Source: a virus
Taxonomy: Duplodnaviria; Heunggongvirae; Uroviricota; Caudoviricetes
IMG/VR virus record: IMGVR_UViG_3300032782_000004
Strand: one strand, 5' to 3'
DNA: 64,000 nt
Shown here: positions 1 to 64,000 of the stretch, in pieces
How positions within the stretch are numbered: the first letter of the stretch is position 1
Layout of the letters: the number at the start of each line of letters is the position of its first letter
The notes under the pieces: model-generated
The model's database searches: none
The model's input: only the letters and a program-made list of their open reading frames with translations
What the model was told of the DNA's origin: nothing
Program-made: the position numbers and the translations under genes

Positions 1-99
1 CGAGCAGGCTCGGCCAAAGCGCGCGCAACCGTTTGAGGATCCCCCACGGCCCAACGCCGTTGACGAGAACGAGCGTTGCGCCGACAAGCGCGATCCAAA

Positions 100-3000
100 T
101 CATGCGACTACCTGGAACACGGCCCCGTTGTGCCCTGCTACACCGGCCGCGCCGCCCAGTCCCGAACCTGCGGCACCGCCGGCCACGTTGAGCGTTGGAA
201 ATGCCGTGAAGAACGGCGGCAAAAAAGCTGTTTGCGCACTGGTCAAAACGATCAATCCGCCGCCGCCGCCGCCTCCGCCGCCACCGCCAGGACCGCTTCC
301 AGCAGAGCCGGTCGCGTTGCCTCCGGCGCCTCCGACTGCACTGATCGTCCCTGAACCGGTAATTATGGGCGACGCGATCAGCACTACGCCTCCGCCTCCG
401 CCGCCGCCGCCGCCGGAGCTTGTTCCGCCACCCCCGCTGGTTCCGCCTCCGCCCCCGCCGCCGCCCCCGCCACCAGCGACTTGATTGATCCCAACACCAA
501 ATAGCGTCCCGGTCGAGGATCCCATGGCGGCGAAAAGCGAACCGCCGCTAGCGATGCCCGGCCCATACGTTCCAGCGGATCCGCCGGCTGCGAGACCCGT
601 ACCGCCGGCACCGCCGTTACAGAACCCGGGTGCGTAAGGGGCCATCGGCGCGTACACCGCATTGGCCGGCGACACGCTTGAAGCTGGGTGTCCTACGGCT
701 GTGACAGCGCCGCCAGCACCGCCCGGCGCGCCAGCGAGCAGCGTCCCGCCGCCACCGCCCGATCCTGCTGTGGCGCCGGATCCTGCTGTGCCTGAATTAT
801 CTACAGTGCCGTTGATGGTAGCCGATACGTTCGCGTAGATCCTGTATCCATTCGATTGAATACGAACGGTCGAATCTAGAAGCAGTGAAGTGGCGTACAG
901 ATCTCTGTTCAAAACATATATTGCATCGACCGGTACTATGCCGGCCACAGTCGACGTGCCATCGAAGTGCAACGCGAGATCAGCGCCGTTACCGTACCAT
1001 CCGTAAGATATTTGAGGGCCTGTCCCGATTTGCTGGCATACCCAATCGAGTGCCTCCATCTCGGCGACCACGAACCCATTAGTCCCCGGGGGTAGAGTCG
1101 CTATCACAGTGCCGGCATTGTTCTTGACTTCCAAGAAATACGGCGCCGCGTCCCCTCTTACGATCTGTAGCGTGTCTCCGAAGCGTTCCCCGCCACCGGT
1201 TTTGATCGTTACCGCGAGGTTGTTGGTGAGCCCCGCAGAGGGCGTCAAATACTGATTGCCTGAGTTTCCTCCTGTGTAACCGCCACTGGCGCCGGTGCCA
1301 TTGAGCGACACGCTTACCGATCCGGTAGAAGGCAACGTTGCACCCACTACCGGTGCGGCGGTTACACCGCCGACGATCAAGACAATAGTCGAGGCGCTGC
1401 GCGTGCCGCCGGTCTCCAAGAAACTGGACCATGACGGTCCGTCGAACGTAGCTGTCGCAGCCGTTAGTGCGGTGGCTTTCAAAAATTGACAGTTGCTGAA
1501 CACTGCCAATTGGTTGACTGAAATGGAATTGGTGTTGAGCTTAGTACCGAGCGCGCTAAGCGTTTGCGCTGTAAGCGATCCTCCAGAGAATACCGACGTG
1601 TACATGTAAACGGCGGCGTTAGACGCCCCCGCTCCGGCAGTGACGTTGCCGAAGATCGTGACGTTCGTGAAATACACTAAAGCGAGTTTGGAAGTCGTAT
1701 GCGAATCGAATGCGCCGAGTATCCCGCCCGAAGCGGCACCGACTTCATCACCGCCAAATATCACAGAGGAGGTCGGTGCTCCGGCGTCGTCGGTTACAGT
1801 GAAATTTCCTGTTACGGTGATGTTATGTACAGCTACGACCGCTGAGGAACCGGCATGGGCTCCCGCCGCGTTGTTCCACGTCAAGCTGCCGGATATGACC
1901 GTCCCGCCCGAGTTTGAGATAGAATCGCCGCGGAGCTCCGTCGAAGCGTACGGTGGGAATGAGACGCTCTCGACGTAGCCGTTCGTCGAGGGCATCATCC
2001 AACCGACATAGTTGGCGGCCGCATCGGCTGCGGAAGCGTTGGTCCGCGATGCGATAAACGATGCGATGGTCGCGTACGGTTGAGCGGCGGAGCCGTTGTG
2101 CACGGTCGATGTCGTGTCGCCGTCGATGAACCGCTGACGGGACAGCGGCAACGCGCCAGGGCCCGTCGCACCGGTGGCGCCAGGATTACCTGCCGCGCCG
2201 GTCGCGCCGATTGCACCGGTCGGACCTGTACGTCCCGTCGACCCGGTCGCGCCAGTCGCCCCGACGCCGCCAGCGGCACCGGCCGCACCTGTAGGCCCTG
2301 TCGCACCGGCGACACCTGCGGCGCCCGCGGCTCCCGTAGGACCGGTCGCGCCCCCACTACCCGCGGGACCGGTTCGTCCGGTAGCCCCAGTCGCGCCGGC
2401 CGCTCCGGCGCTCCCAGTCGGACCGGTCACGCCGGCGGTGCCGGCGGCTCCGGTCGGTCCGGTACTTCCACCGCTTCCGGCAGCTCCCGTCGGGCCCGTA
2501 ACACCGGCCGCGCCAGCGCTCCCCGTCGGACCGGTTCGCCCCGTCGCGCCAGTCGGCCCGGTTGATCCCGTTGCACTTGCCGCCCCAGGCGCGCCCGTCG
2601 CACCGGTCGGTCCCGTAGCGCTCGCGCCGGTAGCTCCCGTCGCGCCTCCGGCGCCGGTCGGTCCGGTATTTCCAGTCGATCCGCTGCCGGCGGCCCCCGT
2701 AGCGCCGGTTGCGCCGGTTGCCCCACCTACTCCCGCTGCGCCCGTCGCGCCGGTCGTGCCAACGGGGCCAGTCGGTCCGGTTCCGAGCGGCCCTGTCGGA
2801 CCGGTAGGCCCAGTCGCGCCTGCGCCCGTCGATCCAGTGGCGCCGGTAGGCCCAGAGCCCCCGACCGATCCTGTCGGTCCGGTGCTCCCGGTTGGGCCCG
2901 TTCCGAGGGGACCAGTTGGGCCGGTTGATCCGGTGTTCGCGGCGGCGCCCGCCGGACCGGTAAATCCCGTCGGTCCGGTGTACCCCGTCACGCCTGTCGC

Positions 3001-3684
3001 ACCGGTATTCGCCGCCGCACCTGCGGGCCCAGTGCTGCCGGTCGGTCCCGTCGAACCTGTACCGCCGGTGCTACCTGTTGGGCCCGTCCCGATCGCGCCG
3101 GTGGGCCCGGTCACGCCGGCGGGCCCCGTCGATCCGGTGCTTCCAGAAGCGCCCACAGAGCCTGTGGGCCCACTGGCTCCGGTTGAACCGGCCGGTCCGG
3201 CGCTCCCCGTCGGGCCGGTCGCGACGGCGCCGGTGGCACCGATCGGCCCCGTTGCGCCGGTGCTACCGGTAGGGCCCGTACCGATCGGACCGGTCGCTCC
3301 GGTAGGTCCAGTTGATCCAGTGTTCGCGGCGGCGCCGGCTGGGCCGGTCTGCCCCGTAGCGCCGGTAGGCCCCGTCGATCCGGTATTCGCAGCAGTCCCG
3401 GCCGGGCCTGTTTGCCCGGGCGCGCCCGTCGGCCCCGATGCGCCGGTCACACCCGTCGCGCCGGCAGCTCCTGTTGCTCCGGTTGATCCGCTCCCGGTGG
3501 GGCCCGTCACGCCGGCGATACCGGGGGCCCCTGTCGGCCCCGTCGATCCGGTCGGGCCGCCTACGGGGCCAGTCGGTCCGGTTGGGCCCGTAGCCCCGGT
3601 GATGCCCGTGCTTCCGCCGCCCCCGCCGCTTTTACCGGGCTCTGGATAAGTCTCACCCCGTATTCTGCCGGCGATGCGGGCCAT
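100..3684 (-). CDS. collagen-like tail fiber/tailspike protein with beta-helix domain and poly-Gly C-terminus
   Basis: 1194-aa ORF. The N-terminal ~600 aa are uninterrupted Gly-X-Y triplets ([13 protein letters not shown]...). The central region has beta-helix-like repeats ([22 protein letters not shown]). The C-terminus is poly-Gly. A GGAAGAGGA RBS-like sequence lies upstream of the ATG at 3682-3684. Confidence 0.6.
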
Positions 3685-3724
3685 TGGTCCTCTTCCGAAT
3701 GCTCCGACCCGATCGCGGGGGAGA

Positions 3725-3934
3725 TTACTGCTTGTGCTGTGAGATCAACTCTGCGAGACGGCCCGCGACCTCCGGACGGAGCTTGATGTTGCCCATCGAT
3801 CCGTTTTCTGTGTCGCTGTCGGAAAGCTCGATGGATCCATCTTCGAACACGCGTACGGTCGGGCAACGCTTGAAGCCGCAACACACCAACAGCTCTTCGT
3901 GAACCAGTTTCGGCACAGGCGCCTCCTTTTTCAT
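3725..3934 (-). CDS. small hypothetical protein
   Basis: 69-aa ORF, 4-nt overlap with the upstream gene (translational coupling). No recognisable motif. Confidence 0.3.
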
Positions 3935-4470
3935 CCGGTCGCGACGGCGACCTCTTGCACGTCGAGTGTCGACGATTCGGCGACGGCGCTGATCGCGTCA
4001 CTGCCGCCGGCGATCACCAAGATTTGAACGTTCACGGTCACGCCGATCGTGAGACCGGTCGCTTCGGCCAAAAAGGGGATCGCTTCGAATCCGTCGGCGT
4101 CGACCGTCGCATTTTCCGCATTCGGGAACGTGAGCGAAACGTCGTTGACTTGGACTTCCACCTGAGCGGCGACGGCCGAACCTGTCGAATTCTTGAGTGA
4201 GATGACTCCTGAGATGCGCACGACGCCGGTTGACTGCGGCGTGATCGGGACATCGACACCAGCCGGTGCGCCGCTGTCGATCACCTCCCACGGGATTTGC
4301 GTCCCGCCGCCAGCGGCGATGGATGTCGTCAACGTCGGGCCCGCCGCGAAGTTCCGCGCGAAGGGAGACGCAGCACTGCCTCCTCCACGTCGCTCGTCGT
4401 AAACGTGACGCGCGTAGGCGCGTCCGATTCGAAAGGACATCTCACTGACTCCTGGCGCGCGCGCGCGCAT
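3931..4470 (-). CDS. hypothetical protein (putative virion-associated)
   Basis: 179-aa ORF in the structural gene block, co-directional with its neighbours. No motif recognised. Confidence 0.35.
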   Translation of the reverse strand: MRARAPGVSEMSFRIGRAYARHVYDERRGGGSAASPFARNFAAGPTLTTSIAAGGGTQIPWEVIDSGAPAGVDVPITPQSTGVVRISGVISLKNSTGSAVAAQVEVQVNDVSLTFPNAENATVDADGFEAIPFLAEATGLTIGVTVNVQILVIAGGSDAISAVAESSTLDVQEVAVATG

Positions 4471-4692
4471 CGATGAATTCGGTCACCGTCATCGGCACGA
4501 GCCCGTGAACGACCAGGAAGTCGAGGAATACGGTCCCGATGCGGTTCGATAGCAGTCGCGCGACCGTGGCGTCCCAGTCGGAGTACACGAGAGCTTGCTG
4601 CCCCGCATCCCACTCCGGCGATTTCAGATAAGCAGAGCATGCGCGCTGCTCGTCCAGTTGTGCCTTGGTGATCATGACTTGCATGGAAGCCT

Positions 4693-5832
4693 CTACTTTC
4701 GCTTCTTCCTGTGAGCGCTCTTGCTCTTGCGCGGCGCTGCTCTGCGAATGGTTGTCGTTCGCGTTGTCGTACGCTTGCTGCCCGCGGCGACCGCGATCAC
4801 GCCGATGATCGCCGCGATCCCGAGCGAACCGGCAACGATCGCGCCCGTCGACAGACCCGTCGACTGTGGAGGTGTGACAGTCGGTTGAGCTGACGGCGCA
4901 GTCGTTGGGATCGGAAGCGTCGCGGTTGGCGCCGTTGACGGCAGTGGGATCACCGACGGGAGCGACGCGGGCGTTGGAAGAGCTGTCGGAATAGACGGGA
5001 GCGATGGGAGCGATGGCAACGGCGCCGCCGGCGTCGGGAGAGGTGCCGGAGACGGAAGAGGGGCAGGCAGCGGCAGCGGCAACGCGCCTCCGCCCATGCA
5101 GTTGCTCTGTCCCGTCGGCGTCCACCACGCCGGGCGTGGGCTGCACCCCGCCGGCGCACTCGGAACGAACTTCTGGAGAGCAGCGGCCGTCGCGGGGCCG
5201 TACTTGCCGTCCGCGGTAACGCCGAGCGCTAGTTGCGCGGCGCATACCAGCGCGACGTTGGCCGGATTGCACGGATCAATCGAAGCGAGCGCTTGCGCGG
5301 CCGCTGGAACCGCAACCGGCGTCACCGTCGGAATCGTCGGCAGCGACGGAAGAGCTGTCGGGAGCGAAGGCAAAATTGACGGGAGCGAAGGCAACGCCGG
5401 CGCGGGAGCAGATCCCACCGCCGCCGCCCAAGTCTTCGGCCCGACGATACCGTCCGCATCGAGGCCGTGAGCCGCTTGCCACGACTTCGTCGCTGCTTGC
5501 GTGTTCGGCCCGAATAAGCCGTCGGCCGTCACGCCGATGATGGTTTGCCACAACGCGACGTCCGCGTCCGCGACATGCGGGCCGGGATTGGTGATGCTGA
5601 TCTGCTTGTGGGGCGCGTTGAGCGGTGCCGGTGCGATAGCGCCGACGAATCCGACGCCGGCAGCGCTCGGGACGTTGAGCGCTTCGCCGCGACTGATCGA
5701 TTGCCACGTGCGCACGCCTGCGACCATCTTGGTCGGTTTTTGCGGGTTTGCGTTGATGAGCGAGCTCATCGGAACGCCGAACCTGCGGGCGATCATCGTC
5801 GGGCTTTCGCCCGCTCTTACGGAATAGCGCAT
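4693..5832 (-). CDS. LysM + peptidoglycan-binding (PG_binding_1-like) protein with Pro-rich linker and C-terminal TM anchor plus poly-basic tail
   Basis: N-terminus YSVRAGESPTMIARRFGV...LINANP is a LysM-like fold. ADGLFGPNTQAATKSWQAAHGLDADGIVGPKTWAAA is a PG-binding repeat. Pro-rich PLPSLPS linker. C-terminal hydrophobic segment IVAGSLGIAAIIGVIAVAA followed by a KRK-rich tail. Confidence 0.6.
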   Translation of the reverse strand: MRYSVRAGESPTMIARRFGVPMSSLINANPQKPTKMVAGVRTWQSISRGEALNVPSAAGVGFVGAIAPAPLNAPHKQISITNPGPHVADADVALWQTIIGVTADGLFGPNTQAATKSWQAAHGLDADGIVGPKTWAAAVGSAPAPALPSLPSILPSLPTALPSLPTIPTVTPVAVPAAAQALASIDPCNPANVALVCAAQLALGVTADGKYGPATAAALQKFVPSAPAGCSPRPAWWTPTGQSNCMGGGALPLPLPAPLPSPAPLPTPAAPLPSLPSLPSIPTALPTPASLPSVIPLPSTAPTATLPIPTTAPSAQPTVTPPQSTGLSTGAIVAGSLGIAAIIGVIAVAAGSKRTTTRTTTIRRAAPRKSKSAHRKKRK

Positions 5833-6674
5833 CAGCGTCTCCTTCTACGTCGACCCTTCCCGCCCTTCGAGGCGGCGAAAACGATTCCGCCGATTCCGGC
5901 GACGAGCGCCGAACCGATCAGCACCTTCTTGGTCATCGGCGTCATCATCGACGCGGCCGCGACCGTGGGAGCGGGTTGCACTTGGCAGTACTGTTTGGTC
6001 GGATCGGGGAACGGCGTCGGAAAATCCGCCGGGTGCATCCCCGCGATCATGATGAGCGCGCACAACGTGTCTTCGTCGAAGGCGCCATCGGTGCGCAGCG
6101 TCTTGCTCGGGCTCACCATCTGCTGCGCACTGGGGCCGTAATTGTTGTTGTACCAAGCCTGAAAGCAACCGGCTTCCAAGTTGATGGCCGGGCCCCACGT
6201 CGGGCACGGAGCGTTCCCATTCGCGATGATCTTGGCGTTGAGCGTGTTGAGCGAAGTCGTAACCCACGTCTGTTGTGCGAGGGATAGCAACGCCCAGATG
6301 TCCGGATCTCCCGGACCGCCGAGCGCGAATCCGAGCGCCCTCGCGCCGCCGAACGAGATCTGTTCCCCGAGGACTCCTTGTGCATGTTGCATGGCAAGCG
6401 TTCCTTTGCAGCCGGAACATCCTGGATGTGCCAGCGCTCTCTGTTGAACATGGAGGCAATCCGCGGCGCGCAGCCCCTCGTCGGTTGGGCCTTGTACCGG
6501 GACGTCGGTGACAAAATTCGGATGCCCGTACGCTTGCGCGGGGGTCACGGGAACCTCGGGATCGGCACCGCAATCAGTGGCTGTTGTGGCAGTACCGAAG
6601 GTACAGCACCCACAACTCCGCCCACGCCGGCGACTACTCTTGCTCCGATGCGGCTCATGGGAACCTCGTGCCAC
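5832..6674 (-). CDS. Cys-rich tail-anchored membrane protein (C-terminal TM + RRRRRR)
   Basis: 280-aa ORF with many Cys. C-terminal hydrophobic helix LIGSALVAGIGGIVFAA followed by GGKGRRRRRR. Start overlaps the stop of the upstream gene. Confidence 0.4.
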   Translation of the reverse strand: MARGSHEPHRSKSSRRRGRSCGCCTFGTATTATDCGADPEVPVTPAQAYGHPNFVTDVPVQGPTDEGLRAADCLHVQQRALAHPGCSGCKGTLAMQHAQGVLGEQISFGGARALGFALGGPGDPDIWALLSLAQQTWVTTSLNTLNAKIIANGNAPCPTWGPAINLEAGCFQAWYNNNYGPSAQQMVSPSKTLRTDGAFDEDTLCALIMIAGMHPADFPTPFPDPTKQYCQVQPAPTVAAASMMTPMTKKVLIGSALVAGIGGIVFAASKGGKGRRRRRR

Positions 6675-7028
6675 TTACGCCGGAAGAGTCCACTTTAGGG
6701 CACTCATTCGAGGTAAAAATGGCCGCAATCAGACCGCCGGCTAGCGATGCGCCAAGAACTGCGCCGGCAATTGGATGTTTTTTCGATACGGCTGATAGTG
6801 CGGCGCCGCCTATCGCTGAAGCAACTCCACCGCCAGCCGCAAGACCAATCCGTGTCGGCAGAAGCTGAGAATCAATTCTGGCTTGATCTTCTTTGGAATT
6901 AAGCAGGCCGCACATGAATCCGGTATCGAACATGCTGTTGATCACCGCGCTGCCTATTGTTGCTCCGACAAGAGCTGCTGTTTTGCTATCGAACAGCGCG
7001 CCCAAACCACCTAGCATCGCAATGCTAG
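6655..7028 (-). CDS. glycine-zipper small membrane protein
   Basis: Internal ATG at 7026-7028 of ORF 6655..7653. Product MLGGLGALFDSKTAALVGATIGSAV...GGGVASAIGGAALSAV is rich in GxxxG motifs. The upstream part of the listed ORF is Arg-rich junk in a region that is open in many frames. Confidence 0.35.
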
Positions 7029-7100
7029 CTGCTGCTCCGACAGCGGCTCTTGCGCGATCTCTCGCTGGAGGCACTGATGTGATCTGTTCTCCGAGAAAAG

Positions 7101-7339
7101 TCACGGGAACCTCGCTTGAAGCTGACGCGGCGGCCCACTGACCGTACCGGACGGCTTCGCGCAATCGGCGCCCGCACCGACCGCGGCTCCTACGGCGCCG
7201 CCGATCACGGCGCCATAGAGTACCGCGTAATCCGCGTGCTTCCGCTTTGCTCGGAGAGCTTCGCTCAAGTACGCACTGCCGATAGCCCCGAGCAATACGC
7301 CGGCGCCGCCGCCGAATCCTGCGCCAAGTCGGCTCATGG
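7101..7339 (-). CDS. glycine-zipper small membrane protein
   Basis: ATG at 7337-7339 is preceded by GGGAGGG. ATGA overlap with the stop of the 7334..8227 gene. Product MSRLGAGFGGGAGVLLGAIGSAY...AVIGGAVGAAVGAG. Confidence 0.4.
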
Positions 7340-8227
7340 CACGTCCCTCCCGAGGTTCTCCTCGAATACGAGCGCGCCCGCGATAGTCCCGTACTGTGCG
7401 AACGCGCTGTACGCGACGACGAACTGATCTTCCGGGCACAGCGCCGCGAACGGTTGCGAATACGAGAAAGAGTCGGCGAGCGACGGATTCGTCGTGGGAT
7501 CGTTTTGCCGTACGCTCGCGAACAGTGCGACGTCACAGGGAACAGGTACCGGTATGTCGAGCGCGAGCTCGCTCCAATCGGTACGCCACGGATAACGAAG
7601 CTCGTGAATGTTGCCGAGGCTGGCGCCGATGGGCATGCCCCAGGGGCGGCCACCGTTCGGCGGCACGTACGGCGCGAGGCTCTGATAGAGGAGCGCCGAG
7701 CTCAACGCGTCTTGAAAGTTGATCCCGTCCGCGTTGCCCGGATTGCGCGTGTCGCGCTGGACCTTGTTGATGACCATCACGTGCCAGGAGATGTCACCGT
7801 CGAGCGGGTGCCAAAGCGGACTCGTGATCTCCTTGCGGAACGTGACGGTGCTACCTTCCGGAGGACCGCTACCCGTAGCCATCGGAGCGGTCCGCGCCGG
7901 AATGCGTGCGACGAGCTCGGCGTACTGACGGATGCCGACGAGACGCGCGCCGAGGTTGTCTGAACTCTGCTCACCGGAATTGAAACTGGCGCGCGCGAGC
8001 AGCATCAAGTAACGCGCGCCGCCGATCGCTGCGCTCGGCGTAGATGGGACAACGAGACCCGTGTACGCGTTCGTGTCATAAGCGTCGCTGCCGATGAACC
8101 CGAACTCCGGATTCGGGCCGCCCGTGACGATCTCGTACCGCCCATTGGCGAGCACCGAACGCAATCCGGCTGCCACCCCGCCGGGGTGTTTTTGCAGGCG
8201 GATCACGTTGTCGGTGCGAGAGTTCAT
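7334..8227 (-). CDS. hypothetical protein (putative virion component)
   Basis: 297-aa ORF, coupled to flanking genes by 4-nt overlaps. No motif recognised. Confidence 0.4.
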   Translation of the reverse strand: MNSRTDNVIRLQKHPGGVAAGLRSVLANGRYEIVTGGPNPEFGFIGSDAYDTNAYTGLVVPSTPSAAIGGARYLMLLARASFNSGEQSSDNLGARLVGIRQYAELVARIPARTAPMATGSGPPEGSTVTFRKEITSPLWHPLDGDISWHVMVINKVQRDTRNPGNADGINFQDALSSALLYQSLAPYVPPNGGRPWGMPIGASLGNIHELRYPWRTDWSELALDIPVPVPCDVALFASVRQNDPTTNPSLADSFSYSQPFAALCPEDQFVVAYSAFAQYGTIAGALVFEENLGRDVP

Positions 8228-8829
8228 TTATTCGGCAAGAGCACGCTGAGATCGGGCGTCTGGAGCCCGAGCTTTCGAAGACGAGCGCGCGCGTCTTCGT
8301 CGGAGATATCGTCGATCGTCTTGTCCAAAAACTGAAAGCCCGTGAACGTGATCCCGATGAGATACGGCACGCTCACCGGCGTTTGCGTCAAGATCGCGCT
8401 GACCTTCACGTTCGACTGCTTGTAAAGCGGCCATCCTGACGGCCACGTCATCGCGAACACGTCGAAGAGGTTACCGAGATCGGTGAACGTGTCGTTGACG
8501 TTGTACTTCGGACCGCCGTAGACCGCCATCTGTACGCCGACGCCGGTCTGCCCGCTCTGCTTGAGCTGGTTGAAATACGTCGATTGAAACGGGCTGCCCG
8601 GAAACGAATTCGGTTGAAAGAGATTGTAGGTCACGCGCGTGATGAGCGTGTCCTGCGTCAGGTTGTTCTGAAAGCTCTGCACGACCGGTGGCGCGTTGAC
8701 GACGCTCGATGAGAACTGGATCGGAATGTCCACGACAAGCGGGACGCGCGGAACACCGATCATCATGGCGTAGGCCATGCGGGGCGCGTAGAGCGCCAGA
8801 TTCGCGACGTTGTGGTCTCTCGGTTCCAT
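8224..8829 (-). CDS. hypothetical protein (putative virion component)
   Basis: 201-aa ORF with ordinary codon usage. 4-nt overlap with the downstream gene. Confidence 0.4.
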   Translation of the reverse strand: MEPRDHNVANLALYAPRMAYAMMIGVPRVPLVVDIPIQFSSSVVNAPPVVQSFQNNLTQDTLITRVTYNLFQPNSFPGSPFQSTYFNQLKQSGQTGVGVQMAVYGGPKYNVNDTFTDLGNLFDVFAMTWPSGWPLYKQSNVKVSAILTQTPVSVPYLIGITFTGFQFLDKTIDDISDEDARARLRKLGLQTPDLSVLLPNK

Positions 8830-8917
8830 TCAGATCTCCCGATCAAGTCCTCTGAAACAGAACGGGCGGCGCGGCGCTGTTTCGCCACGCCGCCCGTAGC
8901 TGCTTACGCCGTCAGGA

Positions 8918-10246
8918 TCAGGAGGCCGAGGCAGTCGGCTTCATGATCTGCGGCATGTTGTTTTCGCAGTAGGCCTTCCAGCCACCGGGCATTTCCCAGC
9001 CCTTGATCTTGATTCCGAGCTTCAAGATGCCGCCCTTGAAGACCTCGCGGCAGACGCCGACAGACTGCGGCACGAGCACCGGCGTCGCGTCGAGGGTCTG
9101 CTCGAGCATCGTGTTGACGCCACCGGCGACGATGGCCCCCGCAGTCGGAGTACCGGGAGTCGCCGGAGCGGGGAGCACGGCCGTCGTGCAGAGCAGGTTC
9201 TCGTCGGGCGAGATGTTCGAGCCGAGCGGATCGTTGTTGATCGAAACCGCCTCGAGCATGAGCGCCTGATGCACGGCGTCCTGTACCATGAACAGCATCC
9301 CGATGGGAATGCCGCGTTCGAGGAAACAAGGGCTCTCGATCGGGCGGTACATCTGACCGCGACAACCGTATCCTTGCCACCGGAGGCCGCCCCAGGTGAC
9401 GGGCGCGAGATCGAAGTCGCGCGTCGGGTGGAAGATACCGACGTTGTTCGTCGCGCTCCCGCCGTTGACGCTGCCGACTCGACGGAAGTTGACGGGCAGG
9501 AAGATCGTCGCCGATCCCTTCGAGCGGTATGTCGCGTTGACCGCGGCGACGAACTCGATGATGGCGATCTCGCTCGTCCCGCTTGCTTCGGCGTCGGCGA
9601 ACGAACCGAAGTACGACACGTCGGCGGCGATCTCGTTGAGGATGAGTTCACGTTGCGAGGTCTTCCACTGGAACTGGTAGGCGTTGATGAAGTTCCAGCC
9701 CGCGCGCCACACGTCGCCGCCGAAGATGAAATCGGCGGGCGTGAAGTTCGAACCGTCGGCGAGCACCTGAGTGCTCATCGCGCGATTGGTGAGATCGTTG
9801 ACGGTGAACACGTCGGGCGACGGCGGGGGGTTCACCGTCGTTGTCGGCGCGTTGAACGCATTTCCGATCGTCGAGAAGCTCATCGGCTCGTGAAAGACGT
9901 GTACGCCTACGCCCTGAGCGAGGATATCCGTCTGCAAGATGCCGTTGATGAGGAACGTCGAGTCGATCGACGCGACGCCTGGCACGCTGGAGCTGCCCGA
10001 GAGCAGATTCACCGTATCGCCCAGCGTGCTGATCGCCTCCTCGGCAGTGAGCGGCAACGGGATGGTCCAAACGACCTCCTCGATGACCGGGATGTTGCCG
10101 AAGGAGCAACGCAGACACTTGTCCGCACCGCGCAGATCGCCCGGCGCCGCGCCGAGACCGAACTGGAGACGGCGGGTCTTGTCTTGCGAATCGCCGAACC
10201 GCGCCGTTCTCCGGCCGACGATGCTTCTGTTGGTATTTCGAGCCAT
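8918..10246 (-). CDS. hypothetical virion structural protein (possible major capsid protein)
   Basis: 442-aa ORF, the largest non-repetitive ORF in the structural block, with composition typical of a globular protein. The capsid assignment rests on size and position only. Confidence 0.3.
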   Translation of the reverse strand: MARNTNRSIVGRRTARFGDSQDKTRRLQFGLGAAPGDLRGADKCLRCSFGNIPVIEEVVWTIPLPLTAEEAISTLGDTVNLLSGSSSVPGVASIDSTFLINGILQTDILAQGVGVHVFHEPMSFSTIGNAFNAPTTTVNPPPSPDVFTVNDLTNRAMSTQVLADGSNFTPADFIFGGDVWRAGWNFINAYQFQWKTSQRELILNEIAADVSYFGSFADAEASGTSEIAIIEFVAAVNATYRSKGSATIFLPVNFRRVGSVNGGSATNNVGIFHPTRDFDLAPVTWGGLRWQGYGCRGQMYRPIESPCFLERGIPIGMLFMVQDAVHQALMLEAVSINNDPLGSNISPDENLLCTTAVLPAPATPGTPTAGAIVAGGVNTMLEQTLDATPVLVPQSVGVCREVFKGGILKLGIKIKGWEMPGGWKAYCENNMPQIMKPTASAS

Positions 10247-10327
10247 GATCTTCGCTTCCTTTTTGCTCGCCGTTTCACAGGGCCGACGCGAGCGTTTTCA
10301 CCCTTCGAGAATTTCCGTGGTCGTTGT

Positions 10328-12118
10328 TCAGTTGGAACCGGTGTCGTACAGCACTTCTTCTTTCGGCCCGTCACCGAGGCCGAGGAACGTGCCGTACTGA
10401 TCGCCGTCACCGATGCACCCGCACGCCGGATCGGTGTGCGGTTGCGCTTGTGGGCCGGGACCGGGTCCAGCGGGCGGCCCCGGTTGCCATCCCGGAGCGC
10501 TCGGAGATGCGGGCGACGACGGCGTAGCAGCCGCGCCCGTACCCATCACTTGAGCGGCAGTCGGGTAATTGCTCCCCGGGCCGCCGGTGCCCATGACGTT
10601 TTGCAAGCTGGGGTATTGATCCTGCACCCCGGCCGACGCCCGAAGTGCTTGCGCGGCGTCGGGATACGGCGAATCGCCCGCGAGCGCGAACGGTCCGACA
10701 TCTGCTCCGACACCGAGTTGAGACGCGCCCGAAAGCGCGCCCGAGGTGGCGCTCGCCACGGCGGTCTGATTGGCCGCCATGTTGATGTGCGCCGAGACTT
10801 CCGCCGGATAGAGCCGTGCAATGAAGCTCTTCCGAAGAGAGCCCACCGACGTATCGCTTGGCGCGAGCAACGGCATGATCAGGTTGTTCCAGACCATCTT
10901 GAAGAGCGAGATCCCGGCGCCGAGCGCCGCGCCCTCGAATGCTGCGCGCACCATCGGATGGCGTTTCGCCGCCACCGCGCCCACAATCGGAACCGCGATC
11001 ACGCCGACGGCGGCGCCGACGCGAATGAGGCTCGGCCGCGACGCGACGTTGAGCGTGTTGCCGAGCGTACCGGCGCCGGTGCTCGTGAACTTGGTCACCG
11101 GCTGGGCGGTCGTGCCGGCGGGGTTGTACGTCGCGAGGAAGCGATCGAGCCCATCGGCGAGCACGAAGCCGATGCCGCCGGTGAGCGTCGCGACTGCGAA
11201 TTCGGCGAGGCCGAATCCGCTCCCACCGCGCGGCTCGGACATGCGTCGACGATGGCTTCGACGACGATGGTGACGCGGCGTCTCCATGACGGTCTCACGC
11301 GCGCGCCGTGCGCGACGTCGCCGCACCGGACGCCGGCGATGACGGCGCGCCTCGAGCATCGTCGTTTCGCGGGCACGACGGCTACGACTGCGCTTCCTGC
11401 GCCGTGGGGCGCTGCGCTTCTTCTTTCGCCATCCTTTGCGCGCGGCTTTCGCGTGACCCGCCGGATCTCCACGCCACGCCTGAACGTGGGAACGACGACG
11501 CCGCCGACGAACCGGACGCGGAGCCTCCATGACCATGCTGCGCCGGCGACGCCGACGACGATGCTTTACCGTCTCGGTGGTCCGACGACGACCGCGACGA
11601 GACGTCTTGCGCGGCGCAGTCTTGGTGCGCCGGCGGGCGCGCTTGGTGGAGGTCTTCTTCCTGCGGGTTTTCTTGGCCATGCTTTTGACACCTTCACGCG
11701 CGACTACGGCGCGAATCCCTCGACCAAACGTGACGGTCCTTTCGACCTTGAACCCTTTCGGGTCGAACTGGCGAAGACGGACGTACTGGTCGGTGACGTC
11801 CACTTTCCCGTGCTTGTACCCGTGAGCTTTCGCCCATGCTTTCGCCGTAGCGGGTGTCCATCCCGCGCTCCGGTCGAAGAGCAGCGATTGGACGGACATC
11901 GAGCGGCGATGAGCCTCGTCGACCGGCAGTGATTTCGGGCGCAAACGACCGATCGACGGCGATTTCGGGTGTGAGCCACCGATCGGCGAGAACGGGAGTC
12001 GAGCGCGTTGTCCGCGTCGCCGTTCGCTGAGATCCGCCAACCGATCGTCGTAGAGACCCATGTCACGGTGCCAGAACAGGGTCCCAATACGAATTAGACG
12101 AGTCAATACGCGGCACAA
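10328..12118 (-). CDS. extremely Arg-rich (protamine-like) protein with Gly-rich hydrophobic C-terminal half
   Basis: The central ~200 aa are >40% Arg/Lys (RRRRRRS, RRRKRSRSRRAR), followed by GGIGFVLADGL...VGVIAVPIVGAVAA. True start is uncertain, possibly the MSVQSLL Met near 11899. Confidence 0.4.
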   Translation of the reverse strand: MCRVLTRLIRIGTLFWHRDMGLYDDRLADLSERRRGQRARLPFSPIGGSHPKSPSIGRLRPKSLPVDEAHRRSMSVQSLLFDRSAGWTPATAKAWAKAHGYKHGKVDVTDQYVRLRQFDPKGFKVERTVTFGRGIRAVVAREGVKSMAKKTRRKKTSTKRARRRTKTAPRKTSRRGRRRTTETVKHRRRRRRRSMVMEAPRPVRRRRRRSHVQAWRGDPAGHAKAARKGWRKKKRSAPRRRKRSRSRRARETTMLEARRHRRRPVRRRRARRARETVMETPRHHRRRSHRRRMSEPRGGSGFGLAEFAVATLTGGIGFVLADGLDRFLATYNPAGTTAQPVTKFTSTGAGTLGNTLNVASRPSLIRVGAAVGVIAVPIVGAVAAKRHPMVRAAFEGAALGAGISLFKMVWNNLIMPLLAPSDTSVGSLRKSFIARLYPAEVSAHINMAANQTAVASATSGALSGASQLGVGADVGPFALAGDSPYPDAAQALRASAGVQDQYPSLQNVMGTGGPGSNYPTAAQVMGTGAAATPSSPASPSAPGWQPGPPAGPGPGPQAQPHTDPACGCIGDGDQYGTFLGLGDGPKEEVLYDTGSN

Positions 12119-12321
12119 ATCGCAAGAAATCGTGTGATCGCCGTGCGCCTATTCTGAGCGTCGTCGTACAAATCCGACTTCGAATGTAAACAACAAGAGA
12201 AGCGCGTATTTACACGCACGCGCTCGAGCACGATCGCCAATCGAACAACGTTTCGAAACGATCGCGCTAAAACGGTTGCGGCGTACTACGTTCGTCGCAC
12301 AACCGATTAACTGTTGTCCTA

Positions 12322-13503
12322 CTACTTGATGCTCGGATAAAGCAGATCGAGGAGCGTTGGAGCTCGAGCGAGTCCCGTTTGATCGGGCGCGCCGCTCATT
12401 CCGACGAAATCACCCTCGCCACGCTCTTTCGCTTCTTGTCCCGGCTCTACCCACCATTCGCGCGCGTGCGGCGGGACCCGCCCGATCGGCAGCTTCGTCG
12501 TGCCGTCCATTTTCACCCAGTCGCCGAGCTCGTCTTCGAAGGCGATGAACACGTGCGACGGCACGTCGTAGGGCTCGTGGTGACTGCTGCCGATGATCAT
12601 CGCGGCGATTCCGATCGACATCATCGCTGCGGCAAGTGTGATGGACATATCGTCGCAGTTGGAGACGGTTACGTCATGCTCTGGCAAATAGACGTAGCGA
12701 TCATCGGTCGAAATGTCCCAGCAAGAAACTCGTCCGACAGAACGTTCGATCGCCTTGACGGCGGCAGATGTGCCTAGCTTCTCTCGTTGCCCGATACGCC
12801 ACAGCGGAAACTTCCCCGCGCCGCCGTGCTCCATGCTAGTCGCTATGCGTTTTGGTTGAAGCAGGACATCGCCTTCACGAAGCTCCTCGACGAGAATTCG
12901 ATCGAAACTTTCTAGACGCTTGTACGCGGGTTGACATTGGACTTGATCGCAGCGGCCACCGTGCTTGCACTGGCCCACGTAGACCTTGTGGTTTTTCGTC
13001 AAATAGACGGTCGAACCGGTAGTGAGGTCGATCGCATCTACGTCAAGTTTACCCTTCGCCCATTTTTGCGTGATGGTCGACCATCGGTCTTTACCCCAGA
13101 TGCGTTCGCCTACTTTGATTTTCTCGATCGGAACGAATTCGAAGTCATCTCGAAGTAAAAGCGTCCTTTCCGGAAAACAGTCGCCGCCGATGATGCAAAG
13201 TCCACCCTCGTCGAGGCACAACGTCTGTTCGGGCGTTGCCATGAACTCGCCCATCATCGGATCGGCGATGTACGGCACTTTCTGCCTGAACGCGTCGAGT
13301 ATGGCTTGCGCTTTCTCGCGGTGCCCTTTCCGCGAAGCGCCGGCCTTGTCGAGGACCTGCGTCACCCAAGCACGGAGTCGCGGGCTCATGCGCCCCTTGA
13401 ACGCGCGCTCGGCGACTTCCTTCAAAGACAGCTTCGCGCCTTTGCCTCCAGCCGGATGCGGACGAGTATCGGTGCGTACGTTCTCTACGGGTTTGTCGAT
13501 CAT
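12322..13503 (-). CDS. transglutaminase-like cysteine peptidase interrupted by a mini-intein (Hint domain)
   Basis: ATG at 13501-13503 overlaps (ATGA) the stop of the 13500..14597 gene. After excising residues 103-282 the product reads ...EGGL-CDDMSITLAAAMMSIGI, i.e. a G-x-C-x-D-x-S TGase catalytic motif. Downstream HVFIAFE...GDWVKMD matches the His/Asp motifs. The listed 737-aa ORF upstream of 13503 is an out-of-frame artefact. Confidence 0.55.
   Translation of the reverse strand: MIDKPVENVRTDTRPHPAGGKGAKLSLKEVAERAFKGRMSPRLRAWVTQVLDKAGASRKGHREKAQAILDAFRQKVPYIADPMMGEFMATPEQTLCLDEGGLCIIGGDCFPERTLLLRDDFEFVPIEKIKVGERIWGKDRWSTITQKWAKGKLDVDAIDLTTGSTVYLTKNHKVYVGQCKHGGRCDQVQCQPAYKRLESFDRILVEELREGDVLLQPKRIATSMEHGGAGKFPLWRIGQREKLGTSAAVKAIERSVGRVSCWDISTDDRYVYLPEHDVTVSNCDDMSITLAAAMMSIGIAAMIIGSSHHEPYDVPSHVFIAFEDELGDWVKMDGTTKLPIGRVPPHAREWWVEPGQEAKERGEGDFVGMSGAPDQTGLARAPTLLDLLYPSIK
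12658..13197 (-). other. mini-intein (Hint domain, no endonuclease) inserted at the catalytic Cys of the TGase-like peptidase
   Basis: Begins Cys (CIIGGDCFPERTLL). Contains a TxxH-like block (VYLTKNHKVYV). Ends ...VYLPEHDVTVSN followed by +1 Cys. About 180 aa. Confidence 0.45.
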
Positions 13504-14597
13504 CGTCGTTTTCGTTTTCGCTTGCGTGTAGCGAGATAGACGACGCCGCCGAGTGCGCCGGCTCCAATCAATCCGATGCTCGCCACCGCGGCGGTGCTGA
13601 GTTCCGTTTTTTGCGGCGGCTTCACGGCTACGAGGGGCGGGGGCGCTTGAGGGGGCAGTGCGTTCGGCAGCGTTGACGGTAGCGGCGCATGCGTCGCGCA
13701 CGCGGCGGGCGCGGGCGCTCCGAGCACCTTCGTGAGCGCGGTTGCCGTCGCCTGCTCGTAATTGCCGGTATCGACGGGGACAGCGGGGGTTTGCGACGAA
13801 TTCCACGCCGTCTTGAACGCGTGCACGGTCGTGTTGACGAGTGTTCCTGATTGCGCGACCGATTGGCAGTAGTTCGGATCGGCGCCAATGGCGCTGGCCG
13901 CCGCTTGCGCGGTAGTCGAGATGTTCCACGGGAACGTGTCGGTGCTCGCCGGGAGCGGCTGTTCGCCCGCGTCGCCGTAGAACGCTTGAAGCGCGACGCG
14001 CGCGCTCGCGATCGCGGACGACAGCGAATTTTGCACATCGAGGCGCGCTTGAGTCACCGCCGTCTGATCGCCGGCTGTGATCGCCGCGATCAAATCGGTG
14101 TTGCGCTTGAGAGCCGTTGCGGTGCGATTTTGCACGTCTTCCGCGCTCGCCGTCGCGACGGTGTTGGATCCGCTGGCGGCTTCCTTGACGGAGGCGTCGA
14201 TGGTCGTGACGGTGTCCGGCACCGCCGCCGCAAACGATTGATCGTCCATGGACGAAAGCGTCCCGACCAGCATCGTCGATTGATCGAGCGTCGCGTAGTC
14301 GCCGAGGATCCCCGCTGCCGCGGCGCCGAGCATCGACGGCGTCACGCCGTCGGCGTATGGAAGTGCTACGAAATACGCTTTGGGGCGCATGTCGAGGCTG
14401 CCATCGAACCACTTCGACGGCAGATTCAGCGTCTCGCCGGCGACGAGCGACTTGAAAGAAGCAAAACCGTTCGGATAGACGACCGATCCCTTGTGCGGAT
14501 TCGCGTGCACCAGATCGATGGCGCACTTCGGGCATCCGGCAAATTCGATTGCGATCTTTGCCGGGCTGTCGCCGGGCCGAACGACGTACGATCTCAT
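13500..14597 (-). CDS. LysM-like N-terminal domain protein with C-terminal TM anchor and KRKRKRR tail
   Basis: N-terminus YVVRPGDSPAKIAIEF...DLVHANP...LVAGETLNLP is LysM-like. C-terminus IGLIGAGALGGVVYLATRKRKRKRR. Paralogous architecture to 4693..5832. Confidence 0.5.
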   Translation of the reverse strand: MRSYVVRPGDSPAKIAIEFAGCPKCAIDLVHANPHKGSVVYPNGFASFKSLVAGETLNLPSKWFDGSLDMRPKAYFVALPYADGVTPSMLGAAAAGILGDYATLDQSTMLVGTLSSMDDQSFAAAVPDTVTTIDASVKEAASGSNTVATASAEDVQNRTATALKRNTDLIAAITAGDQTAVTQARLDVQNSLSSAIASARVALQAFYGDAGEQPLPASTDTFPWNISTTAQAAASAIGADPNYCQSVAQSGTLVNTTVHAFKTAWNSSQTPAVPVDTGNYEQATATALTKVLGAPAPAACATHAPLPSTLPNALPPQAPPPLVAVKPPQKTELSTAAVASIGLIGAGALGGVVYLATRKRKRKRR

Positions 14598-14650
14598 CGC
14601 CTCAAAGGCTACGCGCTAGTCCGGAGCTTCGTCCAGAGTCCCACGAAATA

Positions 14651-14842
14651 TCAAGCGATCTCGCGCTGCGGCTGATGCACTATCGGACGTCCGTCGCCGA
14701 ACGCTAAACGGATCCCTTCGCCCTCGACCGCCATTTTCACGAGCGGCGTCTTGAGCAATTCGGCGAGCTTGGCGGCGTACTCGTACGCTTGGCGATCATT
14801 CGCCGCGTCCACTTCGATGCTCATCATGACGCGGTAGCGCAT
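14651..14842 (-). CDS. small hypothetical protein
   Basis: 63-aa ORF between two larger co-directional genes. Confidence 0.3.
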   Translation of the reverse strand: MRYRVMMSIEVDAANDRQAYEYAAKLAELLKTPLVKMAVEGEGIRLAFGDGRPIVHQPQREIA

Positions 14843-14857
14843 GGCGTGCGAGGGCGC

Positions 14858-16675
14858 TTAACCCTGCCCTTCTCTTGGGATCGTCGGCATTCCCCACGGC
14901 TGACGTTGCGGTTGAGGCTGCATCGGTTGAATCGGTGGGGGAACGAACGCGGGCGGTGGCGGAAGCGTACCGTGATGAGGGGATTCGGGGACAGCTATGT
15001 ACCCTGGAGGCGGCTGATAGCCTTCCGTCACCTCGACGTACCCAGGAGGCAACACGGTTCTCGGTGGCGGTTTCGCGTTCTTCTGAATTTTTTCGAACTG
15101 CTCGCCAAGCCAGTTGAGGATCTTGTCACCGTTGGCCACGCCGGTTTCCCAACCGCGTAGCGATCCGTCACCCTTGTTGACGACGATTTTTCGGCCGCCG
15201 ATGTCGATGACCTTTATCGGGCTATCCTCATCGGAAACAGCAGCCGCGGCGGCTTCCACGGCACCGCCGCCGCCCCCACGGTTCGGTAATAGATCACCGA
15301 CGTCGTCGAGCACTTCGGCCGCCGTTTGAACGAGTGTGATCGCCTCGCGAAATTGATCTTTGAGTGATACCGGTTGAGGAGGTGGAGGGGGCGGTGCGTA
15401 ACCGGGCCCGTATCCGCCTTGCGCCCCGTACCCCCCTTGCGGCCCGTATCCGCCTTGCGGGTAACGCAGCGGCGCACGTTGACCCCCCATCATCGCCCTG
15501 CCACCGCCATCTGGACCTCTTGACGGCTCCCCACCGATCGCGCGCATGAGCTGCTCGACGGGGACGAATCCGAACCCCGGTACCCACAGAGTGCCGGGAG
15601 GAGGCTGCATTGGAGGCATACCGAACATGGCCGCCATTGCTGTCATCGGGTTCGGGGTCGCCGCAGGCGCGGTAGTCGCGGCTGAAGTAGCCGCCGGTTG
15701 TTGCGGTTGAGTCATCTCGAGCATTTGCTTGAACCACGTGAGCATCGCTCCCATATCGGGGGCGGCAGACGGGGCTTGCGGCATCGGCGATGCGATCGGC
15801 ATTTGCGCCGTTGCCGGCGCGGTTTGCCGCTGCCACTGCTGAAACATCTCGAACATCTGTCGAAACGATTCCAGTGTCGATTCCATGCCCGGTGCGGGAG
15901 GCGCGTGCACAACGACGGGAGGCGCCTGTGGCACCGACGGTTGTTGCGCTGCGGGCGTGTACGGCGACGGCGACGGCTGCGCGTAACCCTGCGGCGGCGG
16001 ATAACCCGGTTGAGGCGCGTAGCCTTGCTGGGGCGGGTACCCGGGTGGAGGGGCGTATGGATAAGGCTGTCCAGGCGGGCGCGTGTCCGGCATCGTGATG
16101 CGCGCTCCTTTCATTCGCCATTGCCGTGTCGTGACGTCATTGGCCTTGATCTCGTATTCGGCTTCTTCGCTTTGGCCGTGAATGACACGGATGGCTTCAT
16201 AGAGCTCGGTGCCGGATCGCGGTCGACTGGTGATCACGCGAGTCACGGGGCTACCGCCGGTGAGCCTACGCACGTGTACATCGAGCGTGTTTGCAGGCCA
16301 AACCTTGAGGATCCCGTCGTAACGTTCGAGCGGATCGTCCGAATTGAAGGTGACGCCGTCGACGTTGCCGCGTTTCTGATCGACGTACTTCTGCATTCTG
16401 CGATTCTCGCGGATGCTCTCGGCGTCGACGGCGCCGACCTCGCGCACTTTCGCCGGATCGACTTGCGTCTCGCCGTTGTCGTCCGGCGTGGCGCCGATCT
16501 CTTCCAGGATATCGGCTTCGTCCTGCGCGGTAGGCTCCGAGAACCTTCCTACCGGGCCCTGTTCGGGCGATTTTCGTCGACGAGACATCTTGACGAGATT
16601 GCTACGGATTGGCTTGACCATTTGCGGCGGCCGGCGCGGACGTGACGACGACTTGCTCTTCCTCTTCCTCCTCAT
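14858..16675 (-). CDS. Pro/Gln/Gly/Tyr-rich low-complexity protein (possible scaffold/decoration protein)
   Basis: Globular N-terminal ~200 aa, then PGYPPQQGYAPQPGYPPPQGY-type repeats. Start uncertain; an ATG at 16586-16588 would avoid overlap with the upstream gene. Confidence 0.4.
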   Translation of the reverse strand: MRRKRKSKSSSRPRRPPQMVKPIRSNLVKMSRRRKSPEQGPVGRFSEPTAQDEADILEEIGATPDDNGETQVDPAKVREVGAVDAESIRENRRMQKYVDQKRGNVDGVTFNSDDPLERYDGILKVWPANTLDVHVRRLTGGSPVTRVITSRPRSGTELYEAIRVIHGQSEEAEYEIKANDVTTRQWRMKGARITMPDTRPPGQPYPYAPPPGYPPQQGYAPQPGYPPPQGYAQPSPSPYTPAAQQPSVPQAPPVVVHAPPAPGMESTLESFRQMFEMFQQWQRQTAPATAQMPIASPMPQAPSAAPDMGAMLTWFKQMLEMTQPQQPAATSAATTAPAATPNPMTAMAAMFGMPPMQPPPGTLWVPGFGFVPVEQLMRAIGGEPSRGPDGGGRAMMGGQRAPLRYPQGGYGPQGGYGAQGGYGPGYAPPPPPPQPVSLKDQFREAITLVQTAAEVLDDVGDLLPNRGGGGGAVEAAAAAVSDEDSPIKVIDIGGRKIVVNKGDGSLRGWETGVANGDKILNWLGEQFEKIQKNAKPPPRTVLPPGYVEVTEGYQPPPGYIAVPESPHHGTLPPPPAFVPPPIQPMQPQPQRQPWGMPTIPREGQG

Positions 16676-17075
16676 CGTCCGGCAGCCCGTCGCTCGGACT
16701 CGCTTCCGACGTCGAGAGCTCTTGGATGAACACGTCGAGCGGCATCGCCTCCTCCGTGAGACGATAGGTGCCGTTCGGAATGAGATTCCGCATCCCGACT
16801 TTGCCGTCCTTCGACACCGAGTAGACCTCGATCCCCTCGTCGATGACGAACATCCGAACCACGTCCATTTGAGGGACGAGCGGATGCGGTTGGCTGACGG
16901 CCCACACGACGGGCTCTTCCACCGGTGTCTCGATTTGCACCTGGAACGCGCCTTTGCAGTGCGGGCAGTTCACGTCTTGCACGCGCTGGCGCGTTTCCGG
17001 CAAAAGCGTGTTCGAAATAGTGCGCGTCAGCATCGGGTATCCGGGCTGCGGCAACGCGACAGTCTTCGTGGTCAT
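16602..17075 (-). CDS. hypothetical protein with CxxC pair and acidic C-terminus
   Basis: Internal start MTTKTV. Contains CPHCKG. Poly-Glu stretch DDEEEEEEQ near the C-terminus. Confidence 0.35.
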   Translation of the reverse strand: MTTKTVALPQPGYPMLTRTISNTLLPETRQRVQDVNCPHCKGAFQVQIETPVEEPVVWAVSQPHPLVPQMDVVRMFVIDEGIEVYSVSKDGKVGMRNLIPNGTYRLTEEAMPLDVFIQELSTSEASPSDGLPDDEEEEEEQVVVTSAPAAANGQANP

Positions 17076-17637
17076 ATCGTTTTGGACTCCGCGAACGAGT
17101 AGTAGCTGCGCCTCTTCTTGTCGCCGCCGACAATCACGTGATCGAGCAGCGGTAACCCGATGGTTTCGCATGCGTCGGCAAACGCTTCGGTCGTCTCCAT
17201 GTCGGCGTCGCTCGGCTCGGCCTCGATGCCGGACGGGTGCACATGGAAAATGATCACCGCATGGGCGCCATCCGCGATTGCGGCTTGCAACGTCGGCTGA
17301 AGCGGCGCCATCACGCTGGAAGGCTCTCCTCGGCCCGTCTCGGCGAGACCTTTCATGCGCAAGTGGATGTCGAGCGTCATGATTCCGAAGACCTCGTTCA
17401 GCTCATCGCCGATAGCATCGCTGATCAACGAGAACGCCTTCTTCGGCGTGTTGATCGGTCCGAGCTTGTCCGCGAGCGCGTTGCACGCGGCAAACTTGTC
17501 CGCATCCTTTTCGATCTTGATGAAAGGGCGACACTTCGCGCCGCGCCCGTCGGAGAGAACGATCGGCTCTGACTCACGCGGCCGTCGGGGACGTTCTGTC
17601 AATCGCCGAGGTTGTTCTGCGGCGCGCGGCCCCATTC
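17072..17637 (-). CDS. RadC-like JAB/MPN domain protein
   Basis: C-terminal HVHPSGIEAEPSDADMETT matches the RadC/JAB signature H-x-H-P-S-G-x3-P-S-x2-D-x3-T. Start inferred at MGPRAAE; the upstream part of the listed ORF is Arg-rich junk. Confidence 0.6.
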
Positions 17638-17700
17638 GCCCGCGTCCGGGGATCTCGAGCGCGCCGTGCGCTCGAGCTTCGCGGCAACCACAGGAGCTTT

Positions 17701-18027
17701 TCACGCGGCGCGTCCTCCCACGTCGATGGCCTTCCCGTTGATATCGACGAACTCGCTGAGCGGAATTTCGTGTACGCGGCAGACGATATCGTCGATCGAC
17801 AAGACGACGCGATGGAACGAACCGCCTTTCAAATAGACGTTGTCCACCCGACGCGGCAAGACGAGATCTCCGATCTTGTACCCTGCGGTCGCGGCGTCCG
17901 CGCCGACTTCCTCGAGGAGCACGAACTTCGAGACGCCCTTCGTCGGATCGGCTGCGACGATGTGCTCGGACACCCGAGTGATCAGCAGTCGTCCGAACAC
18001 CTGTTTGCCTATCGGCTCGAATCTCAT
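17701..18027 (-). CDS. GroES-like co-chaperonin (Cpn10 fold)
   Basis: 108 aa. MRFEPIGKQVFGRLL...VLLEEVGADA...YKIGDLVLPRR...VVLSIDDIVCRV follows the Cpn10 pattern (I-P-L-x-D-R-V ... G-D-x-V ... D-I-x-A). Confidence 0.5.
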   Translation of the reverse strand: MRFEPIGKQVFGRLLITRVSEHIVAADPTKGVSKFVLLEEVGADAATAGYKIGDLVLPRRVDNVYLKGGSFHRVVLSIDDIVCRVHEIPLSEFVDINGKAIDVGGRAA

Positions 18028-18509
18028 GGATCGGTCTCCTTGACGGCGGGAAGCACGGGCACGGCCGCCGGCGAAAGTTCCTTGTTGTTTTCCGGAGGTT
18101 GTGTGCGGATCCCCGCCGCGCGGAGCGCCTCGAGTTCCGTTTGGGCCGCAACGAGCGCGGCGAGCACTTCACTGAAATGTTCGCGGCTCGGCGCGAAGTA
18201 GGGCTCGTTCGCAATCTTCTTGGCGTCGACCGGCGCGAACATGCGGGAGGCGTTCAAAATGACGAGCGCGCTCAATCGCTGCTCGCGATCGGGGCACTCG
18301 GGCAGACAAGGTTCTGTTTCGACGTGTACGCCGGGACACCCCTCGGCATGATGACACCTATCGACGAGCTCGACGGCCGCTCGGGTCGCGATCTCCCACG
18401 CCCATTGACTCCGCCAAATCGCGAGTTTCATCGCGTTCCAGTGCCGAACGGGGACAGCGACCCGCTGATCGGCAGGGGTCTCGAAGCCCATCATTCTGCG
18501 AGGATCCAT
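18024..18509 (-). CDS. hypothetical protein
   Basis: 161-aa ORF, 4-nt overlap with the GroES-like gene. Confidence 0.35.
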   Translation of the reverse strand: MDPRRMMGFETPADQRVAVPVRHWNAMKLAIWRSQWAWEIATRAAVELVDRCHHAEGCPGVHVETEPCLPECPDREQRLSALVILNASRMFAPVDAKKIANEPYFAPSREHFSEVLAALVAAQTELEALRAAGIRTQPPENNKELSPAAVPVLPAVKETDP

Positions 18510-18707
18510 TTAAATTGTCGCTCCGTCCGGTTCGCGGATGCGAAGGTAACCATCACTCGACGGCCGGCTAGCGGCCTGAAGGAGAATCGACCGCATCCAC
18601 GCGCTTGTGCTGATTTTGCAGCGCTCGGCGCGCTGTTCAATCAAGCGATATTGATCGGGAGTCAGCTTGAGGCTGGCGTTCTTCGACTTGGTCGGTGCGC
18701 GCCTCAT
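18510..18707 (-). CDS. ribbon-helix-helix (MobC/CopG-like) DNA-binding protein
   Basis: 65 aa. LKLTPDQYRLIEQRAERCKISTSAWMRSILLQAA has the RHH pattern. First gene of the leftward operon. Confidence 0.45.
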   Translation of the reverse strand: MRRAPTKSKNASLKLTPDQYRLIEQRAERCKISTSAWMRSILLQAASRPSSDGYLRIREPDGATI

Positions 18708-18800
18708 TGTTCTACCGTTGTTTGCCTTTCGTAGCCCCCCTGTAATACTGCGTCACGTTCGCTAGACGTGTCAAGTTACGCCACGTAGACTCACACGGGA
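18708..18800. promoter_or_regulatory. divergent intergenic region (probable promoters for leftward and rightward operons)
   Basis: Strand switch between the minus-strand gene ending at 18707 and the plus-strand gene starting at 18801. Contains tgtcaag...tagact elements. Confidence 0.25.
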
Positions 18801-19220
18801 ATGGCGCAATTCGGCGTCGGACCCGAACTCGCGGCGCAGTGCCCGCTCGCGCCGGCCCCCGACGGTTGGCGTCCGTGGACTGATGCGGACGGCCCCGTAC
18901 CCGATGCGCTATCGCAACACGCTCAAGCGCTGGCCGCGGATCAATCCGTCGCGCTCGGTGCGACTGAAAGCTATCCGCTCCCCGGCATCACGACGCTGAT
19001 CCGTATCGAGCCGCGCGTTTGGGGCCGCGACGCGCAAGGCACGCTCGTCGAAGGATGCTTTCGAACAGGCGGCATTTATCTTCCGGCCGAAAGCACGTCT
19101 GCCGCCGCCGTCGCGCCGTCAAGCACCGACGAACTCACGAAAACGGTTGGGATTTTGACCGCAGTGAGCTTGGCGGTCGGAACCGCCGCTACACTGGCGG
19201 CATGGGCTGGCAAGAAATGA
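18801..19220 (+). CDS. hypothetical protein with C-terminal TM segment
   Basis: 139 aa. C-terminus VGILTAVSLAVGTAATLAAWAGKK. Confidence 0.35.
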   Translation: MAQFGVGPELAAQCPLAPAPDGWRPWTDADGPVPDALSQHAQALAADQSVALGATESYPLPGITTLIRIEPRVWGRDAQGTLVEGCFRTGGIYLPAESTSAAAVAPSSTDELTKTVGILTAVSLAVGTAATLAAWAGKK

Positions 19221-19401
19221 CGCCCGAACGCCTCTTTCTCGGTGGAGCGCCTACCGTCGGTTTCGGCCAGATCGAAGCCATGGCGCCGGCGATTCCACCG
19301 TCATCGCCGTTTACTATCGCACTCGCGACCAGCGTGATGGGCGCCGCAGCAGGATGGGTCATCGAGGAGGTCGCGCTGGCCGTTCGAGGGAAACGCAAAC
19401 G

Positions 19402-20166
19402 ATGAACGAGATGATTTTCCTCGGGGCTTGCCCTGTCATCCGACCGGAGGGCATCTACTACGAAGGCCGAAAGGTGATTTCTCTCGGGCTCGGCGACGTC
19501 GGCGATCTGCTCGCTTACCGCCAAGAATGGGAGCCGTTCATCGCCGCGCACCTCGATCTATGGCGCTACGTGAACGGCTTGCTCGAAGGCATTCCTTCCG
19601 CGCAGACGTGTCCGCCCGGTATCTCGGATCCCCTGCAAGCTGTGAACATCAGCGAGTTTTGCCTCTTTCTCGATTTGACGCGCATTCGAATCAGCGACAC
19701 TAATCCTGGCGGCATCTTGCAGCAATGGAACGTCTGGAGCGGCAAGTCGAGCGCCGACATGGTCGCGGGCGCGTCGGACATGCTCAAGTGGTACCAGAGC
19801 GTCGTGACGCAAGTTGCTGGGCCGTACAAGGACGAGCTCGTTCGAATCGCGAACGCTTACAACATCACCTTGCGTTTACCCGATGTCCCAGATTTCAGCG
19901 CACAACAAGAGCTCATCGCGCGCATCGAGGGCGCGTACGTTACGACGAAGGGCGTACTTCAGATTTTAGGGTACGGCGCCGGCGAAGTGCTTGAGAGCGC
20001 GGCCAACGTGACGCAAGCGACAGCGCAGGGCTTGAGCGAAACGGCCAAAGGGATCAAAGGCGTTGTCACGAGCGCGTGGACGTGGATCGGTGTCGCAGCA
20101 GTTCTAGCCATCGTCGGCGGGGCACTCGTCGTCTACTACGTACCTCGACGACGCCCCGCCCAATAA
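19402..20166 (+). CDS. hypothetical tail-anchored membrane protein
   Basis: Internal start MNEMIFLG. C-terminus WIGVAAVLAIVGGALVVYYVPRRRP. Confidence 0.4.
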   Translation: MNEMIFLGACPVIRPEGIYYEGRKVISLGLGDVGDLLAYRQEWEPFIAAHLDLWRYVNGLLEGIPSAQTCPPGISDPLQAVNISEFCLFLDLTRIRISDTNPGGILQQWNVWSGKSSADMVAGASDMLKWYQSVVTQVAGPYKDELVRIANAYNITLRLPDVPDFSAQQELIARIEGAYVTTKGVLQILGYGAGEVLESAANVTQATAQGLSETAKGIKGVVTSAWTWIGVAAVLAIVGGALVVYYVPRRRPAQ

Positions 20167-20168
20167 GT

Positions 20169-20477
20169 TCATCGAGAGCGAAGGAGCCAGGTCAAAACGA
20201 TAACGCCGAGTACGATCACGACGACAACAAACGTCGACGGGCGCGCGTTTTTCAAGAAAAGTCGCATCCCAGTCGGATGAAGCGAGAACTTCGTCTCGCT
20301 CGGGAGCTCGTCGCGATATCGTTCGATCGAGCTTTGGCTTCTTCTCTCTTCCGCTTCCCCACGTAGCTCCGAGAGCGTTTCGCCAAAGCGGCGAACTCGA
20401 TGCCAAAGCACGATCACCTCGGCTTTGATCTCGTCCGACTCCTTCTCGAGTTCACGTAGCTGTTGGCGCTCGTCCAT
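20169..20477 (-). CDS. coiled-coil protein with C-terminal TM (holin/lysis-accessory-like)
   Basis: 102 aa. Charged helical N-terminus, C-terminus TFVVVVIVLGVIVLTWLLRSR. Confidence 0.35.
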   Translation of the reverse strand: MDERQQLRELEKESDEIKAEVIVLWHRVRRFGETLSELRGEAEERRSQSSIERYRDELPSETKFSLHPTGMRLFLKNARPSTFVVVVIVLGVIVLTWLLRSR

Positions 20478-20483
20478 TCGGAT

Positions 20484-20819
20484 TCAAGACGTGAGAACCC
20501 ACGCCGATCCATTCCACTGAGCGGTTCTCGGGGCGCCATCCGGCCCCACGTAACTGTAAAGTTGCCCGGCAACCGGGTTGCTTGGGAGCGCCCCCTGCGA
20601 GACGGTCGCGCCGCTCGCCATGCCGCCGATGAACGCGCCGATGACGGCCCCCGTTGCGCCGCCGACGACCATCGCGTCTTCGATGTCCCCGCCGTGCTTT
20701 GCGATAGCGTAACGCACACGAGGCCGCGTCTCCGCCGCGTACCGCCCAGCAGCGGCACCGGCCGCGCCCCCGAGCAGCGCGCCGAAAGCACTCCAGAGTC
20801 CTGTCTTGGCGTTGCTCAT
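20484..20819 (-). CDS. glycine-zipper small membrane protein
   Basis: Internal start MSNAKTGLWSAFGALLGGAAGAAAG...GGATGAVIGAFIGGMASG. Confidence 0.35.
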   Translation of the reverse strand: MSNAKTGLWSAFGALLGGAAGAAAGRYAAETRPRVRYAIAKHGGDIEDAMVVGGATGAVIGAFIGGMASGATVSQGALPSNPVAGQLYSYVGPDGAPRTAQWNGSAWVLTS

Positions 20820-20830
20820 TTTCGATCTCC

Positions 20831-21256
20831 CTAGGCGGTCTCGTACGGAGCCGCAAACAGCACGCACATGACGGGGACGGCTTGCATGCCCCGCACGACA
20901 ATGAACCACATGGCGTCGGACTCGAATGGGAGACGTACCACACTGTGCGCCGATCGCTCGACGATCCCGCGCATCAGCGTTGGGACCCCCCCACGCTCAC
21001 GCAAGCGGCGCACGTAGTCGGCACGCGGTTCGGCCTCGAACCCGGAGGGATCTTGCTCCGAAACGCGAATCACCAGATCTCCCGTCTTGAACGCGCTCCG
21101 CGCCGAACGGTACGCGGAAAGAATTTCACCGGGAGCGAACAGCGTGGAAACCAACCGTTGACATTCTTCGGTCGTCCCCGGCGCAAATTCGAGGCCTGTC
21201 TTGAGCGTCGTGCCTTGTACCGCTTCGAGCATGACGCCATGGTACCATACGTGCAT
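20831..21256 (-). CDS. hypothetical protein
   Basis: Start uncertain (ATG at 21254-21256 or downstream). Confidence 0.3.
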   Translation of the reverse strand: MHVWYHGVMLEAVQGTTLKTGLEFAPGTTEECQRLVSTLFAPGEILSAYRSARSAFKTGDLVIRVSEQDPSGFEAEPRADYVRRLRERGGVPTLMRGIVERSAHSVVRLPFESDAMWFIVVRGMQAVPVMCVLFAAPYETA

Positions 21257-21872
21257 GGTAGTTCGCGAATGCCCGCTGTTCACGAAGGTCGTCGATAGGC
21301 TCGCGCCCATCTCGCACGAACTCGCGTCCGCACTGAAAAGCAACGGGATCGGCGCTGTTGGCCGCTATCTCGACAACTTGACGGGCTACGAGCGCGATGG
21401 GCTGTTCGCCGCAGGGCTCGGTATTTTGCCGTTGTCCGAAGCTCCGGCGCCTTCTGCGCCGCTCTCGAGCGCATTCGGTCAAGCGCGCGCCGAAGCGCTC
21501 GTACAAAAAGCGCATCTCCTCGGCGTCCCCGCCGGCGTGCACGTGATGATTGATCTTGAGGGGCAACAGGGCGGTCACGCGGATGCGATGGCCTACGATG
21601 ACGCGCTCTCCGCCGAGCTCGCAAAAAACGGCTACATCCCGCTCGCGTACATCGGAGCCGGGCAGCCGCTCTCGGGTGCGGAGCTCTTCGCGTTGCCGCA
21701 CATTCGTCTCTACTGGCGCGGCGGATCGCTCGCCGTCCCGGAACCGCAATGTGGATTTGCGCTCTGGCAGATCCCACCGCTCGAGCAGACAGTTTCAGGG
21801 GCGATCGTCGACGTGAGCATCACGGGCGCCGACTTGCGCGGACGACGCCCGATGTTGTGGTTCCAGAACTAG
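21255..21872 (+). CDS. putative glycoside hydrolase-like (DUF1906/Rv2525c-like) cell-wall hydrolase
   Basis: N-terminus ELASALKSNGIGAVGRYL and overall length resemble TIM-barrel GH25-like hydrolases. Weak, pattern-based call. Confidence 0.35.
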   Translation: MVVRECPLFTKVVDRLAPISHELASALKSNGIGAVGRYLDNLTGYERDGLFAAGLGILPLSEAPAPSAPLSSAFGQARAEALVQKAHLLGVPAGVHVMIDLEGQQGGHADAMAYDDALSAELAKNGYIPLAYIGAGQPLSGAELFALPHIRLYWRGGSLAVPEPQCGFALWQIPPLEQTVSGAIVDVSITGADLRGRRPMLWFQN

Positions 21873-21913
21873 AATAGACGGGCCCTACTTCCCGTGGAGC
21901 GGAAGAATTCTTC

Positions 21914-22897
21914 TTAGGGGAGACCGTGCGGCCAATTGACCGCAATGCCCGACGCCGCCGCCGATTCTGCTTGCTTGAGCGTCATGCCGGGCCGGTAGTT
22001 CGCCGCAAGCCCCTTGTTCGACCACGTCTGGACGTCGATCAACGCCGGGTAGACCGGCGTCGGAGCGGGCGTCGGGACGTTGCCGCCGAAAGAATCGAAG
22101 GCCGCGATCAGATCGCCCCAAGCAACACCGTTCGGAGCCTTCTGTTGCCCCTTCGCGAGCATGTCGAGCGTGATGACAGAGTAGAGCTCGCCGCCGCCGG
22201 AAGGCCCGGCCTCCGCGGCGATGGCGGCCGCTGTAAACGTTCCGAAGAGCCCCCATGTATCGATCTTGATCCCCGCTCCGGATCCGGACGAAACACCGCC
22301 TACGCCCAAGAACGCGTGTCCGTTGTTCGGATCAGGCGTCGCCCTGTCCCAAATGAATCCGTCACCGCTCGGGAACGGATCGACGTACGAGTCGGGTAGC
22401 CCGACGCCGAAGCAGAGATTCTCGAACAGATACGCTGCCGCCACGACGTCCGCGAAGTTCGCCGCATTGATCGAGACGTAGCCGAGTATCTTCTCGCTGT
22501 TCGGGAGACCAGTCGTCTTCCAATACTTGAAGACGTCGGTCAGGACGCATCCGTTGTCGGTGCTCGGATCACCAGGCACGTAGCCGCCGACTTTGGAGTA
22601 CGCCGACACGATTTGCGTCGCGGCCGCATGGTACGGGGTGCCAGTCGCGTTGCCCGTGAAAGTCGCCGCCGCGTGGAACATCATCGCGATAGCGCAATCC
22701 CCGAGCACGTCGTTGTCGTAGATGTCGCGCAACGGCACGAGCGCCTTCGACGAGAAATCGAACGCCTGCGGGACCGGCGGCAGTTTCGAGTGCACAACGA
22801 AATCGGAGAAATGCAAGTGCATCTCACCGGGCCGGCGCGGTTTCAAGCCGCCGATTTTGACGTTGCGCCCGAGATGTGGTGCGAATACTTCCTTCAC
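21914..22897 (-). CDS. papain-like (C1-like) cysteine peptidase
   Basis: NDVLGDCAIAMMFHA resembles the papain Cys motif (G-x-C-x-x-x-W/A-F). NNGHAFLGVGG resembles the His motif. Confidence 0.45.
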   Translation of the reverse strand: MKEVFAPHLGRNVKIGGLKPRRPGEMHLHFSDFVVHSKLPPVPQAFDFSSKALVPLRDIYDNDVLGDCAIAMMFHAAATFTGNATGTPYHAAATQIVSAYSKVGGYVPGDPSTDNGCVLTDVFKYWKTTGLPNSEKILGYVSINAANFADVVAAAYLFENLCFGVGLPDSYVDPFPSGDGFIWDRATPDPNNGHAFLGVGGVSSGSGAGIKIDTWGLFGTFTAAAIAAEAGPSGGGELYSVITLDMLAKGQQKAPNGVAWGDLIAAFDSFGGNVPTPAPTPVYPALIDVQTWSNKGLAANYRPGMTLKQAESAAASGIAVNWPHGLP

Positions 22898-22922
22898 GAT
22901 CGTCTTCTCCCTTTCGAGTCTG

Positions 22923-23249
22923 TCAACGGCCGCTGTCGGTGACGAGAGCGCCGCGAGCGTTACGCGCGGCGTTCAAGCCCGCATTGATAGCAGCGTCGGG
23001 TCCGTCTTCTTCGTAAATCGTACACACCGCTTCGAAGACGCGCGTCACCTGCTCGATGGACAACGCCTGCGCGCTCGCTGCCGTTTGCAAATCGCCGAAG
23101 CGGTTCGTCGCCCACGTTACGCACCGATCTACGCCGGCGTCGTGAACAGGTGTCGGCGGCATTGGCGGCGGCGCCGGCGCGGGCTTCAGTTGACACGAGG
23201 AAAGCGCGGCGCAGCAGACCGCAACACGAAGCAAGCGCGTCATTTTCAT
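22923..23249 (-). CDS. lipoprotein
   Basis: Internal start MKMTRLLRVAVCCAALSSC (signal peptide + lipobox LSSC). Confidence 0.45.
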   Translation of the reverse strand: MKMTRLLRVAVCCAALSSCQLKPAPAPPPMPPTPVHDAGVDRCVTWATNRFGDLQTAASAQALSIEQVTRVFEAVCTIYEEDGPDAAINAGLNAARNARGALVTDSGR

Positions 23250-23425
23250 TCCGCCTTTCCCACGTGGTACCCGAGATAAAAGCCCGCAGCCGTGCCGAGC
23301 ACGAAGCACACGCCGAACACGGCCCACGACATGCGAAACAATACCACTCGAATCGCTAGGCGGTCAGTCTGGATCCTCGATACTTGGCAGTAGCCGGAAT
23401 TGAAATCCGGCCACTACCCCGATAT

Positions 23426-24055
23426 TTACTGCCACGAAGTGGTCGTGCGGCTACCGCCTGGCGTCGGGCACGAACTGCACCCGCCAAGAGCAACCGAGCT
23501 CACGTAGCCCTTGACGGATCCGTCGTACCCCCAGCACCCTCCGACGCAGTCTTCTCCGTTCGGAGTGTAACCGCATACGACGAGGTTCGTCGCGCCGCAG
23601 CCGTACTCTACCGTGCACATCGTAGCGAACGATGCGTGACAGGCCTTCATGGCCTGGTCCTCGTTGTACGTTCCAGCCGGCACGCAATCCTGCCACGTCT
23701 GGCCCGTACCGTTGTCGTGCGTGATGGGCGTAGAGCACACATCGGTCCCGCCGACGCCGATAGCACCACCGGCGTTGACCGCGCCGCCCATGCTCGTGCC
23801 ACCCGTGCCGCCGCTAGCGTGCGCGCCGCCCGTGCCGCTCGCGCCGCCCGTGCCGCTCGCGCCGCCCGTGCCGCCAGCACCGAACGGCGGAGCCGCATCG
23901 CGCCCCGCGTCGTCGTCGAAGCGGCCGATCGCGCCGGCGTCGTTGTCGACGACCGCGCCCGCATCGTCCTCGATAGGGCTTCGCCCGAACAGCGCGAACG
24001 GTGTGTTGTCGCATCCGATCAAAGCCAGCGCTGCGAAGCACAGAAATTTGGTCAT
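23426..24055 (-). CDS. Gly-rich, Cys-rich secreted lipoprotein
   Basis: MTKFLCFAALALIGC has a lipobox. GTGGASGTGGASGTGG repeats. Cys-rich C-terminal half. Confidence 0.45.
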   Translation of the reverse strand: MTKFLCFAALALIGCDNTPFALFGRSPIEDDAGAVVDNDAGAIGRFDDDAGRDAAPPFGAGGTGGASGTGGASGTGGAHASGGTGGTSMGGAVNAGGAIGVGGTDVCSTPITHDNGTGQTWQDCVPAGTYNEDQAMKACHASFATMCTVEYGCGATNLVVCGYTPNGEDCVGGCWGYDGSVKGYVSSVALGGCSSCPTPGGSRTTTSWQ

Positions 24056-24233
24056 TGTATCGTCCCGAGAGTACGGACGATGGCGTTCAAAACTTCCCTA
24101 CGGCGCGCGGCGAATACCGGATGTTCGATGACGTTGGACGAGATCGCAAGCATAGCGAGAACTTGCTGGCGGTGCCCTTCCACCCATGTTGCGTAGCGTG
24201 AGCGAAATGGAATGACCGTCTGGAAACCGTTTC

Positions 24234-24557
24234 TCATTTTGCGATTAGTCCTTCGAGCGGATCACCGAACCCTTCGGCGATGGCTAGTTTCTGGTAACGA
24301 ACCGCCTCGTTGATATACGGGAGCGACGCGAGCACAGCTTCTTCGCTGTCAGGCGCGAACACCAAGTAGGAGCAAGCGAGCTGCTGCACGGCGAGATATC
24401 GCGCGCTCGGTCTCTTGTCTCGCTCCTGCCCCGGACGGTACTCGCGCCAGATCGCGTCGCGGATTTTTTTCGGAAGTGAAAACCAGTGATCACGACACGC
24501 GAACATGCGTAGCGGCACTTGCCGCTTGCAGCCTGGCGCGTGACAGCGATGCGCCAT
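24234..24557 (-). CDS. zinc-finger protein (C-x4-C ... C-x2-H-W)
   Basis: HAPGCKRQVPLRMFACRDHWFSLPKKIRDAIW. Putative Zn-binding motif at the N-terminus. Confidence 0.35.
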   Translation of the reverse strand: MAHRCHAPGCKRQVPLRMFACRDHWFSLPKKIRDAIWREYRPGQERDKRPSARYLAVQQLACSYLVFAPDSEEAVLASLPYINEAVRYQKLAIAEGFGDPLEGLIAK

Positions 24558-25048
24558 CTAGCTCTCCTTCGGCTCGTCGTCGTCTATCTTGAACGTGTGG
24601 GAGCGCCCGTCCGTATTCGGTATGTCCGCTCGTGCGGCCGCAAGCTCCAGTGCGATGACACGCATATGTCGAGCAGCGAAAGCGGCGAGTGAAGGCGGCT
24701 CAACCGTTCGAACGGCTTCCTCCGACACCTCCGCATAGTACCCTAACTGGGTCCGCAAGCTCTGAGCGATACGGTCGAGAAAAACTGGGTCGTTGCTCTT
24801 TGTAACCCGCGGGGTGAGCCCGCCGTCCGAATCTCGGACGAATTCCATCAACCCACGCCGCAACCAGCGATCGACGTCCTCTCGCACATCCGGATGCGCG
24901 TACAGCACCGTCGCGAGCCCGCCTGCCCACGCCATTCGCAGCGTGTCGTACTCTTCGTCCGGCAGACGTACGCGGAGAATCTTCATGATCCAACCTCCAT
25001 TGCCCGCTCGTCGGTGAAGTTTCGCGTCTAATTCTTCTCGTGTTCGCA
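24558..25048 (-). CDS. hypothetical protein
   Basis: ATG at 25046-25048 preceded by AAGGGAGAA RBS. The upstream portion of the listed ORF is judged non-coding. Confidence 0.4.
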
Positions 25049-25182
25049 TGGCGTATTCTCCCTTGCCACTCGATTGATCAGCGCGCCTACCGCCAGCGCC
25101 GCGAACCCGCAGCCCAGCGCGAGTGCCCAGAGCGCAGCGGCCAGAAGGCCAAGCGCGAAGAGGACGGGGGCTCGAAGGAGGG

Positions 25183-26331
25183 TCATTGCGCCAACCTATT
25201 CCCAAACCTATCCACCTCGTAAAGCACCGTCCCTTTGCGAAATGCGACTTTGTGCGGGTATTCTGGCGAGCTATCCCAAGTATGCAAATCTATTATTGCA
25301 ATTTCGATCGCGACATACCTATCTTTGGCTGTACTGCGAAACTCGTCGGCGAAGTAGGGCCGCGCGACAGCATGAAATTTCCCTGATCCGCATTCCTCTT
25401 TGTCCGGAGCCCATCTGGGATGCTCAAGCGTCCCCCCTGGCTTCCACACCGTCTCGTTCGGCGTGTTTTCCTGTGTCTTCCAGTCTCTCGATACGCGCTT
25501 GTACAGGACGACTTTTTCTGCTGGCTCGATCGCATGCGCCTCTAACCATCCAGTCGTTCCGAGCGGTGTGCTCGGCTGCACGATTGTAGCGGTGGGAGAC
25601 TTGCTAGCGACCTTCGCCGTCGCGACTAACAGAATTGCTACGGCGAAGCTGAAAAGATCTATCACGGAGAACGATGAATAAACGTGAACAGCAACGGACC
25701 CCCACGCCTCGACATGCGAGGATTCCCGCGCCTCGACATGCGAGGACCCCCACGCCTCGACATGCGAGGACCCCCACGCCTCGACATGCGAGGACCCCCA
25801 CGCCTCGACATGCGAGGACCCCCACGCCTCGACATGCGAGGACTCCCACGCCACGACGTGCGAGGATTCCCGCGCCTCGACGTGCGAGGACCCCCACGCC
25901 ACGACGTGCGAGGATTCCCGCGCCTCGACGTGCGAGGACCCCCGCGCCACGACGTGCGAGGACTCCCGCGCCTCGACGTGCGAGGACCCCCGCGCCACGA
26001 CGTGCGAGGACTCCCGCGCCACGACGTGCGAGGACTCCCACGCCTCGACATGCGAGGATTCCCGCGCCTCGACGTGCGAGGACCCCCGCGCCACGACGTG
26101 CGAGGACTCCCACGCCTCGACATGCGAGGATTCCCGCGCCTCGACGTGCGAGGACCCCCGCGCCACGACGTGCGAGGACCCCCACGCCTCGACATGCGAG
26201 GATTGCGGGATCTTCGAGATCTGAAGCCTGATGTCGGGGGCGCTCCGGATTTCGATCCACGTCTCGGCATCGAAGGATGCGGGGAGCGCGTCCAATTCGG
26301 CCTGCGTATGGACTACTACAATCTTCATCAT
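25183..26331 (-). CDS. octapeptide tandem-repeat protein (SSHV[EV]A[WR][GE] x ~21) with unique N- and C-terminal domains
   Basis: ATG ATG at 26331 preceded by GAGGAG. The repeat region is translated as SSHVEAWGSSHVVARG... and is flanked by non-repetitive N-terminal (44 aa) and C-terminal (~170 aa) sequence. The other frames over the repeat lack such flanks. Confidence 0.5.
   Translation of the reverse strand: MMKIVVVHTQAELDALPASFDAETWIEIRSAPDIRLQISKIPQSSHVEAWGSSHVVARGSSHVEARESSHVEAWESSHVVARGSSHVEARESSHVEAWESSHVVARESSHVVARGSSHVEARESSHVVARGSSHVEARESSHVVAWGSSHVEARESSHVVAWESSHVEAWGSSHVEAWGSSHVEAWGSSHVEAWGSSHVEARESSHVEAWGSVAVHVYSSFSVIDLFSFAVAILLVATAKVASKSPTATIVQPSTPLGTTGWLEAHAIEPAEKVVLYKRVSRDWKTQENTPNETVWKPGGTLEHPRWAPDKEECGSGKFHAVARPYFADEFRSTAKDRYVAIEIAIIDLHTWDSSPEYPHKVAFRKGTVLYEVDRFGNRLAQ
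25697..26205. repeat. perfect/near-perfect 24-bp tandem repeat (~21 copies)
   Basis: Unit gacccccacgcctcgacatgcgag with few substitutions. Open in four reading frames. Confidence 0.85.
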
Positions 26332-26390
26332 TGCTCCTCGAATCTATCTAGGGTCATCATCCTCGCTGCTTTCCAATTCGATTCGGGTCG

Positions 26391-27092
26391 TCACCTCTGT
26401 TTCCGCGCCACGTCTGCCTCTTTCGCGCGCAGTGTATCAATCTCCTCGGCTTGCTCGTCGGTGCAATGCTGTGCTCCGGCGAGTTTCCGCTCGAGGCTTT
26501 CATTCTGTTCGCGCAGGGCGGAGAGCTCTGCCCGCAGCTTGTTCGTGTCCTCGTACGCTTTTGCAGCGATCCCACTCATCTTCAAGCAGTCAGCCCGTGC
26601 CTCTTTCGCTCGCGCTTCAGCGATGAGCGTGGCGCCGCGGTCTTCGAAGTGTTTCTCGTTCAATCGCCGGAGCTCTTTCCTCTGCCGCGAGCACTTGCCG
26701 CGGAGGCGCTCGTTTTGCGCGTCGACGTTCTGCCCGCAATCGAGTGCGATTCGTGCGTGGCGCTCCAGCTCCGCGTTCTTCGCCTCCGCCGCGGCGAGCT
26801 TCTCGAAAAGCGTTGCCGCGTCCTGAGTCCGGATGGTGAGCACCGACTTGCCGGCGTTACGCGCAGTGTTGATGGCGTTGACCATATCGGCTAGTTCGCG
26901 GTCGGAGATTGGCCCGCGGCCGTGCGCCCCTTCCCCGACTTCGGTCTTCGGCGGGGCGGCCCGCAGTGAGCACCCCGCGGTGAGTAGCGGTCGCATCCTC
27001 TCCAGCTCTTGCTGGGCGGAGAGGGAGGCGTCGCGCCGACCGGCAACACCACCTTGAGCCTGCCCCGTCGTGCCATCGGGTGCGTCAGACAT
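26391..27092 (-). CDS. coiled-coil protein
   Basis: 233 aa. Long heptad-like charged helices (AELERHARIALD...ELSALREQNESLERKL). Confidence 0.4.
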   Translation of the reverse strand: MSDAPDGTTGQAQGGVAGRRDASLSAQQELERMRPLLTAGCSLRAAPPKTEVGEGAHGRGPISDRELADMVNAINTARNAGKSVLTIRTQDAATLFEKLAAAEAKNAELERHARIALDCGQNVDAQNERLRGKCSRQRKELRRLNEKHFEDRGATLIAEARAKEARADCLKMSGIAAKAYEDTNKLRAELSALREQNESLERKLAGAQHCTDEQAEEIDTLRAKEADVARKQR

Positions 27093-27288
27093 CGCGAGTC
27101 TCCTTCGCGCGCTCCGGCTTCAGGCGGTGCAACTCGCTCTCCTCGAACCAGCACCTTCCGCGAGGAGCGTCAAGGAGTTCACCGTAAACGATCGTTCGAC
27201 GCACCTCGGTCACGCGGAAGCGGCGACGATCGCCTATCGCGGGCTGGTATGTGTAGATATGGCCAACGCGGATTTCGTGGATGTTCAT
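27085..27288 (-). CDS. small hypothetical protein
   Basis: Internal start MNIHEIRV, ~67 aa. Confidence 0.25.
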   Translation of the reverse strand: MNIHEIRVGHIYTYQPAIGDRRRFRVTEVRRTIVYGELLDAPRGRCWFEESELHRLKPERAKETRDV

Positions 27289-27691
27289 CAGATTCTCTTC
27301 CACCTTTCGATCGGAGTCGCGTACGGCAGCCGGCACGTGGAGAGCTTCACGCCGCCACCGCCCTTTCCCTGCGGCAAGTTCGCGCGCACGAGCGCCTCGG
27401 CGAGCTCGGGACAAACGCTGTTTCCGATAAGTCGCACCGGCCGGCGAGCGTCTCTCGGGCCATCGCGCCGCAGAAGTGCGCCGCCGATCGCTGCGAAAGC
27501 CCAGTGGTGCCGTACAATCCGCCGCTGGCGTGGATGCCCCACCCGTGCACTTCCGTGCCGCCTCCGTTCAGACCGATGAGCGCTGCATAGACTTGCAGCC
27601 GCGTCGGCGACGGTGGAACGGCCGGTATCGGGAACTCCCACGGCGGCGAGTCGTAAAAAGGCTCGTGAAGCCCATGCGATGAGCGACGGCA

Positions 27692-28039
27692 TCAGAAAGG
27701 TCCTTTCTTCGCCGCCGCGATCCTCTCGCAACGCTCTGCTTCCTTGGTCATGCCGACCACGCTCGAGGGGGACTTGTCGAAGAGCCTTGCGATCTCGTTG
27801 TTGCTCTTGCCTTGACTCTTGAGCCACAAGTAAACCGAACGCCGAGCGGCACACACGGATGCCGTCCGAGGACCGCCGTACAGATCCTTCAAGGAGATGC
27901 GGTGCGCGAGCGAACGTGCTTCGATCTCCTTACGTAGCCCGATCTCGCTGATCCGCAGAACAAACTTCGAAAACGATCGTCTCATCCTGAGCTCCAAAAC
28001 GGCACGAATCTGCTTCCCGTTCACATCTCTCGCCGTCAT
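27692..28039 (-). CDS. DnaA C-terminal domain-like helix-turn-helix protein
   Basis: KDLYGGPRTASVCAARRSVYLWLKSQGKSNNEIARLFDKSPSSV resembles DnaA domain IV. ATGA overlap with the SNF2 gene. Confidence 0.45.
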   Translation of the reverse strand: MTARDVNGKQIRAVLELRMRRSFSKFVLRISEIGLRKEIEARSLAHRISLKDLYGGPRTASVCAARRSVYLWLKSQGKSNNEIARLFDKSPSSVVGMTKEAERCERIAAAKKGPF

Positions 28040-29682
28040 TTGCAGCCTTTGCTCATTTTCTTGAGAGCCGCGGCGAGCCGCGCCAGCCCTTCGTCCTTTT
28101 TCCCGACGAGCGTTTCTTTGAGCCCGTCGCCCGAATCCGTTTCAACCAGATCGAGGAAATTGTCGAGCTTGCCGATGACCGCATGGAGGATGAGTTCATC
28201 GCCGGTGCCGCGAGCAATGACGTATTGAATCAAAACCGGCTCAGTCGTCGAAGCGCCAAAGCGGTGCATACGCGATTCCCATTGTACCAGTTCGCGCGGC
28301 TCCCACACGAGTTCGGCGATAACCCCGACGCTCGCGAACGTAAGATCGATACCGGTCGACGTGCAGTCGATATTTGCGACGAGGCAACAAGCGCCTTCCG
28401 TTTTCTTGAGCTCGTCGATGATCTTGCCTCGACGAGTGATCGGGATCCCCCCGTGGATGAACCGCGTCGGCGCGACGTCGGCGAGGATCTCGGCCGTCTT
28501 CTCGCAAACGGCGCGGCGGTACGTGCCGACAACCACGCGATGGCCGGCTTCGAGATGGCTCTTGATCAGCTCGATCACGCTCTTGAACTTGCCGTCCGCC
28601 GCGCTGTCGAGCGCCATGCGCATGCGGCGCTTATCGCCGACGAGCCGAGCGTTCACGCCGATGCGGTTTCTCGCCGGCACGTCGACATCGACGATCTGAC
28701 GCTGAAGCGCCGGCAGCTCCTTTAGAACTTCCCGCTTGGTGCGGCGAAGGCAAAACCAGTCGAGCCGTTGTCGAAGCTCTTTCAGATTCGACTTGCCATC
28801 GAAGCTCCAGACTGTCTTCAAAGTCCCGTCTGGCCCCGGGACGTCGATCTTCGTGCCGCCGCAATGGCGGATCCCAAATGGAAAAAAGTCCCCGAAGCGG
28901 CCGGGGCTGATCGTCTCGACGATGTTGTAGAGATCTCGAACGCGCTCCGTCGGCGGCGTCCCCGTCAAGGCGATTCGCCCTCGAGCCGCGTGCGCCAACT
29001 CGCGGCACGCTTTCGACCGGCGAGAGCTTGGGTTGAGCAGAATGTGCGCCTCGTCGAAAACGATCGTCAGATTGCTGTCAGCCCACTTGAGCAGCATGTC
29101 AACCCACGCATGGACGATGTCGTAGTGAATAACGACGACATCGGCCGTGCTTGGGACCGACTTCGGCTTGAGGCCGTAAGGCGCAAACACGGTCGCTTGA
29201 GGCCACCACTTGGCGAGCTCGCCGCCCTTGTCGCCGAGACCGGCGGGACGCTCCCATACGCCGCGAACGTGGGCGGGGCAGACGATAACCGTCTTGCGCC
29301 GAAGAGCGCGCGCCGCCTTAGCGGCTTGAAAGCTCTTGCCGCAGCCCATGTCATCGGCCAAGAGCGCCCCCGATCCCGCCTGGTTGATCAGAAAATCGAT
29401 GCCGGTCTTCTGGTACTCACGCGCCCCCTCGTACGACGCGGGCAGATTGTGCGGCCACTCGCGTCGATTCGGCGGCGCGTTTTCGGTCTTCAACCCGAGC
29501 TCTTTCAGGCGCGCAACGACCTGCTCGATCGCGTCGATGTAACCGACGTGGGCGCGCTCCTTCGTGTTCCAGCGCGCGCCCGGTACGATCCGGGCGGCGG
29601 CGTTGAGCTTCGGCGAGTAATAACCGCCGGCGATCGCCCAGAGAGGCGAATCTTCGAGCTGGTAGACGCGAAAGCCGCTCAT
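28036..29682 (-). CDS. SNF2/RAD54-family helicase
   Basis: Motif I LADDMGCGKS, motif II IVFDEAHILLNP, C-terminal helicase motifs (LVANIDCTSTGIDL, WEPRELVQWESRMHRFG). Start at MSGFRV (29680-29682) preceded by AAGAG. Confidence 0.7.
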   Translation of the reverse strand: MSGFRVYQLEDSPLWAIAGGYYSPKLNAAARIVPGARWNTKERAHVGYIDAIEQVVARLKELGLKTENAPPNRREWPHNLPASYEGAREYQKTGIDFLINQAGSGALLADDMGCGKSFQAAKAARALRRKTVIVCPAHVRGVWERPAGLGDKGGELAKWWPQATVFAPYGLKPKSVPSTADVVVIHYDIVHAWVDMLLKWADSNLTIVFDEAHILLNPSSRRSKACRELAHAARGRIALTGTPPTERVRDLYNIVETISPGRFGDFFPFGIRHCGGTKIDVPGPDGTLKTVWSFDGKSNLKELRQRLDWFCLRRTKREVLKELPALQRQIVDVDVPARNRIGVNARLVGDKRRMRMALDSAADGKFKSVIELIKSHLEAGHRVVVGTYRRAVCEKTAEILADVAPTRFIHGGIPITRRGKIIDELKKTEGACCLVANIDCTSTGIDLTFASVGVIAELVWEPRELVQWESRMHRFGASTTEPVLIQYVIARGTGDELILHAVIGKLDNFLDLVETDSGDGLKETLVGKKDEGLARLAAALKKMSKGCK

Positions 29683-29749
29683 TTCTCTTTTTCTTCGAAT
29701 TGATCTTGAAGAAGCGCTTTTAGACGGCCCAGCTACTTCGTTGCTCCCG

Positions 29750-30604
29750 TCACTTCTCCGACTGTATTTGCAACAGCGGGATGGTGTTACCGGCTGTGTA
29801 GGTCGGTAGCTGGCCGTTCCACTTCTCGGCAATGCGCAAACGGATCAGGTCCGGGTTCCCCCTGAGCGCGTTGGCTTCCCGGGTAATAGCGTCGGCGCGC
29901 GCTTTTGACTCTGCTTCTGTCGCATAGGCGGTCGCCTCGGCGGCAAGCGTTTGCTCTTTCGCCTTCGCTTCGGCTTGCGTGATCTTTTGCCGCTTCTCGT
30001 TCTCCGCACGAAGAGCGTCCTGCTCTGCCTTCACTTTCGCTTCGATGCTGGCGTTGAAGTCCTTCGAAAAAGCGAAGTTAGTGACCGCGACGTTCGAAAT
30101 TCGAATCCCGCCGTTGCAGCCGCGAGAATCGAGCGTCTTGGCGACGAAGTCGTTCAGACCTTTTTCGATCTCCGCCTTCACGGCCTCGCGTTTGGTGACG
30201 AGCTCCTCGGCGGTATACTTCGCGGTAACCGCCTTCGTGACCTCTTGAATGGCCGGGTTGAGAATGCCGAGACTCCACGCACCGTCCTCGCTTCCAAACT
30301 TCTGAACCAGACACACGGCCTTGTCCGATGTCGGCGCGTACTGGATCGTCAGCTTCGTGTGCACCTCTTGAAGGTCCTTCGAGACGCACTCGGCGTCGTG
30401 CTCCACCGGCGCCGTCTTCGTGCTGACGTGGATGACGTCGTCCGCAAACAGGTTGTACCAGGCCAATCCTTCGGGGAGCGTAGAAGGTTGCACCGCCCCC
30501 CAGTGTTTTACCACGCCGACCTCGCCGGCATCGATCGTGGAACACCCACATCCGCTCACGAACAGCAGCACAATCAGAAAACACAACAGCTTACCGGTCA
30601 TCAT
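29750..30604 (-). CDS. SPFH/Band-7 (prohibitin/HflKC-like) lipoprotein
   Basis: Signal peptide + lipobox (LLFVSGCGC). SPFH core followed by a long Ala/Glu/Lys coiled coil. Confidence 0.65.
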   Translation of the reverse strand: MMTGKLLCFLIVLLFVSGCGCSTIDAGEVGVVKHWGAVQPSTLPEGLAWYNLFADDVIHVSTKTAPVEHDAECVSKDLQEVHTKLTIQYAPTSDKAVCLVQKFGSEDGAWSLGILNPAIQEVTKAVTAKYTAEELVTKREAVKAEIEKGLNDFVAKTLDSRGCNGGIRISNVAVTNFAFSKDFNASIEAKVKAEQDALRAENEKRQKITQAEAKAKEQTLAAEATAYATEAESKARADAITREANALRGNPDLIRLRIAEKWNGQLPTYTAGNTIPLLQIQSEK

Positions 30605-30706
30605 CGTCTCGACCTGCCCCTTTCGTCACGGCGTTCACGAGCATCGCCACCACGGCGATGACCGTTGTGCACATTATTGCAATTTCGATGATACGGGCCA
30701 TTTAGC
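30602..30706 (-). CDS. small membrane protein coupled to the SPFH gene
   Basis: 34-aa ORF, not in the supplied track (too short). MARIIEIAIMCTTVIAVVAMLVNAVTKG. AGGTGGG RBS. ATGATGA overlap with the SPFH start. Confidence 0.35.
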
Positions 30707-30858
30707 CCACCTTTCCTGCGAGCGCCTTTTCCTTTTCTGCGAGCGCCTCTTCGTAGAAACGGATGATCGTTGCCCAGAACAGCGCGTCGAGGATCGCCCC
30801 TCTTTTGTGGTACGCCGACACGGCGTTTTGAGCGGCTTCTCGAAAGTTCGTTTCATGC

Positions 30859-31749
30859 TTATCCGGTTAGCGCCCAACGGACGCTCCTGATGAACGTCGC
30901 CGCAACTTGTGGGACGATGGCATTGCCATAGGCGCGCAGCTTGCCCACGCGGGCGGGTACCCCATGAGCCAGCGGGAATGTTCCGGGTTCAACTGGCCGC
31001 CGCTTGCCGTCTTGGCAGTCGACCCACTCGCAATTACCCCAAGCACTTGGCGCGGCAACGGCCTGCCCTTCGTGCCGTACTGCTCCGCGTCCGTTTTCCG
31101 ACCTCTGTCCGAGCGATGGTCCCTTGCCGCTGGGGTCGCCCACGAAGAAAGGCTCGCGAGTGTGTTCAGATCGTGTCCGCGGGTCCCGCGCTGAACCTCT
31201 TTCAGAGACCCCTCCAACGTGCGGACGCCCTTGTCCGCGTCCGACTTTCGAGGAGTAGGCCACGAAGTAGAGTCTTTGCCTGATGTGCGGGGCACCGACG
31301 CCCGCAGCGCACAGATCCGACGCCCCGACGGCGTAGCCCGCTCCTTCCAGGTCAGCGTAAACAATGTCGAGCCACCGGAGCCCGTCAGGGCTCGCAACCT
31401 GTTCTCCAAAGACGACTGGAGGTCGACACTGGCGGATGAGCTCGAACCAGACAGGCCATAGGTGACGCTCGTCGGTGAATCCTTTCCTGCGCCCGCTTTG
31501 TGAGAACGGTTGACACGGACAGCTTCCGGTCCACACCGGCTCGTCGTCTGGCCATCCTGCGAGACGGAGCGCGTAGGACCATCCGCCGAGTCCCGCGAAA
31601 AAGTGAGCCTGTTGCCGCCCCGCGAGATCGGAGGCGGCGAGTTCTTGGATGCTACGCGGATCGATTGCGCCGGTGGCGATGTGACCCGCACGCTCGAGGT
31701 TTTGGAGCCATTCGACGGCATAGGGTTCGTTTTCGTTATAGAAGTTCAT
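30859..31749 (-). CDS. DNA (cytosine-5)-methyltransferase
   Basis: Motif I FFAGLGGW, motif IV SCPCQPFSQSG, motif VI FGEQV, motif X GNAIVPQVA. Confidence 0.75.
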   Translation of the reverse strand: MNFYNENEPYAVEWLQNLERAGHIATGAIDPRSIQELAASDLAGRQQAHFFAGLGGWSYALRLAGWPDDEPVWTGSCPCQPFSQSGRRKGFTDERHLWPVWFELIRQCRPPVVFGEQVASPDGLRWLDIVYADLEGAGYAVGASDLCAAGVGAPHIRQRLYFVAYSSKVGRGQGRPHVGGVSERGSARDPRTRSEHTREPFFVGDPSGKGPSLGQRSENGRGAVRHEGQAVAAPSAWGNCEWVDCQDGKRRPVEPGTFPLAHGVPARVGKLRAYGNAIVPQVAATFIRSVRWALTG

Positions 31750-31792
31750 TGGGCGTTAACCGGATAAGCATGGTTCGTTTTATCGAGGACGC

Positions 31793-33301
31793 TCACCGTA
31801 GTACCATCAAGCGTGAGGCCGCACGCGTTATGGCAGTGTAAAGCCAACGCCGCCAATCCTCGTCCGAGACCGGTCCCGGCCGTTCGACGAGTACGACGAG
31901 ATCGTCGAACTGCGAGCCTTGCTGCTTGTGCACAGTCATGGCGTATCCGTAATCGAAGAGCGCCCCAGCCATCGCGAACGAGTGGATGCCCGTCTCCTTC
32001 GCGAGCTCCTCCGACGACGCGAACGTCTTCTCGCGTCCGAACTGCTGCCGAAGCATCTCGTACTCACGCGCCGCGATCCCGTCGTCCGGAAACTCGATGG
32101 GTCCGACGAGCTGCGTCTCGCTCTCTCCGATCTCGACGCCTTTCGCGTTGACGTTCTTCTTCGAGACGGCGTCTGATATCAAAACACCGCGCATGCCGTT
32201 GTAAATCGGCTCGTCGAGCGATCCGCGTGACGGCTTCATGTTGCGCAAGCAAATGACGTGTTCGCCGGCACGTGGAAGCTCGCGCCCGCTGCGGGCGACG
32301 CCGCGAATTCGTCGGATCATCGCGTTGACGCCTACTCGACGCCTGTTCGTGTAAACAGACATGCCCATCTCGAGGAGCCGCGCAGCGTCCGCCTCCCCGT
32401 AACGCTCTTCGAGCACTCGCTCGAGAAAGCGTAGGCGTTCGAAGCGCACCGCTTCGCCGGGGAGGCTATCGGGGAGCCGTCCCTCTTCGCGAACCATCTT
32501 CGATAGCGCGATGATCGGATTGCCTTCCGCCTGCCGATGAATTTTTTCGAGACGAAGGTTCGGATTCCTCATCAAGCTTCCGACGCCGCCGACCGGCGGG
32601 AGCTGGCCATGATCGCCGATCGCAAAAATCGGAACACCGAAACTCTTCAAATCACGAAGTATCTCGTCGTCTATCATCGATGCCTCGTCGACGGCGATGA
32701 GCGTGTAGTTGCGGTCGAGGAGTTCGCGGCGGATCCATTCCTTGCCGCGACAGATCTTGCACGTCCCGTCGACCTTCTCCGGCGAAACGCGAAACGCCTT
32801 CGGCTTGATCGCCTCGAACTGAACGACTGTCATCCCGTGCCGGTGGTCGGCTTTGCAAATCGCAACACCGTTGCTCGCTCCGACACCGACGCTGGTGAAT
32901 GAGAGCTCGTTGACGCAATCCTTCGTCGGGCACGGCTTCTTGACCTCGACGCGCTTCGGCTCGCGGCAATCGCATGGCCGATAGATGAGCGAGTGGATCG
33001 TGCCGCAATAGGGGCGCTCGTCGTGTGACGGAAGGCCGTCTTTTCGCGGCTGCACGCCGATAGTTCCGATGCCCGCCGCAATGAGCTTGCGTTTCAAGAC
33101 GCTTGCGGCTTTGCCCGTATACGCGCAGAACGCGATCGGGGGCTCGAGGACTTCGGCGACGAGCGAGACGACGGTGCTCTTCCCACTTCCAGCGTATCCT
33201 GCGAGAGTGAGAACTGGACTGTCGGCGTTGCGCGCCCAGCGAACGACAGCATCGTATGCGACACGCTGATCGGGGGAAAGATCTTTGACTGTAAGGCTCA
33301 T
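31793..33301 (-). CDS. RecD/Dda-like superfamily 1 DNA helicase with Cys-rich insertion
   Basis: Walker A GYAGSGKST, Walker B LIAVDEASMI, C-terminal HKQQGSQFDDLVVLV...YTAITRA. A CxxC/CxC-rich insert lies between motifs. Confidence 0.65.
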   Translation of the reverse strand: MSLTVKDLSPDQRVAYDAVVRWARNADSPVLTLAGYAGSGKSTVVSLVAEVLEPPIAFCAYTGKAASVLKRKLIAAGIGTIGVQPRKDGLPSHDERPYCGTIHSLIYRPCDCREPKRVEVKKPCPTKDCVNELSFTSVGVGASNGVAICKADHRHGMTVVQFEAIKPKAFRVSPEKVDGTCKICRGKEWIRRELLDRNYTLIAVDEASMIDDEILRDLKSFGVPIFAIGDHGQLPPVGGVGSLMRNPNLRLEKIHRQAEGNPIIALSKMVREEGRLPDSLPGEAVRFERLRFLERVLEERYGEADAARLLEMGMSVYTNRRRVGVNAMIRRIRGVARSGRELPRAGEHVICLRNMKPSRGSLDEPIYNGMRGVLISDAVSKKNVNAKGVEIGESETQLVGPIEFPDDGIAAREYEMLRQQFGREKTFASSEELAKETGIHSFAMAGALFDYGYAMTVHKQQGSQFDDLVVLVERPGPVSDEDWRRWLYTAITRAASRLMVLR

Positions 33302-33666
33302 TTTTTGGCGCTTCCTTCGTACTTCTTCTTGAGACGTGCGAGTTCTACGCGCTCCTCGCGTTCGATCTCCTCTGCTTCTTGCTTCACAGCTTGAGCGTAC
33401 AAATCAAGTCGTATGACTACATCGCGTAACGCCTGTTCGACCGGACGAGGCGGCCACAACGTCTTTTTCGACATCATGCGGAACGTTTCGACACGGACGG
33501 CCGGTGTGGAAAAACGCACCCCGTAGAAACCACTTCGGCCATAGTGGGCGATAAATCCGAACGACGATCGAAAAACAGCGTACAGCTCTTCCGTGAAAAG
33601 TTTCGGCTTGTAGCCGGATTTCACGAATCGCTCGAACGCGGCGGTGACCTTTTTGACGTCGCTCAT
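33298..33666 (-). CDS. hypothetical protein
   Basis: 122 aa, ATGA-coupled to the RecD-like gene. Confidence 0.35.
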   Translation of the reverse strand: MSDVKKVTAAFERFVKSGYKPKLFTEELYAVFRSSFGFIAHYGRSGFYGVRFSTPAVRVETFRMMSKKTLWPPRPVEQALRDVVIRLDLYAQAVKQEAEEIEREERVELARLKKKYEGSAKK

Positions 33667-33907
33667 GGCTCCACCTTGCCCGACTCAACTTTGGCGACAG
33701 TCATCTCCGCACCGGTGCAACCGCTAGACGACGACAACGGCGAATCAGTTTCGACGGACCCGGCAGGCCGTTTCATGAGCGCGCTCTTACCCGCAGGATC
33801 GACGACGATCACTTCCCATCCGTGACTGCCGCAATGGTTGAGCATGGCTTGTATGTCCTTTGCGTAGGGCGTCGGGAGCGGGACCAGCATGTACTCCCAC
33901 TTGATCA
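33663..33907 (-). CDS. small DUF4177-like protein (GTG start)
   Basis: GTGA overlap with the stop of the 33905..34381 gene. Product (M)IKWEYMLVPLPTPYAKDIQAMLNHCGSHGWEVIVVD. The longer listed ORF 33663..34055 would overlap the upstream gene by 150 nt. Confidence 0.35.
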
Positions 33908-34381
33908 CGAGTCGCTCCCTCTGCACTTTGGGCCTAGGCCCGTCGCGATCGACATCGGATCCGTAAGTCGCCGTCCGCAGCGCCCACAGCGCCCCTCGTG
34001 CCAAACGCCGAGCTCCGGATGCATTTTCCCGGCTGTCAGGTGCGACCAGATCCACGTGAAGGCAACCGCGCTCGGCGCGCTCGGCGCGATCCGACTCTTA
34101 CGGCCGTGCGTGTAGACCGCGCTGCGAAAGATGCATCCGAGGTACTCGTACGAGTCCGGCCGCGTCAGCACCGCCACGAAGTGTGACGGCGCCCCGCCGC
34201 CGCTGCGGCACATCTGGATGCGGTACGTGAACCGGGTACCTGTTCGCTCCGACTGAAACGTGACGTGAGCGTTGCCGGCAAGCATGAAAGCGACGGTGCG
34301 TGCTGGATCGAACAACCGCGCGCGCGGGCCCGGGGCGTTCTCGTCCGTCGTCATTGAAATTTCGTGTGCGACTAGAGCCAT
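33905..34381 (-). CDS. hypothetical protein with C-terminal CGRCGRR...GPKCRG motif
   Basis: 158 aa. First gene of the leftward operon after the strand switch. Confidence 0.3.
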   Translation of the reverse strand: MALVAHEISMTTDENAPGPRARLFDPARTVAFMLAGNAHVTFQSERTGTRFTYRIQMCRSGGGAPSHFVAVLTRPDSYEYLGCIFRSAVYTHGRKSRIAPSAPSAVAFTWIWSHLTAGKMHPELGVWHEGRCGRCGRRLTDPMSIATGLGPKCRGSDS

Positions 34382-34581
34382 TCTGTTTCTATGCGCCTTT
34401 CTTACTCTTTCTGTACGGCATCGGCAAGAGAGATCTTCCTTAGGTTCCCGCCGATCAAAAATGCCGGTCCAAACGAGGATGTCGTATGCCGCTTACAGCT
34501 CCTTTCGCGGGCGCCTAGAAAACCGCCGGAGCAGCCCCTCTTGACCGCCTCCGAAATTCAGCGGAAACTGCCCTCTACAAG
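34382..34581. promoter_or_regulatory. divergent intergenic region (strand switch; probable bidirectional promoters)
   Basis: Lower-GC 200-bp gap between the minus-strand gene (start 34381) and the plus-strand gene (start 34582). Confidence 0.25.
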
Positions 34582-34911
34582 ATGAGTGACCCCCCGCGAC
34601 GTCGAGTCGTTGCGGCCCCTGCGCGCCGGATGAAACCGGAGTTGCAAGCGGTCCGGGCGATCCTCGAGCCCGACGATGACGAGCTCGTCGTCTTGCGGCT
34701 CGAGGCGGATGTCGCCGTCGACGTCGGCGTGCAGGCGGTATTCACGAGCGCCGGCGTCGGAGGGATCGAACCGGACATCTCGCCCGTAGAACTCGACGAG
34801 TTGATCTCGGAGGAATGGCGTACGCTCCGGCACGGGCTCATGGCGGCCGGCGTCTCGAGCACGCAGCTACCCGTCGCGCACGATCGCGACTGGATCGAAT
34901 GGAAAACATGA
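34582..34911 (+). CDS. hypothetical protein
   Basis: 109-aa ORF, first after the strand switch. Confidence 0.3.
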   Translation: MSDPPRRRVVAAPARRMKPELQAVRAILEPDDDELVVLRLEADVAVDVGVQAVFTSAGVGGIEPDISPVELDELISEEWRTLRHGLMAAGVSSTQLPVAHDRDWIEWKT

Positions 34912-35213
34912 TGACGTCGAAACAGATCGAGGCGCTACTCGAGAGAACGTACGAGGCCGTCGAGCGCATCGCACGCGAACTCGGCGAGAACAGCCCAGAC
35001 ATCAACGACGCCTCCGCGAAGGAGCTACACAAGCTCGGGCAACAGGCCCGCGAGCTTGCCGACCGCGTGCGCGTGCTGCAAGGGCAGATACAGAAACGGT
35101 ACGAGGTGTACTCGAATGCGGCCGGTGTCGAAGAGGCGCTCGCGGAGACAGCGGACAGCCTCGCGGACGAGCTAGAGGCGATCGCGGTGCAGCTCGAGGA
35201 CTACCAAGACTAG
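34886..35213 (+). CDS. coiled-coil hypothetical protein
   Basis: MENMMTSKQIEALLERTYEAVERIAREL... is helical and charged. Confidence 0.35.
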
Positions 35214-35227
35214 ATCGGAGAAAGACG

Positions 35228-36549
<1,322 letters not shown>

Positions 36550-36550
<1 letters not shown>

Positions 36551-36945
36551 TGTTCCCTCTCCTCTGGCTTCTAGTAGCTGGCGGTATCGGCGCCGGTACC
36601 GCGCTCCTCGTAAAGCGCGCTTCCGAAACCACGGTGACCATGATCCCCGGTCAAGTCTGGACGATGGTCGCCGTCGTCACGCCGTCCAAGCAGTGGACGG
36701 ACATCTCCAAAGGAATGGTCGCCAGCGCCATCCGTCAAGCACTCGCCGGCATCGGTGTTTACGTCATCGACGGGTTCTGGAGTAACACCTACCAGTTCAC
36801 CGTCGCGGCTTCCGTCATCTCGACAACGCAGCTCAAGGACGCGACGCTACTCTCACTCAACTCGGAATGGGCTTCGCAAGCAAAGATTACGCAGATCAAC
36901 CAAGCGCCGGCGGAAGTCCCGGTGATGACACCCAAGTTTCCGTGA
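36550..36945 (+). CDS. membrane protein
   Basis: N-terminal TM MFPLLWLLVAGGIGAGTALLV. ATGA overlap with the upstream gene. Confidence 0.4.
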
Positions 36946-37088
36946 AAGGACAAGTCAAAGTGGCGAAGAAGAAGCATTCGACCAAGAGAGCGGCACCGCG
37001 TGGGGCTTCCGGCGACGAACAGGCAGGCGATTTCGCATCATCGATTATGATGACACTCGGCTACGAGTGGATTTGAAAGGGCACGGCG

Positions 37089-38558
37089 ATGGCAAAACGG
37101 TACATTGGAGATGCGATCATCACGATCGAGTACGTCGACGGCAACGAGTATCGCGGCACGATCCGCGTCAGCGGCCACACTTGGAGGTTCTCGGATCTTC
37201 ACGCCCCAACCGCCGGATTCAACTTCGCGTACGACTCGCCTCGCGCGTACGACGAGATGGCCCAAAGCGCCGTGTCGTTCGGATCGTACTACGCGACCGG
37301 CAACCGCGGAGACGACGCGCCGGATTGGGCGCCATCGGCGGAAACCGCCGACGCTATCGCCGAAGCGACAGAGTGGGCGATGAACGATAGAGGCGAGTAC
37401 GAAGTACGACGAAGCGCGGAAGGATCAGCGCGGGAGGCGGAGCATCGCGTCGCCGATTTCAACACTCTCGACGATCTCATCGAGCACGCGCGCAAGGAAG
37501 GCGCGACGCACGTCTACAAGGGGCACAAGAGTTGGGGTGATCCGAACGAGGCTTACCTCTACTTCCCTCGCGGAGACGGCTCCTACGAGGAGGCAGGCGT
37601 CTACAACGAGCGAGGGTATTTTCACGTCCCCGCTCAAACGTCTCGAGGGACAGTGCCGCAACTGCCGCGCAACGCTTATCCGATCAAGAATCCGCGGTGG
37701 GAACAAAGATCAGTGGATCTGAGCGAATCTCGTGAAACCGCTTCCAACGCAACGCGGTTCAAGCATCTACTACACGGCACTAGATTCAAGTTCGTAGATC
37801 CGACGAATCAAGATCATCCCGGTTTCGGTCGTGAGGACTGGACGTGGGTGAAAACGGGCCACAACACGTACCGCAGCCCGCTGTCCCCGCCGGGGCGCAA
37901 GTACGAACACCGCACGGACGTCAACGTGCTGGTCGTGCCCGAGCACGAGGAGACCCACGAGGCGCACGATTTGAGCGAACGCAGACGCAGCGACAACTAC
38001 GTTCGACTCTACAAGGTGATCGCACAGGGAAACGTCATGACGCATTTGGGGCGCCAGACGTTCTCGAAAACACAGGCCGAAGATCTCGCAAACGACTTGA
38101 GACGACGAGGTTACGGCGACGTCCGTATCGAACGCTGGGGACCGAAAAACCTATCCGAATCTTCTGTCGTCCGCGACTACATTGCCGTCGACCGCAACGA
38201 CCGCAAGGTCGCCGGCCCCTTCCGAACCCGTCACGAGGCCGATCGGCATGTGCCCGAAGGCGGGTACGTGAAGTTCACCTCGTCGCAATTCCGGCGGCCG
38301 CCGCCGGCGCCCTCATCGTATCCGATGTTCCGCGAAGGCTCTAAACGAGGTTTCAGACCCGGAGCGCGTGTTCGCGTTACGGATAACGACTCGATGTACC
38401 GCGGCTGGACCGGAACCGTAGTCTCGCCTGACGTGAACCGTACAGCGCATCTCGGCAATCACGAACGTGCTCTTCTCCAGCACGGCGCCGTACTCGTAGA
38501 GACCGGCGGCGGGAAGTTGTTCGTTGTCTACCCGCACGCCCTCGTGCGCAAAGCATGA
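37089..38558 (+). CDS. hypothetical protein
   Basis: 489-aa ORF with globular composition (Y/W/H-rich). No motif recognised. Confidence 0.45.
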   Translation: MAKRYIGDAIITIEYVDGNEYRGTIRVSGHTWRFSDLHAPTAGFNFAYDSPRAYDEMAQSAVSFGSYYATGNRGDDAPDWAPSAETADAIAEATEWAMNDRGEYEVRRSAEGSAREAEHRVADFNTLDDLIEHARKEGATHVYKGHKSWGDPNEAYLYFPRGDGSYEEAGVYNERGYFHVPAQTSRGTVPQLPRNAYPIKNPRWEQRSVDLSESRETASNATRFKHLLHGTRFKFVDPTNQDHPGFGREDWTWVKTGHNTYRSPLSPPGRKYEHRTDVNVLVVPEHEETHEAHDLSERRRSDNYVRLYKVIAQGNVMTHLGRQTFSKTQAEDLANDLRRRGYGDVRIERWGPKNLSESSVVRDYIAVDRNDRKVAGPFRTRHEADRHVPEGGYVKFTSSQFRRPPPAPSSYPMFREGSKRGFRPGARVRVTDNDSMYRGWTGTVVSPDVNRTAHLGNHERALLQHGAVLVETGGGKLFVVYPHALVRKA

Positions 38559-38595
38559 GAAAGAGTTGCGCCAAGAGGGCGAGAATGACGAGTGA

Positions 38596-38836
38596 TCAAT
38601 CGTCGTCCTTCGACCGCTTTTTCGCCGTTGGTGTTCCCGGGCTCGTCGGTAACTCCTCATCGAACTCGCGAATTACCGCCGCCGCCATTTCGGGGGCGCG
38701 ATCGAGCGGCACGCGCCAGTATCGTTCGAAGATCAAACGCAAACAGCCGCACCGTCGACACCAGACCGCTTGGCCCATCATCGCGTGCCAGTAGCTTCCG
38801 CCGCAGGCGCATGTCTCACTGAGCGGAACGTTGGCC
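38596..38836 (-). CDS. small zinc-ribbon protein
   Basis: Internal start MANVPLSETCACGG...CRRCGC. Convergent with the upstream plus-strand gene. Confidence 0.35.
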
Positions 38837-38882
38837 ATTTTCAGGGTTGTCTCGAGTCCTCGAGCCGAGGTAATCCCGCGAG

Positions 38883-39425
38883 ATGCACGCGCTAGCACTC
38901 TACCTCTCGATGGTTCTCGCCTCCATTGCGCCCCACGTCGAACAGGGTCGCAGGGAAGCGATTGCGCAGGACGTCGCCGCCGCGACGCTATCGGAAACGC
39001 GAGCGTTCGAGGATGACGCGAACGGCCAAAAAACGGCGCTTCTCCTCCTTTCGATCGCGCATTACGAGACCGGAAAGTCATGGGCGTCCTGGATCGACGA
39101 CGGCCGGTGCAATGACCCCGCATGGCGCGCACGACACGCCGCCTGGCTTCGGGGCGGCGATTGCGACGGCGGGCACGCTTACTCAATGTGGCAGGTTCAT
39201 GTGCCACGAGCGCTCGGTCGGGCTCTGAGCGCCGATCGACAGGAAGCGGCGCGCACCGCCCTCCGCTACGCGCGCGCGAGTCTCAAGCTCGGCGTCGGGC
39301 TCTGCGCGTACTCGGGGGAGCACTATCCGCATTGCCGGCTGGCCGCCAGGCGCCTCGAGACAGCACACGCGTGGGCGCTACAATTCCCGTATCCGAGTGA
39401 AAATCGATCACAGGCGTCGCGCTGA
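38883..39425 (+). CDS. putative lysozyme-like/lytic transglycosylase-like protein
   Basis: HYETGKSW...GHAYSMWQV resembles the E...G-L-M-Q core of SLT/lysozyme-like domains. Weak. Confidence 0.3.
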   Translation: MHALALYLSMVLASIAPHVEQGRREAIAQDVAAATLSETRAFEDDANGQKTALLLLSIAHYETGKSWASWIDDGRCNDPAWRARHAAWLRGGDCDGGHAYSMWQVHVPRALGRALSADRQEAARTALRYARASLKLGVGLCAYSGEHYPHCRLAARRLETAHAWALQFPYPSENRSQASR

Positions 39426-39591
39426 GAAGCTCCCGCAGATCGCTCAACTCAGGCGAGAGGTCGCCGCGTTGAGAGACGAGATCGCCGAGATCAAACGCAT
39501 GCTCTCCGGCTTTCAGACGGACGTCTTGAACGGCCTAGCGCGTGAGATCAACCGGCGCCCCTCGTCGATCCCGCCGCCGAAAAAATCCTGA
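39397..39591 (+). CDS. small coiled-coil protein
   Basis: 64 aa. Confidence 0.25.
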   Translation: MKIDHRRRAEKLPQIAQLRREVAALRDEIAEIKRMLSGFQTDVLNGLAREINRRPSSIPPPKKS

Positions 39592-39802
39592 TTGCGGTCG
39601 TCATGGAGGCTTGACGATCGACATCCATCTACGACCGCGACGTGCTCGCAGTTCTGACAATTCGACCGCTGCTTGACGGTCCTTCATCCATCGCAACGCC
39701 TGTTAGAAACGATTTGGTCTTCCGACTGATAATCGTCGTCTGTCACGGCACTTCTTGCAGGCCACCCGACGAGGAGATTCACGTCGCCTTTCGCCGCCTC
39801 GG

Positions 39803-40344
39803 CTGATGATCGTCATCCGTCACGGCGTCTTCTACGAGAAAAGCCCCACCGACGTCTTCGCCTCCGAGGGGGTTTGACGATCGCCATCCGTCACAGCGTC
39901 TCCCGCGAGTCGTGAATTCGGCGAGATGGGCGGCGTCAAACGTGGTCTGACGATCGCCATCCGTCACAGCGTCTCCCGCGAGCGCGGGAACGCCGCCGTA
40001 TTCGGCCCCGCACAGGATCTGACGATCGCCATCCGTCACAGCGTCTCCCGCGAGCACGCAAGCGAAAACGAAAACGACGATGATCGACACTGACGATCGC
40101 CATCCGTCACAGCGTCTCCCGCGAGGTTGCGAATCTCCATTGAGATTGTTGGAGATGGAGCTACTGACGATCGCCATCCGTCACAGCGTCTCCCGCGAGT
40201 CGGGGGGCTTGCGGCGCGAGGAGGACCCGTCCTTCGCTGACGATCGCCATCCGTCACAGCGTCTCCCGCGAGCGCGGGAACGCCGCCGTATTCGGCCCCG
40301 CACAGGATCTGACGATCGCCATCCGTCACAGCGTCTCCCGCGAG
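39803..40344. CRISPR. CRISPR array: eight 36-bp repeats (first degenerate) with seven 35-38-bp spacers. Further decayed repeat remnants at 39726-39761 and ~39611-39650.
   Basis: Repeat CTGACGATCGCCATCCGTCACAGCGTCTCCCGCGAG at 39874, 39947, 40019, 40090, 40164, 40237 and 40309; degenerate copy at 39803. Spacers at 39839-39873, 39910-39946, 39983-40018, 40055-40089, 40126-40163, 40200-40236 and 40273-40308. Repeat decay toward low coordinates implies the leader lies on the cas-gene side, so transcription is probably on the minus strand. Confidence 0.85.
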
Positions 40345-42203
40345 GCGTCGTGTAGAAAGCCGCTGACTTCGACCTCTTGCACGTCGCTTTGCGAGCGGTT
40401 CCCCTCATCGGCTAGGGAACGAGCCGTATCTCCACGGAATTGCGGGGAACCGTTCTTTGCGGCACCGAGCCGCTCGATCTCTGAGACAGGCGTCGTGATG
40501 GATGAAGATCGGCCACGCTGAACGTGGCGCTCCGGGGGATCCCCGGTTGCCGGACCGATACGGGGCCGTGAGGGAGAGTTGCCTCGCCCTCCGTGCCGTC
40601 CGTTTGTCACGGCCGTTGTCCCCCTTTCGGGGGGTTTCGAACCCGCGCTCCGCGGGCCCGCTTCGCCGGTATCGCTACCGGAAGAGTATTGTAAAAGGTT
40701 TGCCGCGGCGTTGTCGTCACGGTCGTCGATGTGCTCGCAAGAAGGGCACTGGAAATTCGGATATCCAGGCGAAGTCTCGCGCACGGTTAGGCACAACGCG
40801 CAGCGCTTTGTTACCGGCTCGTCTTGAGGCGCTTCCTCGAGACGGCCGCCGATCCATTTCATCTTATAAGCCACACGACGGCGAACATCGCCCATACGCG
40901 CGGCGTGGACCATCGGCGCCAAGCGATTGCGCGTTTGGGCGTCGTTCGTGAGGTTGCGCGAGAGCATAGAATGCACCGAACCGGCTGGGCGCATGCGTAC
41001 GATTTCGACGCCGGTGTCGACAATCTGCCGAACGCTCTTGCCTACGATGTCGTCTCGAAGATCGGTGATCCGCGCGTGATAGTGCGCAACGCGCCGCTTG
41101 GCTTCGAAAAAACCGGCGCTCTGGGCACGCGTCGCAATGCCCGCTCGATAGCGTCGCGCCATCCGACGCTCCCACAGCTTTCGGAGACGCTCGAACCGCG
41201 CGATGCGATCGTCGTCGCGGAGGCCAAGATGGCGGATGTTCGTCGAGCGTTCGCCTTGCGTCGCGACGGATAGGTTCACGACGCCGACCTCGACTCCAGC
41301 CACTCGGCCTTTCACGCGCGGTACCGGACGATCTCGCAGAGCGCGACCGGGCCCTCGTGCTTGCGGCGTCGGATCGGGTACTTCCGCTCGTAGCGCGATG
41401 TACCAGCGGCCGTCTCTCTCTGAGAGACCGAGAGCGATCGCTTTGCCGCCGTAGGGAAAGTGATGCGATTTCTCTTGCGTGACGGGCAAGTAATCACGCT
41501 CTTTCAAGACAACTTCGCCGATCCCCGGGATCGTCACGGTCCGTGACGTGATGCGGATCGGGTTCGGCTGGTCAACGTGGTAAGCCGCGTGTCGCCGGCC
41601 GCGAAAACGGGGGCGTCCCGCGCGCTCGTACCGCCCGGCTTTGATATGTTCGAAGAAATGCTTCCAGCCGTCCTCGACGTCGATAACGGCTTCGCGAATC
41701 GCGAACGAGGAGAGCTCGGTGAGCCAGCCGAACCGCTCCGGCTGTTCGTCGCGTACGAAGGCGACCTGGGAATACCAGTCGATCGACGTGGCGGCAAAAT
41801 CCGGGATCGCAGCGCCGGATGCGGGCCGGTAACGCACACGCTTTTGCGGCGTCCAGGCGACCGACGCGTGTTGACCAAAAAGCGCCAAAAGCCCGACGAC
41901 GACGGCGGCGCCGAGAGTCACCTGCGGCGCATCCTGCTCGATACGAGGCGTACGGACGTCGACCGGCGCGCCACGAGTGAGCGCAGCCAAAGCGTAGCCG
42001 AGCATGCACGCCGCTTCGCCGCCGGCGCAGTCATGTCCGGCGAGAGCGCGCGCGCCGCGCGCAATGCCGCGAGCGGCGTCGAGCTCGATCCAACGCTCGA
42101 GTACCCAGTTGTGCGCGACGCGAGCGCCAGCGACGTGTTTCGCGAGCGCACGCCGCTGTTCAGCGGTCGGATCAATCTCGGTCTTGTACGCGCGAAGGAT
42201 CAT
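40326..42203 (-). CDS. TnpB/Cas12-like RuvC-domain RNA-guided effector (compact type V CRISPR effector candidate)
   Basis: N-terminus MILRAYKTEIDPTAEQRRALAKHVAGARVAHNWVLERW is typical of OrfB_IS605/TnpB. RuvC-I-like GVEVGVVNLSVAT (Glu in place of Asp), RuvC-II-like TGVEIVRM, zinc finger CALC...CPSC, RuvC-III DDRDDNAAANL. ~130-aa low-complexity C-terminal tail. The ORF terminates inside the leader-proximal CRISPR repeat. Confidence 0.7.
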   Translation of the reverse strand: MILRAYKTEIDPTAEQRRALAKHVAGARVAHNWVLERWIELDAARGIARGARALAGHDCAGGEAACMLGYALAALTRGAPVDVRTPRIEQDAPQVTLGAAVVVGLLALFGQHASVAWTPQKRVRYRPASGAAIPDFAATSIDWYSQVAFVRDEQPERFGWLTELSSFAIREAVIDVEDGWKHFFEHIKAGRYERAGRPRFRGRRHAAYHVDQPNPIRITSRTVTIPGIGEVVLKERDYLPVTQEKSHHFPYGGKAIALGLSERDGRWYIALRAEVPDPTPQARGPGRALRDRPVPRVKGRVAGVEVGVVNLSVATQGERSTNIRHLGLRDDDRIARFERLRKLWERRMARRYRAGIATRAQSAGFFEAKRRVAHYHARITDLRDDIVGKSVRQIVDTGVEIVRMRPAGSVHSMLSRNLTNDAQTRNRLAPMVHAARMGDVRRRVAYKMKWIGGRLEEAPQDEPVTKRCALCLTVRETSPGYPNFQCPSCEHIDDRDDNAAANLLQYSSGSDTGEAGPRSAGSKPPERGTTAVTNGRHGGRGNSPSRPRIGPATGDPPERHVQRGRSSSITTPVSEIERLGAAKNGSPQFRGDTARSLADEGNRSQSDVQEVEVSGFLHDASRETL

Positions 42204-42457
42204 TTTACGGCTCGAATGTTACGGCAGTCGGGGCACTCGTTTGGGACGGTAAGTAAGACCATCCTATTTCGATGCGGGAGAACTTCGACAGTCGGATTAA
42301 CCAGATCGTCTTGAAGCACAAATTCGGCATTGCAATCGACGCAAATGATCTTGATCTTGAAGTTCAGCCGAGCCGTTTTCGGGTTCCCGCGTGTCACTTT
42401 GAATCTTCGTTCGGCTCGAACTTGCCGTTTCGAAATCGTCCAGTCTGAACCCCCCAC
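42200..42457 (-). CDS. small zinc-ribbon protein, translationally coupled upstream of the Cas12-like gene
   Basis: 85 aa. CVDCNAEF...CPDC. Its stop overlaps the start of the Cas12-like ORF (4-nt overlap). Confidence 0.4.
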   Translation of the reverse strand: MGGSDWTISKRQVRAERRFKVTRGNPKTARLNFKIKIICVDCNAEFVLQDDLVNPTVEVLPHRNRMVLLTVPNECPDCRNIRAVK

Positions 42458-42569
42458 ACGTCCTCGCGTGCTTTTCGCCGAGCGGCCATTTCCTCGGTAA
42501 GCCGTCGAAGCCGCGTACGGAACACTTCATGCTCCTCGTGTTGGATCTCGAGCCGCGTCCGTCGTACGG

Positions 42570-42848
42570 TCATCCGTCGCCCTTTTCCATGATGAGTGTT
42601 TGGCACAACTGTCCGAGAGCGTCGGCGAGTGAGTCGCCGAGATGTGTCCTGTGCCCTCGTGTTACGGCCCATTCGTCGTTTTTCTGCCGACTGATCGTGA
42701 CACGCTCTTGAAGATTGAGATTTGCCTCGAGCGTACCGATGATGTCGAGCGCCTGCTTTGCACGCACGACAGCTTGACGTTCTGCATCGCCCAATTGGCG
42801 AAAACGAAGCATGTAGTCGAACACGTCGCTTGCTTGTTCCGAGGTCAT
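42570..42848 (-). CDS. hypothetical protein
   Basis: 92-aa ORF with ordinary composition. The overlapping 255-aa ORF 42394..43161 looks like Arg-rich junk. Confidence 0.3.
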   Translation of the reverse strand: MTSEQASDVFDYMLRFRQLGDAERQAVVRAKQALDIIGTLEANLNLQERVTISRQKNDEWAVTRGHRTHLGDSLADALGQLCQTLIMEKGDG

Positions 42849-43314
42849 CGCCGCATTCTCTCCGCTTCACGCGATCCCATCTTACGTCCGCGCCCCCGCG
42901 ATCCAGATCCAGAAGCGAGCGACACGATGCGCCCAAAGAATGTGCCGACGTACTATCCGGATGTTTTCGAGAGCGATGGCCGCCTCCGCGAAGAGGCCTA
43001 GCATGTCCCATTCGAAGTAGAGCGCAATCCAGTCGATGCGCTCGCGATCGAGGCAAAGGACAGCGTCGATGGCCCGGTCGCGTTGGGAGGCGAGAAGCGC
43101 GATCATGGCTGCTTTCGCGCCTTTCGAAACGGACTATCGCTGGTAGCGAACTCGAGCGCATCGAGCGCCGTCCCGCAAGTTCGATCGAATCCGAGATGAC
43201 GGATTGGCGCCCATGCGTCTGCCACGGAGCACGCCAAGATTTCTAGATCGCGCGCTTTGGCACAGATGTCACATTGGATAGGCACGCCACTGAAGTGCGT
43301 ACAGTTCGCTTTGT

Positions 43315-43758
43315 TCATCGTCGTCCCCCTTCGAGCGCGAGACGAACACCTGTTGCAACAGCATTGATGAACACGAGGTACGCCAAGGCTGCGATCGCGA
43401 GCCATGACGTGTGCGAGTAGAGCAAAACCCCCTCGAGGAGCACCGTGAATCCGAGCGCCTTCGACATCGATCCGAATGCGATTTCGGTCCAACGCACTAC
43501 GGTGGTCGCGCTGAAAAGCAAGCCGCCGGCGACGAGCGCCCAGATCAGATAGCCGCGGGCAAGCTCGTGGTGCGCGAGCCAGTAGGTCGCGACGGGGACC
43601 CCGCCGCCGAGAGCGGCGCCGAGGACGGCCGCCGCGCGGTTTCGCGGGTGAAGCGCGAGTCGAACCTCGCCGAGCACGCCCAAGCGCTTCGGTTGACGTG
43701 CCGGAGACGGCGAGACAACTCGAAGGTTCGAGCTCGACTTGCGCGCAGCGGCGGTCAT
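43315..43758 (-). CDS. multi-pass membrane protein
   Basis: Internal start MTAAARKSS. Three or four hydrophobic helices (AAVLGAALGGGVPVATYWL, LIWALVAGGLLF, LAIAALAYLVFINAVATGV). The upstream part of the listed ORF is Arg-rich junk. Confidence 0.35.
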   Translation of the reverse strand: MTAAARKSSSNLRVVSPSPARQPKRLGVLGEVRLALHPRNRAAAVLGAALGGGVPVATYWLAHHELARGYLIWALVAGGLLFSATTVVRWTEIAFGSMSKALGFTVLLEGVLLYSHTSWLAIAALAYLVFINAVATGVRLALEGGRR

Positions 43759-44357
43759 CGCGCGCCTCGCGATAGTTCCCATCCCGCTTCTTCGATGAGC
43801 CGCTTGAATTGGAGGCCAGCGTACCGTCCGAGATGCTTGTAGATGATGTCCGTAGCGCGGGTTCGATCGAAATCGCGGATCAGGACCAGATGGTACGCAT
43901 CGAATTTGTCCTGCAAACGTCCGGCAACCATTTTCATGGCGACCAGAAACTCTGGCGTAACGACAGGTAGCGGTACGCCTTCTACCCTCACTGCCGCGTA
44001 AAGGGCGTCTTCGTAGAGCCGCGCCCATTCATCCAGTCGAGTGATGACGTTCAACTCGATGCCCCCTTCTACGGTTCTCACGCCGCCGATAGTTGAGGGC
44101 TCGCCTTTGTAACCGAGATCGGATTCGGCGATCACGTCTAGATTGGACGTCAGACGAGGCGCCCCCCAGATTTGGGCGGCCGTGCCCCCGACGATGGCGA
44201 TTCGTTCGTTCGGATGCGTCGCAGCCACATGTTTGGCGGCAGCCATGAGCGCTTCACGCGACAGAAAACGAGGCTGATCTACGATTCTTGCTGACATCTC
44301 AAAGACTCCCTTCGCCTCGGGTATACGCACCCTAGCTGCCGCGTCTTCCCTTGTCAA
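43755..44357 (-). CDS. nucleotidyltransferase-fold protein (minimal NTase-like)
   Basis: IAIVGGTAAQIWGAPRLTSNLDVI fits the G-[GS]-x9-13-D-h-[DE]-h NTase motif. 4-nt overlap with the downstream membrane-protein gene. Confidence 0.4.
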   Translation of the reverse strand: MTREDAAARVRIPEAKGVFEMSARIVDQPRFLSREALMAAAKHVAATHPNERIAIVGGTAAQIWGAPRLTSNLDVIAESDLGYKGEPSTIGGVRTVEGGIELNVITRLDEWARLYEDALYAAVRVEGVPLPVVTPEFLVAMKMVAGRLQDKFDAYHLVLIRDFDRTRATDIIYKHLGRYAGLQFKRLIEEAGWELSRGAR

Positions 44358-44427
44358 CCACTCGCTGACGATTGTCTATCTGCGGTTGACAGGGGATACC
44401 AGAAGAGATAATCCCGTAGACCTGAGC

Positions 44428-44988
44428 ATGAAATCGAATTTCGGCGCTCCTGTAACCGCCCTTCTCGCGGCCGGCATGGTCGGCTCCTACGGGCTTGAGC
44501 TCAACGCCGGGGGGCACGTCGCCTGCGTCAATGCCGGCTTCGTAGCGGGCCGCCCAGAGCTCAGAACAGCCCTTTCAAGCCTCTTCCTGCACGATCCGTC
44601 GAACCCGTGGCACCTGGCCGGAAACGTTGCCTTCCTGGTCGTTTTCGGTATTCTCGTGGAGCTAGAAATCGGTAGCCTCGGCTTCGCGGCCCTCTTCGTC
44701 GCGGCCGGTCTCGGCGGCGCCGCGATGCACTGGCTCATCGATCCATCATCGACCGTCCCGCTCGTGGGCTGCTCAGGCGCCATTTTCGGGCTCCTCGCCG
44801 TTGCGGCCGTCCTGCGCCCATGGCTGCTCACGCCCGTCGTCGTGTACGTCGGGCTGACCGTCTGGGAAGCGCTGACAGGCACCGGAGGGCACGTCTCGGT
44901 TGGGGCGCATCTCGGGGGCTTCGTCGTCGGCGCCATCGTCGCCGGAGTCGTGAGCAGGCGCGACAGTACGGTATTGGAGCGCGCATGA
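44428..44988 (+). CDS. rhomboid-family intramembrane serine protease
   Basis: 6 TM. GCSGAIFGLLA (catalytic Ser in a GxSG context) and GAHLGGFVVG (catalytic His in TM6). Start at MKSNFGAP. Confidence 0.6.
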   Translation: MKSNFGAPVTALLAAGMVGSYGLELNAGGHVACVNAGFVAGRPELRTALSSLFLHDPSNPWHLAGNVAFLVVFGILVELEIGSLGFAALFVAAGLGGAAMHWLIDPSSTVPLVGCSGAIFGLLAVAAVLRPWLLTPVVVYVGLTVWEALTGTGGHVSVGAHLGGFVVGAIVAGVVSRRDSTVLERA

Positions 44989-45348
44989 CCCCGCGGGCGA
45001 GAGGGCGCCGTTTGGCGGATTTGCACACAACGACGGAAGCACTACGACCGGAGATGTTCATGGCCGATAGCTTTGCGATCCCCACGTACGTCGCCGACGC
45101 GCTGCGCGTTTGGCATGCAGCCGCGATCGAATACGATCCGCTCAACCCATCGACAGTGGCGTCGGAGCGCGCGGTGGCTGCTTGGAGATCGTTCGAGGGC
45201 GCATGCCTGAACTGGGAAGCCGTCGGGCGCGCCAACAAGAAGCAGAGGGGGCCGACATGATCGGAAAGACGATCGCCGACTTCGAGCGGATAGCGCTATC
45301 CGTCAACGACGGTCACCTCGAGAAAGACGACGGTGATACATTGTCGCC

Positions 45349-45555
45349 ATGAACAAGCCCGCGAAGACCGCGCCCAAACCCGAAAAGCCGATCCAGTGGG
45401 CGATTCGTCTGCCCGCGTCCTTCTTGATACGTCTCGACAAGCTCGCAGAGAACATGTCGCAGCCGGGAATGAAGCTGACTCGAGCTCAGGTTCTCCGTCT
45501 CGCCGCGTATCGCGGCGTCGACCTGATCGAAGCGGAGCTCAAGAAAAAGCCGTGA
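45349..45555 (+). CDS. ribbon-helix-helix-like small DNA-binding protein
   Basis: 68 aa. IQWAIRLPASFLIRLDKLAE...LTRAQVLRLA (beta-strand followed by two helices). Confidence 0.35.
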   Translation: MNKPAKTAPKPEKPIQWAIRLPASFLIRLDKLAENMSQPGMKLTRAQVLRLAAYRGVDLIEAELKKKP

Positions 45556-45867
45556 AGCTCTGGATCGTGATCATGCCGTCGGGCGAACAGCATATTCTCG
45601 ACAAGGAACCGATCGGCGGTATCGAGGAATGGGCGAAAGGCTTGTCGGTGACGATCTTAGAATTTCGCTTCACGCGCTTCGTCAAGAGAGCCGCCGGGGA
45701 GGGCCCGGCGAAATGAGCTTTCTCGAATGGGCCGTGTTCGCGTATTCGGCCGGGGGCGTCGCGACGGCGTTCGCAGCCGTCGATCATCGTGGCCGTCGCC
45801 CGCCGATCGAAGACTACCCGTTCATCGTCCTCGGTTGGCCCATCGTGCTCTGGCACACGCTCGTCGA

Positions 45868-46146
45868 CTAGTCGCGGCGTCGACGTCGCTGTCGGCGCGC
45901 CCCGCCGACGCCTTCGAAGACCTTCTGCAAGTTCTTCTTGAGATCGGGGAGCGCCGTCGCAACCGACTTGGCCGCTCGAACTGTATCGCTGTCGATGCCG
46001 TCGAGGATGTCGAGCGGACTCGCGAGTAGATCGTGTTCGTGAATGAGACGAACGGCTTTCAGCGCCGCCGAAAGCCGCTCTTTCTCCGGGGTACGCTCGT
46101 CGACAGCTAGCTCGACGAGATCGCGCGTTTTCTGCCGAAGGTTCAC
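45868..46146 (-). CDS. hypothetical protein
   Basis: 92 aa. Confidence 0.3.
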   Translation of the reverse strand: MNLRQKTRDLVELAVDERTPEKERLSAALKAVRLIHEHDLLASPLDILDGIDSDTVRAAKSVATALPDLKKNLQKVFEGVGGARRQRRRRRD

Positions 46147-46442
46147 GGCTCGTCGTCCTCGTCGGGTTCCCGGCGACGTCGACTGCGGCCTTTGCCGTCG
46201 CCGAATGTTTTCTCGTACTCCTCGAGCATCGCGTCGGCGTATTTGGTGGCGATCTCACACATGTCCTCGACGATCTCGTCGTTGTCATGTGTGTCGGGCG
46301 GCGCGTACCGCGCCAGCGCGTCGTGCGTCCACGCCACCCAGAGTTCCGAAGCTTGCTTCACAGAGACGGGCATTTCCGATCTTCTTTCGTCGCGTCGACT
46401 GTCGACTGTCGACAGATTGCAGCGCTTGTCGATCGCTGTCAA
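46143..46442 (-). CDS. hypothetical protein
   Basis: 99 aa, ATGA-coupled to the downstream gene. Confidence 0.3.
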   Translation of the reverse strand: MTAIDKRCNLSTVDSRRDERRSEMPVSVKQASELWVAWTHDALARYAPPDTHDNDEIVEDMCEIATKYADAMLEEYEKTFGDGKGRSRRRREPDEDDEP

Positions 46443-46548
46443 CCGAGGATCGACCGCTAGTCCCGGATGGTGGAGTCGAACCGCCGCACGCCTCGACCGC
46501 CGACGGGCTGCTCACCGAAGTGTTCCGGGGCGGTTGTGCTTCCGGGGT

Positions 46549-46905
46549 TCACGACAATGTCAAAGCTGAGCAGGCATCCTCGATAATGTAGAGTTCCGCG
46601 TCTTCCGGCAAGTATTGCGACAAGATGATCAGGGCGAAGTCGGCGCCGAGCTGCGCATCACAAAACTCTTGTATCAACTCGTACCCGCCGGGTTTGCCGT
46701 TACCCGTACCGTCAAATATGAGCGGGCCGGGCCCTTTCAGTTCCGGCCCCCCAATGAAACGCGATGGAGGAGGCGGCGTGCAAAATTGCACGAAACGTCC
46801 GGTCAAGCGGTTCTCGATGATAACGAAACGTCTGTGCTCGATCGGCGATTGCGCCAAGCGGTCGAGCGCCTCGACGATCGCGCCCTTGGATTCCTTGAGA
46901 ATCAT
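46549..46905 (-). CDS. hypothetical protein
   Basis: 118 aa. Confidence 0.3.
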   Translation of the reverse strand: MILKESKGAIVEALDRLAQSPIEHRRFVIIENRLTGRFVQFCTPPPPSRFIGGPELKGPGPLIFDGTGNGKPGGYELIQEFCDAQLGADFALIILSQYLPEDAELYIIEDACSALTLS

Positions 46906-47282
46906 TCTAGCGTGACTTTTTCGAGTTTCGAAGGCCTGTAGCTTGGCCCCAACGCATTCGAACGCGAGCGACGGGCAACGTCGCTGGAGCCTTTTTCGGT
47001 TTCGGGGCTTTCTTTTTCATCGTTGCTCATCGGCGATCAAGAGACCTCGCCGCTTGTTGTCGCGCGCAAACGCGATGTCGCCGCGCGCCGAAAACCACGC
47101 CGCGATGCGATTGAAAAAACTTGCGATGGCGTACAAGACGCGAGCTTGCCCGCGGGGATAAAGCCGATTGCCCAGAATCCCTTTTTCCCAGCGCATGCAT
47201 TCGTCGCACCAAGTATGTGCTTCTGACGGCCGCGGTCCGACAAACGCGATTGCCGAGTCCTTCGTAAGCGGGTGCGTCGTGA

Positions 47283-47693
47283 TCATCGGGGACGCCCAGA
47301 ACTCGCGAAGCGCTCTTGAGCTTCGACGGCCAAATCAAGACACTCGAGGACATCGAAGCCGAGGTCGTCGATCCAACGGACGGTCGAGAAGATCAAGTTG
47401 CCGAGTTCTTTCTTCAGTTCTCGAATCAACTGATCACGATCGGGGCGCCCTTCCGCGACGCGCTCGATGAATGCGACGAAATCGGGCTCGAAATCGTCGC
47501 CTACGCGAACGCTCGCGTCGCGAGCGACGCGCGCGATATCACCGACTCCAACCGTCAATCTGACGGCTATCTCGGTGAGCGAGTGCCTCGTAGCGCCCCA
47601 GATTTGGCGCCCTTGAGCACGCAAAGCGCTAAGCCCAGCGTGCACTTGCTCACGCACCGGAGGATGTTTCCGCAAATCGACTTTCATGTTCAA
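47283..47693 (-). CDS. MazG-like nucleotide pyrophosphohydrolase
   Basis: TEIAVRLTVGVGDIARVARD and ELGNLIFSTVRWIDDLGFDV match MazG helices (E-x-x-E-L-x-E ... E-L-G-D-x-L). Confidence 0.45.
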   Translation of the reverse strand: MNMKVDLRKHPPVREQVHAGLSALRAQGRQIWGATRHSLTEIAVRLTVGVGDIARVARDASVRVGDDFEPDFVAFIERVAEGRPDRDQLIRELKKELGNLIFSTVRWIDDLGFDVLECLDLAVEAQERFASSGRPR

Positions 47694-48463
47694 TCACGTT
47701 TCCCTGTTTGCGTCGTTGAGGGGCGCCAGTCGCAGCCCCCGTACTTGCGACGTTTTTCCAAGACGTACGATACGAATTTGCCGATGGCATCGTCGATGCT
47801 TTTTGCAGGTGTCGTGGCCCCTCTTGCCGCGTCTTCGCCGCAGTCCCAAGAGCTCTCACCTTTTCCCGGAAACGGTACCGGTTCGAGCATTTCGATTTGA
47901 CACCGCACGATCGTTTTGGAGAACCATCGAGGACGGCGCCATGAAGCCTCTTCGAGCATCGCGCATCCGAGATAAGCGCGCTCCGGCATCGGCACTTCGA
48001 CGAAGTGGTATTCGAGCGGGCGCGATTCGTGACGTTGAGCGCCGAGAAAAAAATCGAGGATATCGAAGCTGCCGTCACGCCATCGCGGCGTTGAACTACG
48101 CCACGAATGCGGATCCGCCCATGTACGCCACCGGATCGCCCAGTGATACGCACCGACGCTCAGTTCTCGCGCCTCGCCGGCGCGCGAGAGACGACGCAAG
48201 TCGAAGGACAGATAAATCGCACCGAAACCGAATTCCGCGTGAACGTCGATGCCGTCCTCATCATGTCGAACGCCGGCACCGAGACGGGGGGCGCCGAGCG
48301 CCCATTCGACGCCGATCGAATCGTCACTCTCTCGCCAATGCAGCCAAGCACGTCCGTGCCATGGAAAGCCGCTTGGAGCTACGCCATCGGCGCCGCGACG
48401 CTTCTCATTCAAGTTTTGCCAGTGCCCCCAGACGAGTCGGCCCCGATCTTTCCGTTCACTCAT
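47690..48463 (-). CDS. hypothetical protein (Trp-rich)
   Basis: 257 aa, coupled to flanking genes. Confidence 0.35.
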   Translation of the reverse strand: MSERKDRGRLVWGHWQNLNEKRRGADGVAPSGFPWHGRAWLHWRESDDSIGVEWALGAPRLGAGVRHDEDGIDVHAEFGFGAIYLSFDLRRLSRAGEARELSVGAYHWAIRWRTWADPHSWRSSTPRWRDGSFDILDFFLGAQRHESRPLEYHFVEVPMPERAYLGCAMLEEASWRRPRWFSKTIVRCQIEMLEPVPFPGKGESSWDCGEDAARGATTPAKSIDDAIGKFVSYVLEKRRKYGGCDWRPSTTQTGKRD

Positions 48464-48648
48464 GCGGCGGCCCCGCGCGACGACCGCTGCCGTAGAAGTT
48501 CACGTAAACCGAGTTCTAGTACCGCGCGTACGACGGCGCTCTCCTTGACCTCGACGCCGACCTCCCGGCTCATGTGCCGCCGCTCGTGCTCGAGCGCGCC
48601 GCGAAACTCGCGGGAGACCCGAACGCTGATCATGTCGTCGTTTTTCAT
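48460..48648 (-). CDS. ribbon-helix-helix (CopG-like) regulator
   Basis: Internal start MKNDDMISVRVSREFRGALEHERRHMSREVG...AVVRAVLELGL. Confidence 0.4.
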   Translation of the reverse strand: MKNDDMISVRVSREFRGALEHERRHMSREVGVEVKESAVVRAVLELGLRELLRQRSSRGAAA

Positions 48649-48898
48649 GCCGGTGCACCCTACGCCTGTCCAGATTGTCTGACAAGTAAGACGAGCATCT
48701 TGACCCGCGCTTCGCGTTGGCGATAGCATCCTTCTCCCGCTTGAGACGTCTCGTCTCGAGGGGCTTCCACGTCGAACTGATCAGCACGGCACCTCGCCGC
48801 TTGAGGGTGACCGAGCGACGGAGGGCTTCGCGTTGACGCACGCCTCGATTCCTATTCGTTCGTCTATCGTCTGCCGCGCACGTGAGGGCCGTTGAAGC

Positions 48899-50131
48899 GT
48901 GGCCAAAACAGCGCCCTGGGACTCACATCTTCTAAAAAACAAGCAGGGCGCTTACCTGCCGTGCCTCAACAATGCGGTCGCGATCCTGACGCATCGAAGC
49001 GAATGGCACAACGTGATCGCCTACGACGCGTTCGCCGGCGTCGTGATCAAGAAAAAGCGCCCGCCGTGGTGCGAGGATACGGCGCCGGAGGACGACTCGC
49101 TCGGCGACTGGTCGAAGGAGGACTCGCTGCGCACCGTCGTCTGGATCACGCGCGAGTACAATTGCCCGGTTCAGACGTACATCGTGGACGAGGCCGTCCA
49201 GGTCGTTGCCGCGCGCTGGCAGACGCATCCGGTGCGTGACTGGCTCAACGCGCAGAAGTGGGATCGCAAGTCGCGGCTCGACTCGTTGTTCATTCGACTC
49301 GGCGGCGCGCCCGACACTATCTACACGAAAGCGGTCACGAAGAATTTCTTTCTCGGTGCGGTCGCGCGGATCATGCGGCCAGGCGAGCAAGTCGATTCGG
49401 TGCTCGTGCTCGAGGGCAAGCAAGGTGCCGGCAAGAGTTCTTTCTTTCGAATCGTCGCGTCGGAGCCGTGGTTCCTCGAAACGTCGATCAACATCGGCAG
49501 CAAAGACGGTTACCAAGCGTTGCGACGAAAATGGATCGTCGAGTTCGCCGAGCTGAGCGCACTTCGACGATCGGATTTCTGGTTGATCAACCAGTTCATC
49601 ACGGCGGTCAAAGACACGTACCGCCCCTCATACGGGCGCTCACCGATCGATTTTCCGCGGCAGGTTGTCTACGGCGGAAGCGTCAATCCGGACGGTGCCG
49701 GCTACTTGAACGATCCGACCGGCGCCCGCCGATTCTGGCCGATACCGGTCAAGAAAATCGATCTCAAAGCGCTTCGCGCTGAGAGGACGCAGCTCTGGGC
49801 CGAGGCCGTGTACCGCTATCGCAAGTGCGAAAAGTGGCACTTGCAGGACGCGAAGCTGCTGCGCGCCGCCGCGGAGGAGGCCGAAGAACGACGGCAAATG
49901 GATCCGTGGGAAACGCACGTTCAAGAATTTCTCGGCCGCGTGAAAAACAAAAAGCTTTACGCGAAGGACGGCGTACGCATCGAAGATCTGCTCGACGACG
50001 CCGTTCAAATGCCTCGCGATCGACAGGAGCATTCGCATCGGATTCGGATGGGACGCGTGCTCCACGTCATCGGCTGGGGGCGCGTCGTGCGAGGTTCCGA
50101 CGGGGCTCGGCGCTACCTTCCAGACGAATAG
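48899..50131 (+). CDS. VirE/P4-type primase C-terminal domain protein (P-loop NTPase)
   Basis: Walker A GKQGAGKSSF, Walker B VLVLE. N-terminal PriCT-like region. Confidence 0.65.
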   Translation: MAKTAPWDSHLLKNKQGAYLPCLNNAVAILTHRSEWHNVIAYDAFAGVVIKKKRPPWCEDTAPEDDSLGDWSKEDSLRTVVWITREYNCPVQTYIVDEAVQVVAARWQTHPVRDWLNAQKWDRKSRLDSLFIRLGGAPDTIYTKAVTKNFFLGAVARIMRPGEQVDSVLVLEGKQGAGKSSFFRIVASEPWFLETSINIGSKDGYQALRRKWIVEFAELSALRRSDFWLINQFITAVKDTYRPSYGRSPIDFPRQVVYGGSVNPDGAGYLNDPTGARRFWPIPVKKIDLKALRAERTQLWAEAVYRYRKCEKWHLQDAKLLRAAAEEAEERRQMDPWETHVQEFLGRVKNKKLYAKDGVRIEDLLDDAVQMPRDRQEHSHRIRMGRVLHVIGWGRVVRGSDGARRYLPDE

Positions 50132-50419
50132 AAATCGAGCATTATTTCCGGTACTGGCGGTCCTAACTATGCGAATACTATCCGATAAAAGTAAAACATC
50201 CAGTACCTCCAGTACAAGAGGGGGGGTCTGGGGAGGGGCATTGGAGAAGGGTGAAAATCTATGGCCCCTCCCCGAAAGACAAACCTCCATTGGAGGTACT
50301 GGAGGTCGCCGATCGGCGCCGAAAATCACGATTCAGCGTGAATCGTACTGCGAATCGTATTTTCGAGCCTTTTCGGATGCGGCAAATTCGGTTGTCGATC
50401 GCAAAATGGGACTACAAAA

Positions 50420-51016
50420 ATGGCTCCCGGCGGAGATCCCCGAAAAGGTCGAAAAGTGACCGCTGGAGGCGATCCGGATTTCTGGCGCACAGAGACGCCA
50501 GAGCGACGCCAATCGGCTGTCGAAACGGCTCCAGTGGCTTTGAACCGCCGGCGACGTACCGTACGCGCGTACACGATTCATCCGAAGCGCATGCTCCACG
50601 TGCTCGAGGAGGATCGCGCGACGTACGAAGCGCCCGTCGAATCACGCCCGACGACGCGCGGTGAATGCGTCGGCGGCGCGCGTCCATGCCCCTTCGTAGG
50701 GTGTCGCTATCATTTGTTTCTCGACGTCAACATGCGTACCGGATCGATCAAGTTCAACTTTCCCGACCTCGAGCCGGAGCAACTCAACGAATCGTGCGCG
50801 CTCGACATCGCCGATCGCGGCGGCGTCGCGCTCGAGGACGTCGGCGAGCTGACGAATATCACTCGCGAGAGAGTCCGACAGATCGAAGTGCGCGCGATGG
50901 CACGGCTTGAGGTGGCGCGGCCGCTTCGAGAGCTCGTCGACGATCGAAGCGGGCTCACGCCAGTGCGCGTCCTCCCGCAAGTGAGATCGCCGCGTGACAA
51001 GCTCGACGGGAAATAG
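50420..51016 (+). CDS. sigma-70 region 4-containing protein (putative phage sigma/anti-sigma-like regulator)
   Basis: [27 protein letters not shown] matches the sigma region 4.2 HTH. Start uncertain. Confidence 0.45.
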
Positions 51017-51042
51017 CACGACCTAAAATTGAGGTACCTACA

Positions 51043-51282
51043 TTGCGCCCCATCGAAGAGATAAAACGCTTGATCGAAATGTATCCGCCGCGCTTCCGCC
51101 GCTGGTGCGACACGCCCGAGAACGGCGGTTGCGCCTGCATGGGGTGCGTACGCTGGCCCGCGCCATCGACTGTTCGCGGAGATCCCGAAGGGAAGCCGTT
51201 TCCGAACCCGGAGGATGCGCTCACGAGAGAAGAGGTCGAGATGTGGGCGCAAACAGGTCCGAAGGCCAAGACGCCTCGATGA
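51043..51282 (+). CDS. small Cys-containing hypothetical protein
   Basis: 79 aa. Confidence 0.25.
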
Positions 51283-51561
51283 AAGAGACGAACCGGGGGG
51301 GTAGTGGCCGGATTTGAAGCGTCATTTTCAATTCCGGCCACTACCGAAAAACGTGACCGATCGCCTTTGCCGTTCGGCCGGATTGGCGCTCGACATCGAC
51401 GACACATTGGTGTAAAAGTGTCTCCAAAATGGCCGCCAAGAAGCGCACAGAGCAGGATAACGATTTGGTTCGCGTTCAAACACGTGCCCTGGAACATGAA
51501 GCGCGTCGATGGGCGCTCGCAGCGCGCAAAGAGATGCGAAGCCTAAGCTCGTGGTTGCGAC

Positions 51562-52998
51562 GTGTGGCAAACGCCGCCGCCGCTACGGAAAAAGGATAAA
51601 GGCAGATCGATGCGCAAGATCGAGCGATTGACACCCGAACAAGATCGGCAGCTTCCTCTCTGGTACGCAGAATGGCTAGCAGTAGGACGCGCGACCGGCG
51701 AATCCGACAAGTCGCGTACTGAGATTACGATCTCGAAGATGTACGCCCGCATCGGACAGAAAGAGCCGGGCTACATCTGGCTCGACTCGCCCGCCGCGTA
51801 CTGCATCGCGATTGAGATCTTGCGAGCGACAGCGAGCAAGTCGCTCTGGCCGCAGCTCCGGTCGCAGCTCCGGTCGCAGCTCTGGTCGCAGCTCCGGTCG
51901 CAGCTCTGGTCGCAGCTCGAGTCGCAGCTCGGGTCGCAGCTCCGGTCGCAGCTCGGGTCGCAGCTCGGGTCGCAGCTCCGGTCGCAGCTCTGGTCGCAGC
52001 TCGAGTCGCAGCTCGGGTCGCAGCTCCGGTCGCAGCTCGAGTCGCAGCTCGAGTCGCAGCTCGAGTCGCAGCTCCGGTTGCAGCTCCGGTTGCAGCTCTG
52101 GTCGCAGCTCTGGTCGCAGCTCCGGTCGCAGCTCGGGTCGCAGCTCGTGTCGCAGCTCCGGTCGCAGCTCCGGTCGCAGCTCGGGTCGCAGCTCGAGTCG
52201 CAGCTCCGGTCGCAGCTCGGGTCGCAGCTCGAGTCGCAGCTCCGGTCGCAGCTCGGGTCGCAGCTCGAGTCGGACGCGAGAGCAGCGGCCCATCAATGCT
52301 TTTGGGGCCAGCACGAAGCTGGGTGGATCGCGTTCTATCTGTTCTGCCGCGAAATCGTCCGCGCGAAATATCCGGCGGAATGGTCCGAGGTGCTCGACTG
52401 GTGGGCAGATCTCACGCGCTCCTGTTTCTGGTGGTGGCCGTACAAGGGTATCGTGTTCGTGTCCGCTCGACCGGCGACGTTGCGCCTAGATGCAGCGGGA
52501 CGGCTTCATTCTGAGCGCGATGCCGCGATGTCGTTCAACGACGGGTACGCGCTACATGCGTGGCATGGGACGGTCGTTCCCGAGAAGGTCATCGTCGCGC
52601 CCGATTCTTTTTGCAGCGACGAGATTCGCGCGCTCGACAATACCGAGGTGACGCGCGCCCTGGCAGAGCGTCTCGGATGGGCGAAGTTTCTGGAAAAGCT
52701 CGGCGCAACACCGCTCAATTCCTGGACGGACCCGCGCACCGGGCTTGCCTACGAGCTTCTCGAAACGAACCTTGGCGGGGAGCCTGCGCGCTTCGTCAAG
52801 AAGCAGTCGTCGGTTTTGAAAGACGGCTCACAGCCGTTCTACATGGAACCAGTGCCCCGCGAATGCGCGACTGCGCAAAGCGCTCGCAAGTGGCAGGCCA
52901 TGGCGGCGTTTCTCGATGACGGCGATGAGCGCGGCGCACTGGAGCTCGCCGCCCATTGCAACAGGGATCCGGAGCTCGTTTACCAGTTCGAGGCATAG
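51562..52998 (+). CDS. tetrapeptide tandem-repeat protein (SQL[RWGE] x ~35) with unique N- and C-terminal domains
   Basis: The repeat-region translation SQLRSQLWSQLRSQLG... is flanked by a ~95-aa N-terminal and a ~240-aa Trp/Cys-rich C-terminal domain. Confidence 0.45.
   Translation: MWQTPPPLRKKDKGRSMRKIERLTPEQDRQLPLWYAEWLAVGRATGESDKSRTEITISKMYARIGQKEPGYIWLDSPAAYCIAIEILRATASKSLWPQLRSQLRSQLWSQLRSQLWSQLESQLGSQLRSQLGSQLGSQLRSQLWSQLESQLGSQLRSQLESQLESQLESQLRLQLRLQLWSQLWSQLRSQLGSQLVSQLRSQLRSQLGSQLESQLRSQLGSQLESQLRSQLGSQLESDARAAAHQCFWGQHEAGWIAFYLFCREIVRAKYPAEWSEVLDWWADLTRSCFWWWPYKGIVFVSARPATLRLDAAGRLHSERDAAMSFNDGYALHAWHGTVVPEKVIVAPDSFCSDEIRALDNTEVTRALAERLGWAKFLEKLGATPLNSWTDPRTGLAYELLETNLGGEPARFVKKQSSVLKDGSQPFYMEPVPRECATAQSARKWQAMAAFLDDGDERGALELAAHCNRDPELVYQFEA
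51848..52272. repeat. 12-bp tandem repeat (~35 copies)
   Basis: Unit tcgcagctccgg with third/ninth-position variants (ctcgag, ctctgg, ctcggg). Open in several frames. Confidence 0.8.
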
Positions 52999-53088
52999 TC
53001 CCATGAAACGCAAAGCGTCTCCGCGCAACAGACGACTACAGAGCAAAACACGCCGCCTACGAACGAGTCAGAAAGGACCGTATCCGCA

Positions 53089-53433
53089 ATGAACGCAAAA
53101 CAAGTGATAGCCCTCTTCAAGAAGACTGAGTTCTTGGGTCGACATGGGGATGTCGTGATCGTTCGCGATCAGGCCGCGTCTGCTGACGGAGAGCCCCTGA
53201 AAGAGAAGGTCCTCGCGTATGGCGAGGTGACCAACCACAGTCACAGGATCGCCAAAGGACGAGCGCAGGTCGTCGCCGTGGCGAACGCTGTCGCGCAGCG
53301 GCTCGTGAACGTCGCGCGAGCGGCCGTCGTGGACCATGAGGAGCACACGGCGCAGAAGCTCCCGAAGGGGATGTACCGGAGCGGTATTCAGGCGCAATGG
53401 ACTCCAGAAGGGCTACGACCCGTGATCGACTGA
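53089..53433 (+). CDS. hypothetical protein
   Basis: 114 aa. Confidence 0.3.
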   Translation: MNAKQVIALFKKTEFLGRHGDVVIVRDQAASADGEPLKEKVLAYGEVTNHSHRIAKGRAQVVAVANAVAQRLVNVARAAVVDHEEHTAQKLPKGMYRSGIQAQWTPEGLRPVID

Positions 53434-53446
53434 GAGGCTCTCGCCG

Positions 53447-53734
53447 ATGAAAAGCGACCTGCTCCAGTTCTTCGACCTGCCCATGTGGCTCGCGCTGTTG
53501 GCGTTGATTCTGACGACGCTCGTTCGCCTGCGACGACTCGAGCGCGACGCGCACGCACCGGTCGACCTGCGGCCGGCGATTGCCGATGAAGTCACGCGGC
53601 AGCTCGCGAAGCACCCCATCACCACGCACGACCACAAAGTCCTCATCGAGATGATTCGCGCCGACTCCGAAGTTGCGAAGGAAATGGTCAAGAGCATGGG
53701 CGAGCGAGCGAAGCGTTCCGAAAGGTTCGGATGA
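53447..53734 (+). CDS. hypothetical membrane protein
   Basis: N-terminal TM LPMWLALLALILTTLV. Confidence 0.3.
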   Translation: MKSDLLQFFDLPMWLALLALILTTLVRLRRLERDAHAPVDLRPAIADEVTRQLAKHPITTHDHKVLIEMIRADSEVAKEMVKSMGERAKRSERFG

Positions 53735-53856
53735 AGATCTACGTCGCATCATCCTGGCGCAACGTCTTGCAGCCAGGCATCTGGTCCGGCGCCGAGGCGT
53801 GGGCGCTGGTCGTCGAGGAGTTGCGCCGTCGCGAGACGGTCAGGGGGGCGAGTTGA

Positions 53857-54239
53857 TGGCCCGCATGAGCGACGATGAGATTTCAGAACTCGCCGAGGCG
53901 CTGGAAAACGCGTGTCGTGCGTTCGAACGAATGGGCGGGTGCATCACGAGCGCGCACATGACCTTTGGCCGGTGCCCAATTGGAGCGCTGCTCAGACGAA
54001 TCGGTGACCCGCATCCGTCCGGGGATGTAGCGGCGAAGCTCCTCAAGATCGATCCAGGCGCCGCGTGGTCGTTCATGGCCGGGTTCGATGGCCGTAATGA
54101 ACCCGATTCCGATCGCCGCCTCTTCCAGCTCGGTCGACTCTTCCGCGAGCAGTACGATCCCGATCGCCACCAGCCATCGAAGCAGCACGCCCGCACAGCG
54201 GCGAAGCGGAAAGCGAAAGGTGGAGGTGCCCCGGCATGA
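53857..54239 (+). CDS. hypothetical protein
   Basis: Internal start MARMSDDEISELAEALENACRAF. Confidence 0.3.
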
Positions 54240-55396
54240 ACCTTCAACCTTCAGCCTCTCGCACGGCGTTGCTTCTCGCATGCCCTCGCCCGTTCGACCC
54301 CGAACTCGACGTCGAGCTCGAAGAACCGGGCGAGCCAGCGCGTTACGGCAGCGCCTTCCACCAAGTGATCGCAGCGTGCCTTCGAGGATCAGCCAAAAAA
54401 CCGCTCGAGAAATCGATCGCTGCATATACACGCGAGATCAACCGGGCTACGAAGAAGTTCGACGTCGTCGCCGCCGCGCAAGAACTCGCCGGACACGTCA
54501 AAAGCAGTGTGCAAGTGCTTCGAAAATGGCTCGCACGCGAAAATCTAATCGTGCAGCAAGTCGAAACAGCACGCGCAGTGCACGCGACCGCGATAGGGGA
54601 TTGGACGAGGCGAACGATTTCGCCGCACGACGAGGACCATCGTTACGACGTTGTATCGGACGAAGTCCCAGGCACGATCGATCTAGTCGCCGCGAATTCC
54701 AAGCGGATCGTCGTCCTCGACCACAAGACAGGCGGCATCGACGAGAACTTCGCTCGTCCGAGCTTGATCCCTCAAATGCGTACGCTCGGATTGGTCGAAT
54801 TGGGTGCACGATCAGCCGTCATCGAGGTCGCTATTTTTCACGCTGACAGGCGCGGCTTGCCGATCGTCTACTCTGAAGAGTACGAACCTGTCGAACAGCA
54901 CAAACACGCCGCTGCGCTCGCCAAAGCTGTCTCGCGCATCGGTCAGGGATTTCTTCGGCCCGGCCCCTATTGTAGACGGTGCCCGGCACGCACCACTTGT
55001 CCGGCGCATGCGGCTGATCTCCTCGCCGAAAGCTCGGCGGCGCTCGTCCAATCGGCCAGTGCGCTCGCCGTAGAGCCGATCCAAGGGCCGTTGGCTCCGG
55101 CGACGGGCGCGAGCATCGAGCAGCGAGCCGGAGCGCTCTACGACCTTCTCAAGAAGTTTCGCGCGCTCGAGAAGGCAGGCTCAGAAGAAATCAAGCGCCT
55201 CGTCCGTGAAGGCGCTGTCATCGAAACGCGAACGGGCGAAGTGCTCGCCCTTCGAAAACAGAGCTACGAGACGCTTTCGAAAAAGAGCGTCATCGAAGCG
55301 CTCGGGAAAGTCGCCGGGGAGAGGGAGCTCGAGAAGCTTCGGAAAAAGGGCGCCCTGCGAGAAACGACACGAGAAATGCTCGTCCCGGAGAAGTGA
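54236..55396 (+). CDS. PD-(D/E)xK nuclease, Cas4/RecB-exonuclease-like, with C-terminal Cys cluster
   Basis: Motif II-III IDLVAANSKRIVVLDHKTGG. C-terminal CRRCPARTTCP plus N-terminal Cys form a Fe-S-type cluster. GGAGG RBS. Sits in the replication module, not adjacent to the CRISPR array. Confidence 0.6.
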   Translation: MNLQPSASRTALLLACPRPFDPELDVELEEPGEPARYGSAFHQVIAACLRGSAKKPLEKSIAAYTREINRATKKFDVVAAAQELAGHVKSSVQVLRKWLARENLIVQQVETARAVHATAIGDWTRRTISPHDEDHRYDVVSDEVPGTIDLVAANSKRIVVLDHKTGGIDENFARPSLIPQMRTLGLVELGARSAVIEVAIFHADRRGLPIVYSEEYEPVEQHKHAAALAKAVSRIGQGFLRPGPYCRRCPARTTCPAHAADLLAESSAALVQSASALAVEPIQGPLAPATGASIEQRAGALYDLLKKFRALEKAGSEEIKRLVREGAVIETRTGEVLALRKQSYETLSKKSVIEALGKVAGERELEKLRKKGALRETTREMLVPEK

Positions 55397-55423
55397 AGGA
55401 CAACCCTCAACGAGAGAGTTCAA

Positions 55424-55720
55424 ATGAAGAAGGATCGCGTGCGCGTCGGATTACCGGTCGCCCCCGGTGTGCACACTATAATCAGGGAGAAAGACGACGG
55501 CAACGGTACGCAGACGACCGAAGTCGGATATTTCGCGGCGTTGAAAAACGGCGAAGCGATCCCTGACAACACGGAAATCGTACTCCTCGACGAAGAGTCC
55601 GAAGGCGGTTGGCGCGACGTAAAATTAAGCCATCGCGCTGGTCCGGCGCAAGTTGCAACGCGGGCATACCGCGACGGGTACGATCGAATTTTCGGCAAAC
55701 AGGAAGTCGGACAGGCCTAG
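55424..55720 (+). CDS. hypothetical protein
   Basis: 98 aa. Confidence 0.3.
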   Translation: MKKDRVRVGLPVAPGVHTIIREKDDGNGTQTTEVGYFAALKNGEAIPDNTEIVLLDEESEGGWRDVKLSHRAGPAQVATRAYRDGYDRIFGKQEVGQA

Positions 55721-55735
55721 AAAAACGAAGGGAAG

Positions 55736-56131
55736 TTGATGGAAGCGGACAAGAAGAAGTGGGACATCGCGACGGTCGTGAAGGGCGCGCGCTACGAGAT
55801 CCAGATCAGCGTGTTGCGTCTCTTTCGGCCTATGTACAGCTTGCAGATTTGCGAGATCGGCGGGAACCGATTCCTTCGAATCGCAACGAGCGGTCAAGGC
55901 AAAATCGAAGTGGCGCCAATCGACACCGCCGAGCTCGTTGAGCTCGTACAGCGCGCCGAGACGTGGATTTTGAGCGATCGGCAGGCACGCGAAGACGAGA
56001 TCGTCGAGGAGCGTGCAAAACGTGACATGCGTGATGCAACGCCGCAGGGGCCCGCGCCGCGGCGGACAGGTAAGACGGAGCGCAAGCGAGAACGCGATCG
56101 TGATCGAAGGAGAGGTGACAAATGGGCCTAA
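55736..56131 (+). CDS. hypothetical protein
   Basis: 131 aa, basic C-terminus. Confidence 0.3.
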   Translation: MMEADKKKWDIATVVKGARYEIQISVLRLFRPMYSLQICEIGGNRFLRIATSGQGKIEVAPIDTAELVELVQRAETWILSDRQAREDEIVEERAKRDMRDATPQGPAPRRTGKTERKRERDRDRRRGDKWA

Positions 56132-57039
56132 CCGATATGGCGAAGGACAAGCACGGGCGGGAGTTTCGAGATGGGTGCCTGTTCTGGCGTTGGGGAACTA
56201 AGTCGCTGTACCGGTTCTTGCAGACAGAGGACGCGCTGTTTTCTCTTGTGCACGGCTTCAAGCTCAAAGGCGTTAGCGCCTCTGCGCACCTTGTACAGCA
56301 AGGCGATGCGTACGAGATCCTTGCGTACGGTTTGTCGGGCGATCCCATCCCGGGGCAGTTCAAGCCGGAGCGCGACGCGGAGGGACGGCCAGTGCTCTGC
56401 GACTTCCAGTGCATCGACTGCAAGCGGTATCCGCGAACAGAGGAGATCGCGGGGCTGCGAGGTATGTCCGCATGGCGCTGCGAGGAATGTGGGCCGATCG
56501 CGACAGCGCGACACTTGATCGATAAAAAGATCGACATCCGGTACCCATGCGGCACTTGCGTGAACGTCGGCGATAGTGTCTATGCTCATGCTCTGGGCAA
56601 AGCCCTGGTGACCGATCTGCGTCCGACGAACGCGCACGGGAACACCGTGATGATCGAGTACTACGACGGAGGCCAAGTAGCTATGGCCCCTCAATACCTG
56701 ACGCTGATATCAAGAGAGCCGCCACCGCATGCCGCCAAGAAGATCGAAATCCTGGTGGCTGATCTGCGTCCTTCGGCGAAGGAGCTCGAGTCGATCTTCG
56801 AGGCGCGCGTTGTGCGGCTGCATGACAAGAGCCCGTGGTCGACGTCTATCTCTTCAAACCTGTGGGCGGCCGTGCTCTACCGCGGCGCCGATGTTCGCGT
56901 GCTCACGCTGACGCGAGACGAGATTGAGAAGAAGAGCGGCGAACTCGAGCCGTCGCTGCCACGCGGCTTGCGGCAAGCGCAGGCATTCCGCGCGCTGTGC
57001 ATCGAAAAAGCGAAGACGTTTTGGGGCGGAACGAGATAA
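56122..57039 (+). CDS. Cys-rich hypothetical protein
   Basis: 305 aa. CDFQCIDC...CEEC...CGTC motifs. Confidence 0.35.
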   Translation: MGLTDMAKDKHGREFRDGCLFWRWGTKSLYRFLQTEDALFSLVHGFKLKGVSASAHLVQQGDAYEILAYGLSGDPIPGQFKPERDAEGRPVLCDFQCIDCKRYPRTEEIAGLRGMSAWRCEECGPIATARHLIDKKIDIRYPCGTCVNVGDSVYAHALGKALVTDLRPTNAHGNTVMIEYYDGGQVAMAPQYLTLISREPPPHAAKKIEILVADLRPSAKELESIFEARVVRLHDKSPWSTSISSNLWAAVLYRGADVRVLTLTRDEIEKKSGELEPSLPRGLRQAQAFRALCIEKAKTFWGGTR

Positions 57040-57224
57040 CGAATGGACCTCTCGTATTGCGAACGCGAACTGCTCGTGAGGATAGCTCTACGGATCAGAG
57101 AAAGAGCTCAAGCCGATGAAACGCTCTTAAAGACGCCCAATCGCTTCGACATTGCCGGCGTCAGGTATGTGATGGGACGAGCTAGTACGCTACTGTTAGC
57201 TCTAGCGAACGAGGACTGAAAAAA

Positions 57225-57698
57225 ATGGTAGAAGAAAACTTGGAAGAACGGGTTAATCACCCCAAATGGTATACCAGCCATTCGAGTGGCATCGAGTGTA
57301 TCGATCTCATCGAGCACTTGCCGTGCAATCTCGCCAACGCCGTGAAGTACATTTGGCGTTGCGGCTTGAAGATGTCAGAAACACCGCTCCGCGAGTTGAA
57401 GTCGGCAAAGTGGTACGTCGAACGCGAGGATCGACGATGGGCGCTCTACGGAATCGAATCGCCTTCATCTGAACTGGACGTTGTTTGGCGTGCTGTCGCC
57501 AGGCGCGTCATTCTCGCCGACGGCGCTGACCAAACGACGCTAGCTTCGTTTCTCGACGCACTCCTCGACTACGATTTCACCGGAATGGCCGAAGTGCTCG
57601 ATGAGTCCATCCGCGAAGCCGAAGCGGCGCTAGCGATGCACGAAGCTGCGGTAACGATGGCTGTCCGCGAAGCCGAGGCTGCGAAAGAGTCCAAATGA
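57225..57698 (+). CDS. DUF3310 family phage protein
   Basis: NHPKWYTSHSSGIECIDLIEHLPCNLANAVKYIWR matches the DUF3310 N-terminal signature (NHP.HY...IE.ID). GAGGA RBS. Confidence 0.55.
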   Translation: MVEENLEERVNHPKWYTSHSSGIECIDLIEHLPCNLANAVKYIWRCGLKMSETPLRELKSAKWYVEREDRRWALYGIESPSSELDVVWRAVARRVILADGADQTTLASFLDALLDYDFTGMAEVLDESIREAEAALAMHEAAVTMAVREAEAAKESK

Positions 57699-58195
57699 AA
57701 CTGGTCTACGTCGCGGGCCCTTTTTCCGGCCCTACGCGCAACGTTGTCGAGGCGAACATCCGGCGTGCGGTCGAGGTCGGGTTGGAGGTCGCGAAAGCGG
57801 GCTTCATGCCCGTAGTGCCGCACGCGAACACGGCAGATCCGGAGTACGAAAAAGTTCAGCCTTACGAGTTCTGGATCGAAGGTACAACGGCGCTCCTGCT
57901 TCTATGCGACGCGATGGTCGTCGTCCCGGATGCGACAGTGGTGTTAATTTCAATTCGGCGTTTCCAACAATCGGGGCGAGGCATGCACGAACTGCTAGCC
58001 AGCGCAGATAGGTGCGGTGTCGTCGAGACGTGGTGCGAACCTACTTACGATACTCGGGTAGCTTTAATGGGACGGTACTCCAGGTCGGCCGATTCGAGCG
58101 GCGTCAAGAGAGAACGTGAACAGGCTGCACGCCGCGGGATCCCCGTCTTCGAAACACTCGAAGCGCTACGAGCGTGGGGCGATGCGAACAATTGA
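57695..58195 (+). CDS. DUF4406/nucleoside 2-deoxyribosyltransferase-like protein
   Basis: MKLVYVAGPFSGPT...AKAGFMPVVPH matches DUF4406 (MK.VYIAGP..G). Confidence 0.5.
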   Translation: MKLVYVAGPFSGPTRNVVEANIRRAVEVGLEVAKAGFMPVVPHANTADPEYEKVQPYEFWIEGTTALLLLCDAMVVVPDATVVLISIRRFQQSGRGMHELLASADRCGVVETWCEPTYDTRVALMGRYSRSADSSGVKREREQAARRGIPVFETLEALRAWGDANN

Positions 58196-58391
58196 ACGCA
58201 TCTTGCGGAACGTCGCGCGCTGCCGTGCGTGCGGCGACGTTGTTGAAAGCACGCATCGGCGCCATTTCGTCAAATGCCGATGCGGCGAGCTGTTCGTCGA
58301 CGGGGGTACTGACTACTTGCGTCGCGGGTGGGGCGCGGCGGGATTCGACGAACTCAGCGAGTTCGAAACTCAACTCGAAAAGCCTGGTTGA
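58182..58391 (+). CDS. small zinc-ribbon protein
   Basis: MRTIERILRNVARCRACGDVVESTHRRHFVKCRCGELF. Confidence 0.3.
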   Translation: MRTIERILRNVARCRACGDVVESTHRRHFVKCRCGELFVDGGTDYLRRGWGAAGFDELSEFETQLEKPG

Positions 58392-58502
58392 AGTGATCCG
58401 CCGGACATCTGCCGCCCACTTGAGCCTTCTTTGACAGAAGGTTTCACGGTTGCTATCTTTCAACCAGAGCGCCGGGTTCATTCCCCGACCCACGTTCTCG
58501 GC

Positions 58503-58539
58503 CGCACCCCTTTTCGACGGGGGGTGCGGCTTTTTTCTT
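58503..58539 (+). terminator. rho-independent terminator
   Basis: GCCGCACCCC-ttttcgac-GGGGTGCGGC followed by TTTTTTC. Confidence 0.6.
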
Positions 58540-58637
58540 GCGATCGATCAGGCGTTTCGCTAGAACCGTCAACCTGAGCCCAACGTCGAAGCGACGCCAC
58601 TCGAAGGCGGCGGCGGGCAAAGAGAACCGGGAAAAAC

Positions 58638-60533
58638 ATGCCGCAGGATGCGTCCGCGCTGGAGCGCGAGCCGTACGATCGCGTGTTGGTATTAGGCCAG
58701 CCGCATCACGGCAAAATGTTGCCGAATTCCGAACCTGTGCTTACGCCTACAGGTTGGAAACCGATGGGCCGCCTGATCGTCGGCGAATACGTGATTGGAT
58801 CTAACGGGTACCCGACAAAAGTCGTTGCCGTGTACCCGCACGACCACAAGCCGATCGTCAGGCTGACAATGGATTGTGGTGCGACAGCGCGTTGTGGCCT
58901 CGAGCATCTCTGGTTCACGACTACTCGCCACGAATTGCGACGCGGTAGTCGACGGTACCCTCCAGGCACGCCACATCACATGCGCGGTACGGTAAAGCAA
59001 GAGTTTGTGGGTTGGGGTGAAGGAAGCGTCAAGACAACCCAAGAGCTGATCGAGACGCTCGACGCACGTCACTATATACCGCGAGTCGCACCTATCATGT
59101 ATGCGGACGTGGAGCTCCCGCTCGATCCATATTTGCTCGGGCTCGTTTTAGGTGACGGCTCGATAACAGGTAGCGGGCAGATTACACTCACGAAACCGGA
59201 CGAAGACATACTCGACGCCTTCGAACGTGAGGTCAGAGCTGTAGGCGACACGCCTGTACGCTATGATAACACCAAGTGCAACTACGTTCGTGTGAACGGC
59301 ACGAATCTAAAGAAGTGTTTGAATGCGCTCAACTTGTACGGAGCACGTTCGTCGACGAAATTCATACCGGAAATATTCTTGCGAGCGCCGCCTAAAGCGC
59401 GCCTCGCGCTGTTGCGTGGTCTCTGTGATACCGATGGGCATGCTGTCAAGAACATCTGTAGCGTTGGTCACGCGCACGACGGTTTGAGCCTAACGGCTGA
59501 GTTCTCGACGACATCGGAGCGACTTTGCGATGGCGTTATCGAATTAGCGCGTTCGCTCGGCAGCCGTGCGAGGGCGCGCTACAAACCGGAGCCGTACTCT
59601 CAAAGCGGCCCCGGACAACCGGCTTGGTGCGTGGACATCTCTTTTGAAGACGGCACATGTCCATTTTCTCTCCCGCGAAAAGCAAATCTGTGGGTTGGCG
59701 GTGATCGTGAAAAGCTCTACCGCCAACGGCTCGAGAAGATCGAGCCGGCAGGCGAAGAGGAATGCACGTGTATTACAGTCGAAGCTGAAGACGGGTTGTT
59801 CGTAACTAACAACTACATCTTGACACACAATTCGACAAGTGTGGTCGCTAGTGCTGCCAAAGCATTCGGTATGGGCTACGTGATCAACTGCGGGAAAAAA
59901 ACGGGGCTCCTCGAGGCCGCTCGTCGATGCGACCGCTTCAAATGGGATCTCGTTCGCGACGAGGTTCAAATGGAGGACGCGCTCAAAGAAGCGCGTCGAG
60001 GCTCCAAAGACGGCGTTTACAAATGGGTCGCCATCGACGATTACAACCTCTACGCGAGCTGGCTTGAGGTCGCGCTCGAAGATCAAACGCGCAACGCCAA
60101 AGGCGAAGCCGACGGGCGCCGCTTTTGGCGCGAGTACCGAAAGCGGCTCGTAAACATCCTCGTTCGATGCTTCGACATCAAAGCGCATTTCTATTGCATC
60201 TCACATTACATCGAGACGGGCGGCGGCCTCATCGACGGCCAGACCGAGAAGGTTGGCGTCGACGTCGCGCCGCTTTTCGGCGGCGCCGCGCGCAAGGAAA
60301 TCCCCGGCATGTTCGCCGATATCGTGTTTATGGCGCCAAGCTCGAAGAGCCAAAAAGAGCGCAGCTTTTACATCAACCCGATCGGCGTCTACGGCCCGAG
60401 CTGTCTGAGCTTGCCTGAAACGCGCGAGATCGACGCCGACGTCGGCGCGCTCCACGACGCTTTCATGAAAGCCGGCAAATCCGGCAAGTCAGAGAATCAA
60501 AACACCGGCAAGCCCGGCTATCACAGGAAGTGA
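58638..60533 (+). CDS. AAA_24 (Sak4-like) RecA-fold ATPase interrupted in its P-loop by an intein carrying a LAGLIDADG homing endonuclease
   Basis: N-extein ...RVLVLGQPHHGK and C-extein STSVVASAAKAFGMGYVINCGKKTG...YKWVAIDDYNLY splice to a canonical Walker A GQPHHGKST plus a hhhhDD Walker B. Followed by a DUF669-like gene, as in Sak4 modules. Confidence 0.6.
   Translation: MPQDASALEREPYDRVLVLGQPHHGKMLPNSEPVLTPTGWKPMGRLIVGEYVIGSNGYPTKVVAVYPHDHKPIVRLTMDCGATARCGLEHLWFTTTRHELRRGSRRYPPGTPHHMRGTVKQEFVGWGEGSVKTTQELIETLDARHYIPRVAPIMYADVELPLDPYLLGLVLGDGSITGSGQITLTKPDEDILDAFEREVRAVGDTPVRYDNTKCNYVRVNGTNLKKCLNALNLYGARSSTKFIPEIFLRAPPKARLALLRGLCDTDGHAVKNICSVGHAHDGLSLTAEFSTTSERLCDGVIELARSLGSRARARYKPEPYSQSGPGQPAWCVDISFEDGTCPFSLPRKANLWVGGDREKLYRQRLEKIEPAGEEECTCITVEAEDGLFVTNNYILTHNSTSVVASAAKAFGMGYVINCGKKTGLLEAARRCDRFKWDLVRDEVQMEDALKEARRGSKDGVYKWVAIDDYNLYASWLEVALEDQTRNAKGEADGRRFWREYRKRLVNILVRCFDIKAHFYCISHYIETGGGLIDGQTEKVGVDVAPLFGGAARKEIPGMFADIVFMAPSSKSQKERSFYINPIGVYGPSCLSLPETREIDADVGALHDAFMKAGKSGKSENQNTGKPGYHRK
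58716..59831 (+). other. intein (372 aa) with LAGLIDADG endonuclease; class-3-like features
   Basis: Block A-like MLPNSEPVLTPTGW. Block B ...CGLEHLW (Trp at B12). LAGLIDADG motifs LLGLVLGDGSI and LALLRGLCDTDGH. Block F ECTCITV (Cys at F4). Block G ILTHN followed by +1 Ser. Position 1 is Met. Confidence 0.55.
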
Positions 60534-60539
60534 AGAGAG

Positions 60540-61154
60540 ATGGCAAGCAATTCGACGCAGTCCCAAAAGAAGATGGAATACAAGCCCGTCGTTTTCGACG
60601 TCAACGAGATCGCCCCCGACGCTCCGGCGGGCGAGTGGAAAATGTCGATCCCTCGCGGCAAATGCAAGGTGCAGCCGACAAAGGAAGATCACTACCCGAT
60701 GCTCATCGTCCCGATCCGACTCGATGGCACGGACGAAGAAGACGAGACGCATCAGAAGGCGCTCGGGACCGAGCTCTCGGTGTTCGTCACGTTCTTCGGA
60801 GACGAGAAGGCGCGCGCCGCACGCATGAGCAAGCTTCGTTTGCGTCAAATGTGCGAGCTCCTCGACATCGATCTCGATATTCTCCCGAAGGAGCTCAACG
60901 ACCCCGAGAACGATCTCGAGCCGCTCATCCGCGCACTCGAAGGGAAAAAGTTCACCGGGTGGACTCGCGTCACGACTCGACGGGATACCGGCGAGGAGGT
61001 CACCGAGGTCGTGTTCTCCGATCCAAACCGCCGGATCGGCGGCGGAGGCAGTGACGAAGACGACGAGGACGAAGAGGAAGACGACGACGAGAAGCCGGCA
61101 GCGCGAGCAGCGAAGAAGGCCCCGGCAAAGAAGGCGAACGGCAAGCGCCGTTGA
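60540..61154 (+). CDS. DUF669-like (phage SSB-like) protein with acidic then basic C-terminal tail
   Basis: VFDVNEIAPDAPAGEWKMSIPRGK...MLIVPIRLDG resembles the DUF669 core. DEDDEDEEEDDDE acidic tail. Position directly after the AAA_24 gene. Confidence 0.4.
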   Translation: MASNSTQSQKKMEYKPVVFDVNEIAPDAPAGEWKMSIPRGKCKVQPTKEDHYPMLIVPIRLDGTDEEDETHQKALGTELSVFVTFFGDEKARAARMSKLRLRQMCELLDIDLDILPKELNDPENDLEPLIRALEGKKFTGWTRVTTRRDTGEEVTEVVFSDPNRRIGGGGSDEDDEDEEEDDDEKPAARAAKKAPAKKANGKRR

Positions 61155-61160
61155 ATCTCG

Positions 61161-61355
61161 ATGGCAAGCCCGCGTAAGGGCCCTCGTAGAAAGTCGCTGC
61201 TCGAGGACGACGATCTCGTCCTTCTCGGACGAACCGAGACCTCGGGCGGCGACATTTGCGAGCGCTGCGGACACGTGCGGGACGCACACACCGAAGACAG
61301 GTGCACACGCGACAAGTGCGAGTGCGAGAAGTTCGAAGGGTTGGAGGAGAGTTGA
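61161..61355 (+). CDS. small Cys/His-rich zinc-binding protein
   Basis: CERCGHVRDAHTEDRCTRDKCEC. Confidence 0.3.
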   Translation: MASPRKGPRRKSLLEDDDLVLLGRTETSGGDICERCGHVRDAHTEDRCTRDKCECEKFEGLEES

Positions 61356-61472
61356 AATGCGTCGGGTCGCACCGCGGAAGGAGCGCGCGCCATAAGCCGC
61401 TTTCAGCTCGTCGACTAAGGCTTGCCCCGTGTCGACGGGGCGTTGTGTGTAAAAGAAGAACAGGAGAACAAA

Positions 61473-62075
61473 ATGGGAAACCCGAACAATCTGGAACTGC
61501 ATCAGGGCGACAATTTCATTTTCGGCGTGGACGTCTCGGCGTCGATGCAAACGGCCGACTGCCCCGGCGGCGCGCAGCGGATCGAGTTCTTGAAGGAGAA
61601 AACGATCCAGTTCGCGCGTGAAGCTTCGAAGTACGACCCCGACGGCATCGACGTGCTCGCCTTCGGGCATCAGGTGACGCCATACCCGAACGTCACCGCC
61701 GACAGGGCGGCCGACATCATCGGCGCGCTGCGGGCAAACGAGGGTGCGACGATGACACATCTGCTCATCAACAAGGCCTGGACGATGCACAAGGCAGGCA
61801 AGTACGAACAGACCGTATTGTTCATCGCGACCGACGGCGATCCGTCCGACAAGGAGGCGGTGAAGAAGGTGATCATCGATATCACGCAGCAAGTCGGCGA
61901 CGAGAAAGAGTTCAAGATCTCGTTCCTGACTGTCGGGCAGCCGACACCCGCTCTGACGGCTTATCTCACTGCCCTCGACGACGATCTCAAGGGCGCCAAG
62001 TACGACATCGTCGACGTGAAGCGCCTCGAAGACGTCGATTTCATGACGGCGTTCGTCGGGGCGCTGAACGACTAG
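61473..62075 (+). CDS. von Willebrand factor type A (vWA) domain protein
   Basis: MIDAS motif GVDVSASM...T(MTH)...IATDGDPSD. AGGAG RBS upstream of the ATG at 61473. Confidence 0.55.
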   Translation: MGNPNNLELHQGDNFIFGVDVSASMQTADCPGGAQRIEFLKEKTIQFAREASKYDPDGIDVLAFGHQVTPYPNVTADRAADIIGALRANEGATMTHLLINKAWTMHKAGKYEQTVLFIATDGDPSDKEAVKKVIIDITQQVGDEKEFKISFLTVGQPTPALTAYLTALDDDLKGAKYDIVDVKRLEDVDFMTAFVGALND

Positions 62076-62142
62076 TGAATGTTCGAGGGCTTCGATCTCC
62101 GACAAGATCGAGGCTCTCGAATTCAAAAAGAGAGGCTTCGAT

Positions 62143-62295
62143 ATGTTCAGTTTTCTGCTTGAGTTGATCGGTATCGGAAGCGTAGTCGGCGGTATCTATG
62201 CGAAGGTCGGACCGGACGGACGTTGGAAGCAGCTCGCTCGACGGCTAGGCGCTGATGTCGCCGGAGCGATCGACGATTTGAAAAAAGAGAAATAG
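62143..62295 (+). CDS. small membrane protein
   Basis: 50-aa ORF, not in the track. MFSFLLELIGIGSVVGGIYAKV... Confidence 0.25.
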   Translation: MFSFLLELIGIGSVVGGIYAKVGPDGRWKQLARRLGADVAGAIDDLKKEK

Positions 62296-62414
62296 CAGGT
62301 TGCGTATTCCGACGGCGTAGCGGGGCCGACAGGCGACCTTCCTACCCCCTAAGGAAGCTTGTCGGCTCTACTACGCCGCCGGTACCGATCGAAAGACCTT
62401 CAAAGGGAAAAGAC

Positions 62415-62804
62415 GTGATGTTGAAAACGGTCGATGTTTCCAATGGCGTGCCGGTGCCAGACGTAACCGGCCTCAACATGCGCGAAGCACAAGCCACCAA
62501 GGACAAGCTCACGGAGCGCCTTCGCGAGATCAATGCTCAACCGAACGGGAAAAAGAGCCCAGAGCGCGTCGAGGTTCTTGCCCAAATGGCGGCGCTCGAC
62601 AAGCACCTGGCCGCTCTGAAAGAGCTCGAAGCTGAAGAGCGCAAAATCCGGAACTTCGCCGGCCTGGAATCGCCTCTCGCCGAGGCGTGCGCCGCAACGC
62701 TCGACGCCGACACGTGGGCGCGTCTGGCGGCCGACGCGCTGACGCGGCAAAAGGAACGACTCCGCGCGGCGGCGGAACGTAAAGCGAAGAAGGCCGCGCA
62801 ATGA
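62415..62804 (+). CDS. coiled-coil hypothetical protein
   Basis: 129 aa, helical and charged. Confidence 0.3.
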   Translation: MMLKTVDVSNGVPVPDVTGLNMREAQATKDKLTERLREINAQPNGKKSPERVEVLAQMAALDKHLAALKELEAEERKIRNFAGLESPLAEACAATLDADTWARLAADALTRQKERLRAAAERKAKKAAQ

Positions 62805-63115
62805 ACGAGCACGTGAAACGATCCCCGGACGGCGCTTGCGAGTGGTCGTGCGCGAGCGCCGCGACCGAACCGAAGTCGAAAGGGGCTGATCGGCGCATCT
62901 TTCGACTGTTCGTGTCCGTCGATCCTGATGACTCTACGCTTGTGACAATCGATGAGAGCCGCGTGACGAGCAATCTCCCGGGCGCCGTACGCACGGTCTC
63001 GGCAGAAAACCGCATGATCAGTTTGACGCCCGGCGAGTGCGAATGGCTCCTCTCGGTGCTGCCGCGCGCGCTCGATCATCTGCACAAAGCCATCAAGAAG
63101 GCGCAAAGCTCCTAA
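62801..63115 (+). CDS. hypothetical protein
   Basis: 104 aa, ATGA-coupled. Confidence 0.3.
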   Translation: MNEHVKRSPDGACEWSCASAATEPKSKGADRRIFRLFVSVDPDDSTLVTIDESRVTSNLPGAVRTVSAENRMISLTPGECEWLLSVLPRALDHLHKAIKKAQSS

Positions 63116-63120
63116 AAGAA

Positions 63121-64000
63121 ATGGCCGTTGGAAGCGGGACACCAAGACACGCCAAAGCGCGGCGAAAGAGCTTGCCCGTCGCCGAGGGCGAGTACGATCC
63201 CGTCGCCGCCGGCGCCCGTTGCGACCTTTGCCCTCTACGCGGCAACACCGTCGTTCCTCCGGAATGGCCCAAAATCTCACCGACCGTCGTGTTCATCGGC
63301 GAGGCGCCCGGGAGAAAAGAGGAAATCGAACGCCGGCCGTTCCGCGGGATGACTGGGCAGTTCCTCCGAAGCTTGTGCCGCGAAGTAGACATCGATCTGC
63401 GCGGTGCGGCGCTTCAGAATGCAGCGCTTTGCAGATCTAACATCGACAAGGAGAATGACGAAGCGGCCGTCTGTTGCGCTCCACGGCTCCTTCGCGAGCT
63501 CGCGAAGTTCGACCCGTCCATCCCGCTCGTTACGCTCGGGAAGACCTCCACGCTCTCCGTGCTCGGCGTACGCAGCATCATGCACGCCCGCGGTTTCGTC
63601 TGGACCGCGCGGGAGGTCGACTCGTGGTCCGCTTGGCGCGAAGCGAAAAAGGCCAAGGAGCGGGGCGCGCCGAAGTGGAAACAGCTTTGGCTCAAAGCGC
63701 AAATCTACGAAGGACGACGCGCGCTCGCCGGCCGCACCGTGCTCCCCACTATTCACCCGGCGTTCGTGCTTCGTAGCGACACGTGGCAACCGATCCTGAA
63801 GATCGATCTCGACCGCATCTCACGCTGGTTGCGCGGCGATCTCAAGCGCTCTCACCTTCTTGACAACACTAAGTACGTCGTCGTGACGAAGCGTAACGAC
63901 GTTATCCGCGAACTCGCCAAGCTGAAGGACGTGATCAGCGAAGACATCGAGACCGGCGAAAGCGCTGCCGGGAAAAATGACGGAGCGAACCCGAACCGGA
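63121..64000 (+). CDS. uracil-DNA glycosylase family 4-like domain fused to a downstream domain (possible DNA polymerase A 3'-5' exonuclease start); 3' end outside window
   Basis: Frame-1 ORF open to the window edge, absent from the supplied track. CDLCPLRGN (Fe-S Cys), VFIGEAPGRKEEIERRPFRGMTGQFLRSLC (GEAPG motif), TIHPAFVLR (HP motif), then ...VISEDIETGES (DxE exo-I-like). Confidence 0.6.
   Translation, partial: MAVGSGTPRHAKARRKSLPVAEGEYDPVAAGARCDLCPLRGNTVVPPEWPKISPTVVFIGEAPGRKEEIERRPFRGMTGQFLRSLCREVDIDLRGAALQNAALCRSNIDKENDEAAVCCAPRLLRELAKFDPSIPLVTLGKTSTLSVLGVRSIMHARGFVWTAREVDSWSAWREAKKAKERGAPKWKQLWLKAQIYEGRRALAGRTVLPTIHPAFVLRSDTWQPILKIDLDRISRWLRGDLKRSHLLDNTKYVVVTKRNDVIRELAKLKDVISEDIETGESAAGKNDGANPNR

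Follow-up and report, generated by a model that had tools for sequence, protein, structure and literature searches.

Type V-M is made up of compact single effectors of about 600 aa (Cas12m, including Cas12m2) with a non-canonical RuvC triad, as in the locus described here (PMC10442227, PMC11656645). These systems are carried on mobile elements, usually lack adaptation genes, use a crRNA only, and recognize a 5' TTN PAM (PMC10442227, PMC11656645). Cas12m2, with its non-canonical triad, does not cleave its target and silences by binding (PMC10442227). Type V-M is the best model for how the present system probably works. The two have no specific kinship in sequence or fold: the comparison with Cas12m gives E=0.61 with phmmer and E=2e-6 with a profile, the alignment being confined to the zinc finger, and the Cas12m2 structures 8hhl and 8pm4 take Foldseek ranks 20-23, behind TnpB and Cas12f. 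The triads also differ (E/R-P/D here, H-D-D in Cas12m2), and so do the carriers, which are large phages here and plasmids in type V-M. To our knowledge, no case of a self-matching spacer is on record for type V-M.

Cas12r of the Thermus Lalka phages is a phage-encoded TnpB-like effector of ~560-625 aa that is directly followed by a short array, uses a crRNA without a tracrRNA, and, although adaptation genes are missing, gains spacers beside the cas gene (bioRxiv 10.64898/2026.04.20.719267). Close isolates differ at the cas-proximal spacers and have the distal spacer in common, as is observed here (bioRxiv 10.64898/2026.04.20.719267). In this comparison, which is of architecture only and follows the paper, the RuvC of Cas12r is active (interference is lost with D238A) and its spacers target host integrative elements (bioRxiv 10.64898/2026.04.20.719267), whereas the present locus has a non-canonical triad and two spacers that match the phage's own species.

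TldRs are TnpB-derived proteins with an inactivated RuvC that bind DNA with a guide RNA and repress a gene, and some are prophage-encoded (PMC10705468). Loss of RuvC residues is partial in the effector described here, with RuvC-II absent and RuvC-I changed from D to E. TldRs are said to be C-terminally shortened and to lack a CRISPR array, and their single omega-RNA-like guide, which is conserved, reportedly directs them to a conserved promoter of the host, such as that of fliC or oppA. In contrast, the present locus has a regular, rapidly changing array, its self-guide lacks conservation, and a gene junction is targeted instead of a promoter; neither a single conserved guide without an array nor a guide conserved across homologues at a promoter was found.

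By sequence and fold, the closest relatives of the effector are the TnpB proteins of IS200/IS605 and IS607 elements and the type V-U4/RdCas12n-type effectors. Unlike TnpB elements, the locus has no transposon ends or TnpA, and a CRISPR array takes the place of the omega RNA. The effector also adds a REC insertion of ~100 aa and a C-terminal tail of 110 aa and lacks the canonical D-E-D. Cas12n, for its part, cleaves DNA, recognizes an A-rich PAM, and works with a tracrRNA. The effector is not closer to Cas12n than to TnpB: with the family profile, RdCas12n 9j09 scores 3.5e-26 and TnpBs score 1e-38 to 4e-43, and 9j09 has Foldseek rank 43.

Viruses that carry mini-CRISPR arrays differ from their relatives at the protospacer. 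The spacers of these virus-borne arrays, which are involved in inter-virus conflict, match closely related viruses, and the arrays have no effector and use that of the host (reviewed in PMC11656645); here, the phage supplies its own effector, and the site in the carrier genome is identical to the spacer.

The window, the whole 64,000-nucleotide stretch analysed, makes up ~70% of a ~92-kb soil phage genome. Phage-type genes include a collagen-like tail fibre (5e-59), a PG-binding endolysin-like protein, helicases, a VapE primase, RadC, SNF2, and PD-(D/E)XK. Neither a capsid nor a terminase was recognized within the 64-kb window, and the phage assignment is partial in this respect. Cellular core genes, tRNAs, and rRNAs were not found in the window, and an Rfam scan of it gave zero matches. 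Relatives in bacteria or archaea do not exceed 31% identity among 185,579 species genomes, so no host was identified. One 91.4-kb contig of another sample has both the target and the effector locus on board, and a 91,854-bp contig records the exact proteins of both. Features are collected in Table 1.

Table 1. Positions in the window of the array, the effector, the two self-protospacers, and the target operon.
Feature	Position	Strand	Remarks
Terminator-like hairpin 3' of the protease gene	12200..12225	-	Consensus scan; count equals shuffle expectation; weak
Downstream target gene, 393 aa	12322..13503	-	Transglutaminase-like cysteine protease split by a mini-intein
Mini-intein insertion, ~174 aa, C...SN/C	12659..13178	-	Protein comparison and genome alignment gap
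TT directly 5' of the protospacer, candidate T-rich PAM	13492..13493	+	Flank TCTACGGGTT, followed by TGTCG
Spacer 4 protospacer	13494..13528	+	Exact 35/35 match; plus strand is the predicted guide (non-target) strand
Upstream target gene, 365 aa	13500..14597	-	Also a gene call in public assemblies; stop and following start share ATGA
Second self-protospacer	27438..27473	-	Matched by the newest spacer of sibling-strain array L052; inside a small ORF
Trailer with S1 and fossil, degenerate units of the repeat	39605..39873	-	Common to all strain variants
CRISPR array, seven 36-nt repeats with six spacers between	39874..40344	-	Repeat CTCGCGGGAGACGCTGTGACGGATGGCGATCGTCAG in reading direction; repeat starts 39874, 39947, 40019, 40090, 40164, 40237, 40309
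Spacer 4	40055..40089	-	Self-matching; fourth from the trailer; flanked on both sides by a perfect 36-nt repeat
TnpB-like type V effector, 625 aa	40326..42203	-	Pfam HTH_OrfB_IS605, Cas12f1-like_TNB
RuvC-III acid retained, codon 496, Asp of the DRDDN motif	40716..40718	-	Alignments
RuvC-II position, codons 405-406, Arg-Pro, no carboxylate (Glu expected)	40986..40991	-	Profile alignments
RuvC-I position, codon 305, Glu (catalytic Asp in TnpB/Cas12)	41289..41291	-	ISDra2 TnpB and profile alignments, family columns

The array lies directly 3' of the effector gene and is co-directional with it in seven loci (the window, L005, L008, L007, L032, L033, and L034). In the window, the effector ORF enters the first repeat, and its TGA stop (40326-40328) is within the GTGAC of that repeat. 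Spacers are ordered from the leader as S7 (identical to S3), S6, S5, S4, S3, S2, and then S1. A second assembly (JGI 3300032954, contig Ga0335083_10002559, L048) has the identical array, S3-S6-S5-S4-S3-S2-S1. Array variants have the same trailer, and their differences are confined to the effector side; L052, for example, is the sibling array with one additional effector-proximal spacer. The 3' end of the repeat forms a conserved hairpin, UGACG...CGUCA-G. The reading of the array on the minus strand, which the first-pass annotation had raised as a condition, is supported by this polarity, by the hairpin, and by the shared orientation at the seven loci. With the array read on the minus strand, the crRNA would be antisense to the target operon and would pair with the minus (coding) strand.

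In a Pfam search of the 68 window ORFs, Cas1, Cas2, Cas4, and integrase families were absent from the 25 families listed of the 26 matched. The phage encodes a miniature type V-like CRISPR locus of its own that appears to be free of adaptation genes, with effector and array read the same way. New spacers would enter at the effector-proximal end, presumably via host Cas1-Cas2. The repeat is absent from IMG/VR, and a repeat scan of JGI metagenomes gave just one further contig. The only anti-repeat-like stretch that might mark a tracrRNA, at 41165-41219 inside the effector ORF and with two collinear 9-mers as its best duplex, is an unlikely candidate: at the corresponding position, L007, L032, and L033 show no complementarity to their own repeats. 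A promoter-like site is located at 40717-40688; by eye, its -10 seems not to be kept in relatives.

Spacer 4 matches the phage's own genome. As first noted, it is the exact reverse complement of the protospacer (tgtcgatcatcgtcgttttcgttttcgcttgcgtg) over 35 of 35 nt; the protospacer has the flanks cgggtt (5') and tagcgag (3'); a match of this length is expected zero times by chance (none in 100 dinucleotide-preserving shuffles). The protospacer lies at a translational-coupling junction, where the two target genes overlap as ATGA, and covers M I D of the downstream gene. At the upstream gene, the nine codons first reported are eight full codons and two nucleotides of a ninth, followed by the stop, and this end reads ...T R K R K R K R R stop. 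The site is identical in seven other contigs of the same phage species, the sibling strain included, and zero variants are seen in the eight contigs, which come from at least six samples. The 90% clusters of both target proteins have no members beyond these sequences. Five IMG/VR relatives keep the junction architecture and match the spacer over only ~12 nt. Since distinct relatives match so little of it, spacer 4 would hit only siblings with an identical site, and the phage itself equally. Targeting of distinct competitors, one of the explanations offered at first, is therefore disfavoured: phages with 68-72% identical genes match only these ~12 nt.

The other spacers of the array have no match in the window or in a further ~16 kb of this phage's genome, which extends the negative result of the first manual scan. 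A partial match of spacer 2 (20/22 at 14757-14778) extends to only 22/37 and is probably due to chance. No targets of other spacers were found when 43 spacers from six arrays were compared with the window, the fetched loci, and GenBank phages. Scans of IMG/VR by exact matching with merged IUPAC patterns (S2, S3, S5, S6, Sa, Sb, Sc, and s2 and s5 of L033) returned nothing except array self-matches.

The upstream target gene was initially labelled LysM. This label has no HMM support, as neither a Pfam nor a PHROG match was obtained even at E<=5; in translation, the C-terminus of the protein consists of a hydrophobic helix and an RKRKRKRR tail. The label of intein-peptidase for the downstream gene is correct. 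Its product matches Hint (3.9e-4) and Transglut_core in Pfam, and a mini-intein of 174 aa is located at the active-site Cys of the transglutaminase-like protease. The sibling strain has an intein-less allele of 219 aa (Transglut_core, 2.8e-5). The mini-intein starts ~316 bp downstream of the protospacer. RNA-guided intein homing was considered and rejected: alleles with and without the intein have the same target, and the effector is probably unable to cut. Promoter and terminator scans near both self-protospacers gave nothing exceeding shuffle expectation. If the hairpin 3' of the protease gene is real, the target precedes the last gene of its transcription unit.

A second self-match is observed in the sibling lineage. 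The newest spacer of the L052 array matches the window at 35 of 36 positions (0 expected by chance) and the sibling's own genome (L058-L061) at 35/35 over guide nt 2-36. This protospacer is intact in all four sibling-lineage contigs, and its guide is sense to the gene it matches, the guide of spacer 4 being antisense. Self- or sibling-matching spacers thus make up 2 of 11 distinct spacers and occur in two lineages. As at the first site, TT directly precedes the second protospacer (flank CGGCGCACTT, followed by CTGCGG). For TT at a fixed offset, p=0.044 at each site and 0.002 for both, with n=2 sites and guide orientation inferred independently. The candidate PAM reads TTN if the first guide base is counted as position -1. 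Absence of a PAM, another of the initial explanations, is less likely given that both self-protospacers have TT directly 5'.

Spacer 4 is missing from two strains that are ~98-100% identical and have the identical protospacer, and an ENA strain is 99.8-100% identical to the window except for the array. Since near-identical strains have the same protospacer and different arrays, spacer 4 is best seen as a recent strain-specific acquisition and not as a conserved regulator. It is also tolerated, as three newer spacers lie leader-proximal to it.

The effector has the architecture of type V, being a single large protein with an N-terminal WED/REC region, a split RuvC, and a zinc-finger TNB, with a CxxC...CxxC motif at residues 468-489. 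Profile searches give NCBIfam guided_TnpB (6e-35), IS607_TnpB (1e-31), and, as the best PADLOC match, Cas12u4 (3e-39). The best Foldseek matches of the AF2 model are TnpB 8iaz (8e-21) and 8h1j, and Cas12f is also among the top. About 30 relatives are found on phage-like contigs, the longest of which are 84-140 kb; 26 homologues support the identity of the effector. Contigs with family members include IMGVR_UViG_3300010400_000001, IMGVR_UViG_3300038468_000190, IMGVR_UViG_3300050821_013777, JBINNZ010004807.1, and ENA contigs of 84-115 kb.

The DNA-cutting site of the effector is apparently lost, judging from its residues. The window effector has E305, R405-P406, and D496, and the full D-E-D triad is present in no family member. 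The catalytic Glu of 8iaz and 9yyg aligns with the family-invariant R405; the adjacent residue 406 is Glu in 16 of 28 aligned relatives and Pro in the window effector. Against a loss of cleavage, acidic residues remain at RuvC-I and RuvC-III, and D and E are swapped across the family. Since the catalytic residues have been relocated in some TnpB clades (PMC10691335), the site could be rearranged yet active.

The favoured reading, held with moderate confidence, is that the effector only binds and that spacers taken from the phage's own or a sibling's DNA are tolerated for this reason, such that spacer 4 is neither suicidal nor a built-in switch. Spacer 4 would be a genuine spacer from the DNA of this phage species, taken from its own genome or from a co-infecting sibling, as both carry the identical site. 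Its persistence would be due to the loss of the canonical RuvC triad from the effector, in which E/R-P/D replaces D/E/D. This protein most likely binds 5'-TT-flanked DNA without cutting, like Cas12m. A binding-only effector had been one of the alternatives listed at first; this part of the first-pass annotation gains support from the non-canonical triad and from a self-spacer that outlasted later acquisitions. The regulator proposed with it, a dedicated TldR-type switch of late genes, is not upheld, given the absence of spacer 4 from near-identical strains, an ordinary fast-turnover array, and a weaker roadblock orientation. Spacer 4 is not considered hard-wired because it is strain-specific and because the sibling independently gained a different self-matching spacer. 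A possible effect of binding is RNA-guided occupancy of the stop/start overlap ahead of the intein-containing protease gene. Such occupancy would dampen this gene, the operon's last, in cis as well as in siblings that co-infect.

Next to tolerance by a bind-only effector, a selected CRISPRi-like function is the alternative that survives best, and it is rather unlikely. Spacer 4 would then autoregulate the protease gene in timing or dose, or give superinfection immunity by silencing incoming siblings. A probably bind-only effector suits this function, and the guide spans the stop/start overlap, where it is antisense to the mRNA around the start codon of the downstream gene; RNA polymerase, however, would arrive PAM-distal, an orientation in which dCas12a blocks less well (PMC5460296). 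Targeting of self or siblings is seen in two lineages, but the two self-guides are at unrelated sites and on opposite strands relative to transcription, and the DNA comparison with relatives revealed no homologous self-guide. The effector gene comes last in a cluster of small genes, as would fit expression at a pre-late stage. Siblings have identical sites, as immunity would demand; self and sibling are nevertheless indistinguishable as targets, and viable near-identical strains have the same target without spacer 4. It is likewise doubtful that a large soil phage family deliberately loads a nuclease-degenerate TnpB-derived effector with guides against its own species, be it for immunity or for autoregulation.

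A working nuclease is improbable. Under this explanation, the self DNA is protected by modification, the PAM is longer than TT, or the array is silent in the spacer 4 lineage. The retained RuvC-I and RuvC-III acids, and a Glu at position 406 in about half of the family, would allow for cleavage, but the window effector has no carboxylate at 405/406, and D-E-D is found in none of its relatives. Methyltransferases and glycosyltransferases are phage-encoded, with the large ones just beyond the window, and tolerance of a self-spacer could therefore stem from DNA modification. A C5-cytosine methylase is present in the window strain and missing from the sibling strain, yet the sibling has a self-spacer as well. 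The same 5' TT at the targets of two independent self-spacers also counts against a working nuclease with protected or unlicensed self DNA.

An artefact of assembly or population, in which the spacer 4 array and the intact protospacer come from different co-occurring strains (the spacer 4 lineage having an escape mutation, or spacer 4 acting only against another strain), is very improbable: strains that are >99% identical do co-occur in the sample series, and the JGI assembly of sample 3300032954 has array and target apart on contigs of 23.9 kb and 68 kb, but both loci are together on the 91.4-kb and 91,854-bp contigs, no protospacer variant was seen in the eight contigs, the 90% clusters of the target proteins contain these sequences only, and the sibling lineage has an independent self-spacer with its target intact. 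The chimeric assembly that the first-pass annotation named as a possible refutation is thus unlikely for the lineage that bears spacer 4, for which the linkage of array and intact target on one molecule comes from short-read assemblies.

Self-matching spacers are normally lethal or quickly lost. Two independent self-spacers in one phage species, beside a non-canonical nuclease site, are natural evidence for binding and not cutting by this phage-specific branch of TnpB-derived effectors. If this is true, the locus would be a phage-borne counterpart to plasmid-borne Cas12m, and its effector, with a core of ~520 aa, would be a compact candidate for programmable DNA binding. If the deliberate loading of self-guides were true, this would be the first case in nature of CRISPRi that a virus runs on itself. 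The locus offers a testable system for spacer acquisition by adaptation-less phage arrays, for the role of phage-encoded CRISPR, and for viral RNA-guided binding against siblings or the phage's own genes.

Spacer 4 (S4) of the phage CRISPR array is the exact reverse complement of a site elsewhere in the window (35/35), as the first-pass annotation had proposed, and the flanks quoted there were also correct on re-reading. No match of this type was found in 100 dinucleotide-preserving shuffles, even at three mismatches. The protospacer covers the (T)RKRKRKRR-stop end of one gene and the MID start of the protease gene that follows it, and the two genes overlap as ATGA. In more distant relatives, the protease gene is 68-72% identical and the basic-tail/ATGA architecture is kept, with only ~12 nt of S4 matched; S4 is able to act on this species alone. 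Spacer 2 has a partial match (20/22) at 14757-14778 (+), within an ORF of 63 aa that precedes the target operon; at 22/37 over its full length, it was judged to be chance.

Coordinates of the array, its effector, the self-matched sites and variable features of the window
Feature	Position	Strand	Remarks
CRISPR array	39874-40344		seven good repeats
Repeat-S3-repeat duplication	39947-40054 and 40237-40344		108 nt, exact
S4	40055-40089		between two perfect 36-nt repeats
Effector ORF, 625 aa	40326-42203	-	directly upstream of array
S4 protospacer	13494-13528	+
Gene with basic tail	13500..14597	-	called LysM in the first-pass annotation
Protease gene	12322..13503	-
Mini-intein, 174 aa, Cys...Ser-Asn/Cys	12659-13178	-	in gene 12322..13503
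Second self-protospacer	27438-27473	-	within a small ORF
Tandem repeat, 24 nt x 21 copies	25696-26202		in frame, in 382-aa ORF 25183..26331 (-)
Tandem repeat, 12 nt x 36 copies	51843-52272		in frame, in ORF 51562..52998 (+)
C5-cytosine methylase gene	30853-31773
1.8-kb block	46417-48229
631-aa ORF	58638-60533	+	LAGLIDADG homing-endonuclease domain, residues ~252-324 (Pfam 1.4e-8)

The array is located downstream of the effector gene and is co-oriented with it in all seven loci inspected. The effector TGA stop lies inside the GTGAC of the first repeat in the window (40326-40328) and in the related loci L007 (11807-11809) and L008 (~9646-9648), which puts the array close behind the coding part of the effector transcript, on its 3' side. 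The effector ORF is open up to the first repeat and ends in a low-complexity tail of 110 aa, in which SxQFRxDTA and DRSQT patches are conserved; gene and array therefore have no separate leader between them. At the other end, the array continues to ~39605 with S1 and degenerate fossil units of the repeat.

Three independent lines agree that the guide direction is that of the effector, the minus strand in the window. First, all strain variants have S1 and the fossil repeats in common at the distal end and vary at the effector-proximal end. The array of contig L052 equals that of the sibling strain (~98-99% identical to the window) plus one additional effector-proximal spacer, which catches polarised acquisition in progress. 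Second, the repeat folds over its 3' 20 nt into a hairpin (UGACG-loop-CGUCA) one base ahead of the spacer, the same layout as a Cas12 5' handle; four divergent arrays retain the hairpin and vary in the 5' part of the repeat. Third, array and effector gene are co-oriented everywhere. The S4 guide then reads 5'-UGUCGAUCAUCG...-3', the same as the window plus strand; it is antisense to the target operon mRNA and pairs with the coding (non-template) strand. An anti-repeat-like stretch inside the effector ORF (41165-41219, -) has two collinear 9-mers that could pair with the repeat; relatives do not conserve it, and it is probably coincidence.

Arrays differ among strains. The array of the ENA strain, whose sequence is essentially that of the window, consists of S3 / S1 only, with S3 as its sole variable spacer, and the sibling strain has Sa Sb Sc Sd / S1 in two assemblies. 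The S4 protospacer and its flanks are unchanged in both, which makes S4 a recent lineage-specific acquisition, not a conserved regulatory guide. Three units lie leader-side of S4 (S5, S6 and S3 once more), and the whole S4 array is also present in JGI assembly L048, from a sample whose 68-kb contig has an intact target; the lineage therefore kept on replicating while it carried S4. Spacer 7 has the same sequence as spacer 3, and this duplication reflects either a spacer acquired twice or unequal array recombination between co-infecting strains.

The newest L052 spacer, GTGCGGCGCGATGGCCCGAGAGACGCTCGCCGGCCG (L052 1970-2005), also matches phage DNA. It is 35/36 identical to a second site in the window (0 expected by chance) and 35/35 over guide positions 2-36 to the sibling strain's own genome in four contigs. 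Self-targeting is seen here for the second time, in a lineage independent of the first, and the guide is sense to the gene, unlike S4. Thus, two of the 11 distinct spacers in the arrays of the species come from its own genome, at unrelated sites and with no consistent strand. For relatives, the self-targeting comparison spans ~20 kb around their arrays. In guide orientation, the flanks are GGGTT/TGTCG and CACTT/CTGCG, with TT directly 5' of both protospacers (fixed-offset TT, p=0.044; both sites, p=0.002; n=2). Both flanks are TTN if guide position 1 really is PAM position -1, and they independently fit the orientation of the guides.

Measured along transcription, the two self-protospacers lie ~316-326 bp before strain-polymorphic indel boundaries, namely the intein (13178) and a 1.37-kb small-gene block found in the sibling only (27112). 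With ~11 indels per 50 kb, the joint chance of both proximities is ~1-3%, which may point to capture of spacers close to sites of recombination or breakage.

The effector contains the Pfam domains HTH_OrfB_IS605 and Cas12f1-like_TNB and matches NCBIfam guided_TnpB (6e-35) and IS607_TnpB (1e-31); its top PADLOC matches are Cas12u4 (3e-39) and Cas12f. Its AlphaFold model (pLDDT 78) is nearest to ISFba1 and ISDra2 TnpB, followed by Cas12f, with Cas12p, Cas12m2 and RdCas12n ranked lower. There are 26 homologues (40-57% identity, ~600 aa), the longest of their contigs being 84-115 kb, and three more on IMG/VR viral contigs of 121-140 kb. Among 185,579 bacterial and archaeal species genomes, no homologue exceeded 31% identity.

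The RuvC residues were placed by pairwise and profile alignments to solved TnpBs. The RuvC-I Asp aligns to Glu305 (GVEVGV), the RuvC-II Glu to a family-invariant Arg405, and the RuvC-III Asp to Asp496 (DRDDN). Residue 406 is Pro here and Glu in most aligned relatives. The I/III acids swap within the family, being E...D, with D...E in the P0020-P0026 subclade and E...E in L033 and L034; no member of the family alignment has a full D-E-D triad or D-D at I/III. This covariation suggests a constrained but non-canonical metal site. Cas12m2 has an HDD triad, does not cleave dsDNA, silences via tight binding and uses a 5'-TTN PAM (PMC10442227), and other inactivated or rearranged TnpB/Cas12 branches are catalogued in PMC10691335. 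By analogy, we infer that the effector may be bind-only or strongly attenuated.

In the proposed mechanism, host adaptation proteins would insert fragments at the effector side of the phage array in the infected cell, with phage DNA itself an abundant spacer donor. Host-mediated acquisition was likewise inferred for Cas12r phages (bioRxiv 10.64898/2026.04.20.719267). The 68 window ORFs match 26 Pfam families, and among the 25 listed there is no Cas1, Cas2, Cas4 or integrase family. Self-derived guides would be non-lethal because the effector binds without cutting, and those whose occupancy is harmless would survive.

The gene behind the S4 site is apparently the final one of its transcription unit, and a weakly supported terminator-like hairpin (12200-12225) follows it. 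RNA polymerase would meet the S4 complex from the PAM-distal side, a less effective roadblock geometry for dCas12a (PMC5460296), so S4, if it acts at all, would lower protease gene expression modestly, both in cis and on co-infecting sibling genomes. The guide might conceivably also mask the ATGA junction directly, by antisense pairing with the mRNA.

The most interesting reading, a selected function in autoregulation or sibling exclusion, is unlikely. S4 is strain-specific, and no self-guide is conserved, which argues against a hard-wired role. Less probable still is an active nuclease with self DNA protected or the site unlicensed; retained acids and possible relocated residues leave room for activity, and the shared 5' TT weakens the 'no PAM' escape route. 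A strain-merging assembly is very improbable, given a protospacer invariant in eight contigs, the second self-spacer, and contigs with both loci (the 91,406-bp ENA contig and a 91,854-bp contig with the exact proteins of each).

Several metagenome assemblies of soil type contain this element; two of them share 100% identity with the window across 13.7 kb, and the ENA contig shows 99.8-99.98% identity to it across 22 kb more. We read the window as ~70% of a ~92-kb phage genome. It has ~61% GC, with no tRNA and no Rfam match. Neither capsid nor terminase was recognised within it, and the majority of its proteins have no assigned family. Encoded proteins include a 1194-aa collagen-like tail fibre (PHROG 5e-59), a PG-binding endolysin-like protein, SNF2, PIF1 and RecD-type helicases, VapE primase, RadC, a PD-(D/E)XK nuclease and a C5 methylase. 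The methylase gene and the 1.8-kb block are in the window and ENA strains and missing from the sibling, and the copy number of both tandem repeats varies among strains. Just past the window start (L036 14183-19598) are large methyltransferase/glycosyltransferase genes of 676 and 1127 aa, and phage DNA or surface modification is possible. Of two intein or homing-endonuclease signatures, the mini-intein is inserted exactly at the active-site cysteine (GGD-C-DDMS) of the transglutaminase-like protease. The sibling strain (~99% identical) has an intein-less 219-aa allele (L043 11095-11754), and IMG/VR relatives have a longer insert (match spanning ~1640 bp). The LAGLIDADG ORF may be a second intein-containing gene.

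Among known systems, the phage Cas12r locus is most alike in build, and type V-M (Cas12m) would be most alike in working; the effector is not a V-M member by sequence or fold. It is nearer to TnpB than to the solved Cas12n. Identity with TldR was rejected, as the system has an array and lacks a conserved guide or promoter target. The system may fall into an unnamed V-U branch of PMC10691335. We rate it as a phage-restricted type V system that derives from TnpB, is degenerate in RuvC and has self-matching spacers recurring in its arrays.

Follow-up and report, generated by a model that had tools for sequence, protein, structure and literature searches.

The stretch of DNA analyzed here (64,000 nt, hereafter the window) is a fragment of a phage genome, and one of its genes very probably encodes a transglutaminase-like enzyme that is interrupted by a 174-aa class-1 mini-intein between Asp108 and Cys283. 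We infer splicing and its chemistry from the sequence, from its relatives and from structural models. The original prediction of a mini-intein in a transglutaminase-like gene was borne out by the HINT fold of the insert, its class-1 residues, the existence of empty alleles and the presence of endonuclease-bearing relatives at the same site.

The interrupted gene is surrounded by uncharacterised genes and lies upstream of those for the tail fibre and for lysis (Table 1). Its open reading frame contains no frameshift and no internal stop, and its ATG overlaps the stop of the 365-aa gene located upstream by 4 nt. An identical precursor protein (P0001) was found on eight contigs of up to 91 kb from several samples, as predicted by the JGI and ENA gene callers. 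The base composition of the intein (GC 53%, GC3 59%) differs from that of the exteins (GC 62%, GC3 75%), and the low GC3 of the intein is consistent with a foreign origin.

Table 1. Features of the interrupted gene and of neighbouring genes in the window.
Feature	Position	Strand	Description
Precursor gene	12322..13503	-	393 codons and stop
N-extein	13180..13503	-	Residues 1-108, ending ...CLDEGGLCIIGGD; from alignments with intein-less homologues and with the DNA of the empty allele
Predicted class-1 mini-intein	12658..13179	-	Residues 109-282, CFPERT...HDVTVSN, 174 aa, 522 bp
Intein Cys1 (Cys109)	13177..13179	-	Predicted nucleophile of the N-S acyl shift
Block B, T-K-N-H (T169, H172)	12988..12999	-	From conservation in 183 copies
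Cys/His cluster, C179-x-H181-x3-C185-x4-C190	12934..12969	-	Just after block B
Endonuclease-deletion scar, A221/T222	12838..12843	-	From alignment with the ~328-aa relatives
Blocks F and G, C261-W-D263 ... L-P-E-H276-D-V-T-V-S281-N282	12658..12723	-	
C-extein	12325..12657	-	Residues 283-393, first residue Cys283
Cys283	12655..12657	-	Predicted +1 splice nucleophile and predicted catalytic Cys
His317	12553..12555	-	Predicted triad partner
Asp333	12505..12507	-	Predicted triad partner
Collagen-like tail fibre	100..3684		
Endolysin-like peptidoglycan-binding protein	4693..5832		

We searched for the identity of the insert using profiles and structural models. Among the profiles, which had been proposed as a check of the intein, the Pfam Hint profile matched the insert (E = 5.7e-5; 23.2 bits) below its gathering cut-off of 29.7 bits, and searches of NCBIfam with the precursor, intein and extein returned no useful match. 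When compared to the sequences of the PDB, the intein yielded only matches of E ~1, to Prp8 inteins (phmmer), and the profile of the extein found nothing relevant, so that a comparison of folds was required for both parts. The intein was modeled with AlphaFold2 from 28 homologues (pLDDT 87.4; pTM 0.81). All of the top 50 Foldseek matches of this model in the PDB were inteins, BIL domains or hedgehog Hint domains. The best matches were the Prp8 intein (E = 5.7e-7) and the Ssp DnaB, Mtu RecA, gp41-1 and Npu DnaB/DnaE inteins, with target-normalised TM-scores of up to 0.82.

The residues expected for splicing are conserved across the relatives of the insert. Position 1 is a Cys in 145 of 145 representative copies, as in 100% of a set of 183 copies, and block A (C-F-P-x-G-T-L-L-L) begins at the position of Cys109 in the same 145 copies. 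Over the 183 copies, block B contains the Thr in 94% and the His in 100% of cases, and D263 and T266 of block F are both found in 100%. The initial Cys and the TxxH block that had been anticipated are both present, as Cys109 and TKNH. The +1 Cys is found in 148 of 148 copies and in 100% of the 183. The last residue of the intein is Asn in 113 of the 148 copies and Gln in the other 35 (24%), the window copy ending with Asn282. The penultimate position (block G:6), where class-1 inteins commonly but not obligatorily present a His, is occupied by Ser281 in the window copy. This Ser had been correctly read in the original prediction, where it was contrasted with the common His; it is the usual residue of the family rather than an oddity of the window copy (Ser in 129 of 148 copies, or 87%; His in 13; other residues in 6) and is 90% conserved over the 183 copies. 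At the usual position of the block-F His (DDHYVYL in most relatives), the window copy carries Arg269, as does a full-size relative (P0002), and His276 is common across the wider family without being universal.

By its splicing residues and modeled fold, the insert is predicted to be a class-1 intein. A class-3 intein was rejected, since the window copy has Cys1 and carries Asp263 at the block-F position (Cys261 is located two residues earlier). The intein also carries a Cys/His cluster after block B, which is almost invariant in close relatives. A similar C-x(1-2)-H...C-x-C pattern turns up in distant copies, and the shortest mini-inteins lack the cluster. This cluster may represent a zinc knuckle, perhaps an element of DNA recognition by the endonuclease or a metal-sensitive element.

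The relatives of the intein form 324 clusters at 50% identity, as determined by an exhaustive HMMER search. This exhaustive search was needed, as a word-indexed search of proteins for the intein by itself gave just two fragments. One relative is labeled "Hint domain-containing protein" by the NCBI pipeline. Both junctions were located in the 150 best copies of the 324 clusters, and all 150 are inserted at the same site (...G-D/C-[FLI]-...-[N/Q]/C-D-D...). Among the 120 best homologues of the host protein, this site is empty in 70, occupied by a full-size intein in 30, by a mini-intein in 16 and by a partial intein in 4. Because empty, full-size and mini forms are all found at this one site, the pattern of insertion is not a chance one. 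Rather than being conserved in homologues as a non-splicing insertion, an outcome that the original prediction had set against itself, the segment is missing from these 70 homologues. A distant relative of 938 aa (P0187) contains two inteins in one protein, the first at an upstream site (KW/CLPAGT...VVVHN/CVP) and the second at G-D/C-D-D with a Gln end (TTSQ/CDD).

The full-size inserts are 261-334 aa long, mostly ~328 aa. Relative to the window copy, the ~328-aa relatives present one extra block of ~155 residues, located between the motifs QP[KE]RI[AD] and T[PS]..HGGAG. This block carries the LAGLIDADG-like motifs YVEALALADGW and LRGLMADST, and one full-size relative (P0010) matches LAGLIDADG_3 (PF14528). 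The window copy presents a clean deletion of the block at A221/T222, and the linker left at this position corresponds to residues 116-123 of the intein, where the model falls below a pLDDT of 50. In the other mini-inteins of the family, which measure 133-197 aa, the deletion ends at different points, which suggests that the endonuclease was lost repeatedly and independently. Since its homing endonuclease has been lost, the window copy is unable to home on its own and could now spread only by recombination or vertical descent.

It could be argued that splicing was lost together with the endonuclease, in which case the gene would be effectively inactivated, with a precursor that is non-functional or undergoes side cleavage only. 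The deletion of the endonuclease, the disorder of the deletion linker in the model, the penultimate Ser, the Arg at the block-F His position and the circulation of an intein-less allele among near-identical phages would all agree with such a decayed intein. However, the essential residues are all intact and 94-100% conserved over 183 copies, and a protein free of frameshifts and stops is found unchanged on the eight contigs. The penultimate Ser is the norm of the family, including the copies that bear an endonuclease, and Arg269 is shared with P0002. Moreover, natural mini-inteins commonly splice (PMC4031507). We therefore consider a decayed intein to be quite unlikely.

The insert might also be a Hint domain of another type, similar to BIL or hedgehog domains, which would cleave without ligation and release two polypeptides. 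BIL and hedgehog domains were indeed matched by Foldseek at E-values similar to those of inteins, and the sole Pfam match of the insert is to the generic Hint module. However, BIL domains lack a +1 nucleophile and are not found in conserved catalytic motifs (PMC4031507), whereas here the +1 Cys is invariant (148/148) and the insertion interrupts a conserved domain at its catalytic motif, on which grounds a BIL domain was rejected. The two flanks, once joined, constitute a contiguous conserved domain that is uninterrupted in 70 of the 120 homologues, and the LAGLIDADG endonuclease nested in the relatives is a hallmark of inteins. These observations make a non-splicing Hint domain highly improbable and favor a splicing class-1 mini-intein.

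The boundaries of the mini-intein were defined using intein-less homologues and an empty allele. At the insertion site, the alignment of intein-less homologues reads ...CLDEGGLC[IFV][IV]GGD/CD[DE].... The hexapeptide CIIGGD belongs to the host protein, because C-[IFV]-[IV]-G-G-D is found ahead of the catalytic Cys in all of these homologues. The empty allele (P0039) encodes a protein of 219 aa, identical to the predicted spliced product except at one residue (I105V). It is located in a syntenic contig of 89.9 kb from a sister phage (L002), which is 98.98% identical to the window over 10.3 kb upstream of the gene and 99.5% identical over 5.6 kb downstream. The alignment of the two sequences across the gene contains a single gap of exactly 522 bp, corresponding to codons 109-282, and the junction of the empty allele reads ...GGD/CDD... 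(...GGCGGCGAC/TGCGACGAT...). At the level of sequence, this gap is decisive for the boundaries of the insert. The original prediction, which had placed the insert at residues 103-282 with a length of ~180 aa and a spliced motif G-G-L-C-D-D, must be corrected accordingly: the insert starts at Cys109 (CFPERT), as indicated by both the homologues and the DNA gap, its length is 174 aa as given by the gap, and the junction reads G-G-D-C-D-D, as in the intein-less homologues. Although Cys103 is invariant too and a product spliced from it would score 27.7 bits on Transglut_core, above the 24.8 bits obtained with the junction at Cys109, this boundary is refuted by the C-[IFV]-[IV]-G-G-D kept in all intein-less homologues, by the start of the gap at codon 109 and by the position of block A in all 145 copies. 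When the gene was spliced in silico, it differed from the empty allele at six nucleotides, three of which are found in the last 43 nt before the junction (Poisson P ~0.007). This clustering fits a possible tract of co-conversion without constituting a proof of it.

The host protein belongs to the transglutaminase-like proteins. The Transglut_core profile of Pfam (PF01841; cut-off of 23 bits) scored 18.1 bits on the precursor and 24.8 bits on both the spliced product and the natural empty allele. Pfam thus misses the host domain in the precursor because the intein hides it until removed. JGI labels many of the homologues without an intein as transglutaminase-like putative cysteine proteases, and "peptidase" is used here as the label of the family for what remains a putative enzyme. 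The extein was modeled with moderate confidence (pLDDT 68) and presents a papain-like core fold, with lower-scoring matches to arylamine N-acetyltransferases, PNGase, TG2/TG3, LapG and the pseudomurein endoisopeptidases PeiW/PeiP. Both of the motifs that had been pointed out downstream, HVFIAF with its His and WVKMD with its Asp, are found in the C-extein, and Cys283, the +1 residue, is the Cys of a G-x-C motif at the N-terminal end of the core helix, in agreement with its predicted role as the catalytic Cys. C283, H317 and D333 do not vary among 43 intein-less homologues; in the model, they map to the expected helix and strands. They constitute a predicted Cys-His-Asp triad.

Searches in reference collections yielded few relatives of the host protein. 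We found no match in PHROGs for the extein or its four neighbours, and none with tblastn between the precursor and 50,697 deposited phage records. A scan of species-representative genomes identified a single MAG contig, which is short (5.8 kb) and belongs to Candidatus Binatia. Many of the hosts of this intein family (P0123-P0272) are 500-1000 aa long, with a transglutaminase-like domain near the N-terminus and a long low-complexity C-terminal tail that ends in a hydrophobic, membrane-like segment. The 219-aa phage protein is thus the minimal form of a much more varied family.

We propose that the mini-intein splices through the class-1 pathway. Cys109 would first undergo an N-S acyl shift at the Asp108-Cys109 bond, helped by Thr169 and His172 of block B. 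The thiol of Cys283 would then attack the thioester, yielding a branched intermediate by trans-thioesterification. Asn282 would cyclise without the help of a penultimate His and free an intein of 19.9 kDa, and an S-N shift would finally establish the Asp108-Cys283 peptide bond. The 43.7-kDa precursor would be converted into a product of 219 aa and 23.9 kDa with a contiguous G-G-D-C-D-D motif. As a point against splicing, an Asp at position -1, the place of Asp108 here, is reported to favor N-terminal cleavage in some engineered inteins. The mini-intein itself would originate from an intein of ~328 aa with a nested LAGLIDADG homing endonuclease aimed at this one site, followed by an internal deletion.

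The precursor should be inactive, because the insert keeps the N-terminal half of the domain apart from the catalytic Cys. This raises the idea that the intein acts as a conditional, zymogen-like switch of the transglutaminase-like enzyme, given that the +1 nucleophile is also the predicted catalytic Cys and that the extra Cys261 and the C-x-H-x3-C-x4-C cluster are conserved. We regard such a switch as speculative and rather unlikely. If true, redox- or zinc-sensitive splicing could delay the activation of a potentially harmful protease or cross-linker until a given stage of infection or until export.

We then compared this system to those described in the literature. As in other class-1 mini-inteins (the Ssp and Npu DnaB inteins, the splicing domain of Mtu RecA and fungal Prp8), the HINT fold comes without an endonuclease domain, and Cys1, TxxH, the block-F Asp, the terminal Asn, Cys+1 and an in-frame insertion in an active site are all found here. 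In contrast to these inteins, whose hosts are involved in replication, repair or packaging, the host in the window is a transglutaminase-like enzyme. The window intein also differs from solved inteins by its low identity (10-19%), its penultimate Ser instead of His and its extra Cys/His cluster. Class-1 inteins of phages often lack the penultimate His and yet splice (Kelley et al. 2016, PMC5050341). The window intein resembles the mycobacteriophage inteins of that study by its non-canonical penultimate residue, its empty alleles in close phages and its LAGLIDADG relatives, but the penultimate residue is a Ser here and a Gly there. Active inteins with a Ser at G:6 have been documented, as have active ones with a C-terminal Gln (PMC4031507). 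The intein of Pyrococcus abyssi PolII ends with Gln, as do 24% of the copies of the family, whereas the window copy ends with Asn. The class-2 intein KlbA presents a Ser at G:6 like the window copy, which retains Cys1 and thus belongs to class 1.

The hosts listed in the mycobacteriophage survey (PMC5050341) are terminases, portal proteins, primases/helicases, RDF, thymidylate synthase, nucleotidyltransferases and similar proteins, and the term "transglutaminase" is absent from it. No transglutaminase-like host is mentioned in a large survey of inteins (PMC4760082) either, and a full-text search of the literature for inteins together with transglutaminase or transglutaminase-like proteins returned only unrelated papers on bioconjugation. 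Relative to the superfamily of transglutaminase-like cysteine proteases (PF01841; PDB 3isr and 3kd4, LapG, TglA and the virus-encoded PeiW/PeiP), the family of the window protein is small (219 aa) and specific to phages, and its motif is G-G-D-C-D-D. This kind of intein is well known, but the host family and the insertion site seem not to have been described.

Several other features of the phage genome were identified. The window also encodes a RadC-like protein, helicases/primase of the SNF2, Dda and VapE types and a PD-(D/E)XK nuclease. The 365-aa gene upstream of the precursor (13500..14597, minus strand) has a start that looks LysM-like by eye (YVVRPGDSPAKIAIEF...GETLNLP), and its product ends with a hydrophobic segment and a basic tail; it has no match in Pfam or PHROG. 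A second, putative full-size intein was detected in a 631-aa open reading frame (58638..60533, plus strand). It spans approximately positions 58716..59831 (~372 aa) and splits a Walker A motif as GQPHHGK/.../STS, its boundaries being inferred from this motif only. This second intein matches Pfam LAGLIDADG_3 (37 bits) and Hom_end, and it looks like a class-3 intein, with a Met instead of a Cys or Ser at position 1, a block-B H-L-W, a block-F C-I-T-V and a T-H-N end. Once spliced, the extein is similar to an AAA_24 ATPase, although its score (24.1 bits) falls short of the cut-off of 27. The assignment of this open reading frame to a terminase was rejected on account of this similarity and because the corresponding PHROG matches probably originate from the intein.

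The window further contains a gene for a 625-aa protein of the TnpB/IS605 OrfB type (40326..42203, minus strand), with HTH_OrfB_IS605 and Cas12f1-like TNB domains, which is predicted to be another mobile element inside the phage genome. Finally, a segment of ~540 bp differs between the window (~6560..7100) and the sister phage (L002, 15868..15882), with genes of 149, 37 and 238 aa in the window type and of 45 and 186 aa in the sister. This difference looks like the swap of a small gene cassette between phages that are otherwise 99% identical.

Our results add a host family and a site, the G-D/C-D-D motif of phage transglutaminase-like enzymes, to a catalogue of intein targets that is dominated by proteins of replication, repair and packaging. 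The specificity for this single site is strict across highly divergent transglutaminase-like proteins of 200-1000 aa. The penultimate Ser found across the family, together with 24% of Gln ends, and the conserved Cys/His cluster are further points of interest. The family is also a source of many natural Cys1/Cys+1 inteins for protein engineering, with a penultimate Ser and either Asn or Gln termini. With full-size, partly deleted, mini and empty alleles found side by side, it constitutes a compact natural example of the invasion of a gene by an intein, the decay of its endonuclease and its loss.

Follow-up and report, generated by a model that had tools for sequence, protein, structure and literature searches.

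Encoded on the minus strand of a soil phage of ~91 kb is what is probably a functional, phage-borne CRISPR system, miniature and type V-like, which descends from TnpB and whose most likely activity is RNA-guided binding. In the window (the whole stretch of 64,000 nucleotides analysed here, from IMGVR_UViG_3300032782_000004), the effector gene is followed by a scaffold of ~310 nt located in the 3′ tail of the gene and directly abutting a repeat–spacer array (Table 1). The locus is best read as a TnpB-proximal system of the type V-U/TranC-like class carried by a phage, with a Cas12n-like RNA layout.

Table 1 Coordinates of the effector gene, scaffold RNA, array and self-target, counted from the first letter of the window
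Feature	Position	Strand	Description
Effector ORF	40326–42203	−	625 aa, TnpB family
Folded core, residues 1–509	40677–42203	−	TnpB-like WED/REC/RuvC/zinc-finger
RuvC-I, E305	41289–41291	−	
RuvC-II position, R405	40989–40991	−	followed by P406
Zinc-finger cysteines C468, C471, C486, C489	40737–40802	−	
RuvC-III, D496	40716–40718	−	
Candidate internal sigma-70-like promoter	40688–40717	−	ACGACA, 18-nt spacer, TACAAT; from a consensus scan only
ORF tail, residues 510–625 and stop	40326–40676	−	predicted disordered; overlaps scaffold RNA; stop inside repeat 1
Putative scaffold (tracrRNA/omegaRNA-like) RNA	40369–40681	−	~310 nt; conserved hairpin series with covariation
Scaffold hairpins 1–5	40681–40666, 40660–40638, 40634–40620, 40613–40549, 40546–40532	−	
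Scaffold hairpins 6–10	40528–40512, 40473–40459, 40448–40429, 40426–40409, 40394–40369	−	
Anti-repeat	40475–40511	−	CGATCTTCATCCATCACGACGCCTGTCTCAGAGATCG; pairing covers almost all of the 36-nt repeat
Active part of array	39874–40344	−	seven repeats, six spacers
Repeats, exact	40309–40344, 40237–40272, 40164–40199, 40090–40125, 40019–40054, 39947–39982	−	
Repeat, one mismatch	39874–39909	−	
Spacers 1–3 (transcription order)	40273–40308, 40200–40236, 40126–40163	−	
Spacer 4, self-targeting	40055–40089	−	crRNA sense TGTCGATCATCGTCGTTTTCGTTTTCGCTTGCGTG; 35/35 match to 13494–13528
Spacers 5 and 6	39983–40018, 39910–39946	−	spacer 5 has the sequence of spacer 1
Trailer	39611–39873	−	old spacer 7, then decayed repeats with decayed spacers between
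Spacer 7	39839–39873	−	
Decayed repeats	39803–39838, 39726–39761, ~39611–39646	−	
Spacer 4 protospacer	13494–13528	+	plus strand is the non-target strand
Candidate PAM/TAM, GGGTT	13489–13493	+	T-rich (...TT), 5′ of protospacer; from a single protospacer

The array and its polarity

The array is real and far exceeds chance expectation, with seven exact or near-exact 36-nt units recurring at a period of 71–74 nt in the regular layout of CRISPR arrays. Read on the plus strand, the repeat is CTGACGATCGCCATCCGTCACAGCGTCTCCCGCGAG; six copies are exact and the seventh, starting at 39874, differs at position 1, so that the seven perfect 36-bp repeats described in a sequence-only reading of this DNA reduce to six, and are seven only for a 35-nt unit. 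Spacer lengths are 35, 37, 36, 35, 38, 37 and 36 nt, the 35–38 bp of that reading, and the two identical spacers (1 and 5) lie within a 108-nt duplication. At least three degenerate copies, at 39803 (6 mismatches), 39726 (13 mismatches) and 39611 (5 mismatches within the 21-nt conserved half), bear out the decayed trailer that it had placed at 39611–39838.

The trailer is at low coordinates and the leader next to the effector, because near-identical strains have their trailer spacers in common and diverge effector-proximally. Among strains that are 99–99.9% identical the content of the array varies: the arrays of the window and of strain contigs L001 and L046 have the trailer and its spacers in common and differ in their effector-proximal ends, and the L002 and L003 arrays likewise differ effector-proximally while sharing distal spacers, the polarized change between close relatives expected of a CRISPR array. 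This polarity, which agrees with the leader position first proposed, is further supported by the decay of the distal repeats, by the sharing of distal spacers and by strand-specific G–U pairs in the scaffold. The 91-kb strain has a shorter array.

Phage context and family distribution

The combination of effector, ORF tail and an array that begins at the stop codon of the ORF recurs at 10 or more independent loci of the family, on phage-like contigs of 30–140 kb and with arrays of 5–15 units whose unrelated spacers measure 35–38 nt. This supports the single effector beside an array that was first suggested for the locus, and its phage context is confirmed. The family was found only on phage-like contigs, and a scan of 185,579 representative prokaryotic genomes with the family patterns returned no member.

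Among the called genes and ORFs of the ~80 kb examined of the ~91-kb phage there is no Cas1, Cas2 or Cas4 family, consistent with the earlier statement that none is adjacent to the array, and hence, over that span, no locus with the cas1 and cas2 genes (cas4 being optional) that competence for adaptation would require. The supposed Cas4-like nuclease of the replication module (gene 54236–55396) is instead a PD-(D/E)XK/DUF2800 nuclease. Candidate routes of spacer entry would be host Cas1–Cas2 acting in trans or recombination between arrays.

The effector and its RuvC site

The 625-aa ORF adjoins the array, as had been read, with its stop codon inside the first repeat. Profile searches uphold its assignment as a TnpB-like effector: the protein passes NCBIfam guided_TnpB with 121 bits (cut-off 100) and matches the Pfam families HTH_OrfB_IS605 and Cas12f1-like_TNB. 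Over residues 1–510 the AF2 model has a pLDDT of ~85, and its best Foldseek matches are TnpB structures (8iaz and 8h1j), with Cas12f also matched. The protein combines a three-motif RuvC, a zinc-finger/TNB insertion and a TnpB-like fold, as type V effectors do, and its CxxC...CxxC (CCCC) zinc finger, already recognized in the sequence-only reading, is invariant across the family. The three RuvC blocks recognized with it are likewise all present, but not all of their catalytic residues are canonical.

Occupying the place of the canonical D-E-D triad is E305–R405–D496, in which two of the three residues deviate. E305 stands in for Asp and aligns with D191 of ISDra2 and D287 of RdCas12n; R405 stands in for Glu and aligns with the catalytic Glu of ISFba1 TnpB and E386 of RdCas12n. 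Arg is invariant at this RuvC-II position throughout a rare and discrete clade, which it defines and whose nearest outside relatives are canonical D-E-D TnpBs. Within it, members of the close and outer clade have E-R-D or E-R-E triads and those of the distant clade D-R-E, and RuvC-I and RuvC-III are acidic (D or E) in all 26 or more members. Directly after the Arg, ~60% of clade members have a D or E, which is simply the D of the ancestral ‘EDL’ motif; it is lost in ~40%, including the window protein (R-P).

Absence of a D-E-D triad does not exclude type V, because the inactive Cas12k, Cas12m and Cas12c are still classed there. With its triad remodelled, the effector is probably not a nuclease. 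Binding of DNA rather than cutting is the probable activity, because the RuvC-II Arg is invariant, RuvC-I is a Glu and the window protein has no carboxylate beside the Arg. Weighing against this explanation are the acidic residues kept at positions I and III and, in ~60% of members, directly after the Arg; a rearranged but still active site, or a nickase, is conceivable.

An unlikely alternative is an active nuclease with a rearranged E-R-D site, perhaps recruiting another carboxylate, which would serve as a weapon against competitors in the manner of Cas12j, Cas-lambda and CauTranC9. The strict retention of the RuvC-I and RuvC-III acids in the 26 or more members and the D or E that follows the Arg in many of them fit such an enzyme, compact type V nucleases encoded by phages are already known, and a PNAS survey cautions that altered TnpB sites can stay active (PMC10691335). 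Set against it are the replacement of the catalytic Glu by an invariant Arg and the loss, in the window protein among others, of the ancestral acid at +1.

A structured RNA in the ORF tail

The last ~115 of the 625 codons appear to be scaffold RNA and not conserved peptide, because the tail is disordered in the AF2 model (pLDDT ~33) and because, between the window and six relatives, its conserved nucleotides are read in another codon phase over ~70 codons. In a nine-locus alignment (A2), 87% of cells in the scaffold are paired, against 34–42% when the pairing is slid, and compensatory changes are present at 38 of 79 pairs, a level reached by none of 500 shuffles. The single-sequence fold has a z of −3.0, and a comparison with Rfam gave no family match. 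Just upstream of the first hairpin sits the candidate promoter.

Between the arms of the predicted anti-repeat:repeat helix, 83% of cells are paired (30–48% when slid) and 17 of 27 pairs are compensatory, matched by 0 of 500 shuffles, with the arms agreeing locus by locus; its G–U pairs tie the helix to the effector strand.

Selection acts on the protein as well, with 14 synonymous and 2–3 non-synonymous differences in the core between the window and L001, and the intact ORF is identical across several samples. Of 135 highly conserved columns in the family, the window protein nevertheless departs at 10, one of them in the zinc knuckle (G490E), and it carries a private 29-aa insertion of low model confidence. 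These departures, together with the non-canonical catalytic residues, the decayed trailer repeats, the duplicated spacer and the shortened array of the 91-kb strain, are what a decaying relic might display, with an inactivated effector and a degenerating array that have no present function. Such a relic is highly improbable in view of the strong purifying selection on the core, the intact ORF, the invariance of R405 and the zinc finger, the compensatory evolution of the scaffold, the essentially perfect state of the seven leader-side repeats and the new spacers at the leader end.

Spacer targets and the self-target

Scanned against INPHARED phages, PLSDB plasmids and IMG/VR, six spacers gave no matches. 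Of 70 family spacers a single one has a match, which is to the genome of the phage itself; that targets and PAM are drawn from this single case weighs against the preferred explanation. The protospacer of this spacer (spacer 4) covers the last 10 codons of a 365-aa ORF (13500–14597, minus strand) and the overlapping ATG and first 3 codons of a 393-aa Hint/transglutaminase-like ORF (12322–13503, minus strand), against whose mRNA the crRNA would lie in antisense orientation, covering −25 to +10 as counted from the start codon. Protospacer and flank are identical in all five strain contigs examined. No second self-targeting spacer was found in ~80 of the 91 kb of the phage, and the flanks of the other family loci, 10 kb on each side, showed no self-targets.

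Of the three array variants of the phage, one contains spacer 4; the strains with the others, 99–99.9% identical, carry different spacers. The self-target may be an accident, because only this variant has it. For an active nuclease the self-match would have to be harmless, the real PAM not being GGGTT, or else a recent deleterious acquisition caught in the metagenome, and the absence of spacer 4 from two of three variants fits this reading. Against it stand the T-rich 5′ flank of the protospacer, as would be predicted for TnpB or Cas12, and the clean assembly of the spacer 4-bearing genome, which is 99.995–100% identical to other strain contigs.

The self-target could also denote a dedicated autoregulator, a natural CRISPRi in which spacer 4 represses or times the 393-aa gene through a DNA block at the junction or as an antisense over the ribosome-binding window. 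The perfect match, the conserved protospacer, the remodelled RuvC site and the antisense placement at −25 to +10 (by our estimate expected of ~2–4% of random sites and orientations) point that way, and TldRs provide a precedent as prophage-encoded, TnpB-derived repressors. We nonetheless regard this as decidedly unlikely: the self-targeting spacer is the only one in ~80 of 91 kb, strains 99–99.9% identical do without it, contrary to an essential regulatory guide, other family loci have no self-targets in their 10-kb flanks, and rapid spacer turnover fits immunity or competition rather than fixed regulation. The orientation of spacer 4 also weighs against the binding mode that we prefer: by analogy with dCas12a it is the weaker one for blocking elongation, the guide being paired to the coding strand and the PAM-distal end being the first that RNA polymerase encounters.

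Proposed mode of action

In the binding mode that we favour, the anti-repeat and repeat 1 would pair in cis, forming a natural omegaRNA-like single guide, and the anti-repeat and downstream repeats would pair in trans, as tracrRNA:crRNA. Left 3′ of the duplex, the spacer would act as guide in the manner of TnpB, Cas12f and Cas12n. The ribonucleoprotein would recognize double-stranded DNA beside a 5′ T-rich motif and bind its targets, most likely without cutting, thus silencing or blocking them as do Cas12m, Cas12c and TldR; the remaining acidic residues may serve RNA processing. Most spacers are presumably aimed at competitors whose genomes await sequencing, and spacer 4, which hits the late-gene junction of the phage itself, would be tolerated, because binding is not lethal, and possibly exploited. 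From these data we infer that nuclease activity has been lost, and likewise which motif serves as PAM and what part the self-target plays.

A bolder version, which we think rather unlikely, has the virus programming a nuclease-dead TnpB-derived binder through its CRISPR array as a rewritable regulator of transcription or translation. This natural viral CRISPRi would direct guides against rivals or the host and also at its own late genes, with the Arg as an adaptation for tight, non-cleaving R-loop binding.

Comparison with known systems

The best matches in both sequence and fold are IS200/IS605 TnpBs (ISDra2 and ISFba1), which have the same HTH_OrfB and WED/REC/RuvC/zinc-finger layout and a guide scaffold that likewise overlaps the 3′ end of the ORF, with the guide 3′ of the scaffold. 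The phage effector core is ~100 residues larger than canonical TnpB owing to a REC insertion, and a multi-spacer array takes the place of the single flanking guide. It is scarcely credible that the locus is an ordinary IS200/IS605 or IS607 element, with TnpB and omegaRNA serving homing and the ‘array’ having arisen incidentally when the right end was duplicated in tandem, even though its top matches are canonical TnpBs and its scaffold overlaps the ORF and abuts the first guide as an omegaRNA does. There is no TnpA or other transposase among the neighbouring genes, the locus has no IS ends and is single copy in the window, the scan with the family patterns detected no member in the representative genomes, and an Arg has replaced the catalytic Glu needed for homing cleavage; arrays of 5–15 units with unrelated 35–38-nt spacers and strain-level turnover also argue against it. 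A transposon of this kind was therefore rejected. The same observations, with the conserved association of effector and array, dispose of the generic IS605 TnpB that the sequence-only reading had named as the case against itself.

TldRs are likewise TnpB-derived and often prophage-borne, and use an adjacent guide RNA to reach a TAM-flanked site and repress transcription. They are nuclease-inactive and have a single fixed omegaRNA-like guide directed to a promoter, without a CRISPR array. TldRs are also truncated C-terminally and have neither the zinc finger nor RuvC-III. Identity with TldR was rejected, as the window has a changing multi-spacer array and an intact zinc finger and RuvC-III Asp.

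The system would act in the same way as Cas12m (V-M) and Cas12c, by crRNA-guided binding of double-stranded DNA with silencing. Cas12m and Cas12c effectors free of DNase activity, like inactivated TnpBs, are already known (PMC10691335; PMC13565253), and within the Cas12m subtype erosion of the catalytic site is gradual. These lineages are unrelated to the phage family, being tracrRNA-independent, bacterial rather than phage-encoded, and altered by other catalytic-site substitutions. Cas12m structures are distant (Foldseek E ~1e-10, TM ~0.38; 20–31 bits with the family profile).

The initial comparison with Cas12f, Cas12j and V-U systems holds for the last, with V-U4 (Cas12n) or TranC the closest in architecture, and not for Cas12f or Cas12j. 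TranC (Jin et al., Cell 2025; LaTranC, PDB 9JFQ) likewise joins a barely diverged TnpB-like protein to an array and divides the omegaRNA between a tracr-like scaffold and a crRNA, as also appears here; the scaffold of the phage locus is still fused to the first repeat, and omegaRNA-like and split modes are both plausible. A phage-encoded TranC has been described (CauTranC9). LaTranC is distant (54 bits with the family profile, Foldseek E = 6e-10), TranC clades that have been characterized are active nucleases, and a tracr-bearing unstructured tail is missing from those examined.

Cas12n (V-U4/V-N; RdCas12n, PDB 9J09) is likewise a compact TnpB-proximal effector with a CCCC zinc finger, ~36-nt repeats and no adaptation genes. 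As in the phage locus, its tracrRNA with anti-repeat is held in the DNA coding for a disordered C-terminal tail (PMC12216341; bioRxiv 10.64898/2026.03.27.714800), and the guide RNAs are alike in combining several stem-loops with a stem of anti-repeat and repeat and with a few unpaired bases ahead of the spacer. Among solved CRISPR-associated proteins, RdCas12n scores best with the family profile (full-length alignment, 95 bits), but canonical TnpBs reach 130–137 bits, so the family is not closer to Cas12n than to TnpB, and single-query similarity to Cas12n is weak (E = 7e-5). A PADLOC Cas12u4 match was discarded as non-specific, the HMM giving generic TnpBs >300 bits and the window protein 133 bits. 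Cas12n cleaves DNA with an intact D287/E386/D484 triad, whereas the phage clade has E-R-D or D-R-E; its PAM is 5′-AAN, and the sole protospacer here, a single case, has 5′-GGGTT. At ~310 nt, the phage scaffold is about twice the 100–200 nt of Cas12n and is contiguous with repeat 1, and in further contrast to Cas12n the phage family is seen only on phage-like contigs.

The locus at 39611-42457 is a phage-borne, TnpB-proximal type V-U/TranC-like system (TranC, transposon-CRISPR intermediates) with a Cas12n-like RNA layout. Its recognition from the sequence alone as a minimal phage CRISPR system is real and stands, with four additions: a tracrRNA- or omegaRNA-like scaffold embedded in the effector ORF, polarised spacer turnover at the level of strains, a clade-defining Glu-to-Arg substitution in a RuvC site under purifying selection, and a perfect self-targeting spacer.

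The phage genome

The phage is very divergent, with a genome of ~91 kb and about 62% G+C, and recurs in several soil metagenome contigs at 99.9-100% identity. Mapped onto the window, one of these contigs, of 91.4 kb, is circularly permuted and wraps around, a sign that the genome, of about 91 kb, is circular or circularly permuted. The about 80 kb examined comprise the whole window and fetched flanks; the other ~11 kb lie at contig positions ~39.6-50.8 kb.

No Cas1, Cas2 or Cas4 family is found in these 80 kb, in line with the absence of adaptation genes read from the sequence. The nuclease then taken for Cas4-like does lie in the replication module, but is a PD-(D/E)XK/DUF2800 nuclease and not a member of the Cas4 family. 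Megablast of the locus against 50,697 phage records gave no match, and the window contains no tRNAs.

Several other genes of this phage stand out. In the replication region, a faint LAGLIDADG_3 signal marks a 631-aa ORF as a possible homing endonuclease or gene with an intein. A 440-aa ORF carries 13 consecutive Asp near its end, followed by a basic tail, and has no Pfam or PHROG match. Beyond the window end the phage encodes a Ro60/TROVE and vWA protein; Ro60 orthologues normally partner with Y-RNA-like small RNAs. Beyond the window start are large genes, of 676 and 1127 aa, that fuse glycosyltransferase and methyltransferase, together with a collagen-like ORF next to a 1194-aa gene that begins in the window.

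Features of the CRISPR locus and of the genome around it (window coordinates unless a contig is named)
Feature	Coordinates	Strand	Remark
Exact 36-nt repeats	starts 39947, 40019, 40090, 40164, 40237, 40309	+	unit CTGACGATCGCCATCCGTCACAGCGTCTCCCGCGAG
Seventh repeat	start 39874	+	one mismatch, at position 1
Degenerate repeat	start 39803	+	six mismatches
Additional decayed repeat copies	39726 and 39611
Identical spacers 1 and 5	40273-40308 and 39983-40018
Exact duplication, 108 nt	39947-40054 = 40237-40344		repeat-spacer-repeat
Spacer 4	40055-40089
Protospacer of spacer 4	13494-13528		non-target strand +
Effector ORF	40326-42203	-	625 aa
Effector REC-region insertion	41832-41918	-	residues 96-124; begins TLGAAVVVGLLALFGQHASVAWTPQ
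Scaffold RNA	about 40681-40369
Anti-repeat	40475-40511
Candidate promoter	40693-40688	-	coordinates of the -10, TACAAT; consensus match only; just upstream of first hairpin
85-aa ORF	42200-42457	-	CxxC...CxxC zinc-ribbon-like motif
393-aa ORF	12322-13503	-
440-aa ORF	35228-36550	+
PD-(D/E)XK/DUF2800 nuclease	54236-55396
631-aa ORF	58638-60533	+
Ro60/TROVE and vWA protein	L140 18978-20657		beyond window end
Fusion genes and collagen-like ORF	L139 14183-19598 and 23137-23585		beyond window start
Family member P0016	L039/L040 10001-11473		another phage

A CRISPR array that differs between strains

The repeats of the array are separated by spacers of 35-38 nt, as first described. The sequence-only reading had counted seven perfect repeats and a degenerate one; the degenerate copy is as described, but only six repeats are exact and the seventh has a mismatch. 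On the effector strand the order is sp1-sp2-sp3-sp4-sp5-sp6-sp7 followed by decayed units, sp5 being identical to sp1 as part of the 108-nt duplication, so that one spacer occurs at both the first and the fifth array position. This spacer is single in the 91-kb strain, directly before the trailer, and the duplication together with this single copy points to recombination within the array.

Arrays of close strains differ at one end. The strain L001, with a 99% identical effector, has sp7 and the decayed trailer in common with the window and three different effector-proximal spacers, and the array of the 91-kb strain (99.9% identical to the window phage) consists of sp1 then sp7 only. Likewise, the loci L002 and L003 have their distal spacers in common and differ at their effector-proximal ends. 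Shared distal spacers and differing effector-proximal ends place the leader on the effector side, upholding the polarity proposed from the decayed copies at low coordinates. It follows from the same comparison that transcription runs on the effector strand and that spacers change on the timescale of strains without an adaptation gene in cis. This turnover makes acquisition by arrays without Cas1-Cas2 a testable question.

A structural pattern of two consecutive repeats recovered no arrays from cellular genomes, only dispersed single copies, mostly in Stenotrophomonas. The many dispersed single sites of the pattern GTGACG-N9-CGTCAG...GTGACG-N9-CGTCAG in Stenotrophomonas lacuserhaii and S. chelatiphaga (contigs L048-L057) are probably REP-like elements, unrelated to the phage system.

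The effector and its family

The TnpB-like effector recognized next to the array ends within the first repeat and passes the NCBIfam guided_TnpB model with 121 bits (cut-off 100). Its Pfam matches are HTH_OrfB_IS605, in agreement with the TnpB N-terminus seen earlier, and Cas12f1-like_TNB. Among 5.8 billion proteins searched, homologues form only 26 clusters; when 1.84 billion representatives were searched exhaustively with a profile, 6 core and about 14 outer-shell clusters were recovered, followed by a steep drop to generic TnpBs of ~400 aa. All full-length members examined lie on phage-like contigs of 30-140 kb, amid replication and nucleotide-metabolism genes, and each has an array with a ~72-nt period that begins at or within the ORF stop codon (loci L001-L004, L036, L037, L041, L059, L060, L065 and L066).

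The effector is not part of a mobile IS, since within the window the effector gene is single copy and no transposase was found, and a family-pattern and profile scan of 185,579 representative prokaryotic genomes returned no member.

One family member on another phage, P0016 (490 aa, triad E-R-E), has neither the RNA-bearing tail nor an array, and may be an orphan or depend on RNA supplied in trans. The window effector has a private 29-aa hydrophobic insertion in its REC region, of low pLDDT and present in no homologue. Overlapping the effector start codon is the 85-aa ORF; it is not counted as part of the system, although it lies within 39611-42457, because the other family loci have no conserved counterpart of it upstream of the effector.

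A scaffold RNA within the effector ORF

AlphaFold models residues 1-510 with confidence (pLDDT about 85), whereas residues 510-625 are disordered (about 33). The region encoding this tail is an RNA gene. Aligning 350-390 nt from the RuvC-III motif to the end of repeat 1 across nine loci reveals conserved hairpins with compensatory changes: pairing holds in 87% of cells over the 79 local pairs, against 34-42% with the partner slid, and both-sided changes occur in 38 of the 79, a count reached by 0 of 500 shuffles. Across about 70 codons of the tail, conserved nucleotides stand in a codon phase that differs between the window ORF and six relatives, so that RNA, and not peptide, is conserved.

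Comparative alignment also identified an anti-repeat forming a long-range helix with almost the entire repeat (83% paired, compared with 30-48% when slid; 17 of 27 pairs compensatory; 0 of 500 shuffles reaching this). The arms of this helix covary locus by locus as repeats diverge, and the many G-U pairs within it tie the structure to the effector strand. A single-sequence fold reproduces the pairing (z = -3.0). RNAduplex, run with the repeat against the upstream region, did not detect the anti-repeat and did no better than with shuffled repeats, and no Rfam family matched the scaffold or window at gathering or permissive threshold. An intra-repeat 3' hairpin, drawn from TGACG...CGTCA covariation, was dropped because the anti-repeat pairing accounts for the same covariation and more.

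As the scaffold is contiguous with repeat 1, it forms with repeat 1 and spacer 1 a single guide of the omegaRNA type. For later repeats, pairing with the anti-repeat would have to occur in trans, in the manner of a tracrRNA.

An arginine at the RuvC-II position

The three RuvC-type motif blocks seen earlier could all be mapped, but two of their three catalytic residues (E305-R405-D496) are non-canonical, E305 and R405. E305 occupies the RuvC-I position of ISDra2 D191 and RdCas12n D287. At RuvC-II, profile alignments to ISFba1 TnpB and RdCas12n place R405, invariant in the family, at the catalytic Glu of the former (..itiEDLNV..) and at E386 of the latter (GFEDLNV), superseding early alignments that had put this position at V410 and later at P406. 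The position after the Arg, where 'EDL' has its D, is occupied in the family by E, D, G, A, N or P (P406 in the window). At RuvC-III the close clade has D496, the others Glu. The triad is thus E-R-D in the window; most of the clade has E-R-E or E-R-D and a distant branch D-R-E, and D-E-D occurs in no clade member. The boundary is sharp, with Arg in all clade members (homologues P0024-P0037) and a canonical D-E-D in the next-best relatives, from P0039 onward.

Between the folded cores of the window effector and L001 there are 14 synonymous and 2-3 non-synonymous differences, and the zinc finger noticed earlier is present and invariant in the family; the effector is under purifying selection and is not decaying. 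The window protein's 10 deviations among 135 highly conserved columns are in the range seen for other divergent members. From these residues we infer that the effector has lost canonical two-metal DNA cleavage, or retains it only in severely impaired form, and is probably binding-only; the clade would then point to a further, independent emergence of type V effectors that only bind. Acidic residues strictly kept at positions I and III leave room for some remaining or changed activity, RNA processing for example.

A spacer against the phage's own genome

Spacer 4 matches its protospacer in the window at 35 of 35 positions. The protospacer takes in the final 10 codons of a 365-aa ORF and, overlapping them, the ATG of the 393-aa ORF; the guide is antisense to the mRNA of the latter over positions -25 to +10 relative to its start codon. 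Protospacer and flank are identical in all five strain contigs covering the site, so any strain with spacer 4 targets itself; the spacer is missing from two of the three array variants of the phage. With the established orientation the 5' flank reads ...ACGGGTT. TnpB TAMs and Cas12 PAMs are usually T-rich, and this single protospacer suggests a T-rich candidate PAM of the same kind.

Self-targeting, here a single case, sits comfortably with an effector that does not cut and is difficult to square with an efficient nuclease. Spacer 4 may have a regulatory role, with silencing by the bound effector; for dCas12a this orientation is the weaker one for blocking elongation. The functions of the target genes are vague, as nine large ORFs around the target and the effector locus have no PHROGs match. 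The 393-aa ORF has weak Pfam matches to a Hint module (aa 107-222) and a transglutaminase core (aa 280-333), and may be an intein in a protease-like late gene.

The remaining window spacers and those of L001 have no match in the ~80 kb examined, and no further self-targets were found in about 16 kb beyond the window ends or, at other family loci, within 10 kb either side. There was no match for 70 unique family spacers in 50,697 INPHARED phage genomes, or for 47 of these in 72,556 PLSDB plasmids. Six exact-spacer scans of IMG/VR returned nothing or the arrays themselves only, and cross-matching among all fetched loci gave no further target matches.

Relation to known systems

Several steps on the way from TnpB to Cas12 are combined at this locus. 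The scaffold is omegaRNA-like in lying within the ORF and in being fused to the first guide; it is CRISPR-like in serving a multi-spacer, actively changing array, on phage genomes without adaptation genes. The RuvC solution of the clade is distinct and conserved, with Glu to Arg at one position and Asp/Glu swaps at the other two. The perfect self-targeting spacer offers a concrete handle on whether phages aim CRISPR guides at themselves, and the effector, as a predicted programmable DNA binder of ~510 aa whose guide architecture is defined, might serve as a compact scaffold for CRISPRi.

A 2023 survey of TnpB and Cas12 put independent TnpB-to-Cas12 transitions at about 50 and Cas12-U groups at 40, 15 of these groups being without a member in NCBI genomes and some having altered catalytic sites (PMC10691335). 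The clade may already be one of these groups.

Among solved proteins, canonical TnpBs are nearest in both sequence and fold (137 bits for ISFba1 and 130 bits for ISDra2 with the family profile; Foldseek E = 1e-19 to the effector model). RdCas12n comes after them (95 bits, full-length alignment), and LaTranC (54 bits), Cas12f and Cas12m are more distant than RdCas12n. The top PADLOC match, Cas12u4, was rejected as a sign of Cas12n membership, being uninformative given that generic TnpBs score >300 bits on the same model. In architecture the locus is most like Cas12n, whose disordered, dispensable C-terminal tail contains the tracrRNA (PMC12216341; bioRxiv 10.64898/2026.03.27.714800). It also fits the TranC concept of a transposon-CRISPR intermediate arising through omegaRNA splitting, and its predicted mode of action would resemble that of the DNase-free Cas12m, Cas12c and TldR (TnpB-like nuclease-dead repressors).

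Follow-up and report, generated by a model that had tools for sequence, protein, structure and literature searches.

The arrangements closest to the one reported here are those of Cas12n and TnpB, in which a tracrRNA or omega-RNA overlaps the open reading frame (ORF) of the effector and the C-terminus of the protein is disordered. Cas12n carries its tracrRNA within the effector mRNA, where it overlaps the ORF, and has a disordered segment at its C-terminus (PMC12216341, PMC11641405). TranC, as summarised in PMC13565253, has an omega-RNA functionally split into tracrRNA and crRNA, together with a CRISPR array. Rare TnpB-derived, array-linked clades, V-U6 to V-U45, are described by Altae-Tran et al. 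(2023, PMC10691335) as mostly metagenomic, with the array always downstream; V-U24, V-U43 and V-U44 are listed there with non-canonical RuvC sites. Finally, Cas12m, Cas12k, Cas12c and TldR are nuclease-deficient RNA-guided binders whose RuvC sites are altered and which act by binding.

Here we describe a related locus in a 64,000-nucleotide stretch of phage DNA (the window). Positions 40345-40694 of the minus strand are, in our estimate with a probability of about 0.8, a structured scaffold gene of about 350 nt, tracrRNA- or omega-RNA-like, that is wholly contained in the 3' part of the effector ORF and forms a split guide with the adjoining array, serving an effector that appears to be non-cutting. 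The lineage is rare and carried by phage; its RuvC site is altered, and one of its spacers matches its own genome perfectly.

The effector ORF occupies 40326-42203 on the minus strand and encodes 625 amino acids. Its parts are as follows.

40695-42203, minus strand: effector core, aa 1-503, with TnpB-like WED, REC and RuvC regions and a CxxC...CxxC zinc finger (Pfam, NCBIfam, AF2, Foldseek)
41289-41291, minus strand: codon of Glu305, at the RuvC-I position (canonically Asp; HMM alignments)
40986-40994, minus strand: codons of Met404-Arg405-Pro406, at the RuvC-II position (alignments to ISFba1 TnpB, RdCas12n and P0039-P0041)
40716-40718, minus strand: codon of Asp496, the RuvC-III residue, which is retained (ISDra2 D361 of DRDxNAA aligns here)
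40326-40694, minus strand: ORF tail of 122 codons, aa 504-625, translated, without protein-level constraint (pLDDT, GC1/2/3, substitutions, frameshift)

The core has the fold of TnpB and matches its HMM. It carries the Pfam domains HTH_OrfB_IS605 (PF12323) and Cas12f1-like_TNB (PF07282), and it scores 121 bits against the NCBIfam model guided_TnpB (NF040570), whose cut-off is 100; scores against the IS607_TnpB and IS200_TnpB models fall far under their cut-offs. AF2 models the core at a pLDDT of about 80-95, and the top Foldseek matches are ISFba1 TnpB, ISDra2 TnpB and Cas12f; 8iaz, matched at 4e-20, speaks for the TnpB fold. The best Cas model in PADLOC is Cas12u4 (3e-39, 133 bits), with a Cas12f model at 131 bits. 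A profile of the family aligns with RdCas12n over its full length (E 5e-26), and by score the family is nearer TnpB: 125-148 bits against ISDra2- and ISFba1-type TnpB versus 95 bits against RdCas12n. Similarity to LaTranC (PDB 9JFQ) is weak (1e-12) and covers the C-terminal third only. A relative with the canonical D/E/D residues, P0039, is ISDra2-like (2e-64). The locus has the type V layout, a single TnpB-derived RuvC effector with a CRISPR array downstream. A Cas12m identity has been reported for a 610-aa myxophage protein (10.64898/2026.09.14.751636); a Cas12m (V-M) identity is not supported for this effector: Cas12m entries in the PDB match the family over the zinc-finger region only (4e-6 and 2e-3), PADLOC gives no Cas12u1 match, and an anti-repeat is present. 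Searches of genome contigs for relatives returned only distant TnpBs at 23-32% identity and three short partial matches (36-67 aa at 38-48% identity). For the genes neighbouring the effector, PHROGs and Pfam were uninformative, and the more distant relatives L031, L032 and L041 yielded no array information.

Two positions of the RuvC site depart from the canonical pattern. In HMM alignments, ISDra2 TnpB D191 and RdCas12n D287 both fall on Glu305 of the GVEVG motif, so the Glu at RuvC-I that the original prediction had picked out survives the alignment that might have placed an Asp there. Among 30 relatives this position is Glu in 23 and Asp in 7. The other two residues had been misplaced: the RuvC-III Asp is D496, the equivalent of ISDra2 D361, rather than D494, and E400 is not the RuvC-II residue. 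Alignments to ISFba1 TnpB, RdCas12n and the canonical relatives P0039-P0041 put Arg405 on the position of the catalytic Glu, and this Arg is invariant in all 30 relatives. As aligned, then, the site reads Glu305 / Arg405 (no Glu) / Asp496, without the canonical D-E-D, and the Arg is a larger anomaly than Glu305. The canonical triad is also missing from accepted type V members, namely Cas12k and some Cas12m.

Is this a site in decay? Acidic residues at RuvC-I and RuvC-III are kept in all 30 relatives compared, and they change together: Asp at RuvC-I goes with Glu at RuvC-III in 7/7 cases, and Glu at RuvC-I with Asp at RuvC-III in 21/23. The residue after the Arg is Glu in 17 of the 30 (Pro406 in the window protein). 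From the D/E swap, the conserved acids and the adjacent Glu, the site looks like a maintained one rather than a decaying one. As far as we found, no site that combines a correlated D/E swap with an invariant Arg where RuvC-II should have Glu has been characterised.

The ORF runs into a CRISPR array, one spacer of which matches the window itself.

39803-40344, minus strand: CRISPR array of eight 36-nt repeats and seven spacers (35-38 nt)
40309-40344, minus strand: CRISPR repeat 1, carrying the stop codon of the ORF (TGA, 40326-40328)
40055-40089, minus strand: spacer 4, self-targeting, matching window positions 13494-13528 at 35/35 nt (100%)
13494-13528, plus strand: protospacer of spacer 4, with the 5' flank GTT (ACGGGTT)

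The array adjoins the ORF in the window and in 11 distinct related loci with enough downstream DNA. The repeats degenerate at the low-coordinate end, with remnants past the array to about 39605, and new spacers are ORF-proximal in close relatives; both place the leader on the side that adjoins the ORF. Spacer 4 bears out the self-targeting guide that had been suspected earlier. Its protospacer spans the stop codon of one ORF (13500-14597, minus strand) and the ATG (13503) of another, a Hint/transglutaminase-like ORF (12322-13503, minus strand); the target is a gene junction, not a mapped promoter. From this single protospacer the PAM would be GTT; Cas12k and Cas12p have PAMs of this 5' GTT type (10.1101/2025.01.20.633832). 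For the other spacers of any locus, comparison with the locus DNA gave no match beyond shared or duplicated spacers, with one weak exception, a spacer of L060 against L023 (25 nt, 92% identity, E = 0.001, at the E-value cut-off). For 20-mers of spacers 1 and 3, IMG/VR held no exact match.

Taken from the residues at the active site, the effector probably binds target DNA without cutting double-stranded DNA, and this would explain why a spacer that matches the phage's own genome perfectly is tolerated. It is possible instead, though we find it doubtful, that the RuvC site is rearranged yet catalytic, cutting or nicking DNA or processing its own pre-crRNA or tracrRNA, and that the self-spacer is tolerated for another reason, such as the lack of a valid PAM. 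The acids of RuvC-I and RuvC-III that are never lost and co-vary between Asp and Glu would suit a catalytic site, as would an Arg405 invariant over a wide clade that includes P0028-P0038 and the acidic residue that follows it in most relatives; rearranged, probably active RuvC-II sites are also documented among TnpBs (PMC10691335). However, a cationic Arg in place of Glu, with Pro as its neighbour in the window protein, leaves no evident RuvC-II carboxylate, and the 35/35 self-match is flanked by just the GTT type of PAM.

The DNA between the core and repeat 1 holds the scaffold, whose elements we list in the order of transcription.

40512-40694, minus strand: 5' domain of the scaffold RNA (RNAalifold and pair counts, 13 loci)
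40666-40681, 40638-40660 and 40620-40632, minus strand: 5'-domain hairpins P1, P2/3 and P4
40560-40603, 40529-40550 and 40512-40528, minus strand: 5'-domain hairpins P5, P6 and P7
40482-40516, minus strand: anti-repeat of about 35 nt, complementary to CRISPR-repeat positions 7-36 (duplex energy, inverted repeat, covariation)
40392-40476, minus strand: 3' domain, 85 nt, three hairpins
40456-40472, 40429-40448 and 40397-40421, minus strand: hairpins of the 3' domain
40345-40391, minus strand: linker/leader from scaffold to repeat 1, starting with the conserved motif CTCGCAAA.CGA...GCAA (invariant columns, alignment A2)

An overlap between the 3' end of the gene and a structured, omega-RNA-like scaffold had been proposed from the window alone; covariation over 13 loci now argues for it. 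Pair counts and covariation were taken from alignment A2, which comprises these 13 loci. In helices 1-7, 84-95% of cells are paired and most pairs show compensatory changes. Over 82 base pairs, 90% of cells are paired, versus 35-44% when the partners are slid; 54 of the 82 have changes on both sides, and the covariation score is 0.46 versus 0.08-0.13. The 3' domain is closed by an invariant pair, CGAG (40473-40476) with CUCG (40392-40395). Both hairpins pointed out earlier are there: cggttcccc/ggggaaccg has its arms at 40393-40407 and 40441-40455, and gttccc-loop-gggaac is the hairpin at 40397-40421. Most of the 13 loci retain the latter, with differing stem sequences and a conserved loop, AGCCGACGA; in L056, L057 and L058 it folds weakly or otherwise. 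A long-range helix suggested by RNAalifold (18-21/202-205) was replaced by the local hairpin P1, which co-varies. The scaffold is also recovered by nhmmer in L066 despite a stop-broken ORF there. Folding of single sequences gives a z-score of -4.1 for the tail and -2.9 for a core-CDS control; these values fail to separate the two, and the evidence is therefore the covariation. A search of 38000-43500 against Rfam returned no match at E <= 1.

The anti-repeat ties this RNA to the array. Its duplex with the repeat has a predicted energy of -30.9 kcal/mol, it makes up an inverted repeat together with a degenerate copy of the repeat, and 17 of the 18 anti-repeat:repeat pairs co-vary across the 13 loci. 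Relative to repeat 1, the best repeat-complementary segment lies at -165 to -130 nt in 8 of 12 loci, and the anti-repeat of each locus fits that locus's own repeat. Such complementarity, encoded near the effector, is one mark of a tracrRNA; the other would be a stable RNA that pairs with pre-crRNA and is bound by the effector. The repeat-like fragment noticed earlier around 40590-40625 proved to be a chance resemblance specific to the window, the true anti-repeat being at 40482-40516; the fragment at 40601-40613 is not conserved in relatives. Similarly, a site at -434 to -390 given by RNAduplex on the window alone is due to chance, and the homologous site came from an inverted-repeat scan and the alignment.

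Could the DNA between the core and repeat 1 encode no scaffold RNA but be a CRISPR leader or promoter to which factors of adaptation or transcription bind? The DNA does occupy the leader position, with new spacers ORF-proximal in close relatives. It holds invariant motifs (CGAG, GATACGGC, AGCCGACGA and CCGCTCGCAAAC in alignment A2), and a promoter-like site is seen at 40717-40688, though it is not conserved in relatives. A leader, however, predicts neither 54 compensatory pairs nor an anti-repeat that co-varies with the repeat, and no cas1, cas2 or cas4 Pfam family is recorded within about 5 kb at the 12 loci looked up. We consider this explanation improbable for the region as a whole; it could hold for the last 50-130 nt or so only. 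The 3' domain and linker could serve partly as leader DNA instead of mature RNA.

If these nucleotides are a scaffold gene, what is the protein tail that they also encode? The tail begins after the RuvC-III helix. The low-complexity tail of some 130 aa described earlier is indeed rich in Ser, Gly, Arg and Pro (47.5%, versus 30% in the core) and predicted to be disordered (AF2 pLDDT <30), but its length is 122 codons. Its codons are not conserved as protein. For codon positions 1, 2 and 3, entropy is near-equal in the tail (1.02/1.04/1.13), as it is not in the core (0.69/0.62/1.37); GC1/2/3 is flat, and the GC3 bias is gone. In the close pair L022/L055, 44 of the 53 differences in the core fall at third positions, and the 8 differences in the tail are spread 4/2/2 by codon position; divergence is about 1% in the scaffold versus 9% at core third positions. 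Some 63 codons of the window tail are read in a different frame from homologues, and the tails of the window, L028 and L023 contain compensated frameshifts. In P0016, P0020 and P0022 the tail is missing or interrupted. The 122-residue tail is an in-frame read-out of the RNA gene, and its amino-acid sequence is without selection.

The open frame itself is another matter. The original prediction rightly placed the stop inside repeat 1, but took it to be there by chance. Wherever a related locus extends far enough downstream (13 of 13), an in-frame TGA in the first repeat ends the ORF, and the codon phase from the linker (40345-40391) into the repeat is the same in 13/13. Stop codons are rare at 64% G+C, and shuffled tails give a probability of no stop of about 0.01-0.1 per locus (0.26 for the short tail of L064), so that in any single locus chance read-through of G+C-rich DNA might seem to account for the long extension. 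Across 15 loci, however, the tails have 0 stops in frame 0 versus 30 and 53 in the other two frames. These 83 triplets occupy 41 separate columns of the alignment, of which 26 are lineage-specific; frame 0 is open in 15/15 loci, and the stop is in repeat 1 every time. The stop counts per frame refute chance read-through, to which we now assign next to no weight. The open frame ending at the repeat-1 TGA is under selection. Since selection keeps the frame open, translation of the tail matters in some way beyond an account in terms of RNA only.

One way in which it might matter is that the tail is a functional disordered domain, for example an aid in binding RNA or DNA, whose presence and composition are selected while the RNA structure is secondary. 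The frame is open in all close relatives, with stops avoided only in frame 0; the codon phase into the repeat is conserved; and the frameshift in the window is compensated, restoring the C-terminal frame. Against this, the tail shows no third-position excess of substitutions and no codon bias, about 63 of its codons in the window are in another frame, and three relatives have it absent or interrupted. Compensatory pair changes and an anti-repeat that tracks the repeat mark the RNA as the constrained entity. A disordered-domain role is compatible with that of the RNA but no substitute for it, and we regard it as rather unlikely to be what selection maintains.

A more specific proposal is that the selected trait is translation through the whole scaffold to the repeat-1 stop, which would control guide-RNA biogenesis or transcription of the array, in a phage-borne effector whose RuvC (Glu/Asp - Arg - Asp/Glu) has been remodelled to a functional, non-cutting site used to regulate the phage's own and competitors' genes. 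Ribosomes might prevent the scaffold from folding within the mRNA, or they might shield the transcript while RNA polymerase is still on its way to the array. We offer this proposal speculatively and think it unlikely to be correct in full.

For the scaffold-gene reading, the following sequence of events seems plausible. The effector mRNA, the scaffold and the array would be one transcription unit on the minus strand. Within it, six or seven 5' hairpins would be followed by the anti-repeat of about 35 nt, the 85-nt 3' domain, the linker/leader and repeat 1. The protein would bind the scaffold and the repeat:anti-repeat duplex, and the 35-38-nt spacers would serve as guides, as in Cas12n and TnpB. 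On bound target DNA, the effector may then act as a roadblock or regulator. Because the spacer matches the phage's own genome perfectly, a regulatory role is directly testable.

The locus is instructive because about 370 nt double as an open reading frame and a structured guide-RNA gene, which allows selection on the open frame, on the amino acids and on the base pairs to be cleanly separated. It extends the series of transitions from TnpB to Cas12 (omega-RNA to tracrRNA plus crRNA) by a phage lineage whose scaffold is still in the ORF. With a core of about 500 aa, the effector is compact and may be naturally non-cutting. There is also a practical lesson: gene callers report this effector as a 625-aa 'transposase', and tracrRNA finders that look only in intergenic DNA will miss the scaffold.

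How does the locus compare with known systems? The original prediction likened it to the TnpB omega-RNA arrangement and to Cas12f tracrRNA placement; the first likeness holds, but the closest published precedent is Cas12n, not Cas12f. Cas12n (type V-N, formerly V-U4; RdCas12n PDB 9J09) is likewise a small TnpB-like effector with the array downstream, and here too the scaffold and anti-repeat are inside the ORF and the tail has a pLDDT <30. Cas12n has D287/E386/D484, cuts dsDNA and uses a 5'-AAN PAM; here the residues are E/R/D and the sole protospacer has 5'-GTT. The tail of RdCas12n is about 32 aa, whereas the tail here is 122 aa and spans the whole scaffold to the repeat-1 stop, and the effector family described here is phage-borne.

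The TnpBs of IS200/IS605 elements (ISDra2, ISFba1) share the fold and give the best sequence and structure matches; the guide scaffold of their omega-RNA, or reRNA, overlaps the ORF at its 3' end, and their C-terminal residues are disordered. They differ in having an intact D-E-D, one guide fused to the scaffold at the transposon end and no CRISPR array. At this locus an anti-repeat and a repeat make up a split guide, with 8 repeats and 7 or more spacers, and no TnpA, serine recombinase or transposase Pfam family is recorded among the neighbours at the 12 loci looked up. TranC (Jin et al. 2025, Cell; summarised in PMC13565253) is alike in architecture only: a TnpB-lineage effector, a split omega-RNA and a CRISPR array. 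TranCs are described as active nucleases, and the similarity of LaTranC to this family is weak, as given above.

The nuclease-deficient binders act by transcription block or transposon targeting, modes that are compatible with self-targeting, as here. TldR is phage-encoded as well (PMC10705468; PMC11013384), but it has a single guide and no array; this locus has an array, two conserved RuvC acids and a target at a gene junction. Cas12m and Cas12c use crRNA only and are unrelated in sequence beyond the zinc finger (4e-6), and Cas12k is Tn7-linked. None of Cas12m, Cas12k, Cas12c and TldR has been described with an Arg at the position of the RuvC-II Glu and a D/E swap. By their published description (PMC10691335), V-U6 to V-U45 resemble this lineage in being rare, TnpB-derived and array-linked, some of them with an altered RuvC.

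The TnpB/Cas12-like effector gene is joined directly at its 3' end by a CRISPR array on the same strand:

40326-42203, minus strand: effector ORF, 625 aa, carrying Pfam HTH_OrfB_IS605 and Cas12f1-like_TNB and passing NCBIfam 'guided_TnpB'
40344 down to 39803, minus strand: CRISPR array, 8 repeats of 36 nt with spacers of 35-38 nt
40326-40328, minus strand: ORF stop codon (TGA), within CRISPR repeat 1
40482-40516, minus strand: anti-repeat, -30.9 kcal/mol with repeat positions 7-36

The repeat is CTCGCGGGAGACGCTGTGACGGATGGCGATCGTCAG, and degenerate remnants of it reach down to ~39605.

Judged from sequence, the tail of the effector (residues 504-625) is not conserved as protein. Ser, Gly, Arg and Pro make up 47.5% of it, AlphaFold2 pLDDT is below 30 and no secondary structure is predicted. 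Across 13 loci, GC at the three codon positions is ~0.70/0.50/0.61-0.86 in the core (0.94 in the more distant locus L064) and flat, ~0.65/0.60/0.64, in the tail; column entropy is 0.69/0.62/1.37 and 1.02/1.04/1.13, respectively. In the close pair L022/L055, 44 of 53 core differences fall at third positions, and the 8 tail differences are spread 4/2/2. The scaffold, the predicted structured guide-RNA region within the ORF 3' end, has diverged by ~1% in this pair versus 9% at core third positions; therefore all tail codon positions are more constrained than core synonymous sites. Relative to most relatives, the window is out of frame for some 63 codons. The shift comes from one additional base pair (2 nt) in a stem, and 7 nt inserted past the anti-repeat bring the window back into frame. 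Frame shifts also occur in this region of L028 and L023.

Comparative evidence indicates instead that the tail region is conserved as RNA. For 13 loci, we aligned the nucleotides from the RuvC-III helix through repeat 1; the alignment has 461 columns and a mean identity of 61%. The consensus fold has compensatory changes in 50 of 75 predicted pairs. The curated structure has 82 pairs, with 90% of cells paired; shifting the 3' partners by 1-3 columns lowers this to 35-44%. Changes on both sides occur in 54 pairs, and the covariation score is 0.46 versus 0.08-0.13. None of 500 shuffles matches this structure in pairing, two-sided changes or covariation. In 8 of 12 loci, the segment most complementary to the repeat is found 165-130 nt 5' of repeat 1 and covers the whole repeat; 17 of the 18 pairs in the anti-repeat:repeat duplex co-vary across loci. 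Most of the 13 loci have the gttccc-loop-gggaac hairpin of the original prediction (40397-40421), with stem sequences that differ and a conserved loop, AGCCGACGA; L056, L057 and L058 fold weakly or differently here. The scaffold is detectable in L066 although stops interrupt the ORF there. A second, partial copy lies 3' of the array in L059 (8105-8323; nhmmer 141 bits, model positions 3-223), with no effector gene. In the window, a promoter-like ACGACA-18-TACAAT (40688-40717, minus strand) sits within the RuvC-III coding sequence and ends a few bases ahead of P1, a hairpin of the scaffold 5' domain; it is not kept in relatives.

Why, then, does the open frame run through this region? The ORF had been thought to stop by chance in the first repeat. 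That is wrong, because, wherever a related locus includes downstream DNA, its ORF ends at a TGA within repeat 1, codon phase is the same in all loci from the scaffold 3' domain into the repeat, and frame 0 avoids stops: the tail region of 15 loci holds 0 stops in frame 0, 30 in frame +1 and 53 in frame +2. Stop triplets in frames +1 and +2 fall in 41 distinct alignment columns, of which 26 are each specific to one lineage, so they arise often in these frames. On a conservative count, the probability of no frame-0 stop column is (2/3)^26, or ~3e-5. The open frame to repeat 1 is therefore under selection. Translation into the repeat could reflect a disordered tail selected for composition only, a requirement for ribosome transit, or a C-terminus kept fixed as spacers are gained. 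Elsewhere in the window, ORF 35228-36550 (plus strand) ends in 13 Asp codons (36500-36550), with a poly-Thr run in the overlapping frame.

The catalytic residues were assigned by profile alignments to solved structures (ISDra2 TnpB, RdCas12n), ISFba1 TnpB and canonical relatives. The predicted Glu at RuvC-I is borne out: Glu305 aligns with ISDra2 TnpB D191 and RdCas12n D287. The other two assignments shift. The RuvC-II Glu, placed earlier at E400, falls on Arg405 by the ISFba1, RdCas12n and canonical-relative alignments (IAIENL / IGIEDL in canonical relatives versus VVMREP / IVRMRP), with one alignment setting it one residue before that. At RuvC-III, ISDra2 D361 corresponds to the second Asp of DRDDNAA, D496, and not to D494. 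Arg405 is invariant (30/30 relatives); the residue after it is Glu in 17 of them, Gly in 9 others and Pro in the window protein. It is flanked by a correlated swap between positions 305 and 496: Asp at RuvC-I goes with Glu at RuvC-III in 7/7 cases and Glu with Asp in 21/23, E...E occurring only in L023 and P0016. The site is thus remodelled and maintained rather than simply decayed. Wider relatives (P0028-P0038) carry E/R/E, and the closest relatives with a canonical D/E/D site (P0039-P0041) are ISDra2-like TnpBs.

Spacer 4 (40055-40089) matches window positions 13494-13528 at 35/35 positions, with a 5' flank of GTT. This protospacer contains both the stop codon of ORF 13500-14597 and the start codon (ATG) of ORF 12322-13503 (both minus strand), the latter Hint/transglutaminase-like. 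The spacer has the plus-strand sequence and is thus complementary to the coding strand and mRNA. The remodelled RuvC site and the tolerated perfect self-match are best explained if the effector binds DNA without cleaving dsDNA.

Arrays acquire or swap spacers at the end facing the ORF, since close relatives differ in ORF-proximal spacers and have distal ones in common. This holds for the window (39803-40344) and L025 (7860-8315), whose phages are nearly identical (21 of 1896 nt differ) and whose effectors share 99% identity, and likewise for L022 and L055. This turnover occurs despite no cas1, cas2 or cas4 family being recorded within ~5 kb in any of the 12 loci looked up. A 108-nt repeat-spacer-repeat block is present in two exact copies in the window (39947-40054 and 40237-40344), making spacers 1 and 5 identical; one spacer is present three times in L060 (7042-7221). 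Both suggest recombination within arrays.

The family is rare: 5.8 billion protein clusters contain ~26 homologues with 40-57% identity, and a set of 1.84 billion contains only 20 representatives at E <= 1e-30. Members lie on 85-140-kb phage-like contigs, two of them from IMG/VR, near genes such as those for DNA polymerase A, DnaB, Thy1, SNF2 helicase, endolysin and HNH proteins. Bacterial and archaeal genomes gave only distant TnpBs besides three short partial matches. The homologue P0016 (L065 5001-6473; 58% identity, E/R/E site), on a 115-kb phage-like contig, is a 'solo' effector, since it has no tail, scaffold RNA or array and the next gene overlaps its stop codon.

Cas12n also has a tracrRNA embedded in its ORF and a disordered C-terminus, both echoing TnpB (PMC12216341, PMC11641405), and the effector resembles it in both respects. 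Membership in Cas12n is nevertheless not established, because Cas12u4 and Cas12f models score similarly, TnpBs score above RdCas12n, the triad is altered, and the PAM-side flank is GTT (a single protospacer) rather than AAN. TranC is defined by an omega-RNA split into tracrRNA and crRNA (as summarised in PMC13565253). In the canonical relatives P0039 and P0040 the tails are also long and contain the same motifs (..LGSSNR.., ..SSQS..), which suggests that the scaffold was embedded in the ORF before the active site changed. Non-cutting derivatives of Cas12 and TnpB are already known (Cas12m, Cas12k, Cas12c, TldR). The scaffold-in-ORF feature is real, and three things are new: how far the overlap reaches (scaffold and leader entirely in frame, stop in repeat 1, open frame under selection); the Glu/Asp-Arg-Asp/Glu pattern at the RuvC site; and the phage setting combined with a self-target.
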